Source of the DNA: Macrostomum lignano
Lineage: Eukaryota
Assembly (NCBI GenBank): GCA_002269645.1
Contig: NIVC01000035.1
Location: forward strand, 620,001 to 684,000
Reading direction: 5' to 3'
Length of the DNA: 64,000 nt
The notes beneath the pieces were generated by a model, which was not told where the DNA came from, searched no databases, and saw only the letters and a program-made list of their open reading frames with translations. Position 1 is the stretch's first letter, and each line of letters begins with the position of its first letter. The translations under genes were made by a program, and so were the position numbers. Shown in pieces: positions 1 to 64,000 of this stretch.

Positions 1-513
1 ATCGCAGCAATCATTTTTTAGTTCGACAGCTGACTTCGCGGGGAAAAATTCGCCTTTTATAAGAAAGTACATCTGAACTTTCTTTAGAAATGCTTGACAA
101 AAATCCATTCACAAGGATTAACTGGGGAAAGGCAAGAAAAGGCTTCCTTAAAAGCATTGGAAATCTGTGTAGTCAAATCCCTTTTATAATTTTGGCTATC
201 TGAAAAATTCCTTGTTCAGTAGAGGGAAAGAGACCGGATTAAGGAAACCGCCCAGTGTCTGCTACTCGGGGGGGGGGGCGTTCCCTAACAGCAGATTCAA
301 TATTGAATAACTGCGTGCAGCAGATGTGTTTGATCTTGTAGCAGCCAGTTGCTGGAGACCTATTCTATAAGTTATACTGCATGCGATCGTGTAGGGCTTC
401 TTCTTACATGTGAAACGTGTGTTTCCTATTGAATTTCCAGCTGCTTTTCTCCGGTAACCTTCCTATAAAAAGTTATCACGCAATTAGAGCTTCTCATAAT
501 TGAAAGCCTGCCG

Positions 514-3500
514 ATGGAGTTACTATGGCTTCTGGTTGCCAGCTTGATGCTGCTTGCCAGCGCTGCCCATGCCGCGCCGGCGCTGCCCTCGGCTGCCAAA
601 GCAAAGTGCGGAGTGGCCGATCTGAAGCTGGGCGCCACCCTGGATCCAGGGGCTACGGAGACTCGCGGCGCTTCTGTCAAGTACATCAAATCTATTGTGG
701 TTGCTGGCGCTAACAAGAAGCTGGCCTGCGCCCAGGCCTGCTGTGATGAAGGTTGGTTGCTATGCTGCTCTTGTTGGCTGTTTAGGGGGTTGAGTATGAG
801 AGGCGCCAAACTGAATGAGAGGTGCTAGGTTGAGTATAGTAGGCGCCAAACTGAGTGTAAGAGGCGCCAGTTTGAGTATGAGATGCGCCAAAATAAGCAT
901 GAGAGGCGCAAGGTTGCACAGGAGAGGCGCCAAGTTAAGTAAGAGAGGCACCAGGTTAAGCATAAGGGGCGCCAAAGTGAGTTTGAGAGGCGCCAAACTG
1001 AGATTGAGGGACGATAATTTGAGTGTTAGAAGCGCCATAGTGAGTGAGAAGCGCCAAATTGAGTATGAGAGGCGCCAAATTGAGATTGAGAGGCGCCAAA
1101 TTGAGTGTGAAAGGCGCAAAATTGAGTGTGAGAGACGCCAAATTGAGTATTAGAGGCGCCATATTAAATGTGAGAGGCGCGATACTGAGTATGAGAGGCG
1201 CCAAGGAATGTGTGAGAGGCGCCATACTGAAATTTTGAAATAGTTTCAGAAGCGTTAAATTGACTCCGTATTCCGTTACCATCTCGGCAATACTTAAGCT
1301 TGAGTCTGCAGTCATACTATTGGAGCACCCTTACTAGCATTATAAATCTGAGCAGATAGTTACCAAGTAATGGTCGAGTCTTACCGTGGTATTTCTGCCT
1401 CAATCTAGCAGTCAGCTCCTGTTCACTCCTGTGTGTACTGCATATACGTAAATCTAGTTTGTGAGCTAATCCTCTCGTCAGAGCGAGTCTCCCTAAGTGC
1501 TATTAGACTGATGTAGTCTCATTTACTTTGTGCCTTATATAAATTTGCTTACAGTAAGTGTAGTCACTGCCTACCTTAAAAAAGTAGTATTGTTTGCACT
1601 TTGATTATTATTATAGATGACTGCTGTGTACTTTTCTTTTGGGAGGACTTGCTTTATAAAGGACTTAAATAAATAATTTGTCTAAATTTAACTTTTTAAA
1701 AATAACCAGAAATATTTTTTAGAAAGGCAATAACCTTATAGGCAATAACCAATAAAGGCAATAAGGTTGAGATGACCTGAGGGATCTCCTAGAAAATTCA
1801 ATAACCTAAAGTTTCAGGTTGAGATGACCTGAGGGATTTCCTAGAGTAGGCAATAACCTGAAGCTTCAGATAGAGATGACCTGAGGGATTTCCTAGAGTA
1901 GGCAATAACCTGAAGCTTCAGATTGAGATGACCTGAGGGATTTCGTAGAAAAAAGCATAACCTGAAGCTTCAGATAGAGATGACCTGAGGGATTTCCTAG
2001 AAAAAGCATAACCTGAAGCTTCAGATAGAGATGACCTGAGGGATTTCCTAGAAAAAGCATAACCTGAAGCTTCAGATTGAGGTGACCTGAGGGATTTCCT
2101 AGAAAAAGCATAACCTGAAGCTTCAGATAGAGATGACCTGAGGGATTTCCTAGAAAAAGCATAACCTGAAGCTTCAGATCGAGATGACCTGAGGGATTTC
2201 CTAGAAAAGCGTAACCTGAAGCTTCAGATAGAGATGACCTGAGGGATTTCCTAGAAAAAGCATAACCTGAAGCTTCAGATTGAGGTGACCTGAGGGATTT
2301 CCTAGAAAAAGCATAACCTGAAGCTTCAGATCGAGATGACCTGAGGGATTTCCTAGAGTAGGCAATAACCTGAAGCTTCAGATAGAGATGACCTGAGGGA
2401 TTTCGTAGAAAAAAGCATAACCTGAAGCTTCAGATAGAGACGACCTGAGGGATTTCCTAGAAAAAGCATAACCTGAAGCTTCAGATAGAGATGACCTGAG
2501 GGATTTCGTAGAAAAAAGCATAACCTGAAGCTTCAGATAGAGATGACCTGAGGGATTTCGTAGAAAAAAGCATAACCTGAAGCTTCAGATAGAGACGACC
2601 TGAGGGATTTCCTAGAAAAAGCATAACCTGAAGCTTCAGATTGAGGTGACCTGAGGGATTTCCTAGAAAAAGCATAACCTGAAGCTTCAGGTTGAGATGA
2701 CCTGAGGGATTTCCTAGAAAAAGCATAACCTGAAGCTTCAGGTTGAGGTGACCTGAGGGATTTCCTAGAAAAAGCATAACCTGAAGCTTCAGATCGAGAT
2801 GACCTGAGGGATTTCCTAGAGTAGGCAATAACCTGAAGCTTCAGATAGAGATGACCTGAGGGATTTCGTAGAAAAAAGCATAACCTGAAGCTTCAGATAG
2901 AGACGACCTGAGGGATTTCCTAGAAAAAGCATAACCTGAAGCTTCAGATAGAGATGACCTGAGGGATTTCGTAGAAAAAAGCATAACCTGAAGCTTCAGA
3001 TAGAGATGACCTGAGGGATTTCGTAGAAAAAAGCATAACCTGAAGCTTCAGATAGAGACGACCTGAGGGATTTCCTAGAAAAAGCATAACCTGAAGCTTC
3101 AGATTGAGGTGACCTGAGGGATTTCCTAGAAAAAGCATAACCTGAAGCTTCAGGTTAAGATGACCTGAGGGATTTCCTAGAAAAAGCATAACCTGAAGCT
3201 TCAGGTTGAGATGACCTGAGGGATTTCCTAGAAAAAGCATAACCTGAAGCTTCAGATTGAGATGACCTGAGGGATTTCCTAGAAAAAGCATAACCTGAAG
3301 CTTCAGATTGAGGTGACCTGAGGGATTTCCTAGAAAAAGCATAACCTGAAGCTTCAGATTGAGATGACCTGAGGGATTTCCTAGAAAAAGCATAACCTGA
3401 AGCTTCAGGTTGAGATGACCTGAGGGATTTCCTAGAAAAAGCATAACCTGAAGCTTCAGATAGAGATGACCTGAGGGATTTCCTAGAAAAAGCATAACCT

Positions 3501-3918
3501 GAAGCTTCAGGTTGAAATGACCTGAGGGATTTCCTAGAAAAAGCATAACCTGAAGCTTTAATTCTAATGCGACCTAAAACACTCTGAAGCATGTGCAATC
3601 AGATCCTAAAGCACTATTATTTAATAGCTGCCTTAAACCCCTTGCCTGAAGCGATGTCTCTAATAAAATGCGACTTCTCAAAACCGCTCCCGCAGCCGAG
3701 TGCGAACTGGCCATCTACGAGTTGGTGCAGGCTGAGAAATCCGGCACCACTGACGGAGCCTACAGCCCCAACAACTGCTTCCTGCTCTCCTGCCAGCCCT
3801 TTGCCCAGTGCGTCTTCAAGAACACGTCCGATATGAACGCCTTGGCCATTGTTACTAGGCGGGCGATTAAGAACGAGGGTGAGTGGACTGCAGTGGGGAG
3901 GGCCGGGTCTGATGGATG

Positions 3919-3968
<50 letters not shown>

Positions 3969-3969
3969 T

Positions 3970-4034
<65 letters not shown>

Positions 4035-4049
4035 GCCAAACAGACAGAT

Positions 4050-4081
<32 letters not shown>

Positions 4082-4083
4082 AA

Positions 4084-4156
<73 letters not shown>

Positions 4157-4215
4157 TAGACAGACAGACAGACAAATAGACAGACACACAGACAGACAGA
4201 CAGACAGACAGATAC

Positions 4216-4278
<63 letters not shown>

Positions 4279-7146
4279 GTCAGTCAGACGAAATGTGGCA
4301 ATTATCTAGTAATTAATTACGATAACAAATCATTTTTCTTTTCGACATGCTTCATTCCTTATTTATCTCGCCCACCTGCTTTGAAACAGATTTAATTAAT
4401 TAGCATTTTTGTGCCTTCCAACTCAATTTTTTGCCAGCGATTTCGATCAGCACAGAAAGGCCATCGGAAATGGGCCTGCCAATTAGTGTTAGGAGTGTTG
4501 ATGGTGAATCTGCCGTCAGCCAGAGTGCTAGCACTGCCGCTAGCTCTCCAACTAGCACCACCCTTAGCCCTCCAGCTAGCACTACCATTAGCTCTCCAGC
4601 TAGCACCGCCCTTAGCCCTCCAGCTAGCACTACCCTTAGCCCTCCAGCTAGCACTACCCTTAGCCCTCCAGCTAGCACCACCCTTAGCTCTCCAGCTAGC
4701 ACCACCCTTAGCCCTCCAGCTAGCACCACCCTTAGCTCTCCAGCTAGCACTACCGTTAGCCCTCCAGCTAGCACTACCCTTAGCCCTCCAGCTAGCACCA
4801 CCCTTAGCTCTCCAGCTAGCACCGCCCTTAGCCCTCCAGCTAGCACTACCCTTAGCCCTCCTGCTAGCACTACCGTTAGCCCTCCAGCTAGCACTCCCAT
4901 TAGCCCTCCAGCTAGCACTACCGTTAGCCCTCCAGCTAGCAGTACCGTTAGCCCTCCAGCTAGCACTACCGTTAGCCCTCCAGCTAGCACTACCGTTAGC
5001 CCTCCAGCTAGCACTACCCTTAGCCCTCCAGCTAGCACTACCGTTAGCCCTCCAGCTAGCACTACCGTTAGCCCTCCAGCTAGCACTCCCATTAGCCTTC
5101 CAGCTAGCACTACCGTTAGCCCTCCAGCTAGCACCACCCTTAGCCCTCCAGCTAGCACTACCCTTAGCCCTCCAGCTAGCACTGCAGGCGCAGATTCAAA
5201 GCCACATCAGCAGGAGAGTGCATCAACATCAGTAATCACTGAGCACCCAGGAGCCTACGAGGCTTCAATGTCTCAGGCTCACAATGGTAAAGCTATCGTT
5301 TTTGTTAACACAATAAATTATCCTAGTTGCAATGCATCACAATAACTATTTAGTTAATTGGTTTGACATTAAAGCAAACTCATTATGATTGAAAGCTAAT
5401 TTGATAGTATATTATATAAGTATTTCATTATTTAAGTTTGGTTCATTGAAGTCCAGCGTATTCCATGATCGCAAACCAAATTTTTTATACCCAAATTATA
5501 TTTTTTCTGACTGTTTATCGAAGACTATTAGCATGATAACAAAGGAATTTTAACCCTGTAAATGCAATAATTTTTAGTTAAGATTGTGACGGTGATTGAG
5601 ATTGAAATTATTTATGAACTTTTGACTTTTTTAGACAATTTTTGCTGTCCCACCGTAATTTTAATGAATTATAAATTCACTACCTGCTTCTCTACTTGTG
5701 AGTAGTCACTGGGGTTTTGTTTTCAGTGTCCTTAAGCGACCTTGATACCCCTACGTGTCCTTAAGTTACCCCGATACCCCTGTGTCCTTAAGTGACCCCG
5801 ATACCTCTACGTGTCCTTTAGCGACCCCGATAACCCCTACGTGTCCTTAAGTTACCCCGATACCCCTGTGTCCTTAAGTGCCCCCGATACCCCTGTGTCC
5901 TTAAGTTACCCCGATACCCCTGTGTCCTTAAGTTACCCCGATACCCCTGTGTCCTTAAGTGCCCACGATACCCCTGTGTCCTTAAGTGACTCCGATTCCT
6001 CTACGTGTCCTTAAGTGCCCACGATACCCCTGTGTCCTTAAGTGACTCCGATTCCTCTACGTGTCCTTAAGTGACCCCGATACCCCATGTGTCCTTAAGT
6101 TACCCCGATACCCCTGTGTCCTTAAGTGACCCCGATACCTCTACGTGTCCTTTAGCGACCCCGATAACCCCTACGTGTCCTTAAGTTACCCCGATACCCC
6201 TGTGTCCTTAAGTGCCCCCGATACCCCTGTGTCCTTAAGTTACCCCGATACCCCTGTGTCCTTAAGTTACCCCGATACCCCTGTGTCCTTAAGTGCCCAC
6301 GATACCCCTGTGTCCTTAAGTGACTCCGATTCCTCTACGTGTCCTTAAGTGCCCACGATACCCCTGTGTCCTTAAGTGACTCCGATTCCTCTACGTGTCC
6401 TTAAGTGACCCCGATACCCCATGTGTCCTTAAGTTACCCCGATACCCCTGTGTCCTTAAGTGACCCGATACCCCTGTGTCCTTAAGTGCCCCCGATACCT
6501 CTACGTGTCCTTAAGCGACCCCGATACCCCTGTGTCCTTAAGTGCCCCGATACCCCTGTGTCCTTAAGTTACCCCGATACCCCTGTGTCCTTAAGTGCCC
6601 CCGATACCCCTGTGTCCTTAAGTGACCCCGATACCCCTGTGTCCTTGAGTGCTCCCGAATGTCCATACGTGTCTTTAGATGACCCTTATAACCCTCCGTG
6701 CCCTAAAGTGACCCGGCCAATCTATTTAACCCCCGTACACGCTGCAGTATTTCTGTGCATCTTGTCAGTGTTGGCAACTAGCCTACTTTCAGTAGTATAA
6801 TGCAGAAAAATGACGTTTACTTTTTCATCATTTAACTTATTCAACAGACGAAGAATCCGCCTCGAAACAATCTCAGTCTGGCGCGACTCGCCCAACACCG
6901 TCAGCTGTGGCGGCTGCGGGCAAGTCGCCATCCGCTGTCGGCGTGGCGGCCGCTGAGGACGTCAGCGTCAGCTTCATGCCAGCGGGTCGCACAGTGGGTG
7001 GCCTGGCAGCCGCTCTGGTATTCGGCTGCGCCTTCACCTTGGTGGTGGCCGCGCTCTCCTGTCGGGTGCTGTGCGAAGCTTGGAGCCGGCGGCACTACAG
7101 CAAACTGCGTTACCTTGACAACGGGGGCGCAAGTAGCGGGTTCTAA
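514..7146 (+). CDS. MANSC-domain, mucin-stalk type I membrane protein (MANSC1-like); exons 514-751, 3696-3878, 4438-5286, 6848-7146 (522 aa)
   Basis: Signal peptide [20 protein letters not shown]. Joined exons 1-2 give C-x3-CC-x3-CELAIYE...NCFLLSC...CVF, matching the MANSC Cys pattern. Exon 3 is an S/T/P-rich PPASTTLS repeat. Exon 4 has a TM helix then [13 protein letters not shown], resembling the MANSC1 tail RKRYSRLDYLING. All three introns are GT-AG, phase 1; total 1569 nt; AATAAA overlaps the stop (7145-7150). Confidence 0.85.
790..1225. repeat. Degenerate ~21-bp tandem repeat (GAGAGGCGCCAAATTGAGTRT), MANSC intron 1
   Basis: Direct inspection. Confidence 0.85.
1760..3556. repeat. 51-bp minisatellite (~35 copies) containing the palindrome CTGAAGCTTCAG, MANSC intron 1
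   Basis: 17-aa periodicity in the ORF track; direct inspection. Confidence 0.95.
3917..4280. repeat. (GACA)n microsatellite, MANSC intron 2
   Basis: Direct inspection. Confidence 0.97.
4530..5180 (+). repeat. Coding 24-bp VNTR (PPASTTL/VS) forming the mucin stalk
   Basis: In frame within exon 3, no frameshifts. Confidence 0.9.
5727..6700. repeat. 27/29-bp minisatellite (GTGTCCTTAAGTGACCCCGATACCCCT) with a 334-bp higher-order duplication, MANSC intron 3
   Basis: Identical ORFs at 5811 and 6145. Confidence 0.93.
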
Positions 7147-7304
7147 TAAAAACTTTTGCTCTTATTGATTAACTCCTAAAAGAAATTTCCTTCAGCTATG
7201 CGTCTTTTCGATACATGTCGGGACATCGAATAAAATTTAAATCAACAGAGTAATTTTATTGATAGGATTCTTTCGAGATACATGGTGGGTAATAAACAAG
7301 ATGT

Positions 7305-8035
7305 AGCTGTATGAAAGTTGTTTTCGATACATATCGGGTAATCGACAAACTTTTGGGTTGTATTTCAAAATTACTTTTCGATACATATCGGGTAATAGAC
7401 AAACTTTTGGGTTGTATTTCAAAATTAGTTTTCGATACATATCGGGTAATAGACAAACTTTTGGGTTGTATTTCAAAATTAGTTTTCGATACATATCGGG
7501 TAATAGACAAACTTTTGGTTTGTATTTCAGAATTAGTTTTCGATACATATCGGGTAATAGACAAACTTTTGGGTTGTATTTCAAAATTAGTTTTCGATAC
7601 ATATCGGGTAATAGACAAACTTTTGGGTTGTATTTCAAAATTAGTTTTCGATACATATCGGGTAATAGACAAACTTTTGGGTTGTATTTCAAAATTAGTT
7701 TTCGATACATATCGGGTAATAGACAAACTTTTGGGTTGTATTTCAAAATTGTTTTCGATACATATCGGGTAATAGACAAACTTTTGGATTGTATTTCAAA
7801 ATTAGTTTTCGATACATATCGGGTAATAGACAAACTTTTAAGTTGTATTTCAAAATTAGTTTTCGATACATATCGGGTAATGGACAAACTTTTGGGTTGT
7901 ATTTCAAAATTAGTTTTCGATACATATCGGGAAATAGACAAACTTTTGGTTTGTATTTCAGAATTAGTTTTCGATACATATCGGGTAATTCCAAACTTTT
8001 GGATTGTATGTGAAAATAAGTTTTCGATACATTAT
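7305..8035. repeat. 54-bp minisatellite
   Basis: 18-aa periodicity in the ORF track. Confidence 0.95.
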
Positions 8036-8611
8036 CAGGTGATAAAAATAAATTAGCCGTTAGTCCCATATTGAACTGTTTATTAACGAAAACTCTAATA
8101 AAAACATTTGGTCTAGTTTAATAAAGTACTCTTATTCATTAACATACATTTTATACATGCTTTCCTCGATTGTTTTCAATGGTATTGTCATGCTATTTGG
8201 TTGCCGGCTTATTCAGTCTATCGGTCTTGCCTTGAATATTGCATAAAAGCCTTAATTACATATTTATTGTTGTATTACATGTTTAATGCAATTTTGCTTC
8301 ACATACTACTTGCAAGTATTTACTTTACCTGAGTAATATTGTCTTCCAGTCTGTTTACGCACTCTATTTTGTTGTATGCGTGTTTTTTGTGATTCTAAAG
8401 TAGAAAATTTCTTGCTTTTTAATATTGAAATGAAGAATTGAATTCCTTAAAGAACTGAAGATCTATTGGCTGAGCTTGTTGGTTTTCTGTGATCCCTGAT
8501 TTTTTCTTTAGAAGCTTACATGATCGTATATTTCGCGTGTTGAATCTTGTATTGAGTCTGATGTGAAAGCCTGCAATTTGAGATTTCAACCCTGAATCTG
8601 TGGATTTCTTC

Positions 8612-9208
8612 AGACCTCAGGCCTTCAGGTTAACATTCAGGCCTTCAGGTTAGCATTCAGGCCTTCAGGTTAACATTCAGACATTCAGGTTAACATTTAA
8701 GTCTTCAGGTTAGCATTCAGGCCTTCAGGTTAACATTCAAGTCTTCAGGTTAACATTCAGACCTTCAGGTTAACATTCAGGCCTTCAGGTTAACATTCAG
8801 GCATTCAGGTTAACATTCAGACCTTCAGGTTAACATTCAGGCCTTCAGGTTAACATTCAGGCATTCAGGTTAACATTCAGACCTTCAGGTTAACATTCAG
8901 GCCTTCAGGTTAACATTCAGGCATTCAGGTTAACATTCAAGTCTTCAGGTTAACATTCAGATCTTCAGGTTAACATTCAGACCTTCAGGTTAACATTCAG
9001 GCATTCAGGTTAACATTCAAATCTTCAGGTTAACATTCAGACCTTCAGGTTAACATTCAGGCATTCAGGTTAACATTCAAGTCTTCAGGTTAACATTCAG
9101 ACCTTCAGGTTAACATTCAGGCATTCAGGTTAACATTCAAGTCTTCAGGTTAACATTCAGACCTTCAGGTTAACATTCAGACCTTCAGGTTAACATTCAG
9201 ACATTCAG
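8612..9208. repeat. 20-bp minisatellite (TTCAGGTTAACATTCAGRYC)
   Basis: Direct inspection. Confidence 0.95.
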
Positions 9209-9619
9209 CATCTCATTCAGAGCCTTTATTCTGAAAATGTCCAATTCTCATCTGCTTGCCAACCTACCGATTATAAAGAACCAGATTTCATCAATTTGAT
9301 GCAATAATACGTATATTCTGTGCAATTGTTTGTATACAAAATTGTAATTATTGCAATCTTTCTTCTGCACGTTCTGGTGGTGACAGGTTTCTAAGTCTAA
9401 AAGTTCTTGTGCCGCAATAATATATTACTTTTTCTTTGTGTTTTTTTACAGAAGGCTAAACAGCAAACTGATGATGATGGAACCATAATAAATTTATATT
9501 GTGTTTTGTTTATTAATTTTTGTCACAAATTTCTTATTTTTGATGCCAAAGGGGCTTAAAATCTTACTTTTTCTGTGCTTAATGTTGCTTTTATTTATTA
9601 ATTTTCGTGTTAATAAGTT

Positions 9620-10980
9620 TGGAGTTTGTGAATATTCGGCAATGTGAAGCTTCTGAAGTTGTGAATGTTCGGCAATGTGAAGCTTCTAGAGTTGTGAATG
9701 TTCGGCAATGTGAAGCTTCTAGAGTTGTGAATGTTTGGCAATGTGAAGCTTCTAGAGTTGTGAATGTTTGGCAATGTGAAGCTTCTGGAGTTTTTGAATG
9801 TTCGGCAATGTGAAGCTTCTGGAGTTTGTGAATGTTCGGCAATGTGAAGTTTCTGGAGTTGTGAATATTCGGCAATGTGAAACTTCTAAGTTGTGAATGT
9901 TCGGCAATGTGAAGCTTCTGGGGTTGTGAATGTTTGGCAATGTGAAGCTTCTTGGAGTTTGTGAATGTTCGGCAATGTGAAGCTTCTGGAGTTTGTGAAT
10001 GCTCGGCAATGTGAAGCTTCTAGAGTTTGTGAATGTTCGGAAATGTGAAGCTTCTGGAGTTTGTGAATGCTCGGCAATGTGAAGCTTCTAGAGTTGTGAA
10101 TGTTCGGAAATGTGAAGCTTCTGGAGTTGTGAATGTTTGGCAATGTGAAGCTTCTTGGAGTTTGTGAATGTTCGGCAATGTGAAGCTTCTGGAGTTTGTG
10201 AATGCTCGGCAATGTGAAGCTTCTAGAGTTTGTGAATGTTCGGAAATGTGAAGCTTCTAGAGTTTGTGAATGTTCGGAAATGTGAAGCTTCTGGAGTTTG
10301 TGAATGCTCGGCAATGTGAAGCTTCTAGAGTTGTGAATGTTCGGAAATGTGAAGCTTCTGGAGTTGTGAATGCTTGGCAATGTGAAGCTTCTGTAGTTGT
10401 GAATGTTCGGCAATGTGAAGCTTCTGGAGTTTGTGAATGTTCGGCAATGTGAAGCTTCTGGAGTTTGTGAATGCTTGGCAATGTAAAGCTTCTGGAGTTG
10501 TGAATGCTCGGCAATGTGAAGCTTCTGGAGTTGTGAATGTTCGGCAATGTGAAGCTTCTAGAGTTGTGAATGTTTGGCAATGTGAAGCTTCTAGAGTTGT
10601 GAATGTTCGGCAATGTGAAGCTTCTGGAGTTTGTGAATGTTCGGCAATGTGAAGCTTCTGGAGTTTGTGAATGCTTGGCAATGTGAAGCTTCTGGAGTTT
10701 GTGAATGCTTGGCAATGTAAAGCTTCTGGAGTTGTGAATGCTCGGCAATGTGAAGCTTCTGGAGTTTGTGAATGTTCGGCAATGTGAAGCTTCTGGAGTT
10801 TGTGAATGTTCGGCAATGTGAAGCTTTCGGAGTTTGTGAATTTTCGGCCGTGTGAAGCTTTTGGGGTTTGTGAATGTTTGGCAATTTGAAGCTTTTATTT
10901 AGAGCTGTGAATTATTTAGAGTTGTGAATGTTCGGAAGTGTGACACTTTTAGAGTTGTGAATTTTCGGCAAAGTGAAGCT
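9620..10980. repeat. 30/31-bp minisatellite (GAGTTTGTGAATGTTCGGCAATGTGAAGCTTCTG)
   Basis: Direct inspection. Confidence 0.95.
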
Positions 10981-11222
10981 GGCTGAATATCCGCTAATCA
11001 CAGAGCCGCTATTCTAAAGGCAGCCCGCAAAAGAAATATGTCCGTGCAGCTTTTGGCAAACTGTCTTGCACAATCAACTGACATCTGCAGCAGCCATGTC
11101 AGCCAATCCAACAGTGAGAGCCAGTTGTATAAATATTAACTCAAATAAGAATGGCCAGTTTAAGGCACAAGCGACCGCACGTGATTACAAAACTGGTTTC
11201 TGAAGAAATTTCAACCCCGTTC

Positions 11223-11969
11223 GTTGCCTATGGCAACCAAAGCTAGCCTGCCAGATCCGGACTCGTTTCTGCAACACCGTAGAAAGCAAAGCAAGTCTTC
11301 AACAGCAGCAACAACAAACCTTTCGAAGCAAAATCAGCAGCAGATCACTGCAGAGTCCGCCAGCTCCGATGCGCAGTCGGTGCAGATCAAACAGATGCCG
11401 CCAGGTGACAATATTCGGCAGGCGTTTCCCGATCCGGAGCAGCTGATGCTGGCAAGGCGGAGCGAAAAAGATGAAGCCAATAAAAGACAGACTCCTGTTC
11501 CTACCACTACCGCTGTAGGTGGCACAGCAGGTGTTACAAAGACTGATAGCAATAATGTTACCGCTTTAAAAGAGGAGAGGGAGCGTCTGAAGCGAGAGCT
11601 GCTGAGTCAGGTTACGTCATCGTCTGCCAGTAGGCCAGCAGTTGCCATAGAAACTAACAACGGTATTTCATCTAGACCTCCGGTTGTCATGGAGACGAAG
11701 ACGTCGTCAGCAACTCCTCAATCGCCGGTTGTCATGGAGACGAAGACATCGTCAAAAACGCCTCAATCGCCGGTTGTCATGGAGACCAAGACATCGTCAA
11801 CAACGCCTCGATCGCCGGTTGTCATGGAGACGACAACTTCATCAACCCCACCGAGACTTCCAGCTGCCTTGGAGACTAAATCATCAGCTTCATCGCGACC
11901 TTTGGTTTCTATGGTAACGGAAAATCGATCAACAAAACCGATCGCGCGACCTATCGTTACCATGGAAAC
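11223..11969. promoter_or_regulatory. Cluster of RFX X-box-like palindromes: 11223-11237, 11641-11654, 11683-11696, 11728-11741, 11773-11786, 11818-11831, 11863-11876 (degenerate), 11905-11918, 11956-11969
   Basis: GTTGCCTATGGCAAC, GTTGCCATAGAAAC, 4x GTTGTCATGGAGAC, GCTGCCTTGGAGAC, GTTTCTATGGTAAC, GTTACCATGGAAAC. Motif match only. Confidence 0.55.
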
Positions 11970-14618
11970 GCAGCAGTCGACAGCGGCGTCAACAATGCCG
12001 CTGCCTAGCGCCTCCAGTCTGGTAACTCGCGCTACGACAAAGACGACAACTTTTGCTGAATCGGTGCCGAGTCGATCCAAGAACTCACCTGCTGCCGACT
12101 CTGCCCAATCCCGCCGTCCTGTATTTCGCTCTACTAAGTCGCAATTTCATGAGAGCGACGCGCCCGGACAAGATCGACAGAGCAGGTCGCTTCGTCGGCG
12201 TCAAGACGGTGGTGCTGGTGGAGGCGAGTCTGCAAAAGAAGAGCAAAAAGAGTCGGGCGGGGAAATGGTGAGTTTGAGGCGATTCAGGAAGTGAGAATTT
12301 ATGGCGAATGGGGTGTCTAGGGGTGGAACTTTGACGTGTCTAGAAATGGGACTTTGACGTGTCTAGGGATGAGACTTTGAAGTTTCTAGGGGTGAGACTT
12401 TGACGTGTCTAGAAGTGGGACTTTGACGTGTCTAGAAATGGGACTTTGACGTGTCTAGGGCTGAGACTTTGAAGTTTCTAGGGGTGAGACTTTGACGTGT
12501 CTAGAAGTGGGACTTTGACGTGTCTAGAAATGGGACTTTGACGTGTCTAGGGCTGAGACTTTGAAGTTTCTAGGGGTGAGACTTTGACGTGTCTAGAAGT
12601 GGGACTTTGACGTGTCTAGGGCTGAGACTTTGAAGTTTCTAGGGGTGAGACTTTGACGTGTCTAGAAGTGGGACTTTGACGTGTCTAGAAATGGGACTTT
12701 GACGTGTCTAGGGCTGAGACTTTGAAGTTTCTAGGGGTGAGACTTTGACGTGTCTAGAAGTGGAACTTTGACGTGTCTAGAAATGGGACTTTGACGTGTC
12801 TAGGGCTGAGACTTTGAAGTGTCTAGGGGTGAGACTTTGACATGTCTAGGGGTGAGACTTTGACATATCTAGGGGTGAGACTTTGTTATTTCTAGGGGTT
12901 AGACTTTGACATGTCTAGGAGTGAGACTTTGACGTGAGAGCGAAGTTTCAATAGAAGAAACTTTGCGACCTTCAGGGGGGAGAATTCGAAGCTGCAAGTA
13001 CCATGCACATAGGTTCCGTTTCGAAGGAAGGCAGATATTGCAAGTTTACAATATTTACACTGCCGTACTATCAGCAGAAGAAGCCACGCAGACTGGCCAA
13101 GCTGATTGGCTACTGGCAAAAAGCAGCAATCGTGATGCTGACTCAGCCCCATGCCTCCCAGAGCAGCGTGCTACCTGGAGAGGGAGGGGAGACTCAGTTG
13201 ACTAAAATTGGTAGAGAGGGAAGAGGGAGGGAGAGGCGAGAAAGACGAGAGAGGTGAGCTACGGAAACGAGACAGCCGTACCCTGCTTCTAAAAGAAGCC
13301 CAAGTTGCAGAGCTAATTTTTGCTCTGCTGCCTGGACATCAGCAGCTCCATATTGATTGGCTTTTGTCGGGGCGGGGGAGGCGAGGGGAGGTTAAAGAGA
13401 GCAGGGAATGCAAAGCTCATAGAAGTATGGGAGAAAATGGGATGAGTTAGGAATGAGGTTTCTAGCATCTAGCAGTTCAGAGCCGAGTGTGAGGCAAGCG
13501 TGAGTTTCACTTTTGAATTTTCTCATTAAAATATTCGCTTCATCAGGCTGAGTGAGGGATTTGTTCTGGATACACACTGACCGTATCTAACCCGTATCTA
13601 ACCCATATCTAACCCAAGTCTAACTCATATCTAACCCATATCTAACCGTCTAACCCATGTCTAACTCATATCTAACCCATATCTAACCCATATCTAATCA
13701 ATATTTAACCCATATCTAACCCATATCTAACCCATGTCTAACTAATATCTAACCCATATCTAATCAATATCTAACCCATATCTAATCAATATCTAACCAA
13801 TATTTAACCGATATCTAACCAATGTCTAACTCAAATCTAATCCCTATCTAATTAATATCTCACCCATATCTAATCCATGTTTAACTCATGTCTAACCCAT
13901 ATCTTATCAATAGCTAACCCAATATCTAATCCATGTCTAACTCATGATGTCAAACCCATATCTAACCCATGTCTAACTCATATCTAATCCATATCTAACC
14001 CTTATCTACCCCATATCTAGTCCATGTCTCTATCCAGTATCTAACCCATATCTATTCCATATCTAATCCGCATGAACAATGCCCAATCAAGCAAACCCTG
14101 AAAATTAACCAATCTAATTAACATAATTTATGCAGGCCGAATCCCCAAATTCGGACGGAACAGACGAGCTGCTTCGAGTCGGCTGGAGCCAGCAGGGTCC
14201 GCACCGGAGGCGCTACCTTCGACAGCAGCACCGACAGCGAAGAAGCAACTCGGCCAGAGCGGTCAACTCCTTTTCCGACAACGAAGAGGACTCAGATTTA
14301 TCTGACAGAGCTGTCGCTGCAGCCGCCTCGGAGCCTTGCCTGCCATTGAAGTCTTCTGCTCCTAGTAGAAGACTAGGCCTTGGAGATCTGAAGCTACCGC
14401 CGCCTCCTCCGCCGCCACCGCTGCCGCCTGTCGCTCCGAGGATGTTCGCGCCGCCGCCCCCACCGCCGCCGCCTTCGAACTTGGCCGCTGCCGTGCAGTG
14501 GGTTCGAGAGCTGCGAGATCGAGAGAAGGAGCGAGAAAGGGAACGCGAGAGGGAGAGAGAGATGCGAGAGTCGGCAGAGGACGAGTTGAGAAGCGACTGC
14601 CAACAGCTCACTAATGCT
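11230..14618 (+). CDS. N-terminal exons (11230-12267, 14136-14618) of an unidentified S/T/P-rich, Pro-rich and charged protein
   Basis: 346-codon non-satellite ORF ends at donor ATG|GTGAGT (phase 0). Acceptor TATGCAG|GCC at 14136 (phase 0). Exon ends GCT|GTGAGT at 14618 (phase 0). True start uncertain: an acceptor CTGCCAG near 11252 is also possible. Confidence 0.65.
12320..12935. repeat. ~20-bp minisatellite (GACTTTGACGTGTCTAG core) with higher-order pattern, intronic
   Basis: Direct inspection. Confidence 0.93.
13585..14070. repeat. 11-bp minisatellite (TCTAACCCATA), intronic
   Basis: Direct inspection. Confidence 0.9.
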
Positions 14619-14659
14619 GTGAGTCGCTTTTTGTTGTCGTTAATTGTTAGCGAATTTCG

Positions 14660-15182
14660 GGTATCTAGGGATTTATTGCCCAAAGTATCTAGGGTTCGAT
14701 TCTCCAAAGTATCTAGGGTTCGATTCTCCAAAGTACCTAGGGTTCGATTCTCCAAAGTATCTAGGGTTCGATTCTCCAAAGTATCTAGGGTTCGATTCTC
14801 CAAAGTACCTAGGGTTCGATTCTCCAAAGTATCTAGGGTTCGATTCTCCAAAGTACCTAGGGTTCGATTCTCCAAAGTACCTAGAGTTCGATTCTCCAAA
14901 GTACCTAGGGTTCGATTCTCCAAAGTATCTAGGGTTCGATTCTCCAAAGTATCTAGGGTTCGATTCTCCAAAGTACCTAGGGTTCGATTCTCCAAAGTAT
15001 CTAGGGTTCGATTCTCCAAAGTACCTAGGGTTCGATTCTCCAAAGTACCTAGAGTTCGATTCTCCAAAGTACCTAGGGTTCGATTCTCCAAAGTACCTAG
15101 GGTTCGATTCTCCAAAGTATCTAGGGTTCGATTCTCCACAGTATCTAGGGTTCGATTCTCCAAAGTATCTAGAGTTCGATGC
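14660..15182. repeat. 24-bp minisatellite (GTAYCTAGGGTTCGATTCTCCAAA), 21 copies each carrying a B-box match
   Basis: GTTCGATTC at 14694 and every 24 bp to 15174. Confidence 0.95.
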
Positions 15183-15414
15183 TCAACAATTATGGGTACA
15201 ACAAAATTCCCTTCGTATGACACATTCTACACAACGATAATTATTTCAAACAAGAAGTAAGTACATCTAATGTTGTAACAAAAGGATATTTTTTGTTGGT
15301 TACGGACCCAAGCAGAAATTTTAAGAACACCTATATGGACATTCAGGTGCATACAAATTAAGCCTAACTATGTGCACTGAGGTCTGTTACCCGCTGTGCG
15401 TGCCTGACTTTTGG

Positions 15415-15542
<128 letters not shown>

Positions 15543-15895
15543 GACTTGTAGCCATGTGCAGCGCGCAACTTTGGGGGTGAAGGAAGGGTTGGAGGGCAGG
15601 AGGAAGGCTGGTTGCCTGCCCGGATAGGGACGGGTGCGGAAGCGATTCATCTCGTTCGTCCTGGAAGAGGCAAAGATTGGCGCGCATCAAACGTCGTATG
15701 CCTTCGTCACTGAAGGAAGAAACGAACGGACGGACGGACGGACGGACAGACAGACGGACGCACATTCCGGGCTTCGAATGCGTAGGGGAAGAGAGGGGCT
15801 ACAAAAGTCAGGGATCGAACTACCGGGGTGTATTGCAGAAAGCAGCTCCAGAACGCATCGCAGCAGGAACACAAGCTAGACGGCAGCGGCTAACA

Positions 15896-17788
15896 ATGCC
15901 TGTTGTTCAAAGCAGTCTTCTTCACTTGTTTGCTATGATTCTGCTGCAAGCGATATTATTGGTATTGCTATTTGCACCTGGCCTCTGCCATTCCGATGAC
16001 TCATTCGAATCCGACAGTTCACCAGACCCGGACGTCACCATTGCTGTGCTTGTCCGGAACAAGGCCTTTGCTCTGCCCTACTCGCTGGCTGGAATCGAGC
16101 GGCAGAACTACAACTCAAGCCGGCTGTCCATGCTATTCTTCGTTGATCACAGCAGAGACAGGAGTCTGCAACTGCTGCACACCTGGCAGCGAGCAAATCT
16201 GCAACGGTACGCGCGAATTGAAATCCGAGCAAGCGAGTATCCACTAAAATTCGATGGCGAAGAAGAGACTCAAGGCTTGGACTGGACCGAGGAGCGCTTT
16301 CGTCACGTGCTGAGACTTAGACAGCTAGCCTTGGAGTCGGCTCGAGTCTACGGTTCAAAGTTTGTGTTTTACCTGGACGCCGACGTGTTGATCACTTATC
16401 CCGAAACGCTTCGTCACCTGACCAGCAGGGACTTGAGCTTGCTGGCTCCCCTGCTCAACTGCAGCACGGATGCGAGCTTTGGTGCCAACTTCTGGGGCGA
16501 CATTGACCGCGAGACTGGCTATTACCTTCGATCTGACACCTACCTTGACATCCAGAGGCGAAGGCGCGTCGGCATCTTCCCGGTGGCCGTTGTTCATTCG
16601 GCATTTTTGCTGTCGTTGCAGAACGATGACAGCACTGGCTCCGGATTTAAGTTCGATCCGATGCCCAGCAACTACCCGATCGAGTGGCCCATTGACGACT
16701 TGCCTTTGATGCACTGGGCTGCCGCGGCTGCGGGCATCCAGCCTGTGCTGGACAACAGTCTGCAGTTTGGCGTCTACGCCACCTTCGACGACAGGCGCTT
16801 GCTGTCTGACAAGAGTCTGCCAGTTCTAGACCTGGAGGCTGGAGCGTTCAAGCACGCCCTGATGGAGTTTCACTATCACCGTGCCGGCCTCGAGTCCTGG
16901 CAACCCGTCGCTTCGTTGGCCAATTACGCTGCTCCATCAAGGCCTCCGAGGAAGCTGGGCTTCGACCTGATATTCGTCATCAATTTGTCGAGGCGGCCAG
17001 ATCGTCTGGAAAGAATGCGGTACGCACTGACACTGCTGGGACTCGACTGGAAGCATCTGGAAGCTGTCGACGGCCGCCGGTTGAACTCGAGCTGGCTGCA
17101 GCGAAACGGGATCAAATCCTTGGACGGGTACGCGGACCCCTTCCACGGTCGGGGACTCACCATGGGCGAAGTCGGCTGCTTCCTCAGCCATCACGCTGTC
17201 TGGCAGGCTCTGGCAAACGATCCGACGCTAAATCGAGTTCTCGTCCTGGAAGACGACGTCCGGTTCGGTCCGAACTTTGAGGAGCGCCTCTTGGCAACTG
17301 TGAGGGAGGCAGATCGCCTGCAGTCGGACTGGGAACTGCTGTACCTCGGACGGAAGATCATGTACTCAGAGGACGAGAAGGCGGTACCTGGCTCGGAGTT
17401 TCTCACATATCCTGCCTACACCTACTGGACCCTCGGCTACGCCCTCACTAAGCGAGGTGCCGAGAAACTCGTCGCTCAAAAACCATTGAGCCGATTGATT
17501 GCAGTTGACGAATACTTGCCGGTGATGTTCGACCGGCACCCGAACGGCAAGTGGAAAGCGGCGTTCCAGCCGAGGGATCTGGTAGCGATCAGCGCGGCGC
17601 CACTGCTGCTGCAGCCGAACTACTACATCGGGATGGAGCACTACGTCAGCGACACGGAAGGCTCATCCGTGCTAACTGGAGCCGACGGAGGAGTCTGCCG
17701 AGACGGGGCCGATTGCTCCACCGTCGAGGGCAAGTCAACCGACGCCAGCAGCCGTCCAGCGGATCGATATTCGAAAATTCGAAATTAA
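15896..17788 (+). CDS. COLGALT1: Procollagen galactosyltransferase (COLGALT1/CERCAM family, GT25), intronless, 630 aa
   Basis: Signal peptide MPVVQSSLLHLFAMILLQAILLVLL. N-domain motifs IAVLVRNK, DH, YLDADVL, NFWG, VHS. C-terminal GT25 motifs FVINLSRRPDR, AVDG, GEVGCFLSH, LEDDVRF, LLYLGRK, YWTLGY, VDEYLP. The in-frame upstream extension to 15677 is probably UTR. Confidence 0.93.
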   Translation: MPVVQSSLLHLFAMILLQAILLVLLFAPGLCHSDDSFESDSSPDPDVTIAVLVRNKAFALPYSLAGIERQNYNSSRLSMLFFVDHSRDRSLQLLHTWQRANLQRYARIEIRASEYPLKFDGEEETQGLDWTEERFRHVLRLRQLALESARVYGSKFVFYLDADVLITYPETLRHLTSRDLSLLAPLLNCSTDASFGANFWGDIDRETGYYLRSDTYLDIQRRRRVGIFPVAVVHSAFLLSLQNDDSTGSGFKFDPMPSNYPIEWPIDDLPLMHWAAAAAGIQPVLDNSLQFGVYATFDDRRLLSDKSLPVLDLEAGAFKHALMEFHYHRAGLESWQPVASLANYAAPSRPPRKLGFDLIFVINLSRRPDRLERMRYALTLLGLDWKHLEAVDGRRLNSSWLQRNGIKSLDGYADPFHGRGLTMGEVGCFLSHHAVWQALANDPTLNRVLVLEDDVRFGPNFEERLLATVREADRLQSDWELLYLGRKIMYSEDEKAVPGSEFLTYPAYTYWTLGYALTKRGAEKLVAQKPLSRLIAVDEYLPVMFDRHPNGKWKAAFQPRDLVAISAAPLLLQPNYYIGMEHYVSDTEGSSVLTGADGGVCRDGADCSTVEGKSTDASSRPADRYSKIRN

Positions 17789-18879
17789 TGACTAGCTGAA
17801 TCCGTACGAATCGATCTTGTACTACTCAATTTTGTGGCATATCCAGTGAAACTTTTTTTAACTTTTTCACTTTTGAAGTTTTTGCTGACTAAGTTCTCTT
17901 TAACTGTACTCAGAAAGTTTCGCATGCCATCGGTGATTCAGAAGTGTGAAGTATCAATCAGGATGCTACGGCGAGACACGGCGTAGAGACTACGGCGTTT
18001 TTTGACCCGCGTTTTGAGTCAGTTGGGGGGGGGGGTTAACTGTTGCATAGTATCAAAGCTTTATTCTTCTTATGTGACTTCGAATTCATTGTAGTTTGGT
18101 GTCATACGTAGCCCAATCTAGTCTGATTTATCGTGTGAAATCTATTAACTCCTCAAAAATATGATTGACGTCTATGCTAGCCTCAGTCAGTTCATTCTAA
18201 TAAGTGTCAATAATGCACTTCAATATAACGTTCTTATTAACTGGTGCATCCACTATGTTTTATTCTGAAATGAGCAAGATACATTTTCTTGAGCACTTTG
18301 ATCTTCAGTGATTTTTACCAATAATACCTACATGTCAACTGCTTCTGTAATCTTCTGCAACAAAGATTGTCACCAGGTTTGTCGTTTTACTCGAGAGTTT
18401 AAGGGCCAACGGGTGATCCCCCGAGGCACATAGAGTGTACATGTGCCTGACGATTAGAAAGTCGGGGTCGCTTGTACGCCCTGTGTGAGCGTGTGTGTGA
18501 GTGCATCTGTGTGTGCCCCAAATGGGCTTCTCTATTTTCGCAGTAATACTTCATTGTGCACTCGAAACCTAATATGTTATACTAATTACCATCTTAAACG
18601 CATCATAATAACGGCCCGTGCTCTACACTTCACTTTACTCTAAACTTCACCCAGCAAAGAAAGAGCCATGCAAGAAAAAGACGCGCAAGAAAATAAAAAA
18701 GGAAGAGAGGAGAGGAGAGAGAAGTGAGTTAGGTTGGTGGCTAAGTCTTACTTACACTGTCGCGGTATCAAAACGCTCAAGAATGTTAGCCTCAGGGTGA
18801 ACGCTGTCGTCTCAGGTCTGAGGTAAACACAGCTAGAACTATAGCGTACATTTGTCTACCAATGCACGTGGGTAGCAAA

Positions 18880-19200
18880 CAACGCCCTTAGAGACCAGCA
18901 GATTGCACTGTACAGTCATTTTTTTTGCTTAACATAAATTTCTGGGCCAGGTATTTTGGAACGCTTCAATAGAAATTCAGTATTACTTAAGCCATCTTTA
19001 GGAAACGCAAGACACAAATCTCTTCTGCGTTGTCTTGTCCTGGTCGCTCGCTGTCGTTCCTCTGGCGATGTAAGTTTTGTGCAAACAAAAAGCACCACCG
19101 AATCGTTCTCTTGCTTGCTTGAATTCTCTTCTAGAAGCAATCCTCTCTAATTAGGCTACCGTACAAGCAATCTGACATCGTTTCCTGTGTTTGCTGGTCA
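18880..19200 (-). mobile_element. Possible decayed 3' fragment of a non-LTR retrotransposon (CR1/L2-like) ORF2
   Basis: RRRDLCLAFPKDGLSNTEF resembles the recalled RT C-terminal pattern RRxxLCLxFAKxxLxNxxF. A frameshifted KRIQ..KR motif lies upstream. Not verified by search. Confidence 0.3.
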
Positions 19201-19489
19201 AACACGTGTCTGAGCAACCCCGAGCTGTCTCTCTGTGCAGTTCTTGTGGAATGTTTCTTCAAGCATCTTCTTGATTTAGCATTGCTGGGGCCTTTATGTG
19301 ACTTCACGCTCGGTACCTGCCCTTCGTGTTATGAATGATGAGTTCTATCGTTTGAGAACGTGCGTTACGAGCGTAATGATTTTTTGCGTATCGCTTTTCC
19401 CCTTCTGTGCTGTGACATCTTTAAGTCTCTCTGTACTCCCTCTATACTTTCTACTCCGTCTACCCATCATTCGACTCTGTCTTACGTCT

Positions 19490-20345
19490 CGCTCTGCTTA
19501 CTCTACCTCTCACTCTCCCCCGTCTACTTCTCATTCTAATCAGTCTTTCTCTCATTCTAATCAGTCTTTCTCTCACTCTAATCAGTCTACCTCTCACTCT
19601 TCGCACTCTACCTCTCACTCTAATCAGTCTTTCTCTCACTCTAATCAGTCTTTCTCTCACTCTAATCAGTCTACCTCTCACTCTAATCAGTCTACCTCTC
19701 ACTCTAATCAGTCTACCTCTCACTCTAATCAGTCTACCTCTCACTCTAATCAGTCTTTCTCTCACTCTAATCAGTCTACCTCTCACTCTAATCAGTCTAC
19801 CTCTCACTCTAATCAGTCTTTCTCTCACTCTACTCAGTCTACCTCTCACTCTAATCAGTCTACCTCTCACTCTAATCAGTCTACCTCTCACTCTAACCAG
19901 TCTACCTCTCACTCTAATCAGTCTTTCTCTCACTCTAATCAGTCTTTCTCTCACTCTAATCAGTCTACCTCTCACTCTAATCAGTCTACCTCTCACTCTA
20001 ATCAGTCTTTCTCTCACTCTACTCAGTCTACCTCTCACTCTAATCAGTCTACCTCTCACTCTAATCAGTCTACCTCTCACTCTAATCAGTCTACCTCTCA
20101 CTCTAATCAGTCTTTCTCTCACTCTAATCAGTCTTTCTCTCACTCTAATCAGTCTTTCTCTCACTCTAATCAGTCTTTCTCTCACTCTAATCAGTCTACC
20201 TCTCACTCTAATCAGTCTACCTCTCACTCTAATCAGTCTACCTCTCACTCTAACCAGTCTACCTCTCACTCTAACCAGTCTACCTCTCACTCTAATCAGT
20301 CTACTTCTCACTCTACTCAGTTCTACTTCTCACTATACTCCGTCT
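19490..20345. repeat. 21-bp minisatellite (CTCTCACTCTAATCAGTCTAC/TTT)
   Basis: 7-aa periodicity. Confidence 0.95.
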
Positions 20346-20450
20346 AACTCTCACCTCTTTCAGTCTATCTCAGAAAGCATTCACTAGCCTTAATTAACCA
20401 CTTTTCACTCTGCTCACTCACTCCCATGCACCTTGAAAAACCACCTCCAG

Positions 20451-21892
20451 CTCCGCTCTCGCCAGCTCGAACTGGACAGACTCTCAAGCCAACTGGAACC
20501 GCTTCATCGTCAGAATCTCCAGATGCGAGCTCAGCTGCTGGCGGCCAGGCAACCGAATTCCGGACTCAACAGGGACGACGGCGAGGATTCGGCGATGATG
20601 ACGAACGGCGACAGTTGGCGTCGGCAGCGGCCGGCCAACGTCGGCGGCTTGGAACGGCGAATCGCCGGGCTGGAGACGCAGCTGATGCGGATGCAGGAGG
20701 AGAACGCGGATCTGGCAGCCCGGCTGGCCAGCGCCAGTGCGGCCGCCGAGGATGGAGCCCGAAGGTTCGGGATGCTGGGGAGCTGCGTGTGTGGCTTGCT
20801 TGGGATTTGGGATTGGTAGATGGGGAGATGGGGATTCCGCCCGCTGTTTAATTGATCTCAGTTGGGTGAGATGGGATTTCAGTTGGGTAAGGTGGGATCT
20901 CAGTTGGGTTAGATGGGATCTCAGTTGGGTAAGGTGGGATCTCAGTTGGGTTAGATGGGATCTCAGTTGGGTAAGGTGGGATCTCAGTTGGGTTAGATGG
21001 GATCTCAGTTGGGTAAGGTGGGATCTCAGTTGGGTGAGATGGGATTTCAGTTGGGTAAGGTGGGATCTCAGTTGGGTTAGATGGGATCTCAGTTGGGTGA
21101 GATGGGATCTCAGTTGGGTAAGATTGGATTTCAGTTGGGTGAGATGGGATTTCAGTTGGGTAAGATGAAATTTCAGTTGGGTGAGATGGGATCTCATTTG
21201 GAAGAGATAGATCTCAGTTAGGTGAGATGGGATCTCAGTTGGCTGAGATGGGATCTCAGTTGGCTGAGATGGGATCTCAGTTGGCTGAGATGGGATCTCA
21301 GTTGGCTGAGATGGGATCTCAGTTGGCTGAGATGGGATCTCAGTTGGCTGAGATGGGATCTCAGATGAGGAGATGTGGGATTTTAAGGTCTTTCGGGAAT
21401 TAAAAAATGGGATATCTAGACTCGAAAAAATGATCCCCTTTTCAGAGCTCAGCAGGACAGCGCCCAGCTCATGGAGCAAGAGGCTCTCAAACAGCAGCTT
21501 CGCCGCCTGGAAGCCGAAGTCCAGCGGCTCCAACGCTGCAACTCCAACGCACCGGCGCTGGCGGCGCCACCGTCAGCGCCAGCAGCCGTCAGCTCGGTGG
21601 CCAGGAACGCCGAGCATCGGGCAGTCATCGACGCCGCCGAGGCCGCCTTAAAACAACTGGATGAGCCGCGCGTTCTGGACGATCCCGCCAACGACTTCGA
21701 TGGCGGAGGCGACGTCTGGAAGTCGAGCGGCACCTTGAGCGCCGGTGGCTACGTGCTGGAGGAGCGGCTGCCACCAAACAGTCGCGGCAATTTGCTGTTC
21801 AAACGAGTCGCACCGTCGTCTACAAGCAGCTCACCGATTGTCGGCGAAACGTCGACAAAAAGTCAGCAGCAGTGGTGGCAGCCGCAGCAACA

Positions 21893-21932
<40 letters not shown>

Positions 21933-23669
21933 CGGCAGTGGTGGCAGCAACAGAAGCCACAGCAAGACGAACTTCTCCTGGTCGTGTCGCCCAGGAAGGA
22001 GAAGCTGCCAGCGGCGTCTCCACCTCCGCCAACTCCGCCACCGCCGCCGCCACCGCCGCCGCCTCAGCGCCAGGAAGACCGGGAGATCTCAGAGCGAGTT
22101 CGAAACTTCTTAGCCCGCCTGCCCGCGCTCAGCAACCCGGCCAGTGGCGCTGGTCGGCAGCAGCGAGGTCGGTCTGTTTTTGACGATACTGACGGCGCGG
22201 AGAAGTCGGCGTCGAGCCCGGCGTTTGCGTCGGAGAAGACGCGTCAAGGCGTCAGTTTCCAGGGGGAATTCGACACCGGTTGCGACACTGAGGAAGAGGG
22301 GGGCTACGAGGATTTTGATGGGCCGATATCGCAGCAGCAGCAGCAGAGTTCGTCAAGTCGCGGAGGCCTCCTAGCGCGTCTTCGTGCTCAGGCTGCGATG
22401 AGGCTGCAGCAGGAAGCTGCGGTGATGAAGCTGCCAGCATCGCCAACTGCGGCAGCTGATTCCACCGCAGAAATTGAAGCCGATTTCGCTCCGGCGGAAA
22501 CTTTGGCTCAGGTGAGGCAGAGATTTCGCGAGTCGTCCGCCGAGGCGCTGTACGGTGGCGGCGGCGGCGGCGGCTCTGCGGGCTCCGGGGGCCGGGCGGT
22601 GCCGCCACTCGATCTTGACTTCGTGACCGGGTGAGCTGACGGCTTTATTGACAGAGAGCATTGAAAGTTCAAATAGCTGAAATTCAAATTTATAGCTAGT
22701 TGGAAACTTTCTTGAAGTAAATAGTACAAACTTTATTTGCAATTTAATGTTGATTTTTTAGATTAAGTATGTACTGATAATAAATTAGTCATTTATTGAA
22801 AAATATTTGCAAACAATCACATGCTAGCTTTAGTTAAAAAATATATACGAAATAAGATAATAGAAATAAATATATAATTTAATTAATTCTGTTTTTTTAA
22901 AAATCAAAAAATAAATAAAATTACTGATAATTCAAACACTCATTAGTTAATGTTGAAGTTAAACTTGAAAGAAACTATATTTGAGGAAGCATTGTGTAAA
23001 CAAAGTGAAAAATTTACAATTAAAAATAAATTCTTTCTTCAATATATTAGTGGCAATTGGATTGCTTGATTTAGAACGTAAATAATGAAATATTTCAATT
23101 TTTTGTTATAACCAGTAGTTGAACTTTTGTTTTTTCATTTATTTGAATTCTACTTAATATATATTTAGTAAATAAAATTACTTCATTTTATTGTTAATTA
23201 AATTTATTTAAAATTTAAATTAAATTTATTAATTAAATTTTATTAAAAATTATTAAAATATATTTTTAATATATATATATTAATAATAATAAATGAAAAA
23301 TATTTAAAAGAAAAAAAGAAAAAAACTAATAAATATATAAAAATTATTTTTTAAAATTGTTAAAATTAATTAAATTAATTATACTTAATTTAAACCTTTT
23401 TGTTATAGTTTCACTAAGATAATTTAACTTCGAATGCAAGGCATGATACACTTAGATTTATAATTTGAAATAATCTTAAATTTCAAACAAACAAAAAAGT
23501 TACGAAGCATTTTGTCTTCAATTTCAGCCAACAACCACAGAAGCAGCAGTCGCAGCAGCAGCAACAGCAGGACAATCTGTCTCCCAGTGCCCGTCGCTAT
23601 GCGGACCAGCTCGTTCACAAGTACCTGAGCACTCTTTCCGACACCCAAGCGGCATCCACCGCGCACTGA
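20451..23669 (+). CDS. Coiled-coil, poly-Q/poly-P protein exons 20451-20764, 21446-22630, 23528-23669; probably the C-terminal part of the 11230-14618 gene (about 1053 aa if joined)
   Basis: Heptad-like segments (LERRIAGLETQLMRMQEENADL; LKQQLRRLEAEVQRLQ). Phase-2 junctions AG|GTTCGG..TTCAG|A and GG|GTGAGC..TTTCAG|C both keep frame. Ends ...ARRYADQLVHKYLSTLSDTQAASTAH*. No family recognised. Confidence 0.7.
20855..21365. repeat. 21-bp minisatellite (GATGGGATCTCAGTTGGGTTA), intronic
   Basis: 7-aa periodicity. Confidence 0.95.
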
Positions 23670-24041
23670 ACTGTATTCCTAGAAACTGACTGCTTCTTCA
23701 TGCTAGAAAAGCACCTTTTCATTTTCATACTACTAAGATTATTGATAAACTAAGTAGTAAATGTAGAACATTTATTTTTTAAAACACAATATTTTTCTGC
23801 TGTTTTTTATTGGGCTTGTAAAAAATAGCTTCTTGTTTGTCAAATTGATTGTTGACAACAACTAAGCTTTGATTATAAAGTAACATTGTTTATAACTGCC
23901 GTCCTCAGTGAATGTAGTTGAATTTAGTTCAGAAATTGGTGACTGACTGCACTGCCGTTTTACAGCTAGCTATACGTAATATTAGCTCATTCCACATAAC
24001 AGTAACACCACAGCTATTACACATATATATATATATATATA

Positions 24042-24055
24042 GTTGCTATGGTAAC
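24042..24055. promoter_or_regulatory. RFX X-box
   Basis: GTTGCTATGGTAAC, a full match to GTHNYY-AT-RRNAAC. Confidence 0.5.
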
Positions 24056-24202
24056 ACTTTTTATTCAATTTTATTTTGCAATTTAAAGTCAGTTTGTACT
24101 ACTTGTAATGTAAATTATTTGTGTCACCAAAGGCACTTCTTTCACCATTACAGTAGCCAAAACTATATTTCACAGGTGGTATAATATAAGTCTTTTGCAA
24201 GG

Positions 24203-26478
24203 TCAGTAAAATTGATGCGGAACCTTGTAGCATGAGCAAAATCCCAAACTCCCAAAAATCCCGAAACCGCAAGTCGCAAATGCCATGGGCGGCCGTGAAT
24301 CCCAGTATCCCGAATCCCAGTATCCCAAATCCCAGTATCCCGAATCCCAGTATCTTAAATCCCAGTATCTTAAATCCCAGTATCCCAAATCCCAGTATCT
24401 TAAATCCCAGTATCCCGAATCCCAGTATCTTAAATCCCAGTATCCCGAATCCCAGTATCTTAAATCCCAGTATCTTAAATCCCAGTATCCCAAATCCCAG
24501 TACCTTAAATCCCAGTATCCCAAATCCCAGTATCTTAAATCCCAGTATTCCAAATCCCAGTATCTTAAATCCCAGTATCTTAAATCCCAGTATCCCAAAT
24601 CCCAGTACCTTAAATCCCAGTATCCCAAATCCCAGTATCTTAAATCCCAGTATCCCAAATCCCAGTACCTTAAATCCCAGTATCCCAAATCCCAGTACCT
24701 TAAATCCCAGTATCCCAAATCCCAGTATCTTAAATCCCAGTATCTAAATCCCAGTATCTTAAATCCCACGATCCCAAATCCCAGTATCTTAAATCCCAGG
24801 ATCCCAAATCCCAGGATCCAAAATCCACAGGATCCCGGACTCTCAAATCCCTAAATCTCAAATCCCAAATTTAAGGTCTCAAATTCCTGCCCGAAATCTC
24901 AGAATGTCGGAACCAAAAATCCTAGTTGTCAAAATCCCAAGTAGCTGTCCTTTAATTCCAGGGATTCCAAAGCCACAAATCCCCCATCCCAAGAGTTCAG
25001 GCCTGCTCAAACCTTGGTCTTAGTGTAGCTCTCAACCGCTACAACGGCATCATTGATGCAGGCAGCGAATCCGTGCTCAGACCGGTTGGCCGGATTCTCC
25101 AACAGATCTTCCTGGATCACGAAGGCCATGGCGTAGATGAACTCCTGCCGCTTCGGTCCTCGGGTTGTTTGAAATTCAATTTTCAGGCCGGACCGCAGCA
25201 CCAGACGGGACAGGCCGATGATCCAGTACCGGACAAAGATTAGCAGGAAATTCGAGCTGAACAGCAGGAAGCAGCCGAATACGAATGCGCGATTGTACAG
25301 AGCAATGCGATCCGTCACCTGGATGAGAAGTTTTAACGGGGAGCTTGCATTACCTGAAGAATTAATAAGACATACCTGAACTATCAATAAGACACACCTG
25401 AAGTATCATTAAGACACACCTGAAGTATCATTAAGACACACCTGAAGTATCAATAAGACACACCTAAAGCATCAATAAGACACACCTGAAGCATCAATAA
25501 GACACCTGAAGTATCAATAAGACACACCTAAAGTGTCAATAAGACACACCTGAAGCATCAATAAGACACACCTGAAGCATCAATAAGACACACCTGAAGC
25601 ATCAATAAGACACACCTGAAGTATCAATAAGACACACATGAAGCATCAATAAGACACACCTGAAGTATCAATAAGACACACCTGAAGTATCAATAAGACA
25701 CACCTGAAGTATCAATAAGACACACATGAAGCATCAATAAGACACACCTGAAGTGTCAATAAGACACACCTGAAGTATCAATAAGGCACCTGAAGCATCA
25801 ATAAGACACCTGAAGTATCAATAAGGCACCTGAAGTATCAATAAGACACACCTGAAGTATCAATAAGACACCTGAAGTATCAATAAGGCACCTGAAGTAT
25901 CAATAAGACACACCTGAAGTATCAATAAGACACCTGAAGTATCAATAAGGCACCTGAAGCATCAATAAGACACCTGAAGTATCAATAAGACACACCTGAA
26001 GCATCAATAAGACACACCTGAAGTCTCACTTAGAAAAAGCTCCAAGCCCCCAGAAAACACCCCCGCTCGCCTTCTCCAGATGGACATAGTAGTTGGATCC
26101 CGGCTTCAGCCTGAAGTCGTCCAGATCGTAGGTGACAATCTTGGCATCGTCTTCGCTTAGCGCCTCAAACGGGCTGCTCTCCATCTGCCCGTCGTCTCCG
26201 ATTTTGAAAATATCCGAGTTTGTCTTCCAAGCAATCACGGGCCAAGTGCGCTTGTTATACTGCTGTTCGAGTTCGCGAACTTTGTCCTGGCTGGCTTTGG
26301 ATTTTTCAAGAAATTTTTTAACGAATTTGTTGCGCCTCACTCGTTTGAGAAGCGGCTCGGCTGTGGCGTTTTGTCCGCTGCTCAGGGCGTCAGTGGTGTT
26401 GCCAAGCCGGTGAGCTGCGATGACTGCCTGCCAGTGTACTACTGTCCAGAGCAGGATGGCGAACTTGCTGCTGTGCAT
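24203..26478 (-). CDS. Unidentified secreted pre-pro-protein; exons 26478-26030, 25256-25013, 24223-24203 (237 aa model)
   Basis: Signal peptide [21 protein letters not shown], two N-glycosylation sequons, furin site RVRR. Donor AA|GTGAGA (phase 2) matches acceptor CTTCCTGCTGTTCAG|C at 25256. Donor AAG|GTTTGA at 25013. The last micro-exon VPHQFY* is tentative. Both introns are filled by minisatellites. Confidence 0.6.
24297..24860. repeat. 15-bp minisatellite (AATCCCAGTATCYYA), intronic
   Basis: 5-aa periodicity. Confidence 0.95.
25365..26025. repeat. 20/22-bp minisatellite (ATCAATAAGACACACCTGAAGY), intronic
   Basis: Direct inspection. Confidence 0.95.
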
Positions 26479-26669
26479 GGCCTCAGGGTTGTTAATAATA
26501 TCCTAATGATGCGATTTTATGTAGTAATTTACTAAGTTATGCTTTTAGCTGGTGTCTTTTAGCAGCAATTGCATTCAGTCTGCTTGTACCATAGATGGTC
26601 AGCTTAACCTGGGATGTGGACTTCTGCTCGCTAAATTTCCGATCAGCTTAGCTTTCTATTTTTTAGCTT

Positions 26670-27295
26670 CACTCCTCTTTAGCTACTCTACTCTTAGCTA
26701 CTCTACCTTAGCTACTCTACTCTTAGCTACTCTACTCTTGGCTACTCTACCTTAGCTACTCTACTCTTAGCTACTCTACCTTAGCTACTCTACTCTTAGC
26801 TACTCTACTCTTAGCTACTCTACCTTAGCTACTCTACTCTTGGCTACTCTACCTTAGCTACTCTACTCTTAGCTACTCTACCTTAGCTACTCTACTCTTA
26901 GCTACTCTACTCTTAGCTACTCTACCTTAGCTATCCTACCTTAGCTATCCTACCTTAGCTATCCTACCTTAGCTATCCTACCTTAGCTATCCTACCTTAG
27001 CTATCCTACCTTAGCTATCCTACCTTAGCTACTCTACCTTAGCTACTCTACCTTAGCTATCCTACTTTAGCTACTCTACCTTAGCTACTCTACCTTAGCT
27101 ACTCTAACTTAGCTAATCTACCTTAGCTACTCTACCTTAGCTATCCTACTTTAGCTACTCTACCTTAGCTACTCTACCCTAGCTACTCTACCTTAGCTAC
27201 TCTACCCTAGCCCCTCTACTTACTCTGCCTTAACTAACCTCATCTAATTTAGCTACTCTTGACGACTACTAGCTACTCTACTCCTTCCCCTACTC
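26670..27295 (+). repeat. 14/15-bp array (TTAGCTACTCTAC) - left arm of an inverted pair
   Basis: Direct inspection. Confidence 0.92.
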
Positions 27296-27974
27296 TTCCC
27301 ATCCTCTCCCATTGATCAAATACTCTTTGATTGATCGAATCTCACAAACTCCCAAACTCTAATCTCTCCATTCACATCAGCAAGTGTCGCACATCTTCGC
27401 CTTTTGCTGTTTTATGGTTTCATTCCACTTAATATTTTCTTATATCAGGGAGCGCTATTAAACTTTCGAGTTTGTTATCAGGAATCTACTCAACATTGTC
27501 TCTTCCTTACTCATTCTTCTCCAGTGTCTCTCGCGCACAATATCTACGCTCGTAGTTGCGTAGGCGTTGTTTCTGTGAATTTATATAAAGACCTGTTTGT
27601 TATACAGCTATGCCGTGCAATTGCTGAAAGCTATGTTATAAAAACAGTCGTAAATAGCTTCTGCGCGCGGAGCGCTCAGCAACTCATTAACTACAAGGCT
27701 AATTTGAACGTAAGCAAAAGCGCACAATATTCGAGTAGGGTGTAGCGAATCTGCTACAAAAAAGGGGTGGTTGCCGTTTTACAGCATTTAATTACTCGCT
27801 ACCTTCTCTATATTTGTTAATACTATAATTGCTGGACTAGTTAGTTTGTGCGGTTTTCATGAGACTGGGACCCGCTTAAAGGCAAGAAATGAAATGAAAT
27901 GTCATTCCGTGCGGGGTGCACGCTGAATGACTGTTTGTTGACTGTCTGGTTGCCACTGGAGCAAGAATTTCACG

Positions 27975-28640
27975 GCTAGTAGAGTAGCTAAAGTAGGGTA
28001 GCTAAAATAGAGTTGCTAATGTAGGGTAGCTAAAGTAGGGTAGCTAAAGTAGAGTCGCTAAAGTAGAGTAGCTAAAGTAGGGTAGATAAAGTAGAGTAGC
28101 TTATGTAGGGTAGCTTATGTAGGGTAGCTAAAGTAGAGTAGCTAATGTAGGGTAGCTAAAGTAGGGTAGCTAAAGTAAGGTAGCTAAAAAATAGAGTAGC
28201 TAATTAGAGTAGCTAAAGTAGGGTAGCAAAAATAGTGTAGCTAAAGTAGGGTAGCAAAAATAGTGTAGCTAAAGTAGGGTAGCTAAAGTAGAGTAGCTAA
28301 AGTAGGGTAGCTAAAGTAGGGTAGCTTATGTAGGGTAGCTAAAGTAGAGTAGCTAATGTAGGGTAGCTAAAGTAGGGTAGCTAAAGTAAGGTAGCTAAAA
28401 ATAGAGTAGCTAATTAGAGTAGCTAAAGTAGGGTAGCAAAAATAGTGTAGCTAAAGTAGGGTAGCTAAAGTAGAGTAGCTAAAGTAGAGTAGCTAAAGTA
28501 GAGTAGCTAAAGTACGGTAGCTAAAGTAGAGTAGCTAAGTTAGGATAGATAAGGTAAATTAGCTTAAGTAGAGTAGCTAATCCAGAGTAGCAAATTTAGA
28601 GTAGCTAAGGTAAAGTAGTAAAGTTAGAGTAGCTAAGGAG
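27975..28640 (-). repeat. 14-bp array (GTAGRGTAGCTAAA) - reverse complement of the 26670-27295 array
   Basis: The reverse complement of TTAGCTACTCTAC is GTAGAGTAGCTAA. Confidence 0.92.
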
Positions 28641-29204
28641 AGAGGGTGAGAGTGGGACCGAGAAGGAGAGAGAGAAGATGACAGATGGCAGAGCAGGGCG
28701 AACAAACAATATCCAAAACTATACAGAAGGCGTAACATTTCAGAATAGCTGGGGGCAAAACTGGGGAGTTGCAGGTTTACAACGTAAAATACTCTTAAGC
28801 CACATAGTAGCCTATAATACACTAGAGTTAGCGTAGGCACAATTTTAATTGGCTACCGCCTACGTAACCCTTTTTTTACCTGTCTGTACCAGCGTTTCTC
28901 GGCCCCACTGACCCCTCCTCCGCCCCCCCTCGCCTATCTCGGAGTCGCGGGTGTGCACGTTCGACAAACCACCCACCCATTTACAGTGCCTTCTCTTAAT
29001 TCGAACAGTTGTTGCTCTCAAAACTAGCGGCTATTTGAGTCGAATGTTAAGTTATTTTGAATTTTTGTCAACCAATTTCACATGCATTTACAAGTTATAT
29101 TGATTCAGATCATTTAATAATGATTCAGATTGGAGCCGCTTTGACCAGCGAATCTTGCAACTGACGGTAAATTTAAGGATTGCAAACCTTTTCCTTTTTA
29201 ATTT

Positions 29205-30368
29205 TTCTTCCTTTGAGTCTATGGCCATCTGAGCAATTCCCCTTTGAGTCTATGGCTGTCTGAGCAATTCCCCTTTGAGTCTATGGCCATCTGAGCAATT
29301 CCCCTTTGAGTCTATGGCTGTCTGAGCAATTCCCCTTTGAGTCTATGGCTATCTGAGCAATTCCCCTTTGAGTCTATGGCTATCTGAGCAATTCCCCTTT
29401 GAGTCTATGGCCATCTGAGCAATTACCCTTTGAGTCTATGGCCATCTGAGTAATTCCCCTTTGAGTCTATGGCTATCTGAGCAATTACCCTTTGAGTCTA
29501 TGGCTATCTGAGCAATTCCCCTTTGAGTCTATGGCTATCTGAGCAATTCCCCTTTGAGTCTATGGCTGTCTGAGCAATTCCCCTTTGAGTCTATGGCCAT
29601 CTGAGCAATTCCCCTTTGAGTCTATGGCCATCTGAGCAATTCCCCTTTGAGTCTATGGCTATCTGAGCAATTCCCCTTTGAGTCTATGGCCATCTGAGCA
29701 ATTCCCCTTTGAGTCTATGGCTATCTGAGCAATTCCCCTTTGAGTCTATGGCCATCTGAGCAATTCCCCTTTGAGTCTATGGCTATCTGAGCAATTACCC
29801 TTTGAGTCTATGGCCATCTGAGCAATTCCCCTTTGAGTCTATGGCCATCTGGGCAATTCCCCTTTGAGTCTATGGCTATCTGAGCAATTCCCCTTTGAGT
29901 CTATGGCTATCTGAGCAATTACCCTTTGAGTCTATGGCTATCTGAGCAATTCCCCTTTGAGTCTATGGCCATCTGAGCAATTCCCCTTTGAGTCTATGGC
30001 TATCTGAGCAATTACCCTTTGAGTCTATGGCTATCTGAGCAATTCCCCTTTGAGTCTATGGCTGTCTGAGCAATTCCCCTTTGAGTCTATGGCTATCTGA
30101 GCAATTACCCTTTGAGTCTATGGCTGTCTGAGAAATTTCCCTTTGAGTCTATGGCTGTCTGAGCAATTCCCCTTTGAGTCTATGGCTGTCTGAGCAATTC
30201 CCCTTTGAGTCTATGGCTGTCTGAGCAATTCCCCTTTGATTCTATGGCTGTCTGAGCAATTCCCCTTTGAGTCTATGGCCATCTGAGCAATTCCCCTTTG
30301 AGTCTATGGCCATCTGAGCAATTCCCCTTTGATTCTATGGCTGTCTGAGCAATTCCCCTTTGAGTCTT
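29205..30368. repeat. 31-bp minisatellite (CCTTTGAGTCTATGGCYRTCTGAGCAATTCC), ~37 copies, no spacers
   Basis: Direct inspection. Confidence 0.95.
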
Positions 30369-30510
30369 CGACCATCGAGTCTTTGGCAATTTTCATCGTA
30401 AAAAGTTTCTTTAAAAAGCAGCCACAATGCAAACTGAGCCAAAAGATTCACTTGAAACATGGTTACAGTTTGCGCAATTAATAACGTAATGTTTAAAAAT
30501 AATCAATTGG

Positions 30511-30520
30511 GTCACGTGAC
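30511..30520. promoter_or_regulatory. CLEAR/E-box palindrome GTCACGTGAC
   Basis: Perfect 10-bp palindrome at the edge of a GC-rich unique segment. Confidence 0.3.
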
Positions 30521-30789
30521 TGCTCCGTTATCGCCGCGCAATCCCGCGGCAGGGCCGCTAAATGCCCTCTCCGCGTATAAACTTCACTTTAGATTTTGAT
30601 AAGATACAAATTGCGCTGTTGTGCAGGTATAGTGACACTGACCCGCCAGCTGGTTGCAAATTTGCCCTCCTGCCTACGGCCGGGTGAGCTCACATATCTC
30701 TGCTGCACTGCCGAATATTGTTCAAAAATTTAGCGCAAAGTTCAAAATATGAAACAGGAGAATTATGAGGTGTAACAGTGACACACAAT

Positions 30790-31530
30790 ATGAGAAAGGG
30801 AGATGGGAAGAGAAGATGGGGAGAAGGAGAGAGAGGAAGTTAGAACGAGAGAAGATCTGAGAGAGAGGTGTAGATGGGAAAGGGAGAGGGGAGGGAGAAG
30901 GAGGAGAGAGGACAGAGATAGAGGGAGAGGAAGATAGAGAGGGCGAGATTTAGAGGAGAAGGGGAGAGAGAAAGTGAGAGAAGGGTAGGGAAAGGAGAGG
31001 GGGAGAGAAGGAGAGGGACTGAGTCGAGAAAGAAAGGCAAAGAGATGGAAGAGAAGGAGAGGGAGGGGAGAGAAAGATGGAGAGAAAGGAGCGGGGGAGA
31101 GAGGGGAGAGAGGGGAGAGAGGGGGATATAGGGAGAGGGTGAGAGGGAGAGGGTGAGAGGGAGAGGGTGAGAGGGGGAGAGGGTGAGAGGGGTGAGAGAG
31201 AGAGGGGAGAGAGGGGAGAGAGGAAGAGAGGGGAGAGAGGAAGAGATGGGAGAGAGGGTGAGAGGGAGAGGGAGAGAGGAGGAGAGGAAGAGAGGGGGAG
31301 AGAGGAGAGGGGGAGAGGGAGAGGGAGAGAGGGGAGAGAGGGGAGAGGGTGAGAGGGAGAGGGTGAGAAGGAGAGTTTGAGAGGGAGAGGGAGAGAGGGG
31401 AGAGAGGGGAGAGGGTGAGAGGGAGAGGGTGAGAAGGAGAGTTTGAGAGGGAGAGGGAGAGAGAGGGAGAGGGAGAGGGTGAGAGGTTAGAGAGAGGGAG
31501 AGAGGGAGGGGGTGAGAGAAGATGGGGAGA
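30790..31530. repeat. Purine-only GA-rich low-complexity tract
   Basis: Direct inspection. Confidence 0.9.
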
Positions 31531-31531
31531 G

Positions 31532-31756
31532 ATGGACAAGGATGAGTTTAAAAGGGGCAGAAAAGAGTCCAGCCAAAAGAGACCTGATAGCCAGGCTCAA
31601 TCGCTAGCGTTCATGCCTTCCGCATCCAACCAGTCGGGCCAAAAGAGGACACGCCAAAAGTGCACTCAGAGGGTGGACCAGCGGCTGTTGTGTGGCTTCC
31701 TAATTACCATAATCGTAGTTCTATTGAATTTATTCATGCAACAACCGTGGGAGTGA
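31532..31756 (+). CDS. Small basic protein or terminal exon with a C-terminal hydrophobic helix (tail-anchored-like, 74 aa)
   Basis: Non-repetitive ORF ending LLCGFLITIIVVLLNLFMQQPWE*, flanked by repeats. No convincing acceptor upstream. Confidence 0.35.
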   Translation: MDKDEFKRGRKESSQKRPDSQAQSLAFMPSASNQSGQKRTRQKCTQRVDQRLLCGFLITIIVVLLNLFMQQPWE

Positions 31757-32009
31757 ATCGAATGCAAAAATAATTGTTGCATAATACTGTAAGAACCCAG
31801 ACTACTTGAAAACTACTTGAGACTACTTGACTTCTGTAAGATAAACAATGCAATTACCCATGCTACTGAATATTTTGTTGGTAGATAAGCCAGTCCGACA
31901 TGAACCTTTATTGTACATTTTCGCCTAAGTGACAAGGTAAAAGAATATTACTCTCGTATTTCTATTCCAATGTGTACTTTAAAGTATTAACTAGTTCGAG
32001 TTTCATAGT

Positions 32010-34665
32010 TAGCAATCCACTCTAATCCTTCATCCATATTGTGTCTCAATAGATTAGCAATCCTCTCTAATCCTTCATCCATATTGTGTCTCAGTAGATT
32101 AGCAATCCATTCTAATCCTACATCCATATTGTGTCTCAATAGATTAGCAATCCTCTCTAATCCTTCATCCATATTGTGTCTCAATAGATAAGCAATCCTC
32201 TCTAATCCTTCATCCATATTGTGTCTCAATAGATTAGCAATCCACTCTAATCCTTCATCCATATTGTGTCTCAATAGATTAGCAATCCTCTCTAGTCCTT
32301 CATCCATATTGTGTGTCAATAGATTAGCAATCCATTCGTGTGTCAATAGATTAGCAATCCATTCTAATCCTTCATCCATATTGTGTCTCAGTAGATTAGC
32401 AATCCATTCTAATCCTTCATCTATATTTTGCCTCAATATATTAGCAATCCATTCTAATCCTTCATCCATATTGTGTCTCAGTAGATTAGCAATCCATTCT
32501 AATCCTTCATCCATATTTTGCCTCAATATATTAGCAATCCTCTCTAATCCTTCATCCATATTGTGTCTCAATAGATAAGCAATCCTCTCTAATCCTTTAT
32601 CCATATTGTGTCGCAGTAGATTAGCAATCCACTCTAATCCTTTATCCATATTGTGTCTCAGTAGATAAGCAATCCACTCTAATCCTTCATCCATATTGTG
32701 TCTCAGTAGATTAACAATCCTCTCTAATCCTTCATCCATATTGTGCCTCAATAGATTAACAATCCTCTCTAATCCTTTATCCATATTGTGTCGCAGTAGA
32801 TTAGCAATCCATTCTAATCCTTTATCCATATTGTGTCGCAGTAGATTAGCAATCCATTCTAATCCTTCATCCATATTGTGTCTCAATAGATTAGCAATCC
32901 ATTCTAATCCTTCATCCATATTGTGTCTCAATAGATTAGCAATCCACTCTAATCCTTCATCCATATTGTGTCTCAGTAGATTAGCAATCCATTCTAATCC
33001 TTCATCAATATTGTGTCTCAGTAGATTAGCAATCCATTCTAATCCTTCATCCATATTGTGTCTCAGTAGATTAACAATCGATTCTAATCCTTCATCCATA
33101 TTGTGTCTCAATAGATTAGCAATCCACTCTAATCCTTCATCCATATTGTGTGTCAGTAGATTAGCAATCCATTCTAATCCTTCATCCATATTGTGTGTCA
33201 ATATATTAGCAATCCATTCTAATCCTTCATCCATATTGTGTCTCAGTAGATTAGCAATCCACTCTAATCCTTCATCCATATTGTGTCTCAATAGATTAGC
33301 AATCCACTCTAATCCTTCATCCATATTGTGTCTCAGTAGATTAGCAATCCATTCTAATCCTTCATCCATATTGTGTCTCAATAGATTAGCAATCCATTCT
33401 AATCCTTCATCCATTGTGTCTCAGTAGATTAGCAATCCTCTCTAATCCTTCATCCATATTGTGTCTCAATAGATTAGCAATCCACTCTAATCCTTCATCC
33501 ATATTGTGTCTCAATAGATTAGCAATCCACTCTAATCCCTCATCCATATTGTGTCTCAGTAGATTAGCAATCCATTCTAATCCTTCATCCATATTGTGTC
33601 TCAGTAGATTAGCAATCCTCTCTAATCCTTCATCCATATTGTGTCTCAATAGATTAGCAATCCTCTCTAATCCTACATCCATATTGTGTCTCAGTAGATT
33701 AGCAATCCATTCTAATCCTTAATCCATATTGTGTCTCAGTAGATTAGCAATCCATTCTAATCCTTCATCCATATTGTGTCTCAATAGATTAGCAATCCAT
33801 TCTAATCCTTAATCCATATTGTGTCTCAGTAGATTAGCAATCCACTCTAATCTTTCATCCATATTGTGTCTCAATAGATTAGCAATCCATTCTAATCCTT
33901 CATCCATATTGTGAATCAATAGATTAGCAATCCACTCTAATCCTTCATCCATATTGTGGCTCAATAGATTAGCAATCCACTCTAATCCTTCATCCATATT
34001 GTGTCTCAATAGATTAGCAATCCACTCTAATCCTTCATCCATATTGTGTCTCAATAGATTAGCAATCCTCTCTAATCCTTCATCCATATTGTGTCGCAGT
34101 AGATTAGCAATCCATTCTAATCCTTCATCCATATTGTGTCTCAATAGATTAGCAATCCACTCTAATCCTTCATCCATATTGTGTCTCAATAGATTAGCAA
34201 TCCACTCTAATCCTTCATCCATATTGTGTCTCAATAGATTAGCAATCCACTCTAATCCTTCATCCATATTGTGTCTCAATAGATTAGCAATCCACTCTAA
34301 TCCTTCATCCATATTGTGAATCAATCGATTAGCAATCCACTCTAATCTTTCATCCATATTGTGTCTCAATAGATTAGCAATCCATTCTAATCCTTAATCC
34401 ATATTGTGTCTCAGTAGATTAGCAATCCACTCTAATCTTTCATCCATATTGTGTCTCAATAGATTAGCAATCCATTCTAATCCTTCATCCATATTGTGTC
34501 TCAATAGATTAGCAGTCCTCTCTAATCCTTCATCCATATTGTGTCTCAATAGATTAGCAGTCCTCTCTAGTCCTTCATCTATATTGTGTCTCAATAGATT
34601 AGCAATCCTCTCTAATGCTTCATCCATATTGTGTCTGAATAGATTAGCAATCCATTCTAATCCCT
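32010..34665. repeat. 45-bp satellite array 1 (~59 copies)
   Basis: Unit TAGATTAGCAATCCAYTCTAATCCTTCATCCATATTGTGTCTCAR; 15-aa periodicity. Confidence 0.97.
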
Positions 34666-34924
34666 CGTCAGCAGACTATTTGTAACCATTAACGGAAGTG
34701 AATGTTTTCGGAACCAAACAGCACATAGGGCTGTTTTATTTGGTTGAATGCATTTCTCACGTTAACCGCATGTAGGGGTGGCTGGGGTAACCCTGCCCTT
34801 CTTGAGTACCTGCCTTGCATGTCATCTAATTGCCTCTTTAATTGGGATTGTAATTTGGCAACTCGGCAAAACGATTCGCTGAGGCGTCATGCAGAAATTT
34901 TTTAATTCGTCGATCAGTTAATTA

Positions 34925-35440
34925 TCTCTAATCTACTCTCTCTGGTTTATTCTCTCTGATCAATTCTATCTAATCTATTCTCTCTGATCTATTTTCTCTG
35001 ATCTATTCCTATTGATATATTCTCTGATTTATTCTATCTGATCTATACCCTCTAATCTATTCTATCCGATCTATTCTTCATAATCTATTTTCTCTAATCT
35101 ATACTATATAATCCATTCTCTCGTATCTATTTTCTCTGATCTAATTACATATTGATCTATTCTCTCTGATTTTTTTCTCCAATCTATTCTCTCCAATCTA
35201 TTCTCTCCAATCTATTCTCTCCAATCTATTCTCTTTGATCTATTCTCTCTAATCTATTATCTCTGATCTATTCCCTCTGATCTATTCTCTCCAATATATT
35301 CTCTCTGATCTATTCTCTCTCATCTATTCTCTCTGATCTATATTCTCTCTAATCAATTCTCTCTGATCTATTCTCTCTAATTTATTCTCTCTGATTTATT
35401 CTCTCTAATCTATTCTATCTGATCTATTCTCTATAATCTC
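34925..35440. repeat. Degenerate 14-bp repeat (TCTATTCTCTCTGA)
   Basis: Direct inspection. Confidence 0.85.
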
Positions 35441-35958
35441 TGAAATATTTGGCTCTGCAACTCATTTTCGAATATTTTTTAAAACAATCTTATCTATTCT
35501 TTTCGATCTACTCCATCAAACTCTCTCCGATTGTTGGGAATCAGCTTTCAGCAAGACCGACCGTCTCTCCAATTCTCTGTCCCTACATAAATAAATATGC
35601 TTTTTTTAAAACCGCATTCCAACACGCTCTGCAGGTTCTGACTTCGGCATGGAATCAGCCACAGTGGGCGGCACAAGTTAGGGAATTAATAAATCATAAA
35701 TTAAAGCCAATTAGATCTAGTTTATGTTAACAGCGGGAGGGGCTGAGACCGCGGGGCTCAGTGATTCGGGACAAAGAGGGGAACCGATTCGCTGCCATTG
35801 GCTGGGAGCAGCTCCTGCGTCCGGCCAACCCGGCCACCAAATATTCATATTCATAATTTCAGTAGCTGCAGAACCCTAGTCGTGTCGAACTTTTTAATAA
35901 CCAAAAAAACGTCTTGAAAAATTACTAAAAGCAACAACTTCCACCGACAGACAGTGAG

Positions 35959-38900
35959 ATGAGCACCCTGACGATGGAGAAGGCTACAGCTTCTTCTGGA
36001 AATTCAACAGCAACAGCGGCCGCAGCAGCAGCAGCAGCAGCAGCAGCCGCCTCTTCAATCTGGAGGCCGCAAACTGCTCAGTCGTCGGCTTCGCTGATGT
36101 CGCAGCTGCAGCATCCTCTGCCGCCCCAGCCACCGCCGCAGCTGCCGCCACCGCAGCCGCCGCAGCCGCAGTTGTCGCCGGCTCTGCATGCCGCGGCTCT
36201 GATGACGGCCTTCGGTCTGCATCCGCCGCCGCCGCCGCCGCCACAATATCCCCCTGCCAGCCGCTCCATGCTGCACCAGATGCACCCTGGCGGCAGGTAT
36301 CCGCCATTGTCTATGGCTGAGGTGCCCCGCCTGCCGCCTCAATTCCAGCCTCATCAGCAGCCTCATCTGCATCCGGGTCAGCTTCAGCCAAGGCTGCATC
36401 GATCTGTCGCAGCAGCAGCAAGCGGCAGCGGTGCAGAAGCGCTGCCAATGGTGAACCAACTGTTCAGGAGAGGCACAGTCCTGTCAATCTGGGGCGGCAG
36501 GTTCAAGCGGGTTGAAGAGCTCACCCTGCAGGATTTCGAACTGACGGCAATGGCTAACGCTGTGCCTGCCGCGGCCTCTTCTGCTTCCGCTGTTGCAGCA
36601 ATCGAATCTCAAGCCAGCGGCTTCAGCCTGATTCACTGTCGGCTTGTTCAGGTTGAAGACAGCAGGACTGACGGCACCTCCACACTGCAGCTGGTGTCGA
36701 TCGGTGCGGAGCGGAAGCAGGTGCGTTCTGAGCTGGGCTTGATTTTCGATTTTGAATTTCTGAACTTCAGATTGTGCCATAGACATAATAGGGATAAGGG
36801 CGTCCCTATAAGACAGGGGCGCCCACCGAGAGAGAGGGGCGCCATCCAAGAGACAGGGGCGCCCACCAAGAGACAGGGGCGCCATCCAAGATACAGAGAC
36901 GCCATCCAAGAGACAGGGGCGCCCACCAAGAGACAGGGGCGCCATCCAAGATACAGGGGCGCCATCCAAGAGACAGGGGCGCCATCCAGAAGACAGGGGC
37001 GCCATCCAAGATACAGGGACGCCATCCAAGAGACAGGGGCGCCATCCAAGAGACAGGGGCGCCCACCAAGAGACAGGGGCGCCCACCAAGAGACAGGGGC
37101 GCCCACCAAGAGACAGGGGCGCCAACCAAGAGACAGGGACGCCATCCAAGAGACAGGGGCGCCCACCGAGAGAGAGGGGCGCCATCCAAGAGACAGGGGC
37201 GCCATCCAAGAGACAGGGACGCCATCCAAGAGACAGGGGCGCCCACCAAGAGACAGGGGCGCCATCCAAGAGACAGGGACGCCATCCAAGAGACAGGGGC
37301 GCCATCCAAGAGACAGGGGCGCCATCCAAGAGACATGAGCGCCATCCAAGACACAGGGGCGCCATCCAAGAGACAGGGGTGCCAACCAAGAGACAGGGGC
37401 GCCAACCAAGAGACAGGGGCGCCAAAAATAGGTCGCCAAGGAGCAACAGGCGCAACTCTGGCGCCCCAAACGCCGCGCAAGGATCACTTCAGCACCACAA
37501 GACAAGCCTGCTTCGCTGAGAACAAACGCGAACTCCCTGCTAGAAAAACTCGTCAGTTTTAATTTAATTTAAGCAAAACTAAACTATCGGAAGAGCCCAT
37601 GTAGATTTTTTATATTCGCACGAGCATAAAGTTTCAAGGCTTCAAGAACAGTTACTTAAAATTCTGTATAAGTCAATTTGACAGCTCTAGCTAGTATATA
37701 CTTAATTGTCTCCCACACTTTTCTACTTGTCACTACTGGAGTGGCCTCGTTGGTACCGTAATAAATTCTGGCCGTGAGACTCTTTAGTTTATGGTCCATT
37801 TAACTTTACAAAATGCAGCAAGAATGGCTTTCGTTTGTCTGTGCGCTAAAGCTTATTTGTCTATGGCTTTATATTTGGCGACTTGTCTGTCTATGGTTCT
37901 TTTGATTGAAGATCTGCTGCCTGAATGTAATTGCCGTGAATCTTTGAACCATAGACATCTTGGACCATAGACATCTCGGACCATAGACATCTCGAACCAT
38001 AGACATCTCGGACCATATACATCTCGGACTATAGACATCTCGAACTATAGACATCTCGGACCATAGACATCTCGGATCATAAACATCTCGGACCATAGAC
38101 ATCTTGGACCATATACATCTCGGACCATAGACATCTCGGACTATAGACATCTCGGACCATAGACATCTCGGACTATAGACATCTCGGACTATAGAAATCT
38201 CGAACCATAGACATCTCGGACCATAGACATCTCGGACCATAGGCATCTCTTTCCTGTGTGTCTTTGTAAAAAGTGTCCCTCCATATTTGGAAAATAGATG
38301 CAGCAGCAATCAATGATGGTCAGTTAACAATCGCGCCTTAACCCTAACCCCAACCAAGCGAGATAGAAACAAGGGGTAGGAGCAAGCTTGTGAAAGGGAG
38401 AGGAGTGAGCAGGGAGAGTGACAGGCAGTTATGAGTGAAATCAGCCGCTTGAAAATGCCGACCCAAATGCCCATATAGTGGTGTCTGAATACCGCTTAGC
38501 GACCCGACCTAAACTGACTATTCCCTTAAACCCCTCCCCCACTTGAGCGCGTTAAAACCACTCCTCACTATTGCTACTCCACGATAAACTGAGGCGGAGT
38601 CGTCACTGATCCTCAAGTCCCCCCTCTGCTCCCCACTGTCCACCCCCCCCACAAACACTGACTGACCCGGCCATATGCTAATGCCAAGGACTTCTAATCC
38701 TGCCGCTAAAACTCCCCAGTGTAAGTCAATTCCGTCTGGACTAGAACCAGTTAATTCAAGTTAATATCGGCGGTTTCTATAGCATCCCTCTCTGACCAAA
38801 TTTACAGACAATCTAATGACCAAATTTACAGACAATCTAATGACCAAATTTACAGACAATCTAATGACCAAATTTACAGACAATCTAATGACCAAATTTA

Positions 38901-40709
38901 CAGACAATCTAATGACCAAATTTACAGACAATCTAATGACCAAATTTACAGACAATCGAATGACCAAATTTACAGACAATCTAATGACCAAATTAGAAGA
39001 CACTCTATGGCCAATTTTACAGACAATTCCCGAAAAATTTTTACAGAAATTCTATGACCTTATTTTACAGACAATCTACGAGCGTATGACTAATTTACAG
39101 ACCGTCTATGACCAATGTCACAGGCAATTTATTACTGAATTATATAGACAGTCTATGAACCAATTTTACAGGCAATCTATGACCAATTCATAAGACATTC
39201 TATAACCCAGTGTATTGCCTTTCTTGAACAATTGTTTTAACTATTTATACCGCTGATTGAATAGTTTTATGAACCTTTAGGACTAAGTCTAGCAACGCTC
39301 TATTAACAATATTAATCCAACTTCTAGTCCAGATGCATCGCATCAGCGGTCCATGGCACAGCTATTTAAATTGTTGCCGTGGGCACGGCCGGCTCCCGCC
39401 GCGCCCTACAAAGCTGTTCAAACCTATCGTTGAAGATCTTTACACACTTGACCAAAAACTGGCCAGTGCAATGGCAGGCAGACAGTTCCTGCCATGGCCC
39501 CTCAAACTTGTTTGACTCTTTCACAGGCAGAGAGGTATAATCGAGAGTAGGAAAAAGTGTTGGAAAAATGAAAAGCTACACACTACGCAAGTACGGTAGT
39601 CGTCGCGTCTGTTATAGAGCTAATACGTCACTTGAATCCCAAATGCTTAACTATGCATTTTCAGTGATAATTGAGTTGCTAACTCAATTGAGAGGTTAGG
39701 AGAAAAAATCTTTGCATAAAGCTGAATGAAATGACACATTTTTTGTTAATGAAACTTCGAGCTTATGAAGCACCCCTCCCTCCGACGCAAATTCAGCTCG
39801 TCTCGCGTGTCACCGGGGAAAATTGAAAAGTAAAACAAAAAATTGCATGTTAAAGTGAGCAATTATGAGTTAAAATTTTCTTCGCTTAATTCTCGATCTC
39901 TGTCTCTCTATCTCCTGCTCGTCTCTCTTGAGTTTGAGTTGATCGGCTGCGTGGGCAGGACAGGCCCGATCCCTTGGATCAGTTATCGATTTGAGTATAT
40001 CAGTGTATCCCAGCTCAAACACACGCTTTCGCCTAACACGTGCTTGACATCCGAGCAACATTAAAAAGTTGTTACTCCTCCTAGCCTAGTCAGTGGAATT
40101 TCCTAGCAGAAAAAAACTGGCAACCGTTTGTTTGAGTGGGAAACGTGACTTCTTCTCTAATTCTTGGAGATCTTTTTAACGCCCCTGAAGGGTGTGTGCT
40201 CAAATTTGAGCTCAAATTTGTTATTCTCGGGAGAAATATAGACATTTTAGAATTCGCTGCTGCCGCGTTAGAATGAAAAGTGGCTGACAAATTTGTCCAA
40301 GAGCAAATATGGGAGCAGTGCCCCGTGTTTTCTAACTACAGATATGAAATTCTTGACTGTAGCATGTAGCCAATCGACTGTTTGGCTGATACAATGACGG
40401 TAAATTTTAATTGCTGCTAACGTGTTACCGAAAAACCTGAAACCCCAGCAGAACCGAAGTCTCCGCCTACCCTCAAGCCAGCCGCTATTTGTGCCAGACA
40501 AATCTGGCTGGTCTGCTCGGGATCCAATGCGAGCCATGGAGATTTTCGGTTTGGCCTGCGGTCGCCTAGAAATCGGCGATTGCATCATCGCCCTGACGCC
40601 GCGACTGCGAGCGTCGCCCGTATCAGCAGACGTCACCGCGGCACAGGCAGCTGGACTGAAGTCCAATCAGCATCGATCGTCGAGAAAGCGGAGCCACTCT
40701 CCTAGCTAG
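35959..40709 (+). CDS. ATXN1: Ataxin-1-like AXH-domain protein; exons 35959-36720 and 40452(or 40449)-40709 (about 339 aa)
   Basis: FRRGTVLSIWGGRFKRVEELTLQDF matches the ATXN1 AXH start (FMKGSIIQLANGELKKVEDLKTEDF). Exon 2 QPLFVPDKSGWS...FGLACGRLEIGDCIIAL matches the AXH C-half (YPFFVFGQGWS...LPCSKLSVGDVCISL). Phase-0 GT-AG intron. Confidence 0.88.
36810..37425. repeat. 20-bp GC-rich minisatellite (CCATCCAAGAGACAGGGGCG), AXH intron
   Basis: Direct inspection. Confidence 0.95.
37948..38245. repeat. 16-bp minisatellite (CCATAGACATCTCGGA), AXH intron
   Basis: Direct inspection. Confidence 0.93.
38793..38995. repeat. 24-bp minisatellite (GACCAAATTTACAGACAATCTAAT), AXH intron
   Basis: 8-aa periodicity. 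Confidence 0.93.
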
Positions 40710-42289
40710 AATATTACTTGAATGTAATAATGATTGTATAATGTACATGTAGCTATGGATGGAAGAAAGGATTTTCCACGGAAAGCACGCGGTTTTCCCA
40801 TATTTTCACTTTTTGGCCCTCAATCTAAAAGATAGCATTGTTTACTTCAAAGCTGGCATTGAAAGGAAGTATATAACCACACAGTGGGCCATTAGCGTTT
40901 TCACTCTCTTACCCGACGAGGGATCGATTATCAGTTTAGCCAGACCAACCCACCTCACTCCATTGCGAGACCCTGTTTTAGGAATGTACACTGTGTGTGT
41001 ACAGTAGCTGCCTTGACCCTCCCCCTCTCCACCACGGTCTAAAATGTACATAGCTAAACTGCGTACATTGATTCGAACTGTACATGTGTTTCACAACCTA
41101 TTTTACTTTAGTCGTCGTGAAAACTTCAGTTCTTTTTTCACGTAAACCACAAAAGTAATTAGAATTTATTTACTGTTTTTAATTTTAATTATGCTCGATC
41201 TTACTCGAAAAGGTTTGCCCTTTTTGCTAGTCACAGGAAATTGTTTTCCTGTCTCAAAAAATCATCTGCCTCATATTAACAAAACTATTCAGCAAATTTT
41301 TTACGGTTTCCTTTGATTTTTCTCGAGTTGTAATTATTGTATTTAAACAAGCACCGTTTCTTCTGCTCTGTTGTTTTTTAATCGGAGTCTTTCGTACGAG
41401 CCTGTTGTCTTTCGGGCTCGTATAGGATCTGGAAATTCTCTTAATCTAATACTCTTTTTTTCTTATATTCTGTTTCTATCACAATCCACAATTCCTTGAC
41501 TTTAAACTAATTGAAGTTCCAATGTATCTCCACAAAGCTCGGCCTGTGAAACTTAACACTCACAGTTATTAGCTTTTCCTTTAAGTTTTTCTTTTCATTT
41601 ACAAAAACGACAATTTTTATTCTTCGTATCGTATAACCATTAGCCCAGGCCTTGATTTATATTTTTTAAAGTTTAACTGCTAAAACATAACACTTTTCAA
41701 TCAAAAAATTGGAGTCCAGCACAAGAAAGCAATTTTCCAATCTTTAGTATTTTTTGCGGTGTTTAGAATTCTTTCATCCTTCATAACACTCGTATTTCAG
41801 GTGGTATCCATTTTATGCCGAATATTATTACCCGAAATTGCTTTTCATTGTAAATTACAGTATCACGTATGCTTTGTTATTTAATTTTTCATCTAAATAA
41901 TTTATTTGCTAGCTAACTTTTGTATGCTTGTGTACATCGCGAATCTTTTGTTATAGTTTATAGTCTTTTGTTTTACTTCGCGTTGTCGCATTCCTGTTGA
42001 ACACCCGGCTTTGCCTTCGCCACAATACGCTCGTATCAAGAGGTGTTCCATTATTTAAGTTTCTAAAACCGAAATTAGAACTCTTTGTATCATAAGCCTA
42101 ACTTTTACGTGAAAAAATGTTATTTGATGAATAAATGCACTTTCATATAAAAATTACCTGCGGATCAAGGGAAATGACACATGACTGCCGTTTTCTTTTA
42201 GCAACATAATATTCTTCCTGATACAGTTCCACCTTATTAAACTTACATATATCTGAAAATTATTTTGATGAACTTGTTGAGAATAAGTG

Positions 42290-42860
42290 ATATTCAAGAG
42301 AGATTTTGTGAGATTCAATTGATATTCTGTGAGATTTAAGTGAGATTCTGTGAGATTCAAGTGAGAGTCTGTGAGATTCAAGTGAGATTCAAGTGAGATT
42401 CAAGTGAGATTCTGTGAGATTCTGTGAGATTCGTTGAGATTTAAGTGAGATTCAAGTGAGATTCTGTGAGATTCTGTGAGATTCTAGTGCGATCTGTGAG
42501 ATTTAAGTGAGATTGTTTGAGATTCAAGTGAGATTCCTGTCAGATTCAAGTGAGATTCTTTTAGATTCAAGTGAGATTCTTTTAGATTCAAGTGAGATTC
42601 TGTGAGATTCAAGAAAAATTCTGTGAGATTCAAGAAAAGTTCTGTGAGATTCAAGTGAGATTCTGTGAGATTCAAGCAAGATTCGGTGAGATTCAAGTAA
42701 GATTCTGTGAGATTCAAGTGAGAATCGGTGAGATTCAAGTGAGAATAGGTGGGATTCAAATGAGATTCAGAGTTCCCGGTGAGTTTCAAGCTATATTCGT
42801 TGAGATTTGTAAGTGAGATTCACTTGAGATTCAGTGAGATTTCAGTGATATTCGTTAAGA
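42290..42860. repeat. Degenerate 10/11-bp repeat (GAGATTCAAGT / GAGATTCTGT)
   Basis: Direct inspection. Confidence 0.85.
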
Positions 42861-43442
42861 TTTGTTGCGATCGTTGTTCGCTTTAAACATGTATTCAGCT
42901 GAGACTCTTCAAGATGAGCATAGATATTTTACTGAGAAAATCCAGACACAAACTTTCCAGCTTGTCACAGTATCGAGTGTCTCATCATCGTGACCGAAAA
43001 AATGAAATGAAACAAGCCGGAACTTATTGCTAATCCGGTTCCGCATACTGCGTACCCTTGTACAAATCTCGTGTAGCCATCAGTCAGTTTTCGAGTTGGA
43101 GACCAGCCAACATGTGACTTTCTAGGAATGCCCAATTTCAACGATAATAGCCTAGCATGACTGAGCACATCATTCTGGATTCCCACGAGGGGATTAAGAA
43201 GTTTCTTGAGCAGTTTTTGATTACTAATCTGGGGGTGAAAAATTGCGATAAATGGAAGACGCAAACTGAGAATTGAGTTTCTTTAGGACCCAGTTGTACA
43301 GTTCTAGATTAGGATAGCGTGTTCCTTGCACACTACTGCTAGTATAAAAATAAAGTTTTGATGTTTATATTCTATAATAATCTAAATAAAATTTTTCTTA
43401 TTTACATTTGTACGTTTTTTCACTGGTTAGATATACAAATTG

Positions 43443-44135
43443 CACCTGTTAGACAGGACAGTCTCACACACCAACCAAAGTCTCACACACCTGTTAGACA
43501 GGACAGTGTCACACACCTGTTAGACAGGACAGTGTCACACACCTGTTAGACAGGACAGTGTCACACACCTGTTAGGCAGGATAGTGTCACACACCTGTTA
43601 GGCAGGATAGTGTCACACACCTGTTAGACAGGGCAGTGTCACACACCTGTTAGACAGGGCAGTGTCACACACCTGTTAGACAGGGCAGTGTCACACACCT
43701 GTTAGACAGGGCAGTGTCACACACCTGTTAGACAGGGCAGTGTCACACACCTGTTAGACAGGGCAGTGTCACACACCTGTTAGACAGGGCAGTGTCACAC
43801 ACCTGTTAGACAGGGCAGTGTCACACACCTGTTAGACAGGGCAGTGTCACACACCTGTTAGACAGGACAGTGTGACACTCCTGTTAGACAGGGCAGTGTC
43901 ACACTCCTGTTAGACAGGACAGTGTGACACACCTGTTAGACAGGACAGTGTGACACACCTGTTAGACAGGACAGTGTCACACACCTGTTAGACAGGACAG
44001 TGTCACACACCTGTTAGACAGGGCAGTGTCACACTCCTGTTAGACAGGACAGTCTCACACACCAACCAAAGTCTCACACACCTGTTAGACAGGACAGTGT
44101 CACACACCTGTTAGACAGGGCAGTGTCACACCTGA
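43443..44135. repeat. 26-bp minisatellite (CACACACCTGTTAGACAGGRCAGTGT)
   Basis: Direct inspection. Confidence 0.95.
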
Positions 44136-44564
44136 CTTACGAAACCAAAATTGAAGGCGCACCAAGAGTCTGCATGCAGCTTAGGATTAAATTTGTGCAG
44201 CTGTCACTTTTCTCACATTTTTCTTCCCTAGCAACTGTTATATTACTTAGCTTAGCTCCATCAGTTGTTTCCGCGATGTCTTGAGGGATAATCCACTCCA
44301 TTGAGCCGACAAGCTGGCAAATGGATTAAAGCATCGAGTGAAGTGCTTCTCCCTGATGCCTCATGGCCTGCTCGAAGCTCGAAGGCGCTCTGCTGGGACA
44401 CCCCAGGCCACACCTCTGAGGCCTGCGTCATCCCAATAGTCTGCAGCTGAGCTGGGGGCTTATAACTGGGGTATGAAGTACGCAGATGAAGAGGCGTGTG
44501 GCTGCATGCATTTTTAACTGGATGCTGGTCCTGCTGCTCATTATATATGCTTCATCTGCGTCTT

Positions 44565-45728
44565 GGCTCAATAGATTAGCAATCCACTCTAATCCTTCAT
44601 CCATCTTGTGTCTCAGTAGATTAGCAATCCACTCTAATCCTTCATCCATATTGTGTCTCAGTAGATTAGCAATCCACTCTAATCCTTCATCTATATTGTG
44701 TCTCAATAGATTAGCAATCCACTCTAATCCTTCATCCATATTGTGTCTCAATAGATTAGCAATCCATTCTAATCCTTCATCCATATTGTGTCTCAATAGA
44801 TTAGCAATCCATTCTAATCCTTCATCCATATTGTGTCTCAATTGTAGATTAGCAATCCTCTCTAATCCTTCATCCATATTGTGTCTCAGTAGATTAGCAA
44901 TCCATTCTAATCCTTCATCCATATTGTGTCTCAGTAGATTAGCAATCCATTCTAATCCTTCATCCATATTGTGTCTCAGTAGATTAGCAATCCATTCTAA
45001 TCCTTCATCCATCTTGTGACTCAATCAATTAGCAATTCATTCTAATCCTTCATCCATATTGTGTCTCAGTAGATTAGCAATCCATTCTAATCCTTCATCC
45101 ATCTTGTGACTCAATCAATTAGCAATTCATTCTAATCCTTCATCCATATTGTGTCTCAGTAGATTAGCAATCCATTCTAATCCTTCATCCATATTGTGTC
45201 TCAGTAGATTAGCAATCCACTCTAATCCTTCATCTATATTGTGTCTCAATAGATTAGCAATCCACTCTAATCCTTCATCCATATTGTGTCTCAATAGATT
45301 AGCAATCCATTCTAATCCTTCATCCATATTGTGTCTCAATTGTAGATTAGCAATCCTCTCTAATCCTTCATCCATATTGTGTCTCAGTAGATTAGCAATC
45401 CATTCTAATCCTTCATCCATATTGTGTCTCAATAGATTAGCAATCCACTCTAATCCTTCATCCATATTGTGTCTCAATAGATTAGCAATCCATTCTAATC
45501 CTTCATCTATATTGTGTCTCAATAGATTAGCAATCCACTCTAATCCTTCATCCATATTGTGTCTCAGTAGATTAGCAATCCATTCTAATCCTTCATCCAT
45601 ATTGTGTCTCAGTAGATTAGCAATCCATTCTAATCCTTCATCCATATTGTGTCTCAGTAGATTAGCAATCCATTCTAATCCTTCATCCATCTTGTGACTC
45701 AATCAATTAGCAATTCATTCTAATCCTT
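44565..45728. repeat. 45-bp satellite array 2, same family and orientation as 32010-34665
   Basis: Same unit; flanks differ from array 1. Confidence 0.97.
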
Positions 45729-46244
45729 ATTCATAGAGGTTATATGGCTTCTATTTTTATGACTATAAACTAATCGCCCCTCTCAGAATATCAATCAGGT
45801 TGATAGCGAGTATCAGGCAGCTCAGTTATAGAAAGTGAATTTGTTATGCCAGATCAAAGGCACTTTTCCGGCTCAGCAACCCTAATCAATCAGCTTTCCT
45901 ACCTCGCTCTATTTCGACTCGATTGGCTCTGGAAACTTAGCAGTACTCAGTCTTAAAGCCTGGAGAACCGGCTCTAGGGGACAGAATTCAATCAGTCAGT
46001 GTCTTGTTTTTTATTGCTTTGCAGAGCTGAGCAGATTTAGACTCAACTGGGCCAAGCCGTCTTCTTTTTAGTTTGTTTGTAAATTGAAACGATAAGTTCG
46101 GGATCAGTGCATGAGGATTGTCAGTTTTTTATAAAAAGGCATGGGCTCAATATAGTCGGGCAGGCATCCCCGCGCCTCCTACTTGTTGTGCGTGGGAACC
46201 TGAGAAGCATCTTGTGTCACTTTGCACTGATGGTTTTTATTTCC

Positions 46245-46940
46245 CGCTTTTCTCTCCTCTCTCCTTCCCCTTCCCCTTTTATACCCTCTCCCCTTTCCTC
46301 TCCTGTCTCCCCTCTCCTCTCCTCTCTCATCTCCTCTCCTCTCTCCTCTCTCCTCTCCACCACTCTCCTCTCTGATCTCCTCTCTCCTCTCTTTCCTCTC
46401 TCCTCTCTCCTCTCTTCTCTCTCCTCTCCTCTCTCCTCTCTTCTCCCTCCCCTCTTCTCTACCTTATCTCCTCTCTCCTCTCTCCTCTCTCCTCTCTCGA
46501 CTCTCTTCCCTCCTCTCACTTCTATCTTATCTCCTCTCTCCACACTCTACTCTCCTCTCTCCACTCTCCCCTTCTCTCTCTTCTCTCCTCTCTCCACTAT
46601 CCCCTTCTCTCTCTCTTCTCTCCTCTCTCCTATCTCCTCTCTCTTCTCTTCTCCCTCCCCTCTTCTCTACCTTATCTCCTCTCTCCTCTCTCCTCTCTCG
46701 ACTCTCTTCCCTCCTCTCACTTCTATCTTATCTCCTCTCTCCACACTCTACTCTCCTCTCTCCACTCTCCCCTTCTCTCTCTTCTCTCTTCTCTCCTCTC
46801 TCCTCTCTCCTCTCTCTTCTCTCCTCTCCTTTCTCCTCTCTCCTCCTTTTTTACTCTTTAAGACGCTCCTCTCATAACTTTTGTTATCGATAATGCAAGC
46901 AAACATCAGAATTTTATGTGCATCTTCAAGGAAACTGAGT

Positions 46941-47010
<70 letters not shown>
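46245..47010. repeat. CT-rich pyrimidine tract (46245-46850) and (CA)n (46941-47010)
   Basis: Direct inspection. Confidence 0.9.
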
Positions 47011-47012
<2 letters not shown>

Positions 47013-48019
47013 CTAAGTATCTTTCTATTCAATAATGGATATTACACTTCACCTGCATAGCGCAAACAAGTACAAGCATATTGTGAGGTCAAGGCACTCT
47101 CATCGCATCCTGACTAATTGGATAGGCATCTAGGCTTTTACCTTTCATCTATATGTAGCTCATTAAGAAGAGAAGCTTTTTGTCGACAGTTATGAAAGGA
47201 AGAGAGGAAAAGATGATTCCTGTGCCCGTTAGAACTTATTTTGTTTTAAAGTATGGTTTGTTGTCTAGCCCAAGGCTATTAGCTAATTAGAATAGGCTAT
47301 TAGCTAAATAAAATAGACTAATAGGCTATTAGCTAATTAGAATAGGCGTAGCGTATTGGAACAGTCTATTAGCTAAATAGAAAGAACAGACTATTAGCTA
47401 ACTACATTTAGATCATTAGCTAATTAGAATAGGCTATTAGCTAAAATTCAATAAAATCCCTTTTAAATAAGACAAATCAAGTTGGTGTTTTAAATTAAAA
47501 AACAGGGTGCAAAATATTCATTAAAAAGTGCTGGTGTCACCTGCAGAATACGTAGGTAATTTCATTGAGTTTGTTTTTATTGAAATATTTATTAAAACAA
47601 ATACAGAATGCAACACTCTCTGTATTCTTTAAATAGAAGACGTAAAGTTAAAACATATTTTCAATAGATAACGAATATGATTGTTAAATAGAGTTCAACC
47701 ATTTTTTAAATTAGAAACAAGCATTTTTACAACTTTGTTTCAAACACGATGAATATGTTCTACTTAGTTTTCTCTTATAATTTGACTGCTTAAGTCTTAA
47801 CACTTAAACAAACATAGCTAATTGTACAAAATTGTTCATTTCAATTCACGTAATTTCATATAAAAAAGTATTAATACTTAATTAGCTGTTGGTTTCTGTC
47901 ACACACCTATTTACGAAGACAAATTTATTTCACATGTGTGCCAATGAAATATCAGGATTAATAACCTGATTAAATCTTGCTAGAAAATATGAAATATGGG
48001 AAAATTTCATTAATCAACC

Positions 48020-48995
48020 TGCATCTGACACCCCGACTAAACAGAAACTAGCATCTGACACACACCTGACAGGTTCAATTCAGTATCTGACACACACCTG
48101 GCAGGTTCAATTCAGTATCTGACACACACCTGACAGGTAAAAGTCAGCATCTGACACACACCTGACAGGTTAAAGTCAGCATCTGACACACACCTGACAG
48201 GTTAAAGTCAGCATCTGACACACACCTGACAGGTTAAAGTCAGCATCTAACACACACCTGACAGGTTAAAGTCAGCATCTGACACACATCTGGCAGGTTA
48301 AAGTCAGCATCTGACACACATCTGGCAGGTTTAAGTCAGCATCTGACACACACCTGACAGGTTTAAGTCAGCATCTGACACACATCTGGCAGGTTTAAGT
48401 CAGCATCTGACACACACCTGGCAGGTAAAAGTCAGCATCTAACACACACCTGACAGGTAAAAGTCAGCATCTGACACACACCTGACAGGTAAAAGTCAGC
48501 ATCTGACACACACCTGACAGGTAAAAGTCAGCTTCTGACACACACCTGACAGGCAAAAGACAGCTTCTGACACACACCTGACAGGTAAAAGTCAGCTTCT
48601 GACACACACCTGACAGGTAAAAGTCAGCTTCTGACACACACCTGACAGGCAAAAGACAGCTTCTGACACACACCTGACAGGTAAAAGTCAGCTTCTAACA
48701 CACACCTGACAGGTTTAAGTCAGCATCTGACACACACCTGACAGGTTTAAGTCAGCATCTGACACACACCTGACAGGTAAAAGTCAGCATCTGACACACA
48801 CCTGACAGGTAAAAGTCAGCATCTGACACACACCTGACAGGTAAAAGTCAGCATCTGACACACACCTGACAGGTTTAAGTCAGCATCTGACACACACCCG
48901 ACAGGTAAAAGTCAATATCTGACACACCCCTGACAGGTAAAAGTCAGCATCTGACACACACCTGACAGGTTTAAGTCAGCATCTGACGCACACCT
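48020..48995. repeat. 32-bp minisatellite (TCTGACACACACCTGACAGGTAAAAGTCAGCA)
   Basis: Direct inspection; internal inverted repeat ACCTG-A-CAGGT. Confidence 0.95.
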
Positions 48996-49052
48996 AACCG
49001 CCAACAACCCCATTGACAGAGCGCCGCACTAAAGTACATTATCAAATTCTAA

Positions 49053-50066
49053 TCAGTCGTCATTCTCGCCGCAAAAACTCGCCGCCCAGATGCTGTACCG
49101 CCGCCATTCCTCATCGCTCACTGAGGCGTGGCACTCTGCCAGCACGCGGCCAATATCGGCGCTGTCAAGTTGCAGCAGATCCGGGTTGTCAACCAGCCTC
49201 ACCCGCTGATCAACCAGCCGTTTAATTGGGAAGTTGGCGGCCTGGTGCAGCAGGCAGACCAGGTCTCGTGGCGACATGCCTTCGCTAGCGGACAGGATCG
49301 CTTCCAGCATAGCCGGCTGCGTCAAATTCTCGATAGCATCGTCGCTGCCGTTGAAATCCGCCGACCTCAACGAGAACTGGAACGGCGCCCAGGCGTCCTT
49401 GAGCTTGGCCAGGCCTGCCAGAATTCGCCGCCTCTCCGCTCGACCTGGCGCTCTGGACAAGCAGACGGTGCTGCGCTTGAGCAGATCTCGGAGTCTGGGC
49501 TGCTCCGACATCAGCTGCCAGGGGCGGCAGGTGGACAGCACGACAGGAAGTTTGCCGCAGGTCAACAGACAGTCAGTCAGCTCCGAGAGCGCCCTGCCAG
49601 CGCCGCTGTCAACGGAGCCTCCAAGCAGAACGTCCAGGTTGTCAATGGCAAGTAGGTACCTCCTCGGCTGCTGACCCTGCTGACTCTGCAGGTGTTGAAA
49701 CAGTCGACGAGATTCTCCTTCGGAGTTGAGCAGAGCTTGAGCAGGCACTCGCAGTACAGCTAGGTCACTTGAGTACTCCACGGCTAGGCAGGAGATGAGG
49801 TGCGTCTTGCCGCTGCCTGGCGGTCCAGTGAGCAGCAGGGAAGATCGGATCTTCGCTGACGAGCCCTGAGAGAGATTCTGCTGAATAGTGATGAGGCCCT
49901 CCTCATCCAGGCCCGAGCAGCTGGACAAATCTTGTCCGTCAGCCCGAAGGCGATACTGGCTGTCCCAATCGACGCTTCTAGTTGGCATTTCGGCGTCGCT
50001 GTCAAAGTTGCTGCAACTAACAGAGACTAGCGGAGTCTGCAGGAGCAGCCTGTAGCGCCTGTACAT
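49053..50066 (-). CDS. Divergent katanin-p60/Vps4-clade AAA+ protein with degenerate catalytic motifs (337 aa, single coding exon)
   Basis: Walker A LLLTGPPGSGKT, Walker B-like LLAIDNLD, RPW in the second region of homology, EGMSPRDL, and Vps4_C-like tail SVSDEEWRRYSIWAASF. Confidence 0.8.
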   Translation of the reverse strand: MYRRYRLLLQTPLVSVSCSNFDSDAEMPTRSVDWDSQYRLRADGQDLSSCSGLDEEGLITIQQNLSQGSSAKIRSSLLLTGPPGSGKTHLISCLAVEYSSDLAVLRVPAQALLNSEGESRRLFQHLQSQQGQQPRRYLLAIDNLDVLLGGSVDSGAGRALSELTDCLLTCGKLPVVLSTCRPWQLMSEQPRLRDLLKRSTVCLSRAPGRAERRRILAGLAKLKDAWAPFQFSLRSADFNGSDDAIENLTQPAMLEAILSASEGMSPRDLVCLLHQAANFPIKRLVDQRVRLVDNPDLLQLDSADIGRVLAECHASVSDEEWRRYSIWAASFCGENDD

Positions 50067-50414
50067 CTGAGACGGCTCTGCGGGGGGTTTATAGAGGCAA
50101 TTGGGGCCGCTTGCAGTTGCGAGTGACTTGGGTTAGCGGGGCTCTCATTGGCCAAGACAGGAGAGAATTGCAAGGAGAGACACAAGACTTAGAAGAGCGC
50201 CTGGCTAGTTCTTCTGCATGGGTTTGCGAGTTGTTCTATTCTGGCTAAAGCTCTTTCCTATCCAATCCATTCTCACTCTTTGACTGAGCAGTTTAAGAGT
50301 TTAAGTGGCGATACGCATGGCTGACTCGGAACAGGGAGAAACTGGCATATTTAGCAGCGCCAGGAATTGTGAACTTGAGCTTTGTATGTGATCTGAATTG
50401 GGCCTGAGGGTCGG

Positions 50415-50492
50415 TTGTAGTGTCTGTTGTAGTGACTGTTGTAGTGACTGTTGTAGTGTCTGTTGTAGTGTCTGTTGTAGTGTCTGTTGTAG

Positions 50493-50535
<43 letters not shown>

Positions 50536-50568
50536 GTGTCTGTCTGTCTGTGTGTCTGTCTGTCTGTG

Positions 50569-50619
<51 letters not shown>

Positions 50620-50628
50620 GTGTCTGTG

Positions 50629-50665
<37 letters not shown>
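50415..50665. repeat. 12-bp (TGTTGTAGTGTC) repeat grading into (GTCT)n
   Basis: Direct inspection. Confidence 0.93.
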
Positions 50666-50666
<1 letters not shown>

Positions 50667-51039
50667 CTCTCCAGATTTAATGCTTAGTCTGTCTTTCTAC
50701 GGTCCAGGTCTCCCTATAGGGCTGATATTTTCTCATCAATTTCGCAGAGTTCGCAGATTGCCCTTGTGCCTGTATGAGTCTCCATGAGTACTGGGTACAA
50801 CTAAAGCTTTTTGCTCCCATTTTCGTCTTCATTTCATTCAAACTTTGCTCAAATTTCCTTGTTGGTTTTTTCTTCAGCGCGACGGTCAAAATCCATGCTC
50901 AACTGCCTCGTCCATTTCCCACACTGGGGCCTGTTCTCACAGCAAATATTGCCCTTCTGCATTCAGCAATCGGCATTCAGATTAAGTATAATTTCAAGCA
51001 GTATAATTTATAAACATTTATAAACTCTACTGCAGTTTA

Positions 51040-52515
51040 TACACCTCCTGACACTCACTGATCAGACACCTCCTGACACTCACTGTTCAGACACCCCTGA
51101 CACTCACTGTTCAGACACCCCTGACACTCACTGATCAGACACCCCTGACACTCACTGATCAGACACCCCTGACACTCACTGATCTGACACCCCTGACACT
51201 CACTGTTCAGACACCCCTGACACTGTTCAGACACCACTGACACTCACTGTTCAGACACCCCTGACACTCACTGTTCAGACACCCCTGACACTGTTCAGAC
51301 ACCACTGACACTCACTGTTCAGACACCACTGACACTCACTGTTCAGACACCCCTGACACTCACTGTTCAGACACCCCTGACACTCACTGTTCAGACACCA
51401 CTGACACACACTGTTCAGACACCCCTGACACTCACTGTTCAGACACCACTGACACACACTGTTCAGACACCACTGACACTGTTCAGACACCACTGACACT
51501 CACTGTTCAGACACCCCTGACACTCACTGTTCAGACACCCCTGACACACACTGTTCAGACACCCCTGACACTCACTGTTCAGACACCCCTGACACTCACT
51601 GTTCAGACACCCCTGACACTCACTGTTCAGACACCACTGACACACACTGTTCAGACACCCCTGACACTCACTGTTCAGACACCACTGACACACAATGTTC
51701 AGACACCACTGACACTGTTCAGACACCACTGACACTCACTGTTCAGACACCCCTGACACTCACTGTTCAGACATCCCTGACACTCACTGTTCAGACACCC
51801 CTGACACTCACTGTTCAGACACCCCTGACACTCACTGTTCAGACACCCCTGACACTCACTGTTCAGACACCACTGACACACACTGTTCAGACACCCCTGA
51901 CACTCACTGTTCAGACACCCCTGACACTCACTGTTCAGACACCCCTGACACTCACTGTTCAGACACCACTGACACACACTGTTCAGACACCCCTGACACT
52001 CACTGTTCAGACACCCCTGACACTCACTGTTCAGACACCACTGACACTCACTGTTCAGACACCCCTGACACTCACTGTTCAGACACCACTGACACACACT
52101 GTTCAGACACCCCTGACACTCACTGTTCAGACACCACTGACACTCACTGTTCAGACACCCCTGACACTCACTGTTCAGACACCACTGACACTGTTCAGAC
52201 ACCCCTGACATTCACTTTTCAGACACTTCTGACACTCACTGTTCAGACACCACTGACACACACTGTTCAGACACCACTGACACACACTGTTCAGACACCA
52301 CTGACACTGTTCAGACACCCCTGACATTCACTTTTCAGACACTTCTGACACACACTGTTCAGACACCCCTGACACTCACTGTTCAGACACCACTGACACA
52401 CACTGTTCAGACACCCCTGACACTCACTGTTCAGACACCACTGACACACACTGTTCAGACACCACTGACACTGTTCAGACACCCCTGACATTCACTTTTC
52501 AGACACTTCTGACAC
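51040..52515. repeat. 24-bp minisatellite (CAGACACCMCTGACACTCACTGTT)
   Basis: 8-aa periodicity. Confidence 0.95.
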
Positions 52516-52945
52516 CAAATGATTGACAAATGCTCAACTGAAAAACTTACCAAAATGAAGAACTTTACTCACAGATCAATGAGATCAATTTTAACTTCTC
52601 ACAATTGAATGGATTTGAAATTTGTCTATACAGCAACTGTCTCAATGCTTACAGGTTTTTCTTTAAAACTCAATCAATTGTTTAGCAAGCTACACAAAGG
52701 CTCAAAACTGTACTCAAGTTGCGAGTTGATTTAGATTGAGCCAACCTTATACTAAGCTATTGAGTTGGCTCAAATTGTACAGCCTTCCCAGCTTTTAGAA
52801 TTACTTTCAACCCCAAGTCCACTGGGTAGGCTGGCTTGGTCAGTCAATAATTCTCTCTTCCCCACCCTGAAAGTCCATCTCTGACCAATTCTATAAATAT
52901 AATCCACCGCTGCTAATAGGTGAGCGTGCTCAACTATGGACTCGC

Positions 52946-52959
52946 GTTGCCATGGAGAC
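52946..52959. promoter_or_regulatory. RFX X-box in a short unique, promoter-like segment
   Basis: GTTGCCATGGAGAC, with CCAAT (52885) and TATAAA (52892) nearby. Confidence 0.55.
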
Positions 52960-53271
52960 GACCGCGGTTGGATTTCGGGGTAGGGGGAGGAAGCGATTTT
53001 AGTGGAGTGGGAAGCGCAGAAGAAATTATCCCAATAGTGGCCACTACTTATTGTTGAGCACCTGTCTGCTAGAGAGAAAGAGGGTGACAGCTCAATTGTG
53101 GTTTGATTGACGTCTTATCTGAAGGATATTTGAGAAGCATATTACCCGTATATTGATAAGAATCGATTCAAACTGATTGTATTTTTATCAGCAGCTGTGT
53201 GAATTTAAAGAAGAATTAAAAAATGAAATAAAAAATTTGCGTAGCCGATACGTTGGAGAGGGAAAATGACA

Positions 53272-55345
53272 GCGAGAGCGAGAGGGAGAGGGAGAGGGAG
53301 AGGGAGAGGGAGAGGGAGAGGGGGGAGAGGGAGAGGGAGAGGGAGAGGGGACGGAAAAGGAGAGGGAGAGGGAGACGGAGAGGGGGACGGAAAAGGAGAG
53401 GGAGAGGGAGACGGACAGGGAGAGGGAGAGGGAGAGGGAGAGGGAGAGGGAGAGGGAGACGGACAGGGAGAGGGAGAGGGAGAGGGAGAGGGAGAGGGAG
53501 AGGGAGACGGAGAGGGGGACGGAAAAGGAGAGGGAGAGGGAGACGGACAGGGAGAGGGAGAGGGAGAGGGAGAGGGAGACGGAGAGGGAGAGGGAGAGGG
53601 AGAGGGAGAGGGAGACGGAGACGGAGAAGTGTAAAGTGAAGTTGGGAGATAAGAGGAGGTAGAGTTTAACAGAGTGAGAGGTGGTGTAGAAGGGATTTCC
53701 AGAAGATGGAGAGGAAGCGGACAGTGAGTTATAGAGAAGTAAAGGCAGTGAGTGATGAGATAGGCATGAGAGCTGCAACCAGGTCAGAACTAGATTCAGT
53801 TTAGTTGCAAGCACCAGCATATACTCGCAGCAGCACAGTTCCTCTGGACCGAGAGGCCGAATAGAAGTGCAGACAGGCATATAAAGGTTAGGCGCTCATT
53901 TGTTTGCAAATTAAATTTTCTGACCTCTCGCTAACTTAGTCTGGCTCTCTGCGGCGCTGAGCTTAAAAAACCTTAAAAGACCCGAAAGCAGTTTTTGCCT
54001 GCGGGTAAAAATGTATTGCAGCAGGCAGTCCTGCTGTGTCATACGCTCTTAGTTCCTTTCAAATCACAGGATTTCTGATCTGTTCTCTTCACCGGAGAGA
54101 GAAAAGGGACAGTGATAAGAGAGAGAGAGAGGGAGAGAGGGTAGAAGGTCGAAGGGGGGAGGGAGAGAGGGAGAGAGGGAGAGAGGGAGAGAGGGAGAGA
54201 GGGAGAGAGGGAGAGAGGGGAGAGAGTGAGAGGGGAGAGAGATGAGAGAGTGAAAGGGGAGAGGGAGAGAGTGAGAGGGGAGAGAGTGAGAGGGGGAGAG
54301 GGAGAGAGGGAGAGAGTTGTAGTGAGTTGCAAGTGTACTTGTATGCGCCAGTCGCTGGAGCGGGGTTGGGGGTTGCTATTGTACAGCATGTACGTGCTTT
54401 CCACCCACCCCTGTCTCTATCTTTCTACCCAATTATATAACCATCTTTGTATCGAGGGAGAGAGGGGAGAGGAGGAGAAGGAGAGAGAGAGGGAGAGAGG
54501 GGGAGAGGGGTGAGGGGGAGAGGGGTGAGGGGAGAGGGGTGAGGGGGAGAGGGGTGAGGCGAGAGGGGTGAGGGGGAGAGGGGTGAGGCGAGAGGGGTGA
54601 GGGGGAGAGGGGTGAGGCGAGAGGGGTGAGGGGAGAGGGTGAGGGGGAGAGGTGAGGGGAGAGAGGTGAGGGGAGAAGGGTGAGGGGGAGAGGAGTGAGG
54701 GGGAGAGGGGTGAGGGGGAGAGGGGTGAGGCGAGAGAGGGGTGAGGAAGAGAGGGAGAGAGAGAGGGAGAGAGGGGGAGAGGCGTGAGGGGGAGAGGGTG
54801 AGGGGGAGAGGGGTGAGGCGAGAGGGGTGAGGGGTGAGGGGGAGAGGGGTGAGGGGAGAGAGGTGAGGGGAGAGGGGTGAGGCGAGAGGGGTGAGGGGAG
54901 AGGGGTGAGGCGAGAGGGGTGAGGGGGAGAGGGGTGAGGCGAGAGGGGTGAGGGGGAGAGGGGTGAGGGGAGAGGTGAGGGGAGAGAGGTGAGGGGAGAG
55001 GGGTGAGGGGAGAGGAGTGAGGGGAGAGGGGTGAGGGGGAGAGGGGTGAGGCGAGAGAGGGGTGAGGAAGAGAGGGAGAGAGAGAGGGAGAGAGGGGGAG
55101 AGGCGTGAGGGGGAGAGGGGTGAGGGGGAGAGGGGTGAGGCGAGAGGGGTGAGGGGTGAGGGGGAGGGGGTGAGGGGAGAGAGGTGAGGGGGAGAGGGGT
55201 GAGGGGGAGAGGGGTGAGGGGAGAGAGGTGAGGGGAGAGGGGTGAGGGGGAGAGGGGTGAGGGGGAGAGGGGTGAGGGGGAGAGGGGTGAGGGGGAGAGG
55301 GTGAGGGGGAGAGGGGTGAGGGGGAGAGGGGTGAGGGAGAGAGGT
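53272..55345. repeat. Three G/A-rich tracts (53272-53630, 54115-54315, 54455-55345) with many G4-G5 runs
   Basis: Direct inspection. Confidence 0.9.
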
Positions 55346-55627
55346 AAGTAGCGGAAGATAAATATAATAAGAGGGAGATAAGTAGCGGACATGTCAAAAT
55401 ATTTCCGGTCGTAATTATATATTTTTTTCGAAAATAGGTCGTAATAAAATCGAATTATAACAAAAAACATTCGCGGCTCAACACGGCCATAAAGCATCAA
55501 ATCTATACAAATTCTTAAGAAATACAAAAGTAAAGCATCGCGCTGACAAACTACTCACAGTAGACGATGCGCAGTTTATTTTCTAATAAATAATAAAAAA
55601 TCAAACAATCCAAAGAGTTGCTAAGGC

Positions 55628-58600
55628 CTACTTCTTGCCCGACTTAGTCGATTTCTTTTTCGACTGCTTCTTGGCATGGTGCTTGCGGCCTTTGGCTGGC
55701 GTTGGTGACTTCTTATTGCCGAGCGGAGTCTCCACCGATAGCGGCTTCAGCAGTGTGGGCGGTGCAGCATCTACAGGAGCAGCCACAACTCCCGAGTCGG
55801 TGGCCCGACGCCCGAAGAAGACATCAGCCAGTGACACCGTGCCGAGTTCTTCGCTGACTCTCTGCCTCGGTGCGCCCTCAGTCAGGATGTCATTGTGATA
55901 TGACTTCAGCCTCTGCTGCAGGTTGCGCTCCTGGATCTTCATCATCCGCTCCTTGCGACGCTGGTCCGAAAGCCTTCGCTGAACTTCCTGGATTGGGATT
56001 GGGGATTGAGTTGCTGTTGCTATGACTCAAGCTCGAAACTTCTCAAGCTCGAAATTTCTCAAACTCGAAACTTCTCAAACTCGAAACTTCTCAAACTCAA
56101 AACTTCTCAAACTCGAAACTTCTCAAACTCGAAACTTCTCAAGCTCGAAACTTCTCAAACTCGAAACTTCTCAAACTCGAAACTTCTCAAACTCAAAACT
56201 TCTCAAACTCGAAACTTCTCAAACTCGAAACTTCTCAAACTCGAAACTTCTCAAACTCGAAACTTCTCAAACTCGAAACTTCTCAAACTCAAAACTTCTC
56301 AAACTCGAAACTTCTCAAACTCGAAACTTCTCAAACTCGAAACTTCTCAAACTCGAAACTTCACTGTTGTCATCCGCAGCAACTGGATTGGTAATCTATG
56401 AGCATAGTTTGATCATAGATGAAGTATTATAATATATGTAGATTGCTAGCCCATCTCACTTGTAGTTGATGTCGCCCTTCAGCTTCTCTTCTTTGTTGCG
56501 ACCTTCTCCGCCCTTTTTCAGCTGGTAGATTAGCTCCTCCACCTCATTCTCTTTGAGTTTAATTCCTGCTTTCTGCAATTGTTGCAAAAATAACCTGAAT
56601 TTTGAATTGCAAATCATCATAGGTAATTTATTTGGATTAAGTGACGTCCTAGTCTAAAAGGTAATAAACAGTTTAACAGGTAACAAAACAGTCTAACAGG
56701 TAACACAACAGTCTAACAGGTAACACAACAGTCTAACAGGTAACACAACAGTCTAACAAACTGGTAAAACAACAGTCCAACAGGTAACACAACAGTCTAA
56801 CAGGTAACACAACAGTCTAACAGGTAACACAACGGTCTAACAAACTGGTAAAACAACAGTCCAACAGGTAACACAACAGTCTAACAGGTAACACAACAGT
56901 CTAACAGGTAACGCAACAGTCTAACAGGTAACACAACAGTCTAACAGGTAACACAACAGTCTAACAAACTGGTAAAACAACAGTCCAACAAGTAACACAA
57001 CAGTCTAACAGGTAACACAACAGTCTAACAGGTAACACAACAGTCTAACAAACTGGTAAAACAACAGTCCAACAGGTAACACAACAGTCTAACAGGTAAC
57101 GCAACAGTCTAACAGGTAACACAACAGTCTAACAAACTGGTAAAACAACAGTCTAACAAGTAACACAACAGTCTAACAGGTAACACAACAGTCTAACAGG
57201 TAACACAACAGTCTAACAAACTGGTAAAACAACAGTCCAACAGGTAACACAACAGTCTAACAGGTAACACAACAGTCTAACTGGTAAAACAACAGTCCAA
57301 CAGGTAACACAACAGTCTAACAGGTAACACATCAGTCTAACAGGTAACACATCAGTCTAACAGGTAACACATCAGTCTAACAGGTAACACAACAGTCTAA
57401 CAGGTAACACATCAGTCTAACAGGTAACAAAACAGTCTAACAGGTAACACATCAGTCTAACAGGTAACATATCAGTCTAACAGTTAACACATCAGTCTAG
57501 CAGGTAACACATCAGTCTAGCAGGTAACACATCAGTCTAACAGGTAACACATCAGTCTACCAGGTAACACATCAGTCTAACAGGTAACACAACAGTCTAA
57601 CTGGTAAAACAACAGTCTAACAGGTAACACAACAGTCTAACAGGTAACACACCCAGTAAAACAACTGACACCCTGACTTCCTCACCTGCAGCCTGGCCGT
57701 GAACTGGCCCTTTCCCATCTGCAGCATAACACTTTTATCAAACGTCCTGAGCAGTTCCAACGGCCTGAGCTGAAACCGCTCCATGTACTCAACTACCTGG
57801 GCCATGGGGTCGCGTCGCTGCTCCATTCTCTGGCCAATCAGATCGTGCGAGGGCAGGACTCCGTCGTGAAGGCAGCGAAATTCCCGACCAGCTCCAATTG
57901 TTTGAGCAAGCATTTCGAAATCGTTCGCAACACTGTTGCCCTGGGATGGAGTGGGATGGGGGTTCATTAGCTCCTTTGCTAAAATTCTAGATGTAAGACT
58001 GAGTGGAGGGGTAGATTCAGAGGGGTAGATTTAGAGAGGTAGATTTAAAGGGGTAGATTTAGAGAAGTAGATTCAGAGGGGTAGATTCAGAGGGATAGAT
58101 TCAGAGGGATAGATTAAGAGGGGTAGATTCAGAGGGTAGCTTCAGAAAGGTAGATATAGAGGGATAGATTCAGAGGGGTAGATTTAGAGGGGTAGATTCA
58201 GAGGGGTAGCTTCAGAAGGGTAGATATAGAGGGTTAAATTCAGAGGGGTAGATTTAGAGGGGTAGATTTAGAGGGATAGATTCAGAGGGGTAGCTTCAGA
58301 AAGGTAGATTCAGAGGGTTAGATTCAGAGGGGTAGATTTAGAGAGGTAGATTTAGAGGGGTAGATTCAGAGGGGTAGATTCAGAGGGCTAGATTCAGAGG
58401 AGTAGATTCAGAGGGGTAGATTCAGAGGAGTAGATTCAGAGGAATAGATTTAGAGGGGTAGATTTAGAGGGGTAGATTCAGAGGGGTAGCTTCAGAAAGG
58501 TAGATATAGAGGGTTAGATTCAAAGGGGTAGATTTAGAGGGGTAGATTTAGAGGGGTAGATTCAGAGGGGTAGATTTAGAGGGGTAGATTCAGAGGGATA

Positions 58601-61600
58601 GATTCAGAGGGGAAGCTTCAGAAAGGTAGATTCAGAGGGTTAGATTCAGAGGAGTAGATTCAGAGGAGTAGATTCAGAGGGCTAGATTCAGAGGGGTAGA
58701 TTCAGAGGGGTAGATTCAGAGGGGTAGATTTAGAGCGGTAGATTTAGAGGGGTAGATTCAGAGGGGTAGATTCAGAGGGGTAGATTCAGAGGGGTAGATT
58801 CAGAGGGTTAGATTCAGAGGGGTAGATTTAGAGGGGTAGATTCAGAGGGGTAGATTTAGAGGGGTAGATTTAGAGGGGTAGATTCAGAGGGGTAGATTCA
58901 GAGGGGTAGATTCAGAGGGGTAGATTCAGAGGGGTAGATTCAGAGGGTTAGATTCAGAGGGGTAGATTCAGAGGGGTAGATTCAGAGGGGTAGATTTAGA
59001 GGGGTAGATTCAGAGGGGTAGATTCAGAGGGTTAGATTCAGAGGGGTAGATTCAGAGGGGTAGATTCAGAGGGGTAAGAAACAAAAGGATTTGTGTAGAT
59101 TTCGTGGGCGATCATGCAAATATTTCAGAAACGAAGTCTGCTTCTTATAATGCTACTAATGCAATAGTGCACTTTGATTTGCTTTCTTATTTTCTCATAT
59201 TTATTATTATTGAATCGTTACCCTCAAATCCAGTAGGCTGATGGAGCAGTTCAGGCCGGTCAGGGACTCCAGGATGTCCATACAGCCGGTGGTTGACAAT
59301 GGATTGCCACCGATCTGAAGTTAACGAATGAGTGAGTGAGTGAGTGAGTGAGTGAGTGAGTGAGTGAGTGAGTGAGTGAGTGAGTGAGTGAGTGAGTGAG
59401 TGAGTGAGTGAGTGAGTGAGTGAGTGAGTGAGTGAGTGAGTGAGTGAGTGAGTGAGTGAGTGAGTGAGTGAGTGAGTGAGTGAGTGAGTGAGTGAGTGAG
59501 TGAGTGAGTGAGTGAGTGAGTGAGTGAGTGAGTGAGTGAGTGAGCGTGTGAGTGAGTGAGTGAGTGAGTGAGTGAGTGAGTGAGTGAGTGAGTGAGTGAG
59601 TGAGTGAGTGAGTGAGTGAGTGAGTGAGTGAGTGAGTGAGTGAGTGAGTGAATGAGTGAGTGAGTGAGTGAGTGAGTGAGTGAGTGAGTGAGTGAGTGAG
59701 TGAGTGAGTGAGTGAGTGAGTGAGTGAGTGAGTGAATGAGTGAGTGAGTGAGTGAGTGAGTGAGTGAGTGAGTGAGTGAGTGAGTGAGTGAGTGAGTGAG
59801 TGAGTGAGTGAGTGAGTGAGTGAGTGAGTGAGTGAGTGAGTGAGTGAGTGAGTGAGTGAGTGAGTGAGTGAGTGAGTGAGTGAGTGAGTGAGTGAGTGAG
59901 TGAGTGAGTGAGTGAGTGAGTGAGTGAGTGAGTGAGTGAGTGAGTGAGTGAGTGTGTGAGTGAGTGAGTGAGTGAGTGAATGAGTGAGTGTGTGAGTGAG
60001 TGAGTGAGTGAGTGAGTGAGTGAGCGTGTGAGTGAGTGAGTGAGTGAGTGAGTGAGTGAGTGAGTGAGTGAGTGAGTGAGTGTGTGAGTGAGTGAGTGAG
60101 TGAGTGAGTGAGTGAGTGAGTGAGTGAGTGCAGAGCTCACCCTCAGCGTCTCCAGATAGCAGTTGGCCCGCAGGCCGTTGGCCACCAGGGTGGCGCCCTG
60201 CCAGTTGATGCGGCAGTGGCTCACGTCCAGCTCCCGGACGTATTTGTTGCCCTTCAGCAGCTCGGCGAGTGCCAGCGCCCCCTCGTAGCCGAAGCCGTTC
60301 CAGGCCAGGCTGACCTGCGCCAGGCTGACATTCCGTCGAACGCCCTGACAGAGGCCGACTGCGCCAACTTTGCGCGCCCGGCACCAGCTGATGTCCAGCT
60401 CCTCCAGGATGAAGTTCTCGGCCAGAGCTCGGCCGATGTACAAGGCGCCAGTCTCCGAGAATCTGTTGTTGCTGATGTTCAACCGGCGAACTGATTCGTT
60501 CTCTTCGATGCCGAGGGCGATGAACTTGCCGCCTTCTTCGCCGATCTGGTTGCCTGCAAGCGATGATTGATGTTTGATGATTGATGATTGATGATTGATG
60601 ATTGATTATTGATTATTGATGATTAATGATTGATGATTGATGATTGATGATTGATGATTGATGATTGATGATTGATGATTGATGATTGATGATTGATGAT
60701 TGATGATTGATGATTGATGATTGATGTTTGATGATTGATGATTGATGTTTGATGTTTGATGATTGATGTTTGATGATTGATGATTGATGATTGATGATTG
60801 ATGATTGATGATTGATGATTGATGATTAATGATTGATGATTGATGATTGATGATTGATGATTGATGATTAATGATTGATGATTGATGATTAATGATTGAT
60901 GATTGATGATTGATGATTGATGATTGATGATTGATGATTGATGATTGATGATTGATGATTGATGTTTGATGATTGATGATTGATGTTTGATGATTGATGA
61001 TTGATGATTGATGATTGATGATTGATGATTGATGATTGATGATTGATGATTAATGATTGGTCATTGATCTTTGATGTTTGATGTTTAATGTTTGATTTGC
61101 GGTGTATCATGCATGAATGAGTTTTTGTCAGGTTTGAAAACCTTGCATTGGAAATAATCAGCTTCTTACTACTCAAGTCCAGCGTGTGAATTGTTGCATT
61201 GGCCTTCATCATGTCTGCCACAGCAATGGAACCCTTGTCTCCGATGCAGTTTGAGGCCAGAATCTGAAACATTCAAAATTCACGCTTGTATTACATCTCT
61301 CTCACCCACATCACTCCCGTCCCTCACATCCACATCACTCCCGTCCCTCTCACCCACCTCACTCCCGTCCCTCTCACCCACCTCACTCCCGTCCCTCTCA
61401 CCCACCTCACTCCCGTCCCTCACATCCACATCACTCCCGTCCCTCTCACCCACCTCACTCCCGTCCCTCACATCCACATCACTCCCGTCCCTCTCACCCA
61501 CCTCACTCCCGTCCCTCACATCCACATCACTCCCGTCCCTCTCACCCACCTCACTCCCTTCCCTCTCACCCACCTCACTCCGTCCCTCACATCCACATCA

Positions 61601-63022
61601 CTCCCGTCCCTCTCACCCACCTCACTCCGTCCCTCACATCCACATCACTCCCGTCCCTCTCACCCACCTCACTCCCGTCCCTCACATCCACATCACTCCC
61701 GTCCCTCTCACCCACCTCACTCCCTTCCCTCTCACCCACCTCACTCCGTCCCTCTCACCCACCTCACTCCCGTCCCTCTCACCCACCTCATTCCCGTCTC
61801 TCTCACCCACCTCACTCCCGTCTCTTTCACCCACCTCACTCCCCGTCTCTCTCACCCACCTCACTCCCGTCTCTTTCACCCACCTCATTCCCGACTCTCT
61901 CACCAGCCTCACTCCCGTCTCTTTCACCCACCTCATTCCCGTCTCTCTCACCCACCTCACTCCCGTCTCTTTCACCCACCTCACTCCCCGTCTCTCTTAC
62001 CCACCTCACTCCCCCGTTAGCACGACAGCACATGAACTCACCAGCTCCTGCACAGTGGTGTTCACTTTCAGCACCCTGGCAAGGCACAGCATGCCTTCCG
62101 CATCAATTCCGTTGCAAGTGAAATCGAGCTTAGTTACGTTGCTATTAACCTGCGACAAGTAAAGCAGTTATGATGACACAATGTTTAATAACTATTGAAA
62201 ACAAAGCCTATATCCGTGTACCATCCGGAATAAAAGGCAATCCAGACAGATCCCAAATTTTTCGATCTCATCTCACCCTGAGCGCCAGACTGACGGGCCT
62301 CAAAGATTTCGATCCCATGTAGCGATTCCTCAAGCTCAGCGTCTCCAACGACAAACCGTTGAGCACTCGGCCCTGCTCGGTGAGTCTCGACTCTCTGCAG
62401 GTGTCCAGATATACCGTCTGACTGCGGCTCAGCTGCTTCGGAGGCTCCCTGCCCGACATCAGAGCGAGCTCATCTTTTGTTCGGGTTCGACGCTCGCTCT
62501 TGAAACTGCAGCGCTCGGCCTGCTGCTCCTCCGCTGTATGTTGAGAAGGGGGTGATCGGAGTGTTCTTCAGAGTGTCTTCAGTGTGTTTTCTCACTCTAA
62601 TTCTCAATCTCCACCACTCGCTCTGTTTTTCAATCTCCCCCACTCGCTCTCCTTCTCAATCTCCCCCTCGCTCTCCTTCTCAATCAGACTCACTCTCTCC
62701 TTCTCAATCTCCCCCACTCGCTCTCCTTCTCAATCAGACTCACTCTCTCCTTCTCAATCTCCCCCACTCGCTCTCCTTCTCAATCAGACTCACTCTCTCC
62801 TTCTCAATCTCCCCCACTCGCTCTCCTTCTCAATCTGACTCACTCTCTCCTTCTCAATCTCCCTCACTCTCCTTCTCAATCTCCGTCACGCTCACCGCTG
62901 ACATCCAGATCCGTGTCAGACTCGTCGCTATTCAGAGGCGACAGGGTCAGCTTCATCATGGCCTCGGCGAAGATTGAATCATCGTGAATTGACGAACGGG
63001 CAGGTTCAGCTGCCTTTGCCAT
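55628..63022 (-). CDS. LRRC74A: LRRC74A/B-like RI-type LRR protein with C-terminal EF-hand-like region; exons 63022-62896, 62533-62277, 62149-62042, 61263-61170, 60553-60141, 59314-59222, 57940-57686, 56572-56460, 55987-55628
   Basis: N-terminal SDTDLD motif, YLDTC, repeated LRRs (NVTKLDFTCNGI, IGDKGSIAVADMMKAN, LDISWCR, LAWNGFGYEGALALAELLKGN), then DPMAQVVEYM...LLRTFDK and GDINYK. All junctions are GT-AG with matching phases. The last exon needs +1 nt near 55966 to stay in frame. Confidence 0.85.
56025..56362. repeat. 16-bp minisatellite (ACTCGAAACTTCTCAA), LRRC74 intron 8
   Basis: Direct inspection. Confidence 0.95.
56675..57650. repeat. 20-bp minisatellite (CAGGTAACACAACAGTCTAA), LRRC74 intron 7
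   Basis: Direct inspection. Confidence 0.95.
57985..59075. repeat. 14-bp minisatellite (GATTCAGAGGGGTA), LRRC74 intron 6
   Basis: Direct inspection. Confidence 0.95.
59327..60130. repeat. (GAGT)n microsatellite, ~200 units, LRRC74 intron 5
   Basis: Direct inspection. Confidence 0.98.
60563..61095. repeat. 7-bp (GATTGAT)n repeat, LRRC74 intron 4
   Basis: Direct inspection. Confidence 0.96.
61290..62015. repeat. 24-bp minisatellite (CTCACCCACCTCACTCCCGTCCCT), LRRC74 intron 3
   Basis: 8-aa periodicity. Confidence 0.93.
62600..62885. repeat. ~24-26-bp pyrimidine-rich repeat (CTCTCCTTCTCAATC core), LRRC74 intron 1
   Basis: Direct inspection. Confidence 0.9.
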
Positions 63023-63467
63023 TTCCAACGTAGTTGGTAAAACTTTTCTTGATTGGAATTTTGTCTGACAATTCCCTTCTAGCTTTTCAAAAGCTTGGAC
63101 AAATGCAAAGCAACAGTTTAATAAGGTGGACTGGGCCTCTGCTTCTGGGGGAACTCACTGGCCAATGAGAATGCCTGTGCCCGTATCTGGGCCTCCCTGC
63201 TCATTTATAGTGGCGCTTCCAACTCCCTCCCTCTGTTCTACATCTCTCAGCTCTCTGCCCATGCGCCCCCCACTGTATTTCTATAGTAACATTTAATTTT
63301 CCAAATGAAATGCTTCAGCATTGAGTGCGCAAGGCAAAAAAACCAGCGCACTAAACTGCAATTAGTAGAATGGTAGATTACGATAAAAAAGATGGGACTC
63401 AGGATTCTGTTCCTCCAAAGCTTCCCCAATGTTTGTCCATCGCTTCCACATGCTAGACGGGAAGTGC

Positions 63468-63600
<133 letters not shown>

Positions 63601-63881
63601 CCCGGCAATATCGGCTTCCATCGTTTTGGGCGATTTTAGTCTACCATATTTTCCTTTATGGCTTTTACCCTGTCCCTAACTGCTCTTCTTTTAGCAGTGG
63701 AGAACAATAAAACTGCTCCTATACAAAATGACCACTTTTTGTTGGGAAGCCGCGCCCCACTCAGGTTTACAATCAAGGGGGAAGAGAGACAGACAGAGCT
63801 GATGATGATGAAGGAACAACAGTGGGTAAAAATGAATTGAGTCTATAGTAAAGGGTTGTAAATTGTGCAGAGTACGCCCGC

Positions 63882-63895
63882 GCTACCATAGCAAC
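63882..63895. promoter_or_regulatory. X-box-like site upstream of the LRRC74-like gene
   Basis: Minus strand GTTGCTATGGTAGC (one mismatch), about 860 bp upstream of the ATG at 63022. Confidence 0.45.
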
Positions 63896-64000
63896 TTGCT
63901 ACTGACTGCGGACACTATCATTAGCGTGTAGCTTTAACAATTTCTCGCCTCACACTCTGCCCCCCCCAACCTCTATCACTAGGAGCAGTTATGTAGCAAA

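What the first reader, a model, noticed from the sequence alone, without database searches (positions are those of the whole stretch)
11223..11969. Coding exon that doubles as a homotypic array of RFX X-boxes (V-x-M-E-T peptide repeats)
Seen: eight 14-bp palindrome-like sites spaced 42-51 bp apart (11641-11969), all in the same codon register (VAIET, 4x VVMET, AALET, VSMVT, VTMET), plus GTTGCC-TAT-GGCAAC straddling the putative ATG at 11230. Known: RFX factors, the master regulators of ciliogenesis, bind GTHNYY-AT-RRNAAC. Three sites (11641, 11905, 11956) match strictly and four more match the relaxed RRNRAC form. A uniform-base estimate gives about 0.4 strict matches per 64 kb (both strands) and about 0.002 in 330 bp. 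The four VVMET copies are tandem duplicates and not independent, but the strict matches differ in sequence and encoded residues while keeping the DNA consensus. Inference: the exon may be under dual (protein plus enhancer) selection, forming a tunable RFX enhancer expanded through a 45-bp coding repeat.
Basis: partly seen in the sequence, partly recalled or inferred. Interest (0 to 1): 0.7.

Follow-up and report, generated by a model that had tools for sequence, protein, structure and literature searches.

The report
Coding peptide repeat spelling RFX X-boxes
A repeated 15-amino-acid stretch in the first exon of an orphan flatworm-like gene is written in codons that also read as seven textbook binding sites for the cilia regulator RFX, but all seven descend from one duplicated unit, so a selected enhancer role is possible and not shown.

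Summary
Seven of the eight sites match the strict X-box consensus, because the four VVMET copies match on the minus strand. Three site types are letter-identical to validated C. elegans X-boxes (xbx-5, dyf-5, xbx-1). GTTGCC-TAT-GGCAAC at the start codon is the best RFX half-site pair in the window.

The exon is the first of a four-exon, 1007-codon gene with no detectable homologues, in a flatworm-like genome. About 46% of the window is minisatellite.

All eight sites occupy the same codons of one degenerate tandem peptide repeat (R-P-x-V-x-M-E-T-x-x-S-S), so they count as one ancestral event that was amplified.

The peptide alone fixes most of the 14 positions. Conservation also extends beyond the X-box, with Arg and Ser kept through synonymous codon changes. 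Tests on synonymous sites are only weakly suggestive (p about 0.05).

X-box-like words are independently enriched elsewhere in the window, one upstream of an axonemal-type LRR gene, so RFX regulation here is plausible.

My best reading is a coding minisatellite whose X-box cluster is a by-product (about 0.55). A selected dual-use RFX enhancer remains open (about 0.2). No orthologues were found to decide between them.

The parts
11103..11135 (+). [quoted passage not shown]
   Evidence: Sequence reading; positions. No transcript data, so the promoter role is inferred.
11223..11237 (.). 15-bp perfect palindromic X-box GTTGCC-TAT-GGCAAC overlapping the ATG at 11230
   Evidence: It has the best half-site PWM score in the window at any spacer (18.8 bits); 0.007 sites are expected with permuted half-site PWMs. 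15-bp X-boxes are documented in C. elegans (nph-1, F25B4.2; PMC3245922).
11230..12267 (+). Exon 1 (346 codons), with donor GTGAGT at 12268
   Evidence: ORF; sequence; in-frame four-exon model.
11632..12000 (+). Eight degenerate tandem units of 14-18 codons, peptide R-P-x-V-x-M-E-T-x-x-S-S; units 2-5 are recent 45-bp copies
   Evidence: TRF; codon alignment; unit HMM finds all eight and nothing else convincing in the six frames.
11641..11654 (.). X-box site 1, GTTGCCATAGAAAC (VAIET); strict on both strands; 20.0 bits
11683..11696 (-). X-box site 2, GTCTCCATGACAAC on the minus strand (VVMET); identical to the validated xbx-5 X-box; 20.1 bits
11728..11741 (-). X-box site 3, same sequence as site 2
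11773..11786 (-). X-box site 4, same sequence as site 2
11818..11831 (-). X-box site 5, same sequence as site 2
11863..11876 (.). Decayed unit GCTGCCTTGGAGAC (AALET); fails both consensus forms; 12.2 bits
11905..11918 (.). X-box site 7, GTTTCTATGGTAAC (VSMVT); its minus strand is identical to the validated dyf-5 X-box; 17.9 bits
11956..11969 (.). X-box site 8, GTTACCATGGAAAC (VTMET); its minus strand is identical to the validated xbx-1 X-box; 20.7 bits
14136..14618 (+). Exon 2 (161 codons; two poly-Pro tracts and the start of a coiled coil)
20451..20764 (+). Exon 3 (coiled coil)
21446..22634 (+). Exon 4 (coiled coil, poly-Gln, poly-Pro; stop codon at 22632-22634)
21834..21863 (+). Isolated degenerate copy of the peptide unit (P-I-V-G-E-T-S-T-K-S) that does not form an X-box
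   Evidence: Regex hit at residue 742; DNA read.

Best explanation
The stretch is a protein-coding minisatellite. It lies in the disordered, Ser/Thr/Pro-rich N-terminal part of a lineage-restricted 1007-residue protein that also has coiled-coil and poly-proline regions. One 14-17-residue unit (R-P-x-V-x-M-E-T-x-x-S-S) was duplicated in tandem, in frame, in a genome where almost half the local DNA is minisatellite.

The conserved peptide core V-x-M-E-T is written GTT-NYC-ATG-GAR-AC. These codons fix 9-10 of the 14 X-box positions. The ancestral unit happened to carry X-box-compatible choices at the few free positions. Duplication then copied that single match eight times, and selection on the peptide core kept it in seven.

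Shown: the sites, their shared register, their common origin, the in-frame gene model, and peptide conservation beyond the X-box. Inferred: that selection acts on the peptide and not on RFX binding. The sites are good enough that RFX may well occupy them, but that would be a side-effect and not the reason they exist.
For: - All eight sites occupy the same codons of homologous units. TRF finds a 45-bp unit. Unit lengths of 42/45/45/45/45/42/51 bp preserve the frame.
- The four-exon model is 3024 nt with one terminal stop.
- 46.5% of the window is high-scoring tandem array, so amplification of any short word is commonplace here.
- Conservation extends outside the X-box with synonymous turnover: Arg at -3 is AGG/AGA/CGA, Pro at -2 is CCA/CCT, and Ser-Ser uses TCA/TCT/TCG.
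- An isolated P-I-V-G-E-T-S-T-K-S copy in exon 4 keeps the peptide flavour without an X-box.
- VVMET and VTMET alone give a strict X-box with probability about 0.22-0.25 under random synonymous codons.
- Substitutions among units fall mainly at codon 2 (A/V/S/T), which both models tolerate.
- One unit (11863) has lost the X-box but kept a conservative peptide, AALET.
Against: - With fully randomised synonymous codons, all four independent lineages would be strict matches only about 1e-4 of the time (product of the values).
- Third codon positions inside the motif are unusually constant: T at position 3 in 8/8 units and a pyrimidine at position 6 in 8/8. Among units 2-5, 0 of 3 in-motif synonymous sites vary against 8 of 11 in the flanks (Fisher p about 0.055).
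- The radical E-to-V change in unit 7 falls on an N position and leaves a perfect dyf-5-type X-box.
- The same gene carries the window's best RFX half-site pair at its start codon.
- X-box words are enriched elsewhere in the window.
- No function is known for the peptide motif.
Confidence: 0.55

Rival explanations
1. Dual-use exon. The seven exonic X-boxes, together with the start-codon X-box, are bound by RFX in ciliated cells. They act as a selected intragenic, promoter-proximal enhancer, or as a repressor as reported for exon-1 X-boxes of human MAP1A. Repeat copy number sets the dose.
For: - Site quality is at or above the median of validated X-boxes, and three site types are letter-identical to xbx-5, dyf-5 and xbx-1.
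- The window's top 15-bp palindromic X-box lies at 11223, 95 bp downstream of a TATA box of the same gene.
- Four distinct non-array sites reach 16 bits or more, against 0.08 expected. One lies upstream of an axonemal-type LRR gene.
- Constancy of in-motif third positions is weakly suggestive.
- In planarians an Rfx factor is linked to cilia modules whose promoters are enriched in its motif (PMC12660999).
- Exonic enhancers are an accepted class (PMC13216554, PMC4207465).
- Exon-1 X-boxes bound by RFX1 are reported for MAP1A (cited in PMC3245922).
Against: - The sites are not independent, and the peptide constraint explains most positions.
- The synonymous-site signals rest on 3-4 sites (p about 0.05) and on a region chosen because it matches.
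- Validated nematode X-boxes all lie within 500 bp upstream of the ATG, in 1-3 copies (PMC3245922).
- In Drosophila the mere presence of an X-box did not predict RFX dependence without cross-species conservation (PMC2375033).
- The gene has no homologues and no sign of a ciliary role.
Confidence: 0.2
2. Incidental occupancy. RFX binds the array because the sequence is competent and lies in open, transcribed chromatin next to a genuine promoter X-box. The binding is not under selection, and any effect on expression is neutral or slight.
For: The site-quality evidence is the same as for the dual-use reading. The array's origin is fully explained by duplication. Nothing requires DNA-level selection once codon 2 is treated realistically.
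Against: There are no binding data. This reading cannot be told apart from the other two using sequence alone.
Confidence: 0.2
3. The ORF is not translated, and the array is a non-coding regulatory or neutral minisatellite in a 5' region.
For: Tandem arrays in this window often create long spurious ORFs. There is no homologue or Pfam domain.
Against: - Only about a third of the 346-codon exon is repeat.
- The exon joins three further exons through GT/AG sites with compatible phases, giving 1007 codons and a single terminal stop.
- All unit lengths are multiples of three.
- Arg and Ser positions show synonymous turnover.
Confidence: 0.03

Closest known systems
Promoter X-boxes of RFX/DAF-19 target genes (C. 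elegans xbx, bbs, dyf and osm genes; Drosophila dRFX targets)
   Same: They are 14-bp imperfect palindromes of the form GTHNYY-AT-RRNAAC. The exon sites are letter-identical to the xbx-5, dyf-5 and xbx-1 X-boxes. The 15-bp start-codon site resembles the nph-1 type.
   Different: Validated sites lie 60-770 bp upstream of the ATG, nearly all within 300 bp, in 1-3 copies. Here seven lie 410-740 bp inside the coding sequence, in one codon register of a peptide repeat. Neither binding nor RFX dependence has been tested.
Exonic enhancers (eExons) and dual-use codons
   Same: A coding exon carries transcription-factor motifs close to its own promoter (PMC4745165, PMC4207465, PMC13216554).
   Different: Known cases are defined by reporter activity or chromatin data and usually combine several motif types. 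Here there is only sequence, and the motif array is homotypic and produced by a coding tandem repeat.
Multiple X-box arrangements: human MAP1A exon 1 (RFX1 repression), yeast Crt1 at RNR genes, C. elegans F25B4.2
   Same: More than one X-box per gene, including sites within a first exon, with combined or opposing effects (PMC3245922).
   Different: Those have two or three sites that do not encode a peptide repeat. Seven or eight tandem copies have not been described in the papers read.
Coding minisatellites (in-frame tandem peptide repeats in disordered Ser/Thr/Pro-rich regions)
   Same: Head-to-tail units with lengths that are multiples of three, young near-identical central copies and older diverged edge copies, and a conserved short core with variable spacers.
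   Different: The conserved core happens to be a high-information palindromic transcription-factor site. The peptide motif matches no known family.

Membership tests
RFX X-box binding site | Match to the 14-bp consensus GTHNYYATRRNAAC on either strand | tested here: met
   7 of 8 exon sites match. The 11863 unit fails both the strict and relaxed forms.
RFX X-box binding site | Score within the range of experimentally validated X-boxes | tested here: met
   With a PWM from 30 validated sites, the exon sites score 17.9-20.7 bits against a validated median of 18.2 and 10th percentile of 16.0. Three site types are identical to validated sites.
RFX X-box binding site | [quoted passage not shown] | tested here: not met
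   The exon sites lie 411-739 bp downstream of the ATG, inside the CDS. Only the 11223 site is at the 5' end, where it overlaps the ATG.
RFX X-box binding site | Conservation of the site in orthologous genes | not testable with these tools
   No orthologue was found by a word-indexed search, an exhaustive HMMER search (three low-complexity hits only), a search with exons 2-4 or a metagenome scan.
RFX X-box binding site | RFX binding, and RFX- or X-box-dependent expression | not testable with these tools
   Needs EMSA, DAP-seq, ChIP, RNAi or a reporter assay.
Exonic enhancer / dual-use coding sequence | The element lies in a translated exon | tested here: met
   Four exons, 3024 nt, GT/AG junctions and a single terminal stop. 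Unit lengths are multiples of three. There is no transcript evidence.
Exonic enhancer / dual-use coding sequence | Excess constraint on synonymous sites inside the motif | tested here: inconclusive
   - Position 3 is T in 8/8 units and position 6 is a pyrimidine in 8/8.
- Among units 2-5, 0/3 in-motif against 8/11 flanking third positions vary (p about 0.055).
- The units share ancestry: units 7 and 8 share CGA CCT...ACG.
- The region was also picked because it matches the consensus.
Exonic enhancer / dual-use coding sequence | Enhancer activity | not testable with these tools
   Needs a reporter assay or chromatin data.
Coding minisatellite / tandem peptide repeat | Head-to-tail homologous units | tested here: met
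   TRF finds a 45-bp unit with 3.4 copies at 92% identity, and a 90-bp period. Eight units align and are all recovered by a unit HMM.
Coding minisatellite / tandem peptide repeat | Reading frame preserved through all units | tested here: met
   Unit lengths are 42/45/45/45/45/42/51 bp, all in frame 0 of the ORF.
Coding minisatellite / tandem peptide repeat | Residues conserved through synonymous codon change (selection at the peptide level) | tested here: met
   Arg -3 is AGG/AGA/CGA, Pro -2 is CCA/CCT, Thr +5 is ACT/ACG/ACC, and Ser-Ser is TCA/TCT/TCG. The sample is small.

The most novel reading that the evidence does not exclude
A coding minisatellite acts as a copy-number-tunable homotypic RFX enhancer. 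Each added 45-bp peptide unit adds one canonical X-box about 0.4-0.7 kb downstream of a promoter that already carries a palindromic X-box. Repeat expansion would then change protein length and RFX-driven transcription of the gene together, with both the codons and the binding sites under selection.
Probability: 0.2. Interest if true: 0.7.

Novelty: new member of a known kind. Interest (0 to 1): 0.4.

Why it matters
If the array is only a by-product, it is a cautionary example. In repeat-rich genomes one chance or inherited motif match can be amplified into an apparently overwhelming homotypic cluster, so motif-cluster statistics must collapse tandem copies.

If RFX really uses these sites, this would be a clear natural case of a coding tandem repeat doubling as a dosage-tunable transcription-factor array. 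It would link repeat-length variation to both protein structure and transcription.

It would also be readily testable, because the peptide and the DNA motif can be separated by synonymous recoding.

Independently of the exon, the enrichment of nematode-type X-boxes near genes in this window suggests that the RFX/X-box code can be read directly in this flatworm-like genome. One of those genes is of an axonemal LRR type.

Tried and rejected
Searches for relatives and annotation that found nothing useful:
- Exon-1 protein against the 5.8-billion-protein index: no hit.
- Exhaustive HMMER over 1.84 billion representatives: three hits at E>1e-4. All are unrelated S-P-A-V-L-N-E-type low-complexity repeats.
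- Exons 2-4 with homopolymers masked: no hit.
- Metagenome contig scan: 145 pattern matches, none confirmed.
- Pfam on each exon and on exons 2-4: nothing.
- PDB sequence search: only a marginal poly-Pro match to leiomodin.
- Rfam on the whole window: no RNA family.

Ideas considered and dropped:
- The peptide core as a calcineurin PxIxIT-type docking motif. Only unit 1 (PAVAIE) would fit the usual pattern as I recall it. The others have Pro at position 2 or Met at position 5. This was not tested.
- The X-box core as a by-product of a Kozak context (RCCATGG). This is relevant to the start-codon-associated sites at 11223 and 52946 but not to internal Met codons.
- A substitution-compatibility test: 8 of 10 inferred changes keep the consensus, against about 38% expected for synonymous or conservative single changes. 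I rejected it as evidence because 4 of the 8 lie in codon 2, where any A/V/S/T exchange is compatible under both models, and because the region was selected for matching.
- Weak unit-HMM hits at 50765-50794(-) and 52946(+). Both are explained by an adjacent (GACA)n array and a short ATG-GAG-AC word, so they are not paralogues.

A Macrostomum-like genome is only a guess, based on composition and repeat content.

Full report
**Setting**

The window is eukaryotic, about 45% G+C, and very rich in minisatellites. Arrays with a TRF score of 300 or more cover 46.5% of it. A single-exon GLT25/COLGALT-like ORF (15896-17788, +) has its best hits at 42-45% identity. The named hits at that level are trematode and cestode proteins, ahead of molluscs and vertebrates at 36-40%. 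The source is therefore probably a platyhelminth, or a close relative, that is absent from the protein databases. I do not name a species. Repeat content of this kind is reported for Macrostomum lignano (PMC5730564), but that is only a resemblance.

**Checking the observation**

- GTHNYYATRRNAAC gives 13 strand-matches in the window against 0.24 expected.
Seven of eight sites are therefore strict, and only the AALET unit at 11863 fails.
- To avoid relying on memory, I took the 30 validated 14-bp C. elegans X-boxes from Table 1 of PMC3245922 and built a PWM.
- The exon sites score 17.9-20.7 bits, against a validated median of 18.2. Eight window sites exceed the median, against 0.01 in shuffles and 0.01-0.02 with column-permuted PWMs applied to the real sequence.
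- The VVMET sites are letter-identical to the xbx-5 X-box, 11905 to dyf-5 and 11956 to xbx-1.
- GTTGCC-TAT-GGCAAC at 11223-11237 is present. It has the best RFX half-site score in the window at any spacer (18.8 bits; 0.007 expected). It lies 95 bp downstream of TATAAATA (11128) and CCAAT (11103).

**What the stretch is**

- Exon 1 runs from ATG 11230 to 12267, with donor GTGAGT.
- It joins 14136-14618, 20451-20764 and 21446-22634 through GT/AG sites with compatible phases. This gives 3024 nt, 1007 codons and one terminal stop.
- The GLT25-like gene sits inside intron 2 on the same strand.
- The protein has a Ser/Thr/Pro-rich N-terminus, two poly-Pro tracts, coiled coil and poly-Gln.
- It has no Pfam domain and no detectable homologue in any search available to me.

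**The repeat**

- Aligned by codon, the eight sites occupy the same five codons of eight homologous units of 14-18 codons: R-P-x-V-x-M-E-T-x-x-S-S....
- Units 2-5 are young 45-bp copies (TRF 92% identity). Units 1, 6, 7 and 8 are older.
- The cluster is therefore one ancestral word amplified by tandem duplication.
- The appropriate chance figure is that of one unit carrying such a word. That is still small, but it must be weighed against a genome-wide, many-motif search.

**Peptide or DNA constraint?**

The best-conserved 14-column block of the aligned units coincides exactly with the X-box. It also coincides exactly with V-x-M-E-T minus the free third base of Thr, so this does not discriminate between the two.

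For the peptide:
- Conservation continues outside the X-box with synonymous turnover: Arg -3 is AGG/AGA/CGA, Pro -2 is CCA/CCT, and Ser-Ser uses several codons.
- The decayed unit keeps a conservative AALET.
- An isolated P-I-V-G-E-T-S-T-K-S in exon 4 lacks an X-box.
- VVMET or VTMET alone yields a strict X-box about a quarter of the time with random synonymous codons.

For the DNA:
- With fully randomised synonymous codons, all four independent lineages would match only about 1e-4 of the time.
- Position 3 is T in 8/8 units and position 6 is a pyrimidine in 8/8.
- Among the young copies, 0/3 in-motif against 8/11 flanking third positions vary (p about 0.055).
- The radical E-to-V change in unit 7 falls on an N position.

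However, the units are not saturated at synonymous sites (units 7 and 8 share CGA CCT ... ACG). Four of the eight consensus-compatible substitutions lie in codon 2, where A/V/S/T exchanges are compatible under both models. The region was also picked because it matches. I regard the DNA-level signal as suggestive only.

**Context that raises the prior for RFX**

Outside the array the window holds four distinct sites of 16 bits or more, against 0.08 expected:
- 52946 scores 22.1 bits and is identical to the bbs-5 X-box. It lies 46 bp from a TATAAATA.
- 24042 scores 20.2 bits, in an AT-rich 3' intergenic stretch.
- 7109 scores 16.7 bits, inside a coding exon.
- 63882 scores 16.1 bits. It is about 850 bp upstream of the first coding exon of a minus-strand LRR gene. 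One LRR exon of that gene matches chains from axonemal cryo-EM structures (LRRC34, DRC5 and RSP15 types, best E = 5e-27).

In planarians an Rfx factor is linked to cilia gene modules whose promoters are enriched in its motif (PMC12660999). The X-box therefore appears to be a real regulatory word here, and the repeat gene may be an ordinary RFX target through its 5' site.

**Comparison with known systems**

- Validated nematode X-boxes lie upstream of the ATG in one to three copies.
- Multiple X-boxes can combine activating and repressing effects, and RFX1 is reported to act through two X-boxes in MAP1A exon 1 (PMC3245922).
- In Drosophila, the presence of an X-box alone did not predict RFX dependence. 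Cross-species conservation did (PMC2375033).
- Exonic enhancers are an accepted class (PMC4745165, PMC4207465, PMC13216554).
- The exon sites pass the sequence criteria for X-boxes and fail the positional one. Conservation and binding could not be tested.

**Verdict**

- The functional half (dual selection, tunable enhancer) is neither supported nor excluded.
- Most likely (0.55), this is a coding minisatellite whose conserved peptide core happens to spell an X-box that duplication multiplied.
- A selected dual-use enhancer (0.2) and unselected incidental RFX occupancy (0.2) remain open. A non-coding reading is unlikely (0.03).

Noticed in passing
window 52892-52959: GTTGCCATGGAGAC is the top-scoring X-box in the window (22.1 bits). 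Its minus strand is identical to the validated bbs-5 X-box. It lies 46 bp from a TATAAATA and contains a Kozak-like GCCATGG. No clear downstream coding exon was identified. It lies between a minus-strand AAA-ATPase exon (49053-50066) and the 3' end of the LRR gene.
   Followed up: partly
window 63882-63895 and 57617-63028 (-): GCTACCATAGCAAC (16.1 bits) lies about 850 bp upstream of the first coding exon of a multi-exon RNI-type LRR gene. One LRR exon of that gene best matches chains from axonemal cryo-EM entries (LRRC34, DRC5 and RSP15 types, E down to 5e-27). This is a candidate conventional RFX target.
   Followed up: partly
window 24042-24055: GTTGCTATGGTAAC matches the strict X-box on both strands (20.2 bits). 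It directly follows a (TA)n run in an AT-rich stretch between the 3' end of the repeat gene and a minus-strand gene. It is not at an obvious promoter.
   Followed up: no
window 15896-17788 (+): A single-exon GLT25/COLGALT-like glycosyltransferase gene (630 aa, Pfam PF01755) is nested in intron 2 of the repeat gene on the same strand. Its best database identity is only 42-45%, mostly to flatworm proteins.
   Followed up: partly
whole window: 46.5% of the 64 kb is covered by about 40 distinct high-scoring tandem arrays (units 4-54 bp), filling introns and intergenic DNA. The same 45-bp family recurs at 32005-34663 and 44567-45735. These arrays create many long spurious ORFs on both strands.
   Followed up: partly
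window 21834-21863 (+): Exon 4 of the same gene holds one isolated, degenerate copy of the repeat peptide (P-I-V-G-E-T-S-T-K-S; CCG ATT GTC GGC GAA ACG ...). It is similar to the array units at both DNA and peptide level but does not form an X-box.
   Followed up: partly
window 35959-36900 (+): An ORF rich in poly-Ala, poly-Pro and poly-Gln has a weak AXH (ataxin-1/HBP1) domain hit (E = 0.004, below the Pfam cut-off). It then runs into a 20-bp tandem array.
   Followed up: no
window 7109-7122: An X-box-like GTTACCTTGACAAC (16.7 bits) lies inside what reads as the last coding exon of a single-pass membrane protein (…[19 protein letters not shown]), in a different codon register from the array sites. 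It is probably chance.
   Followed up: no
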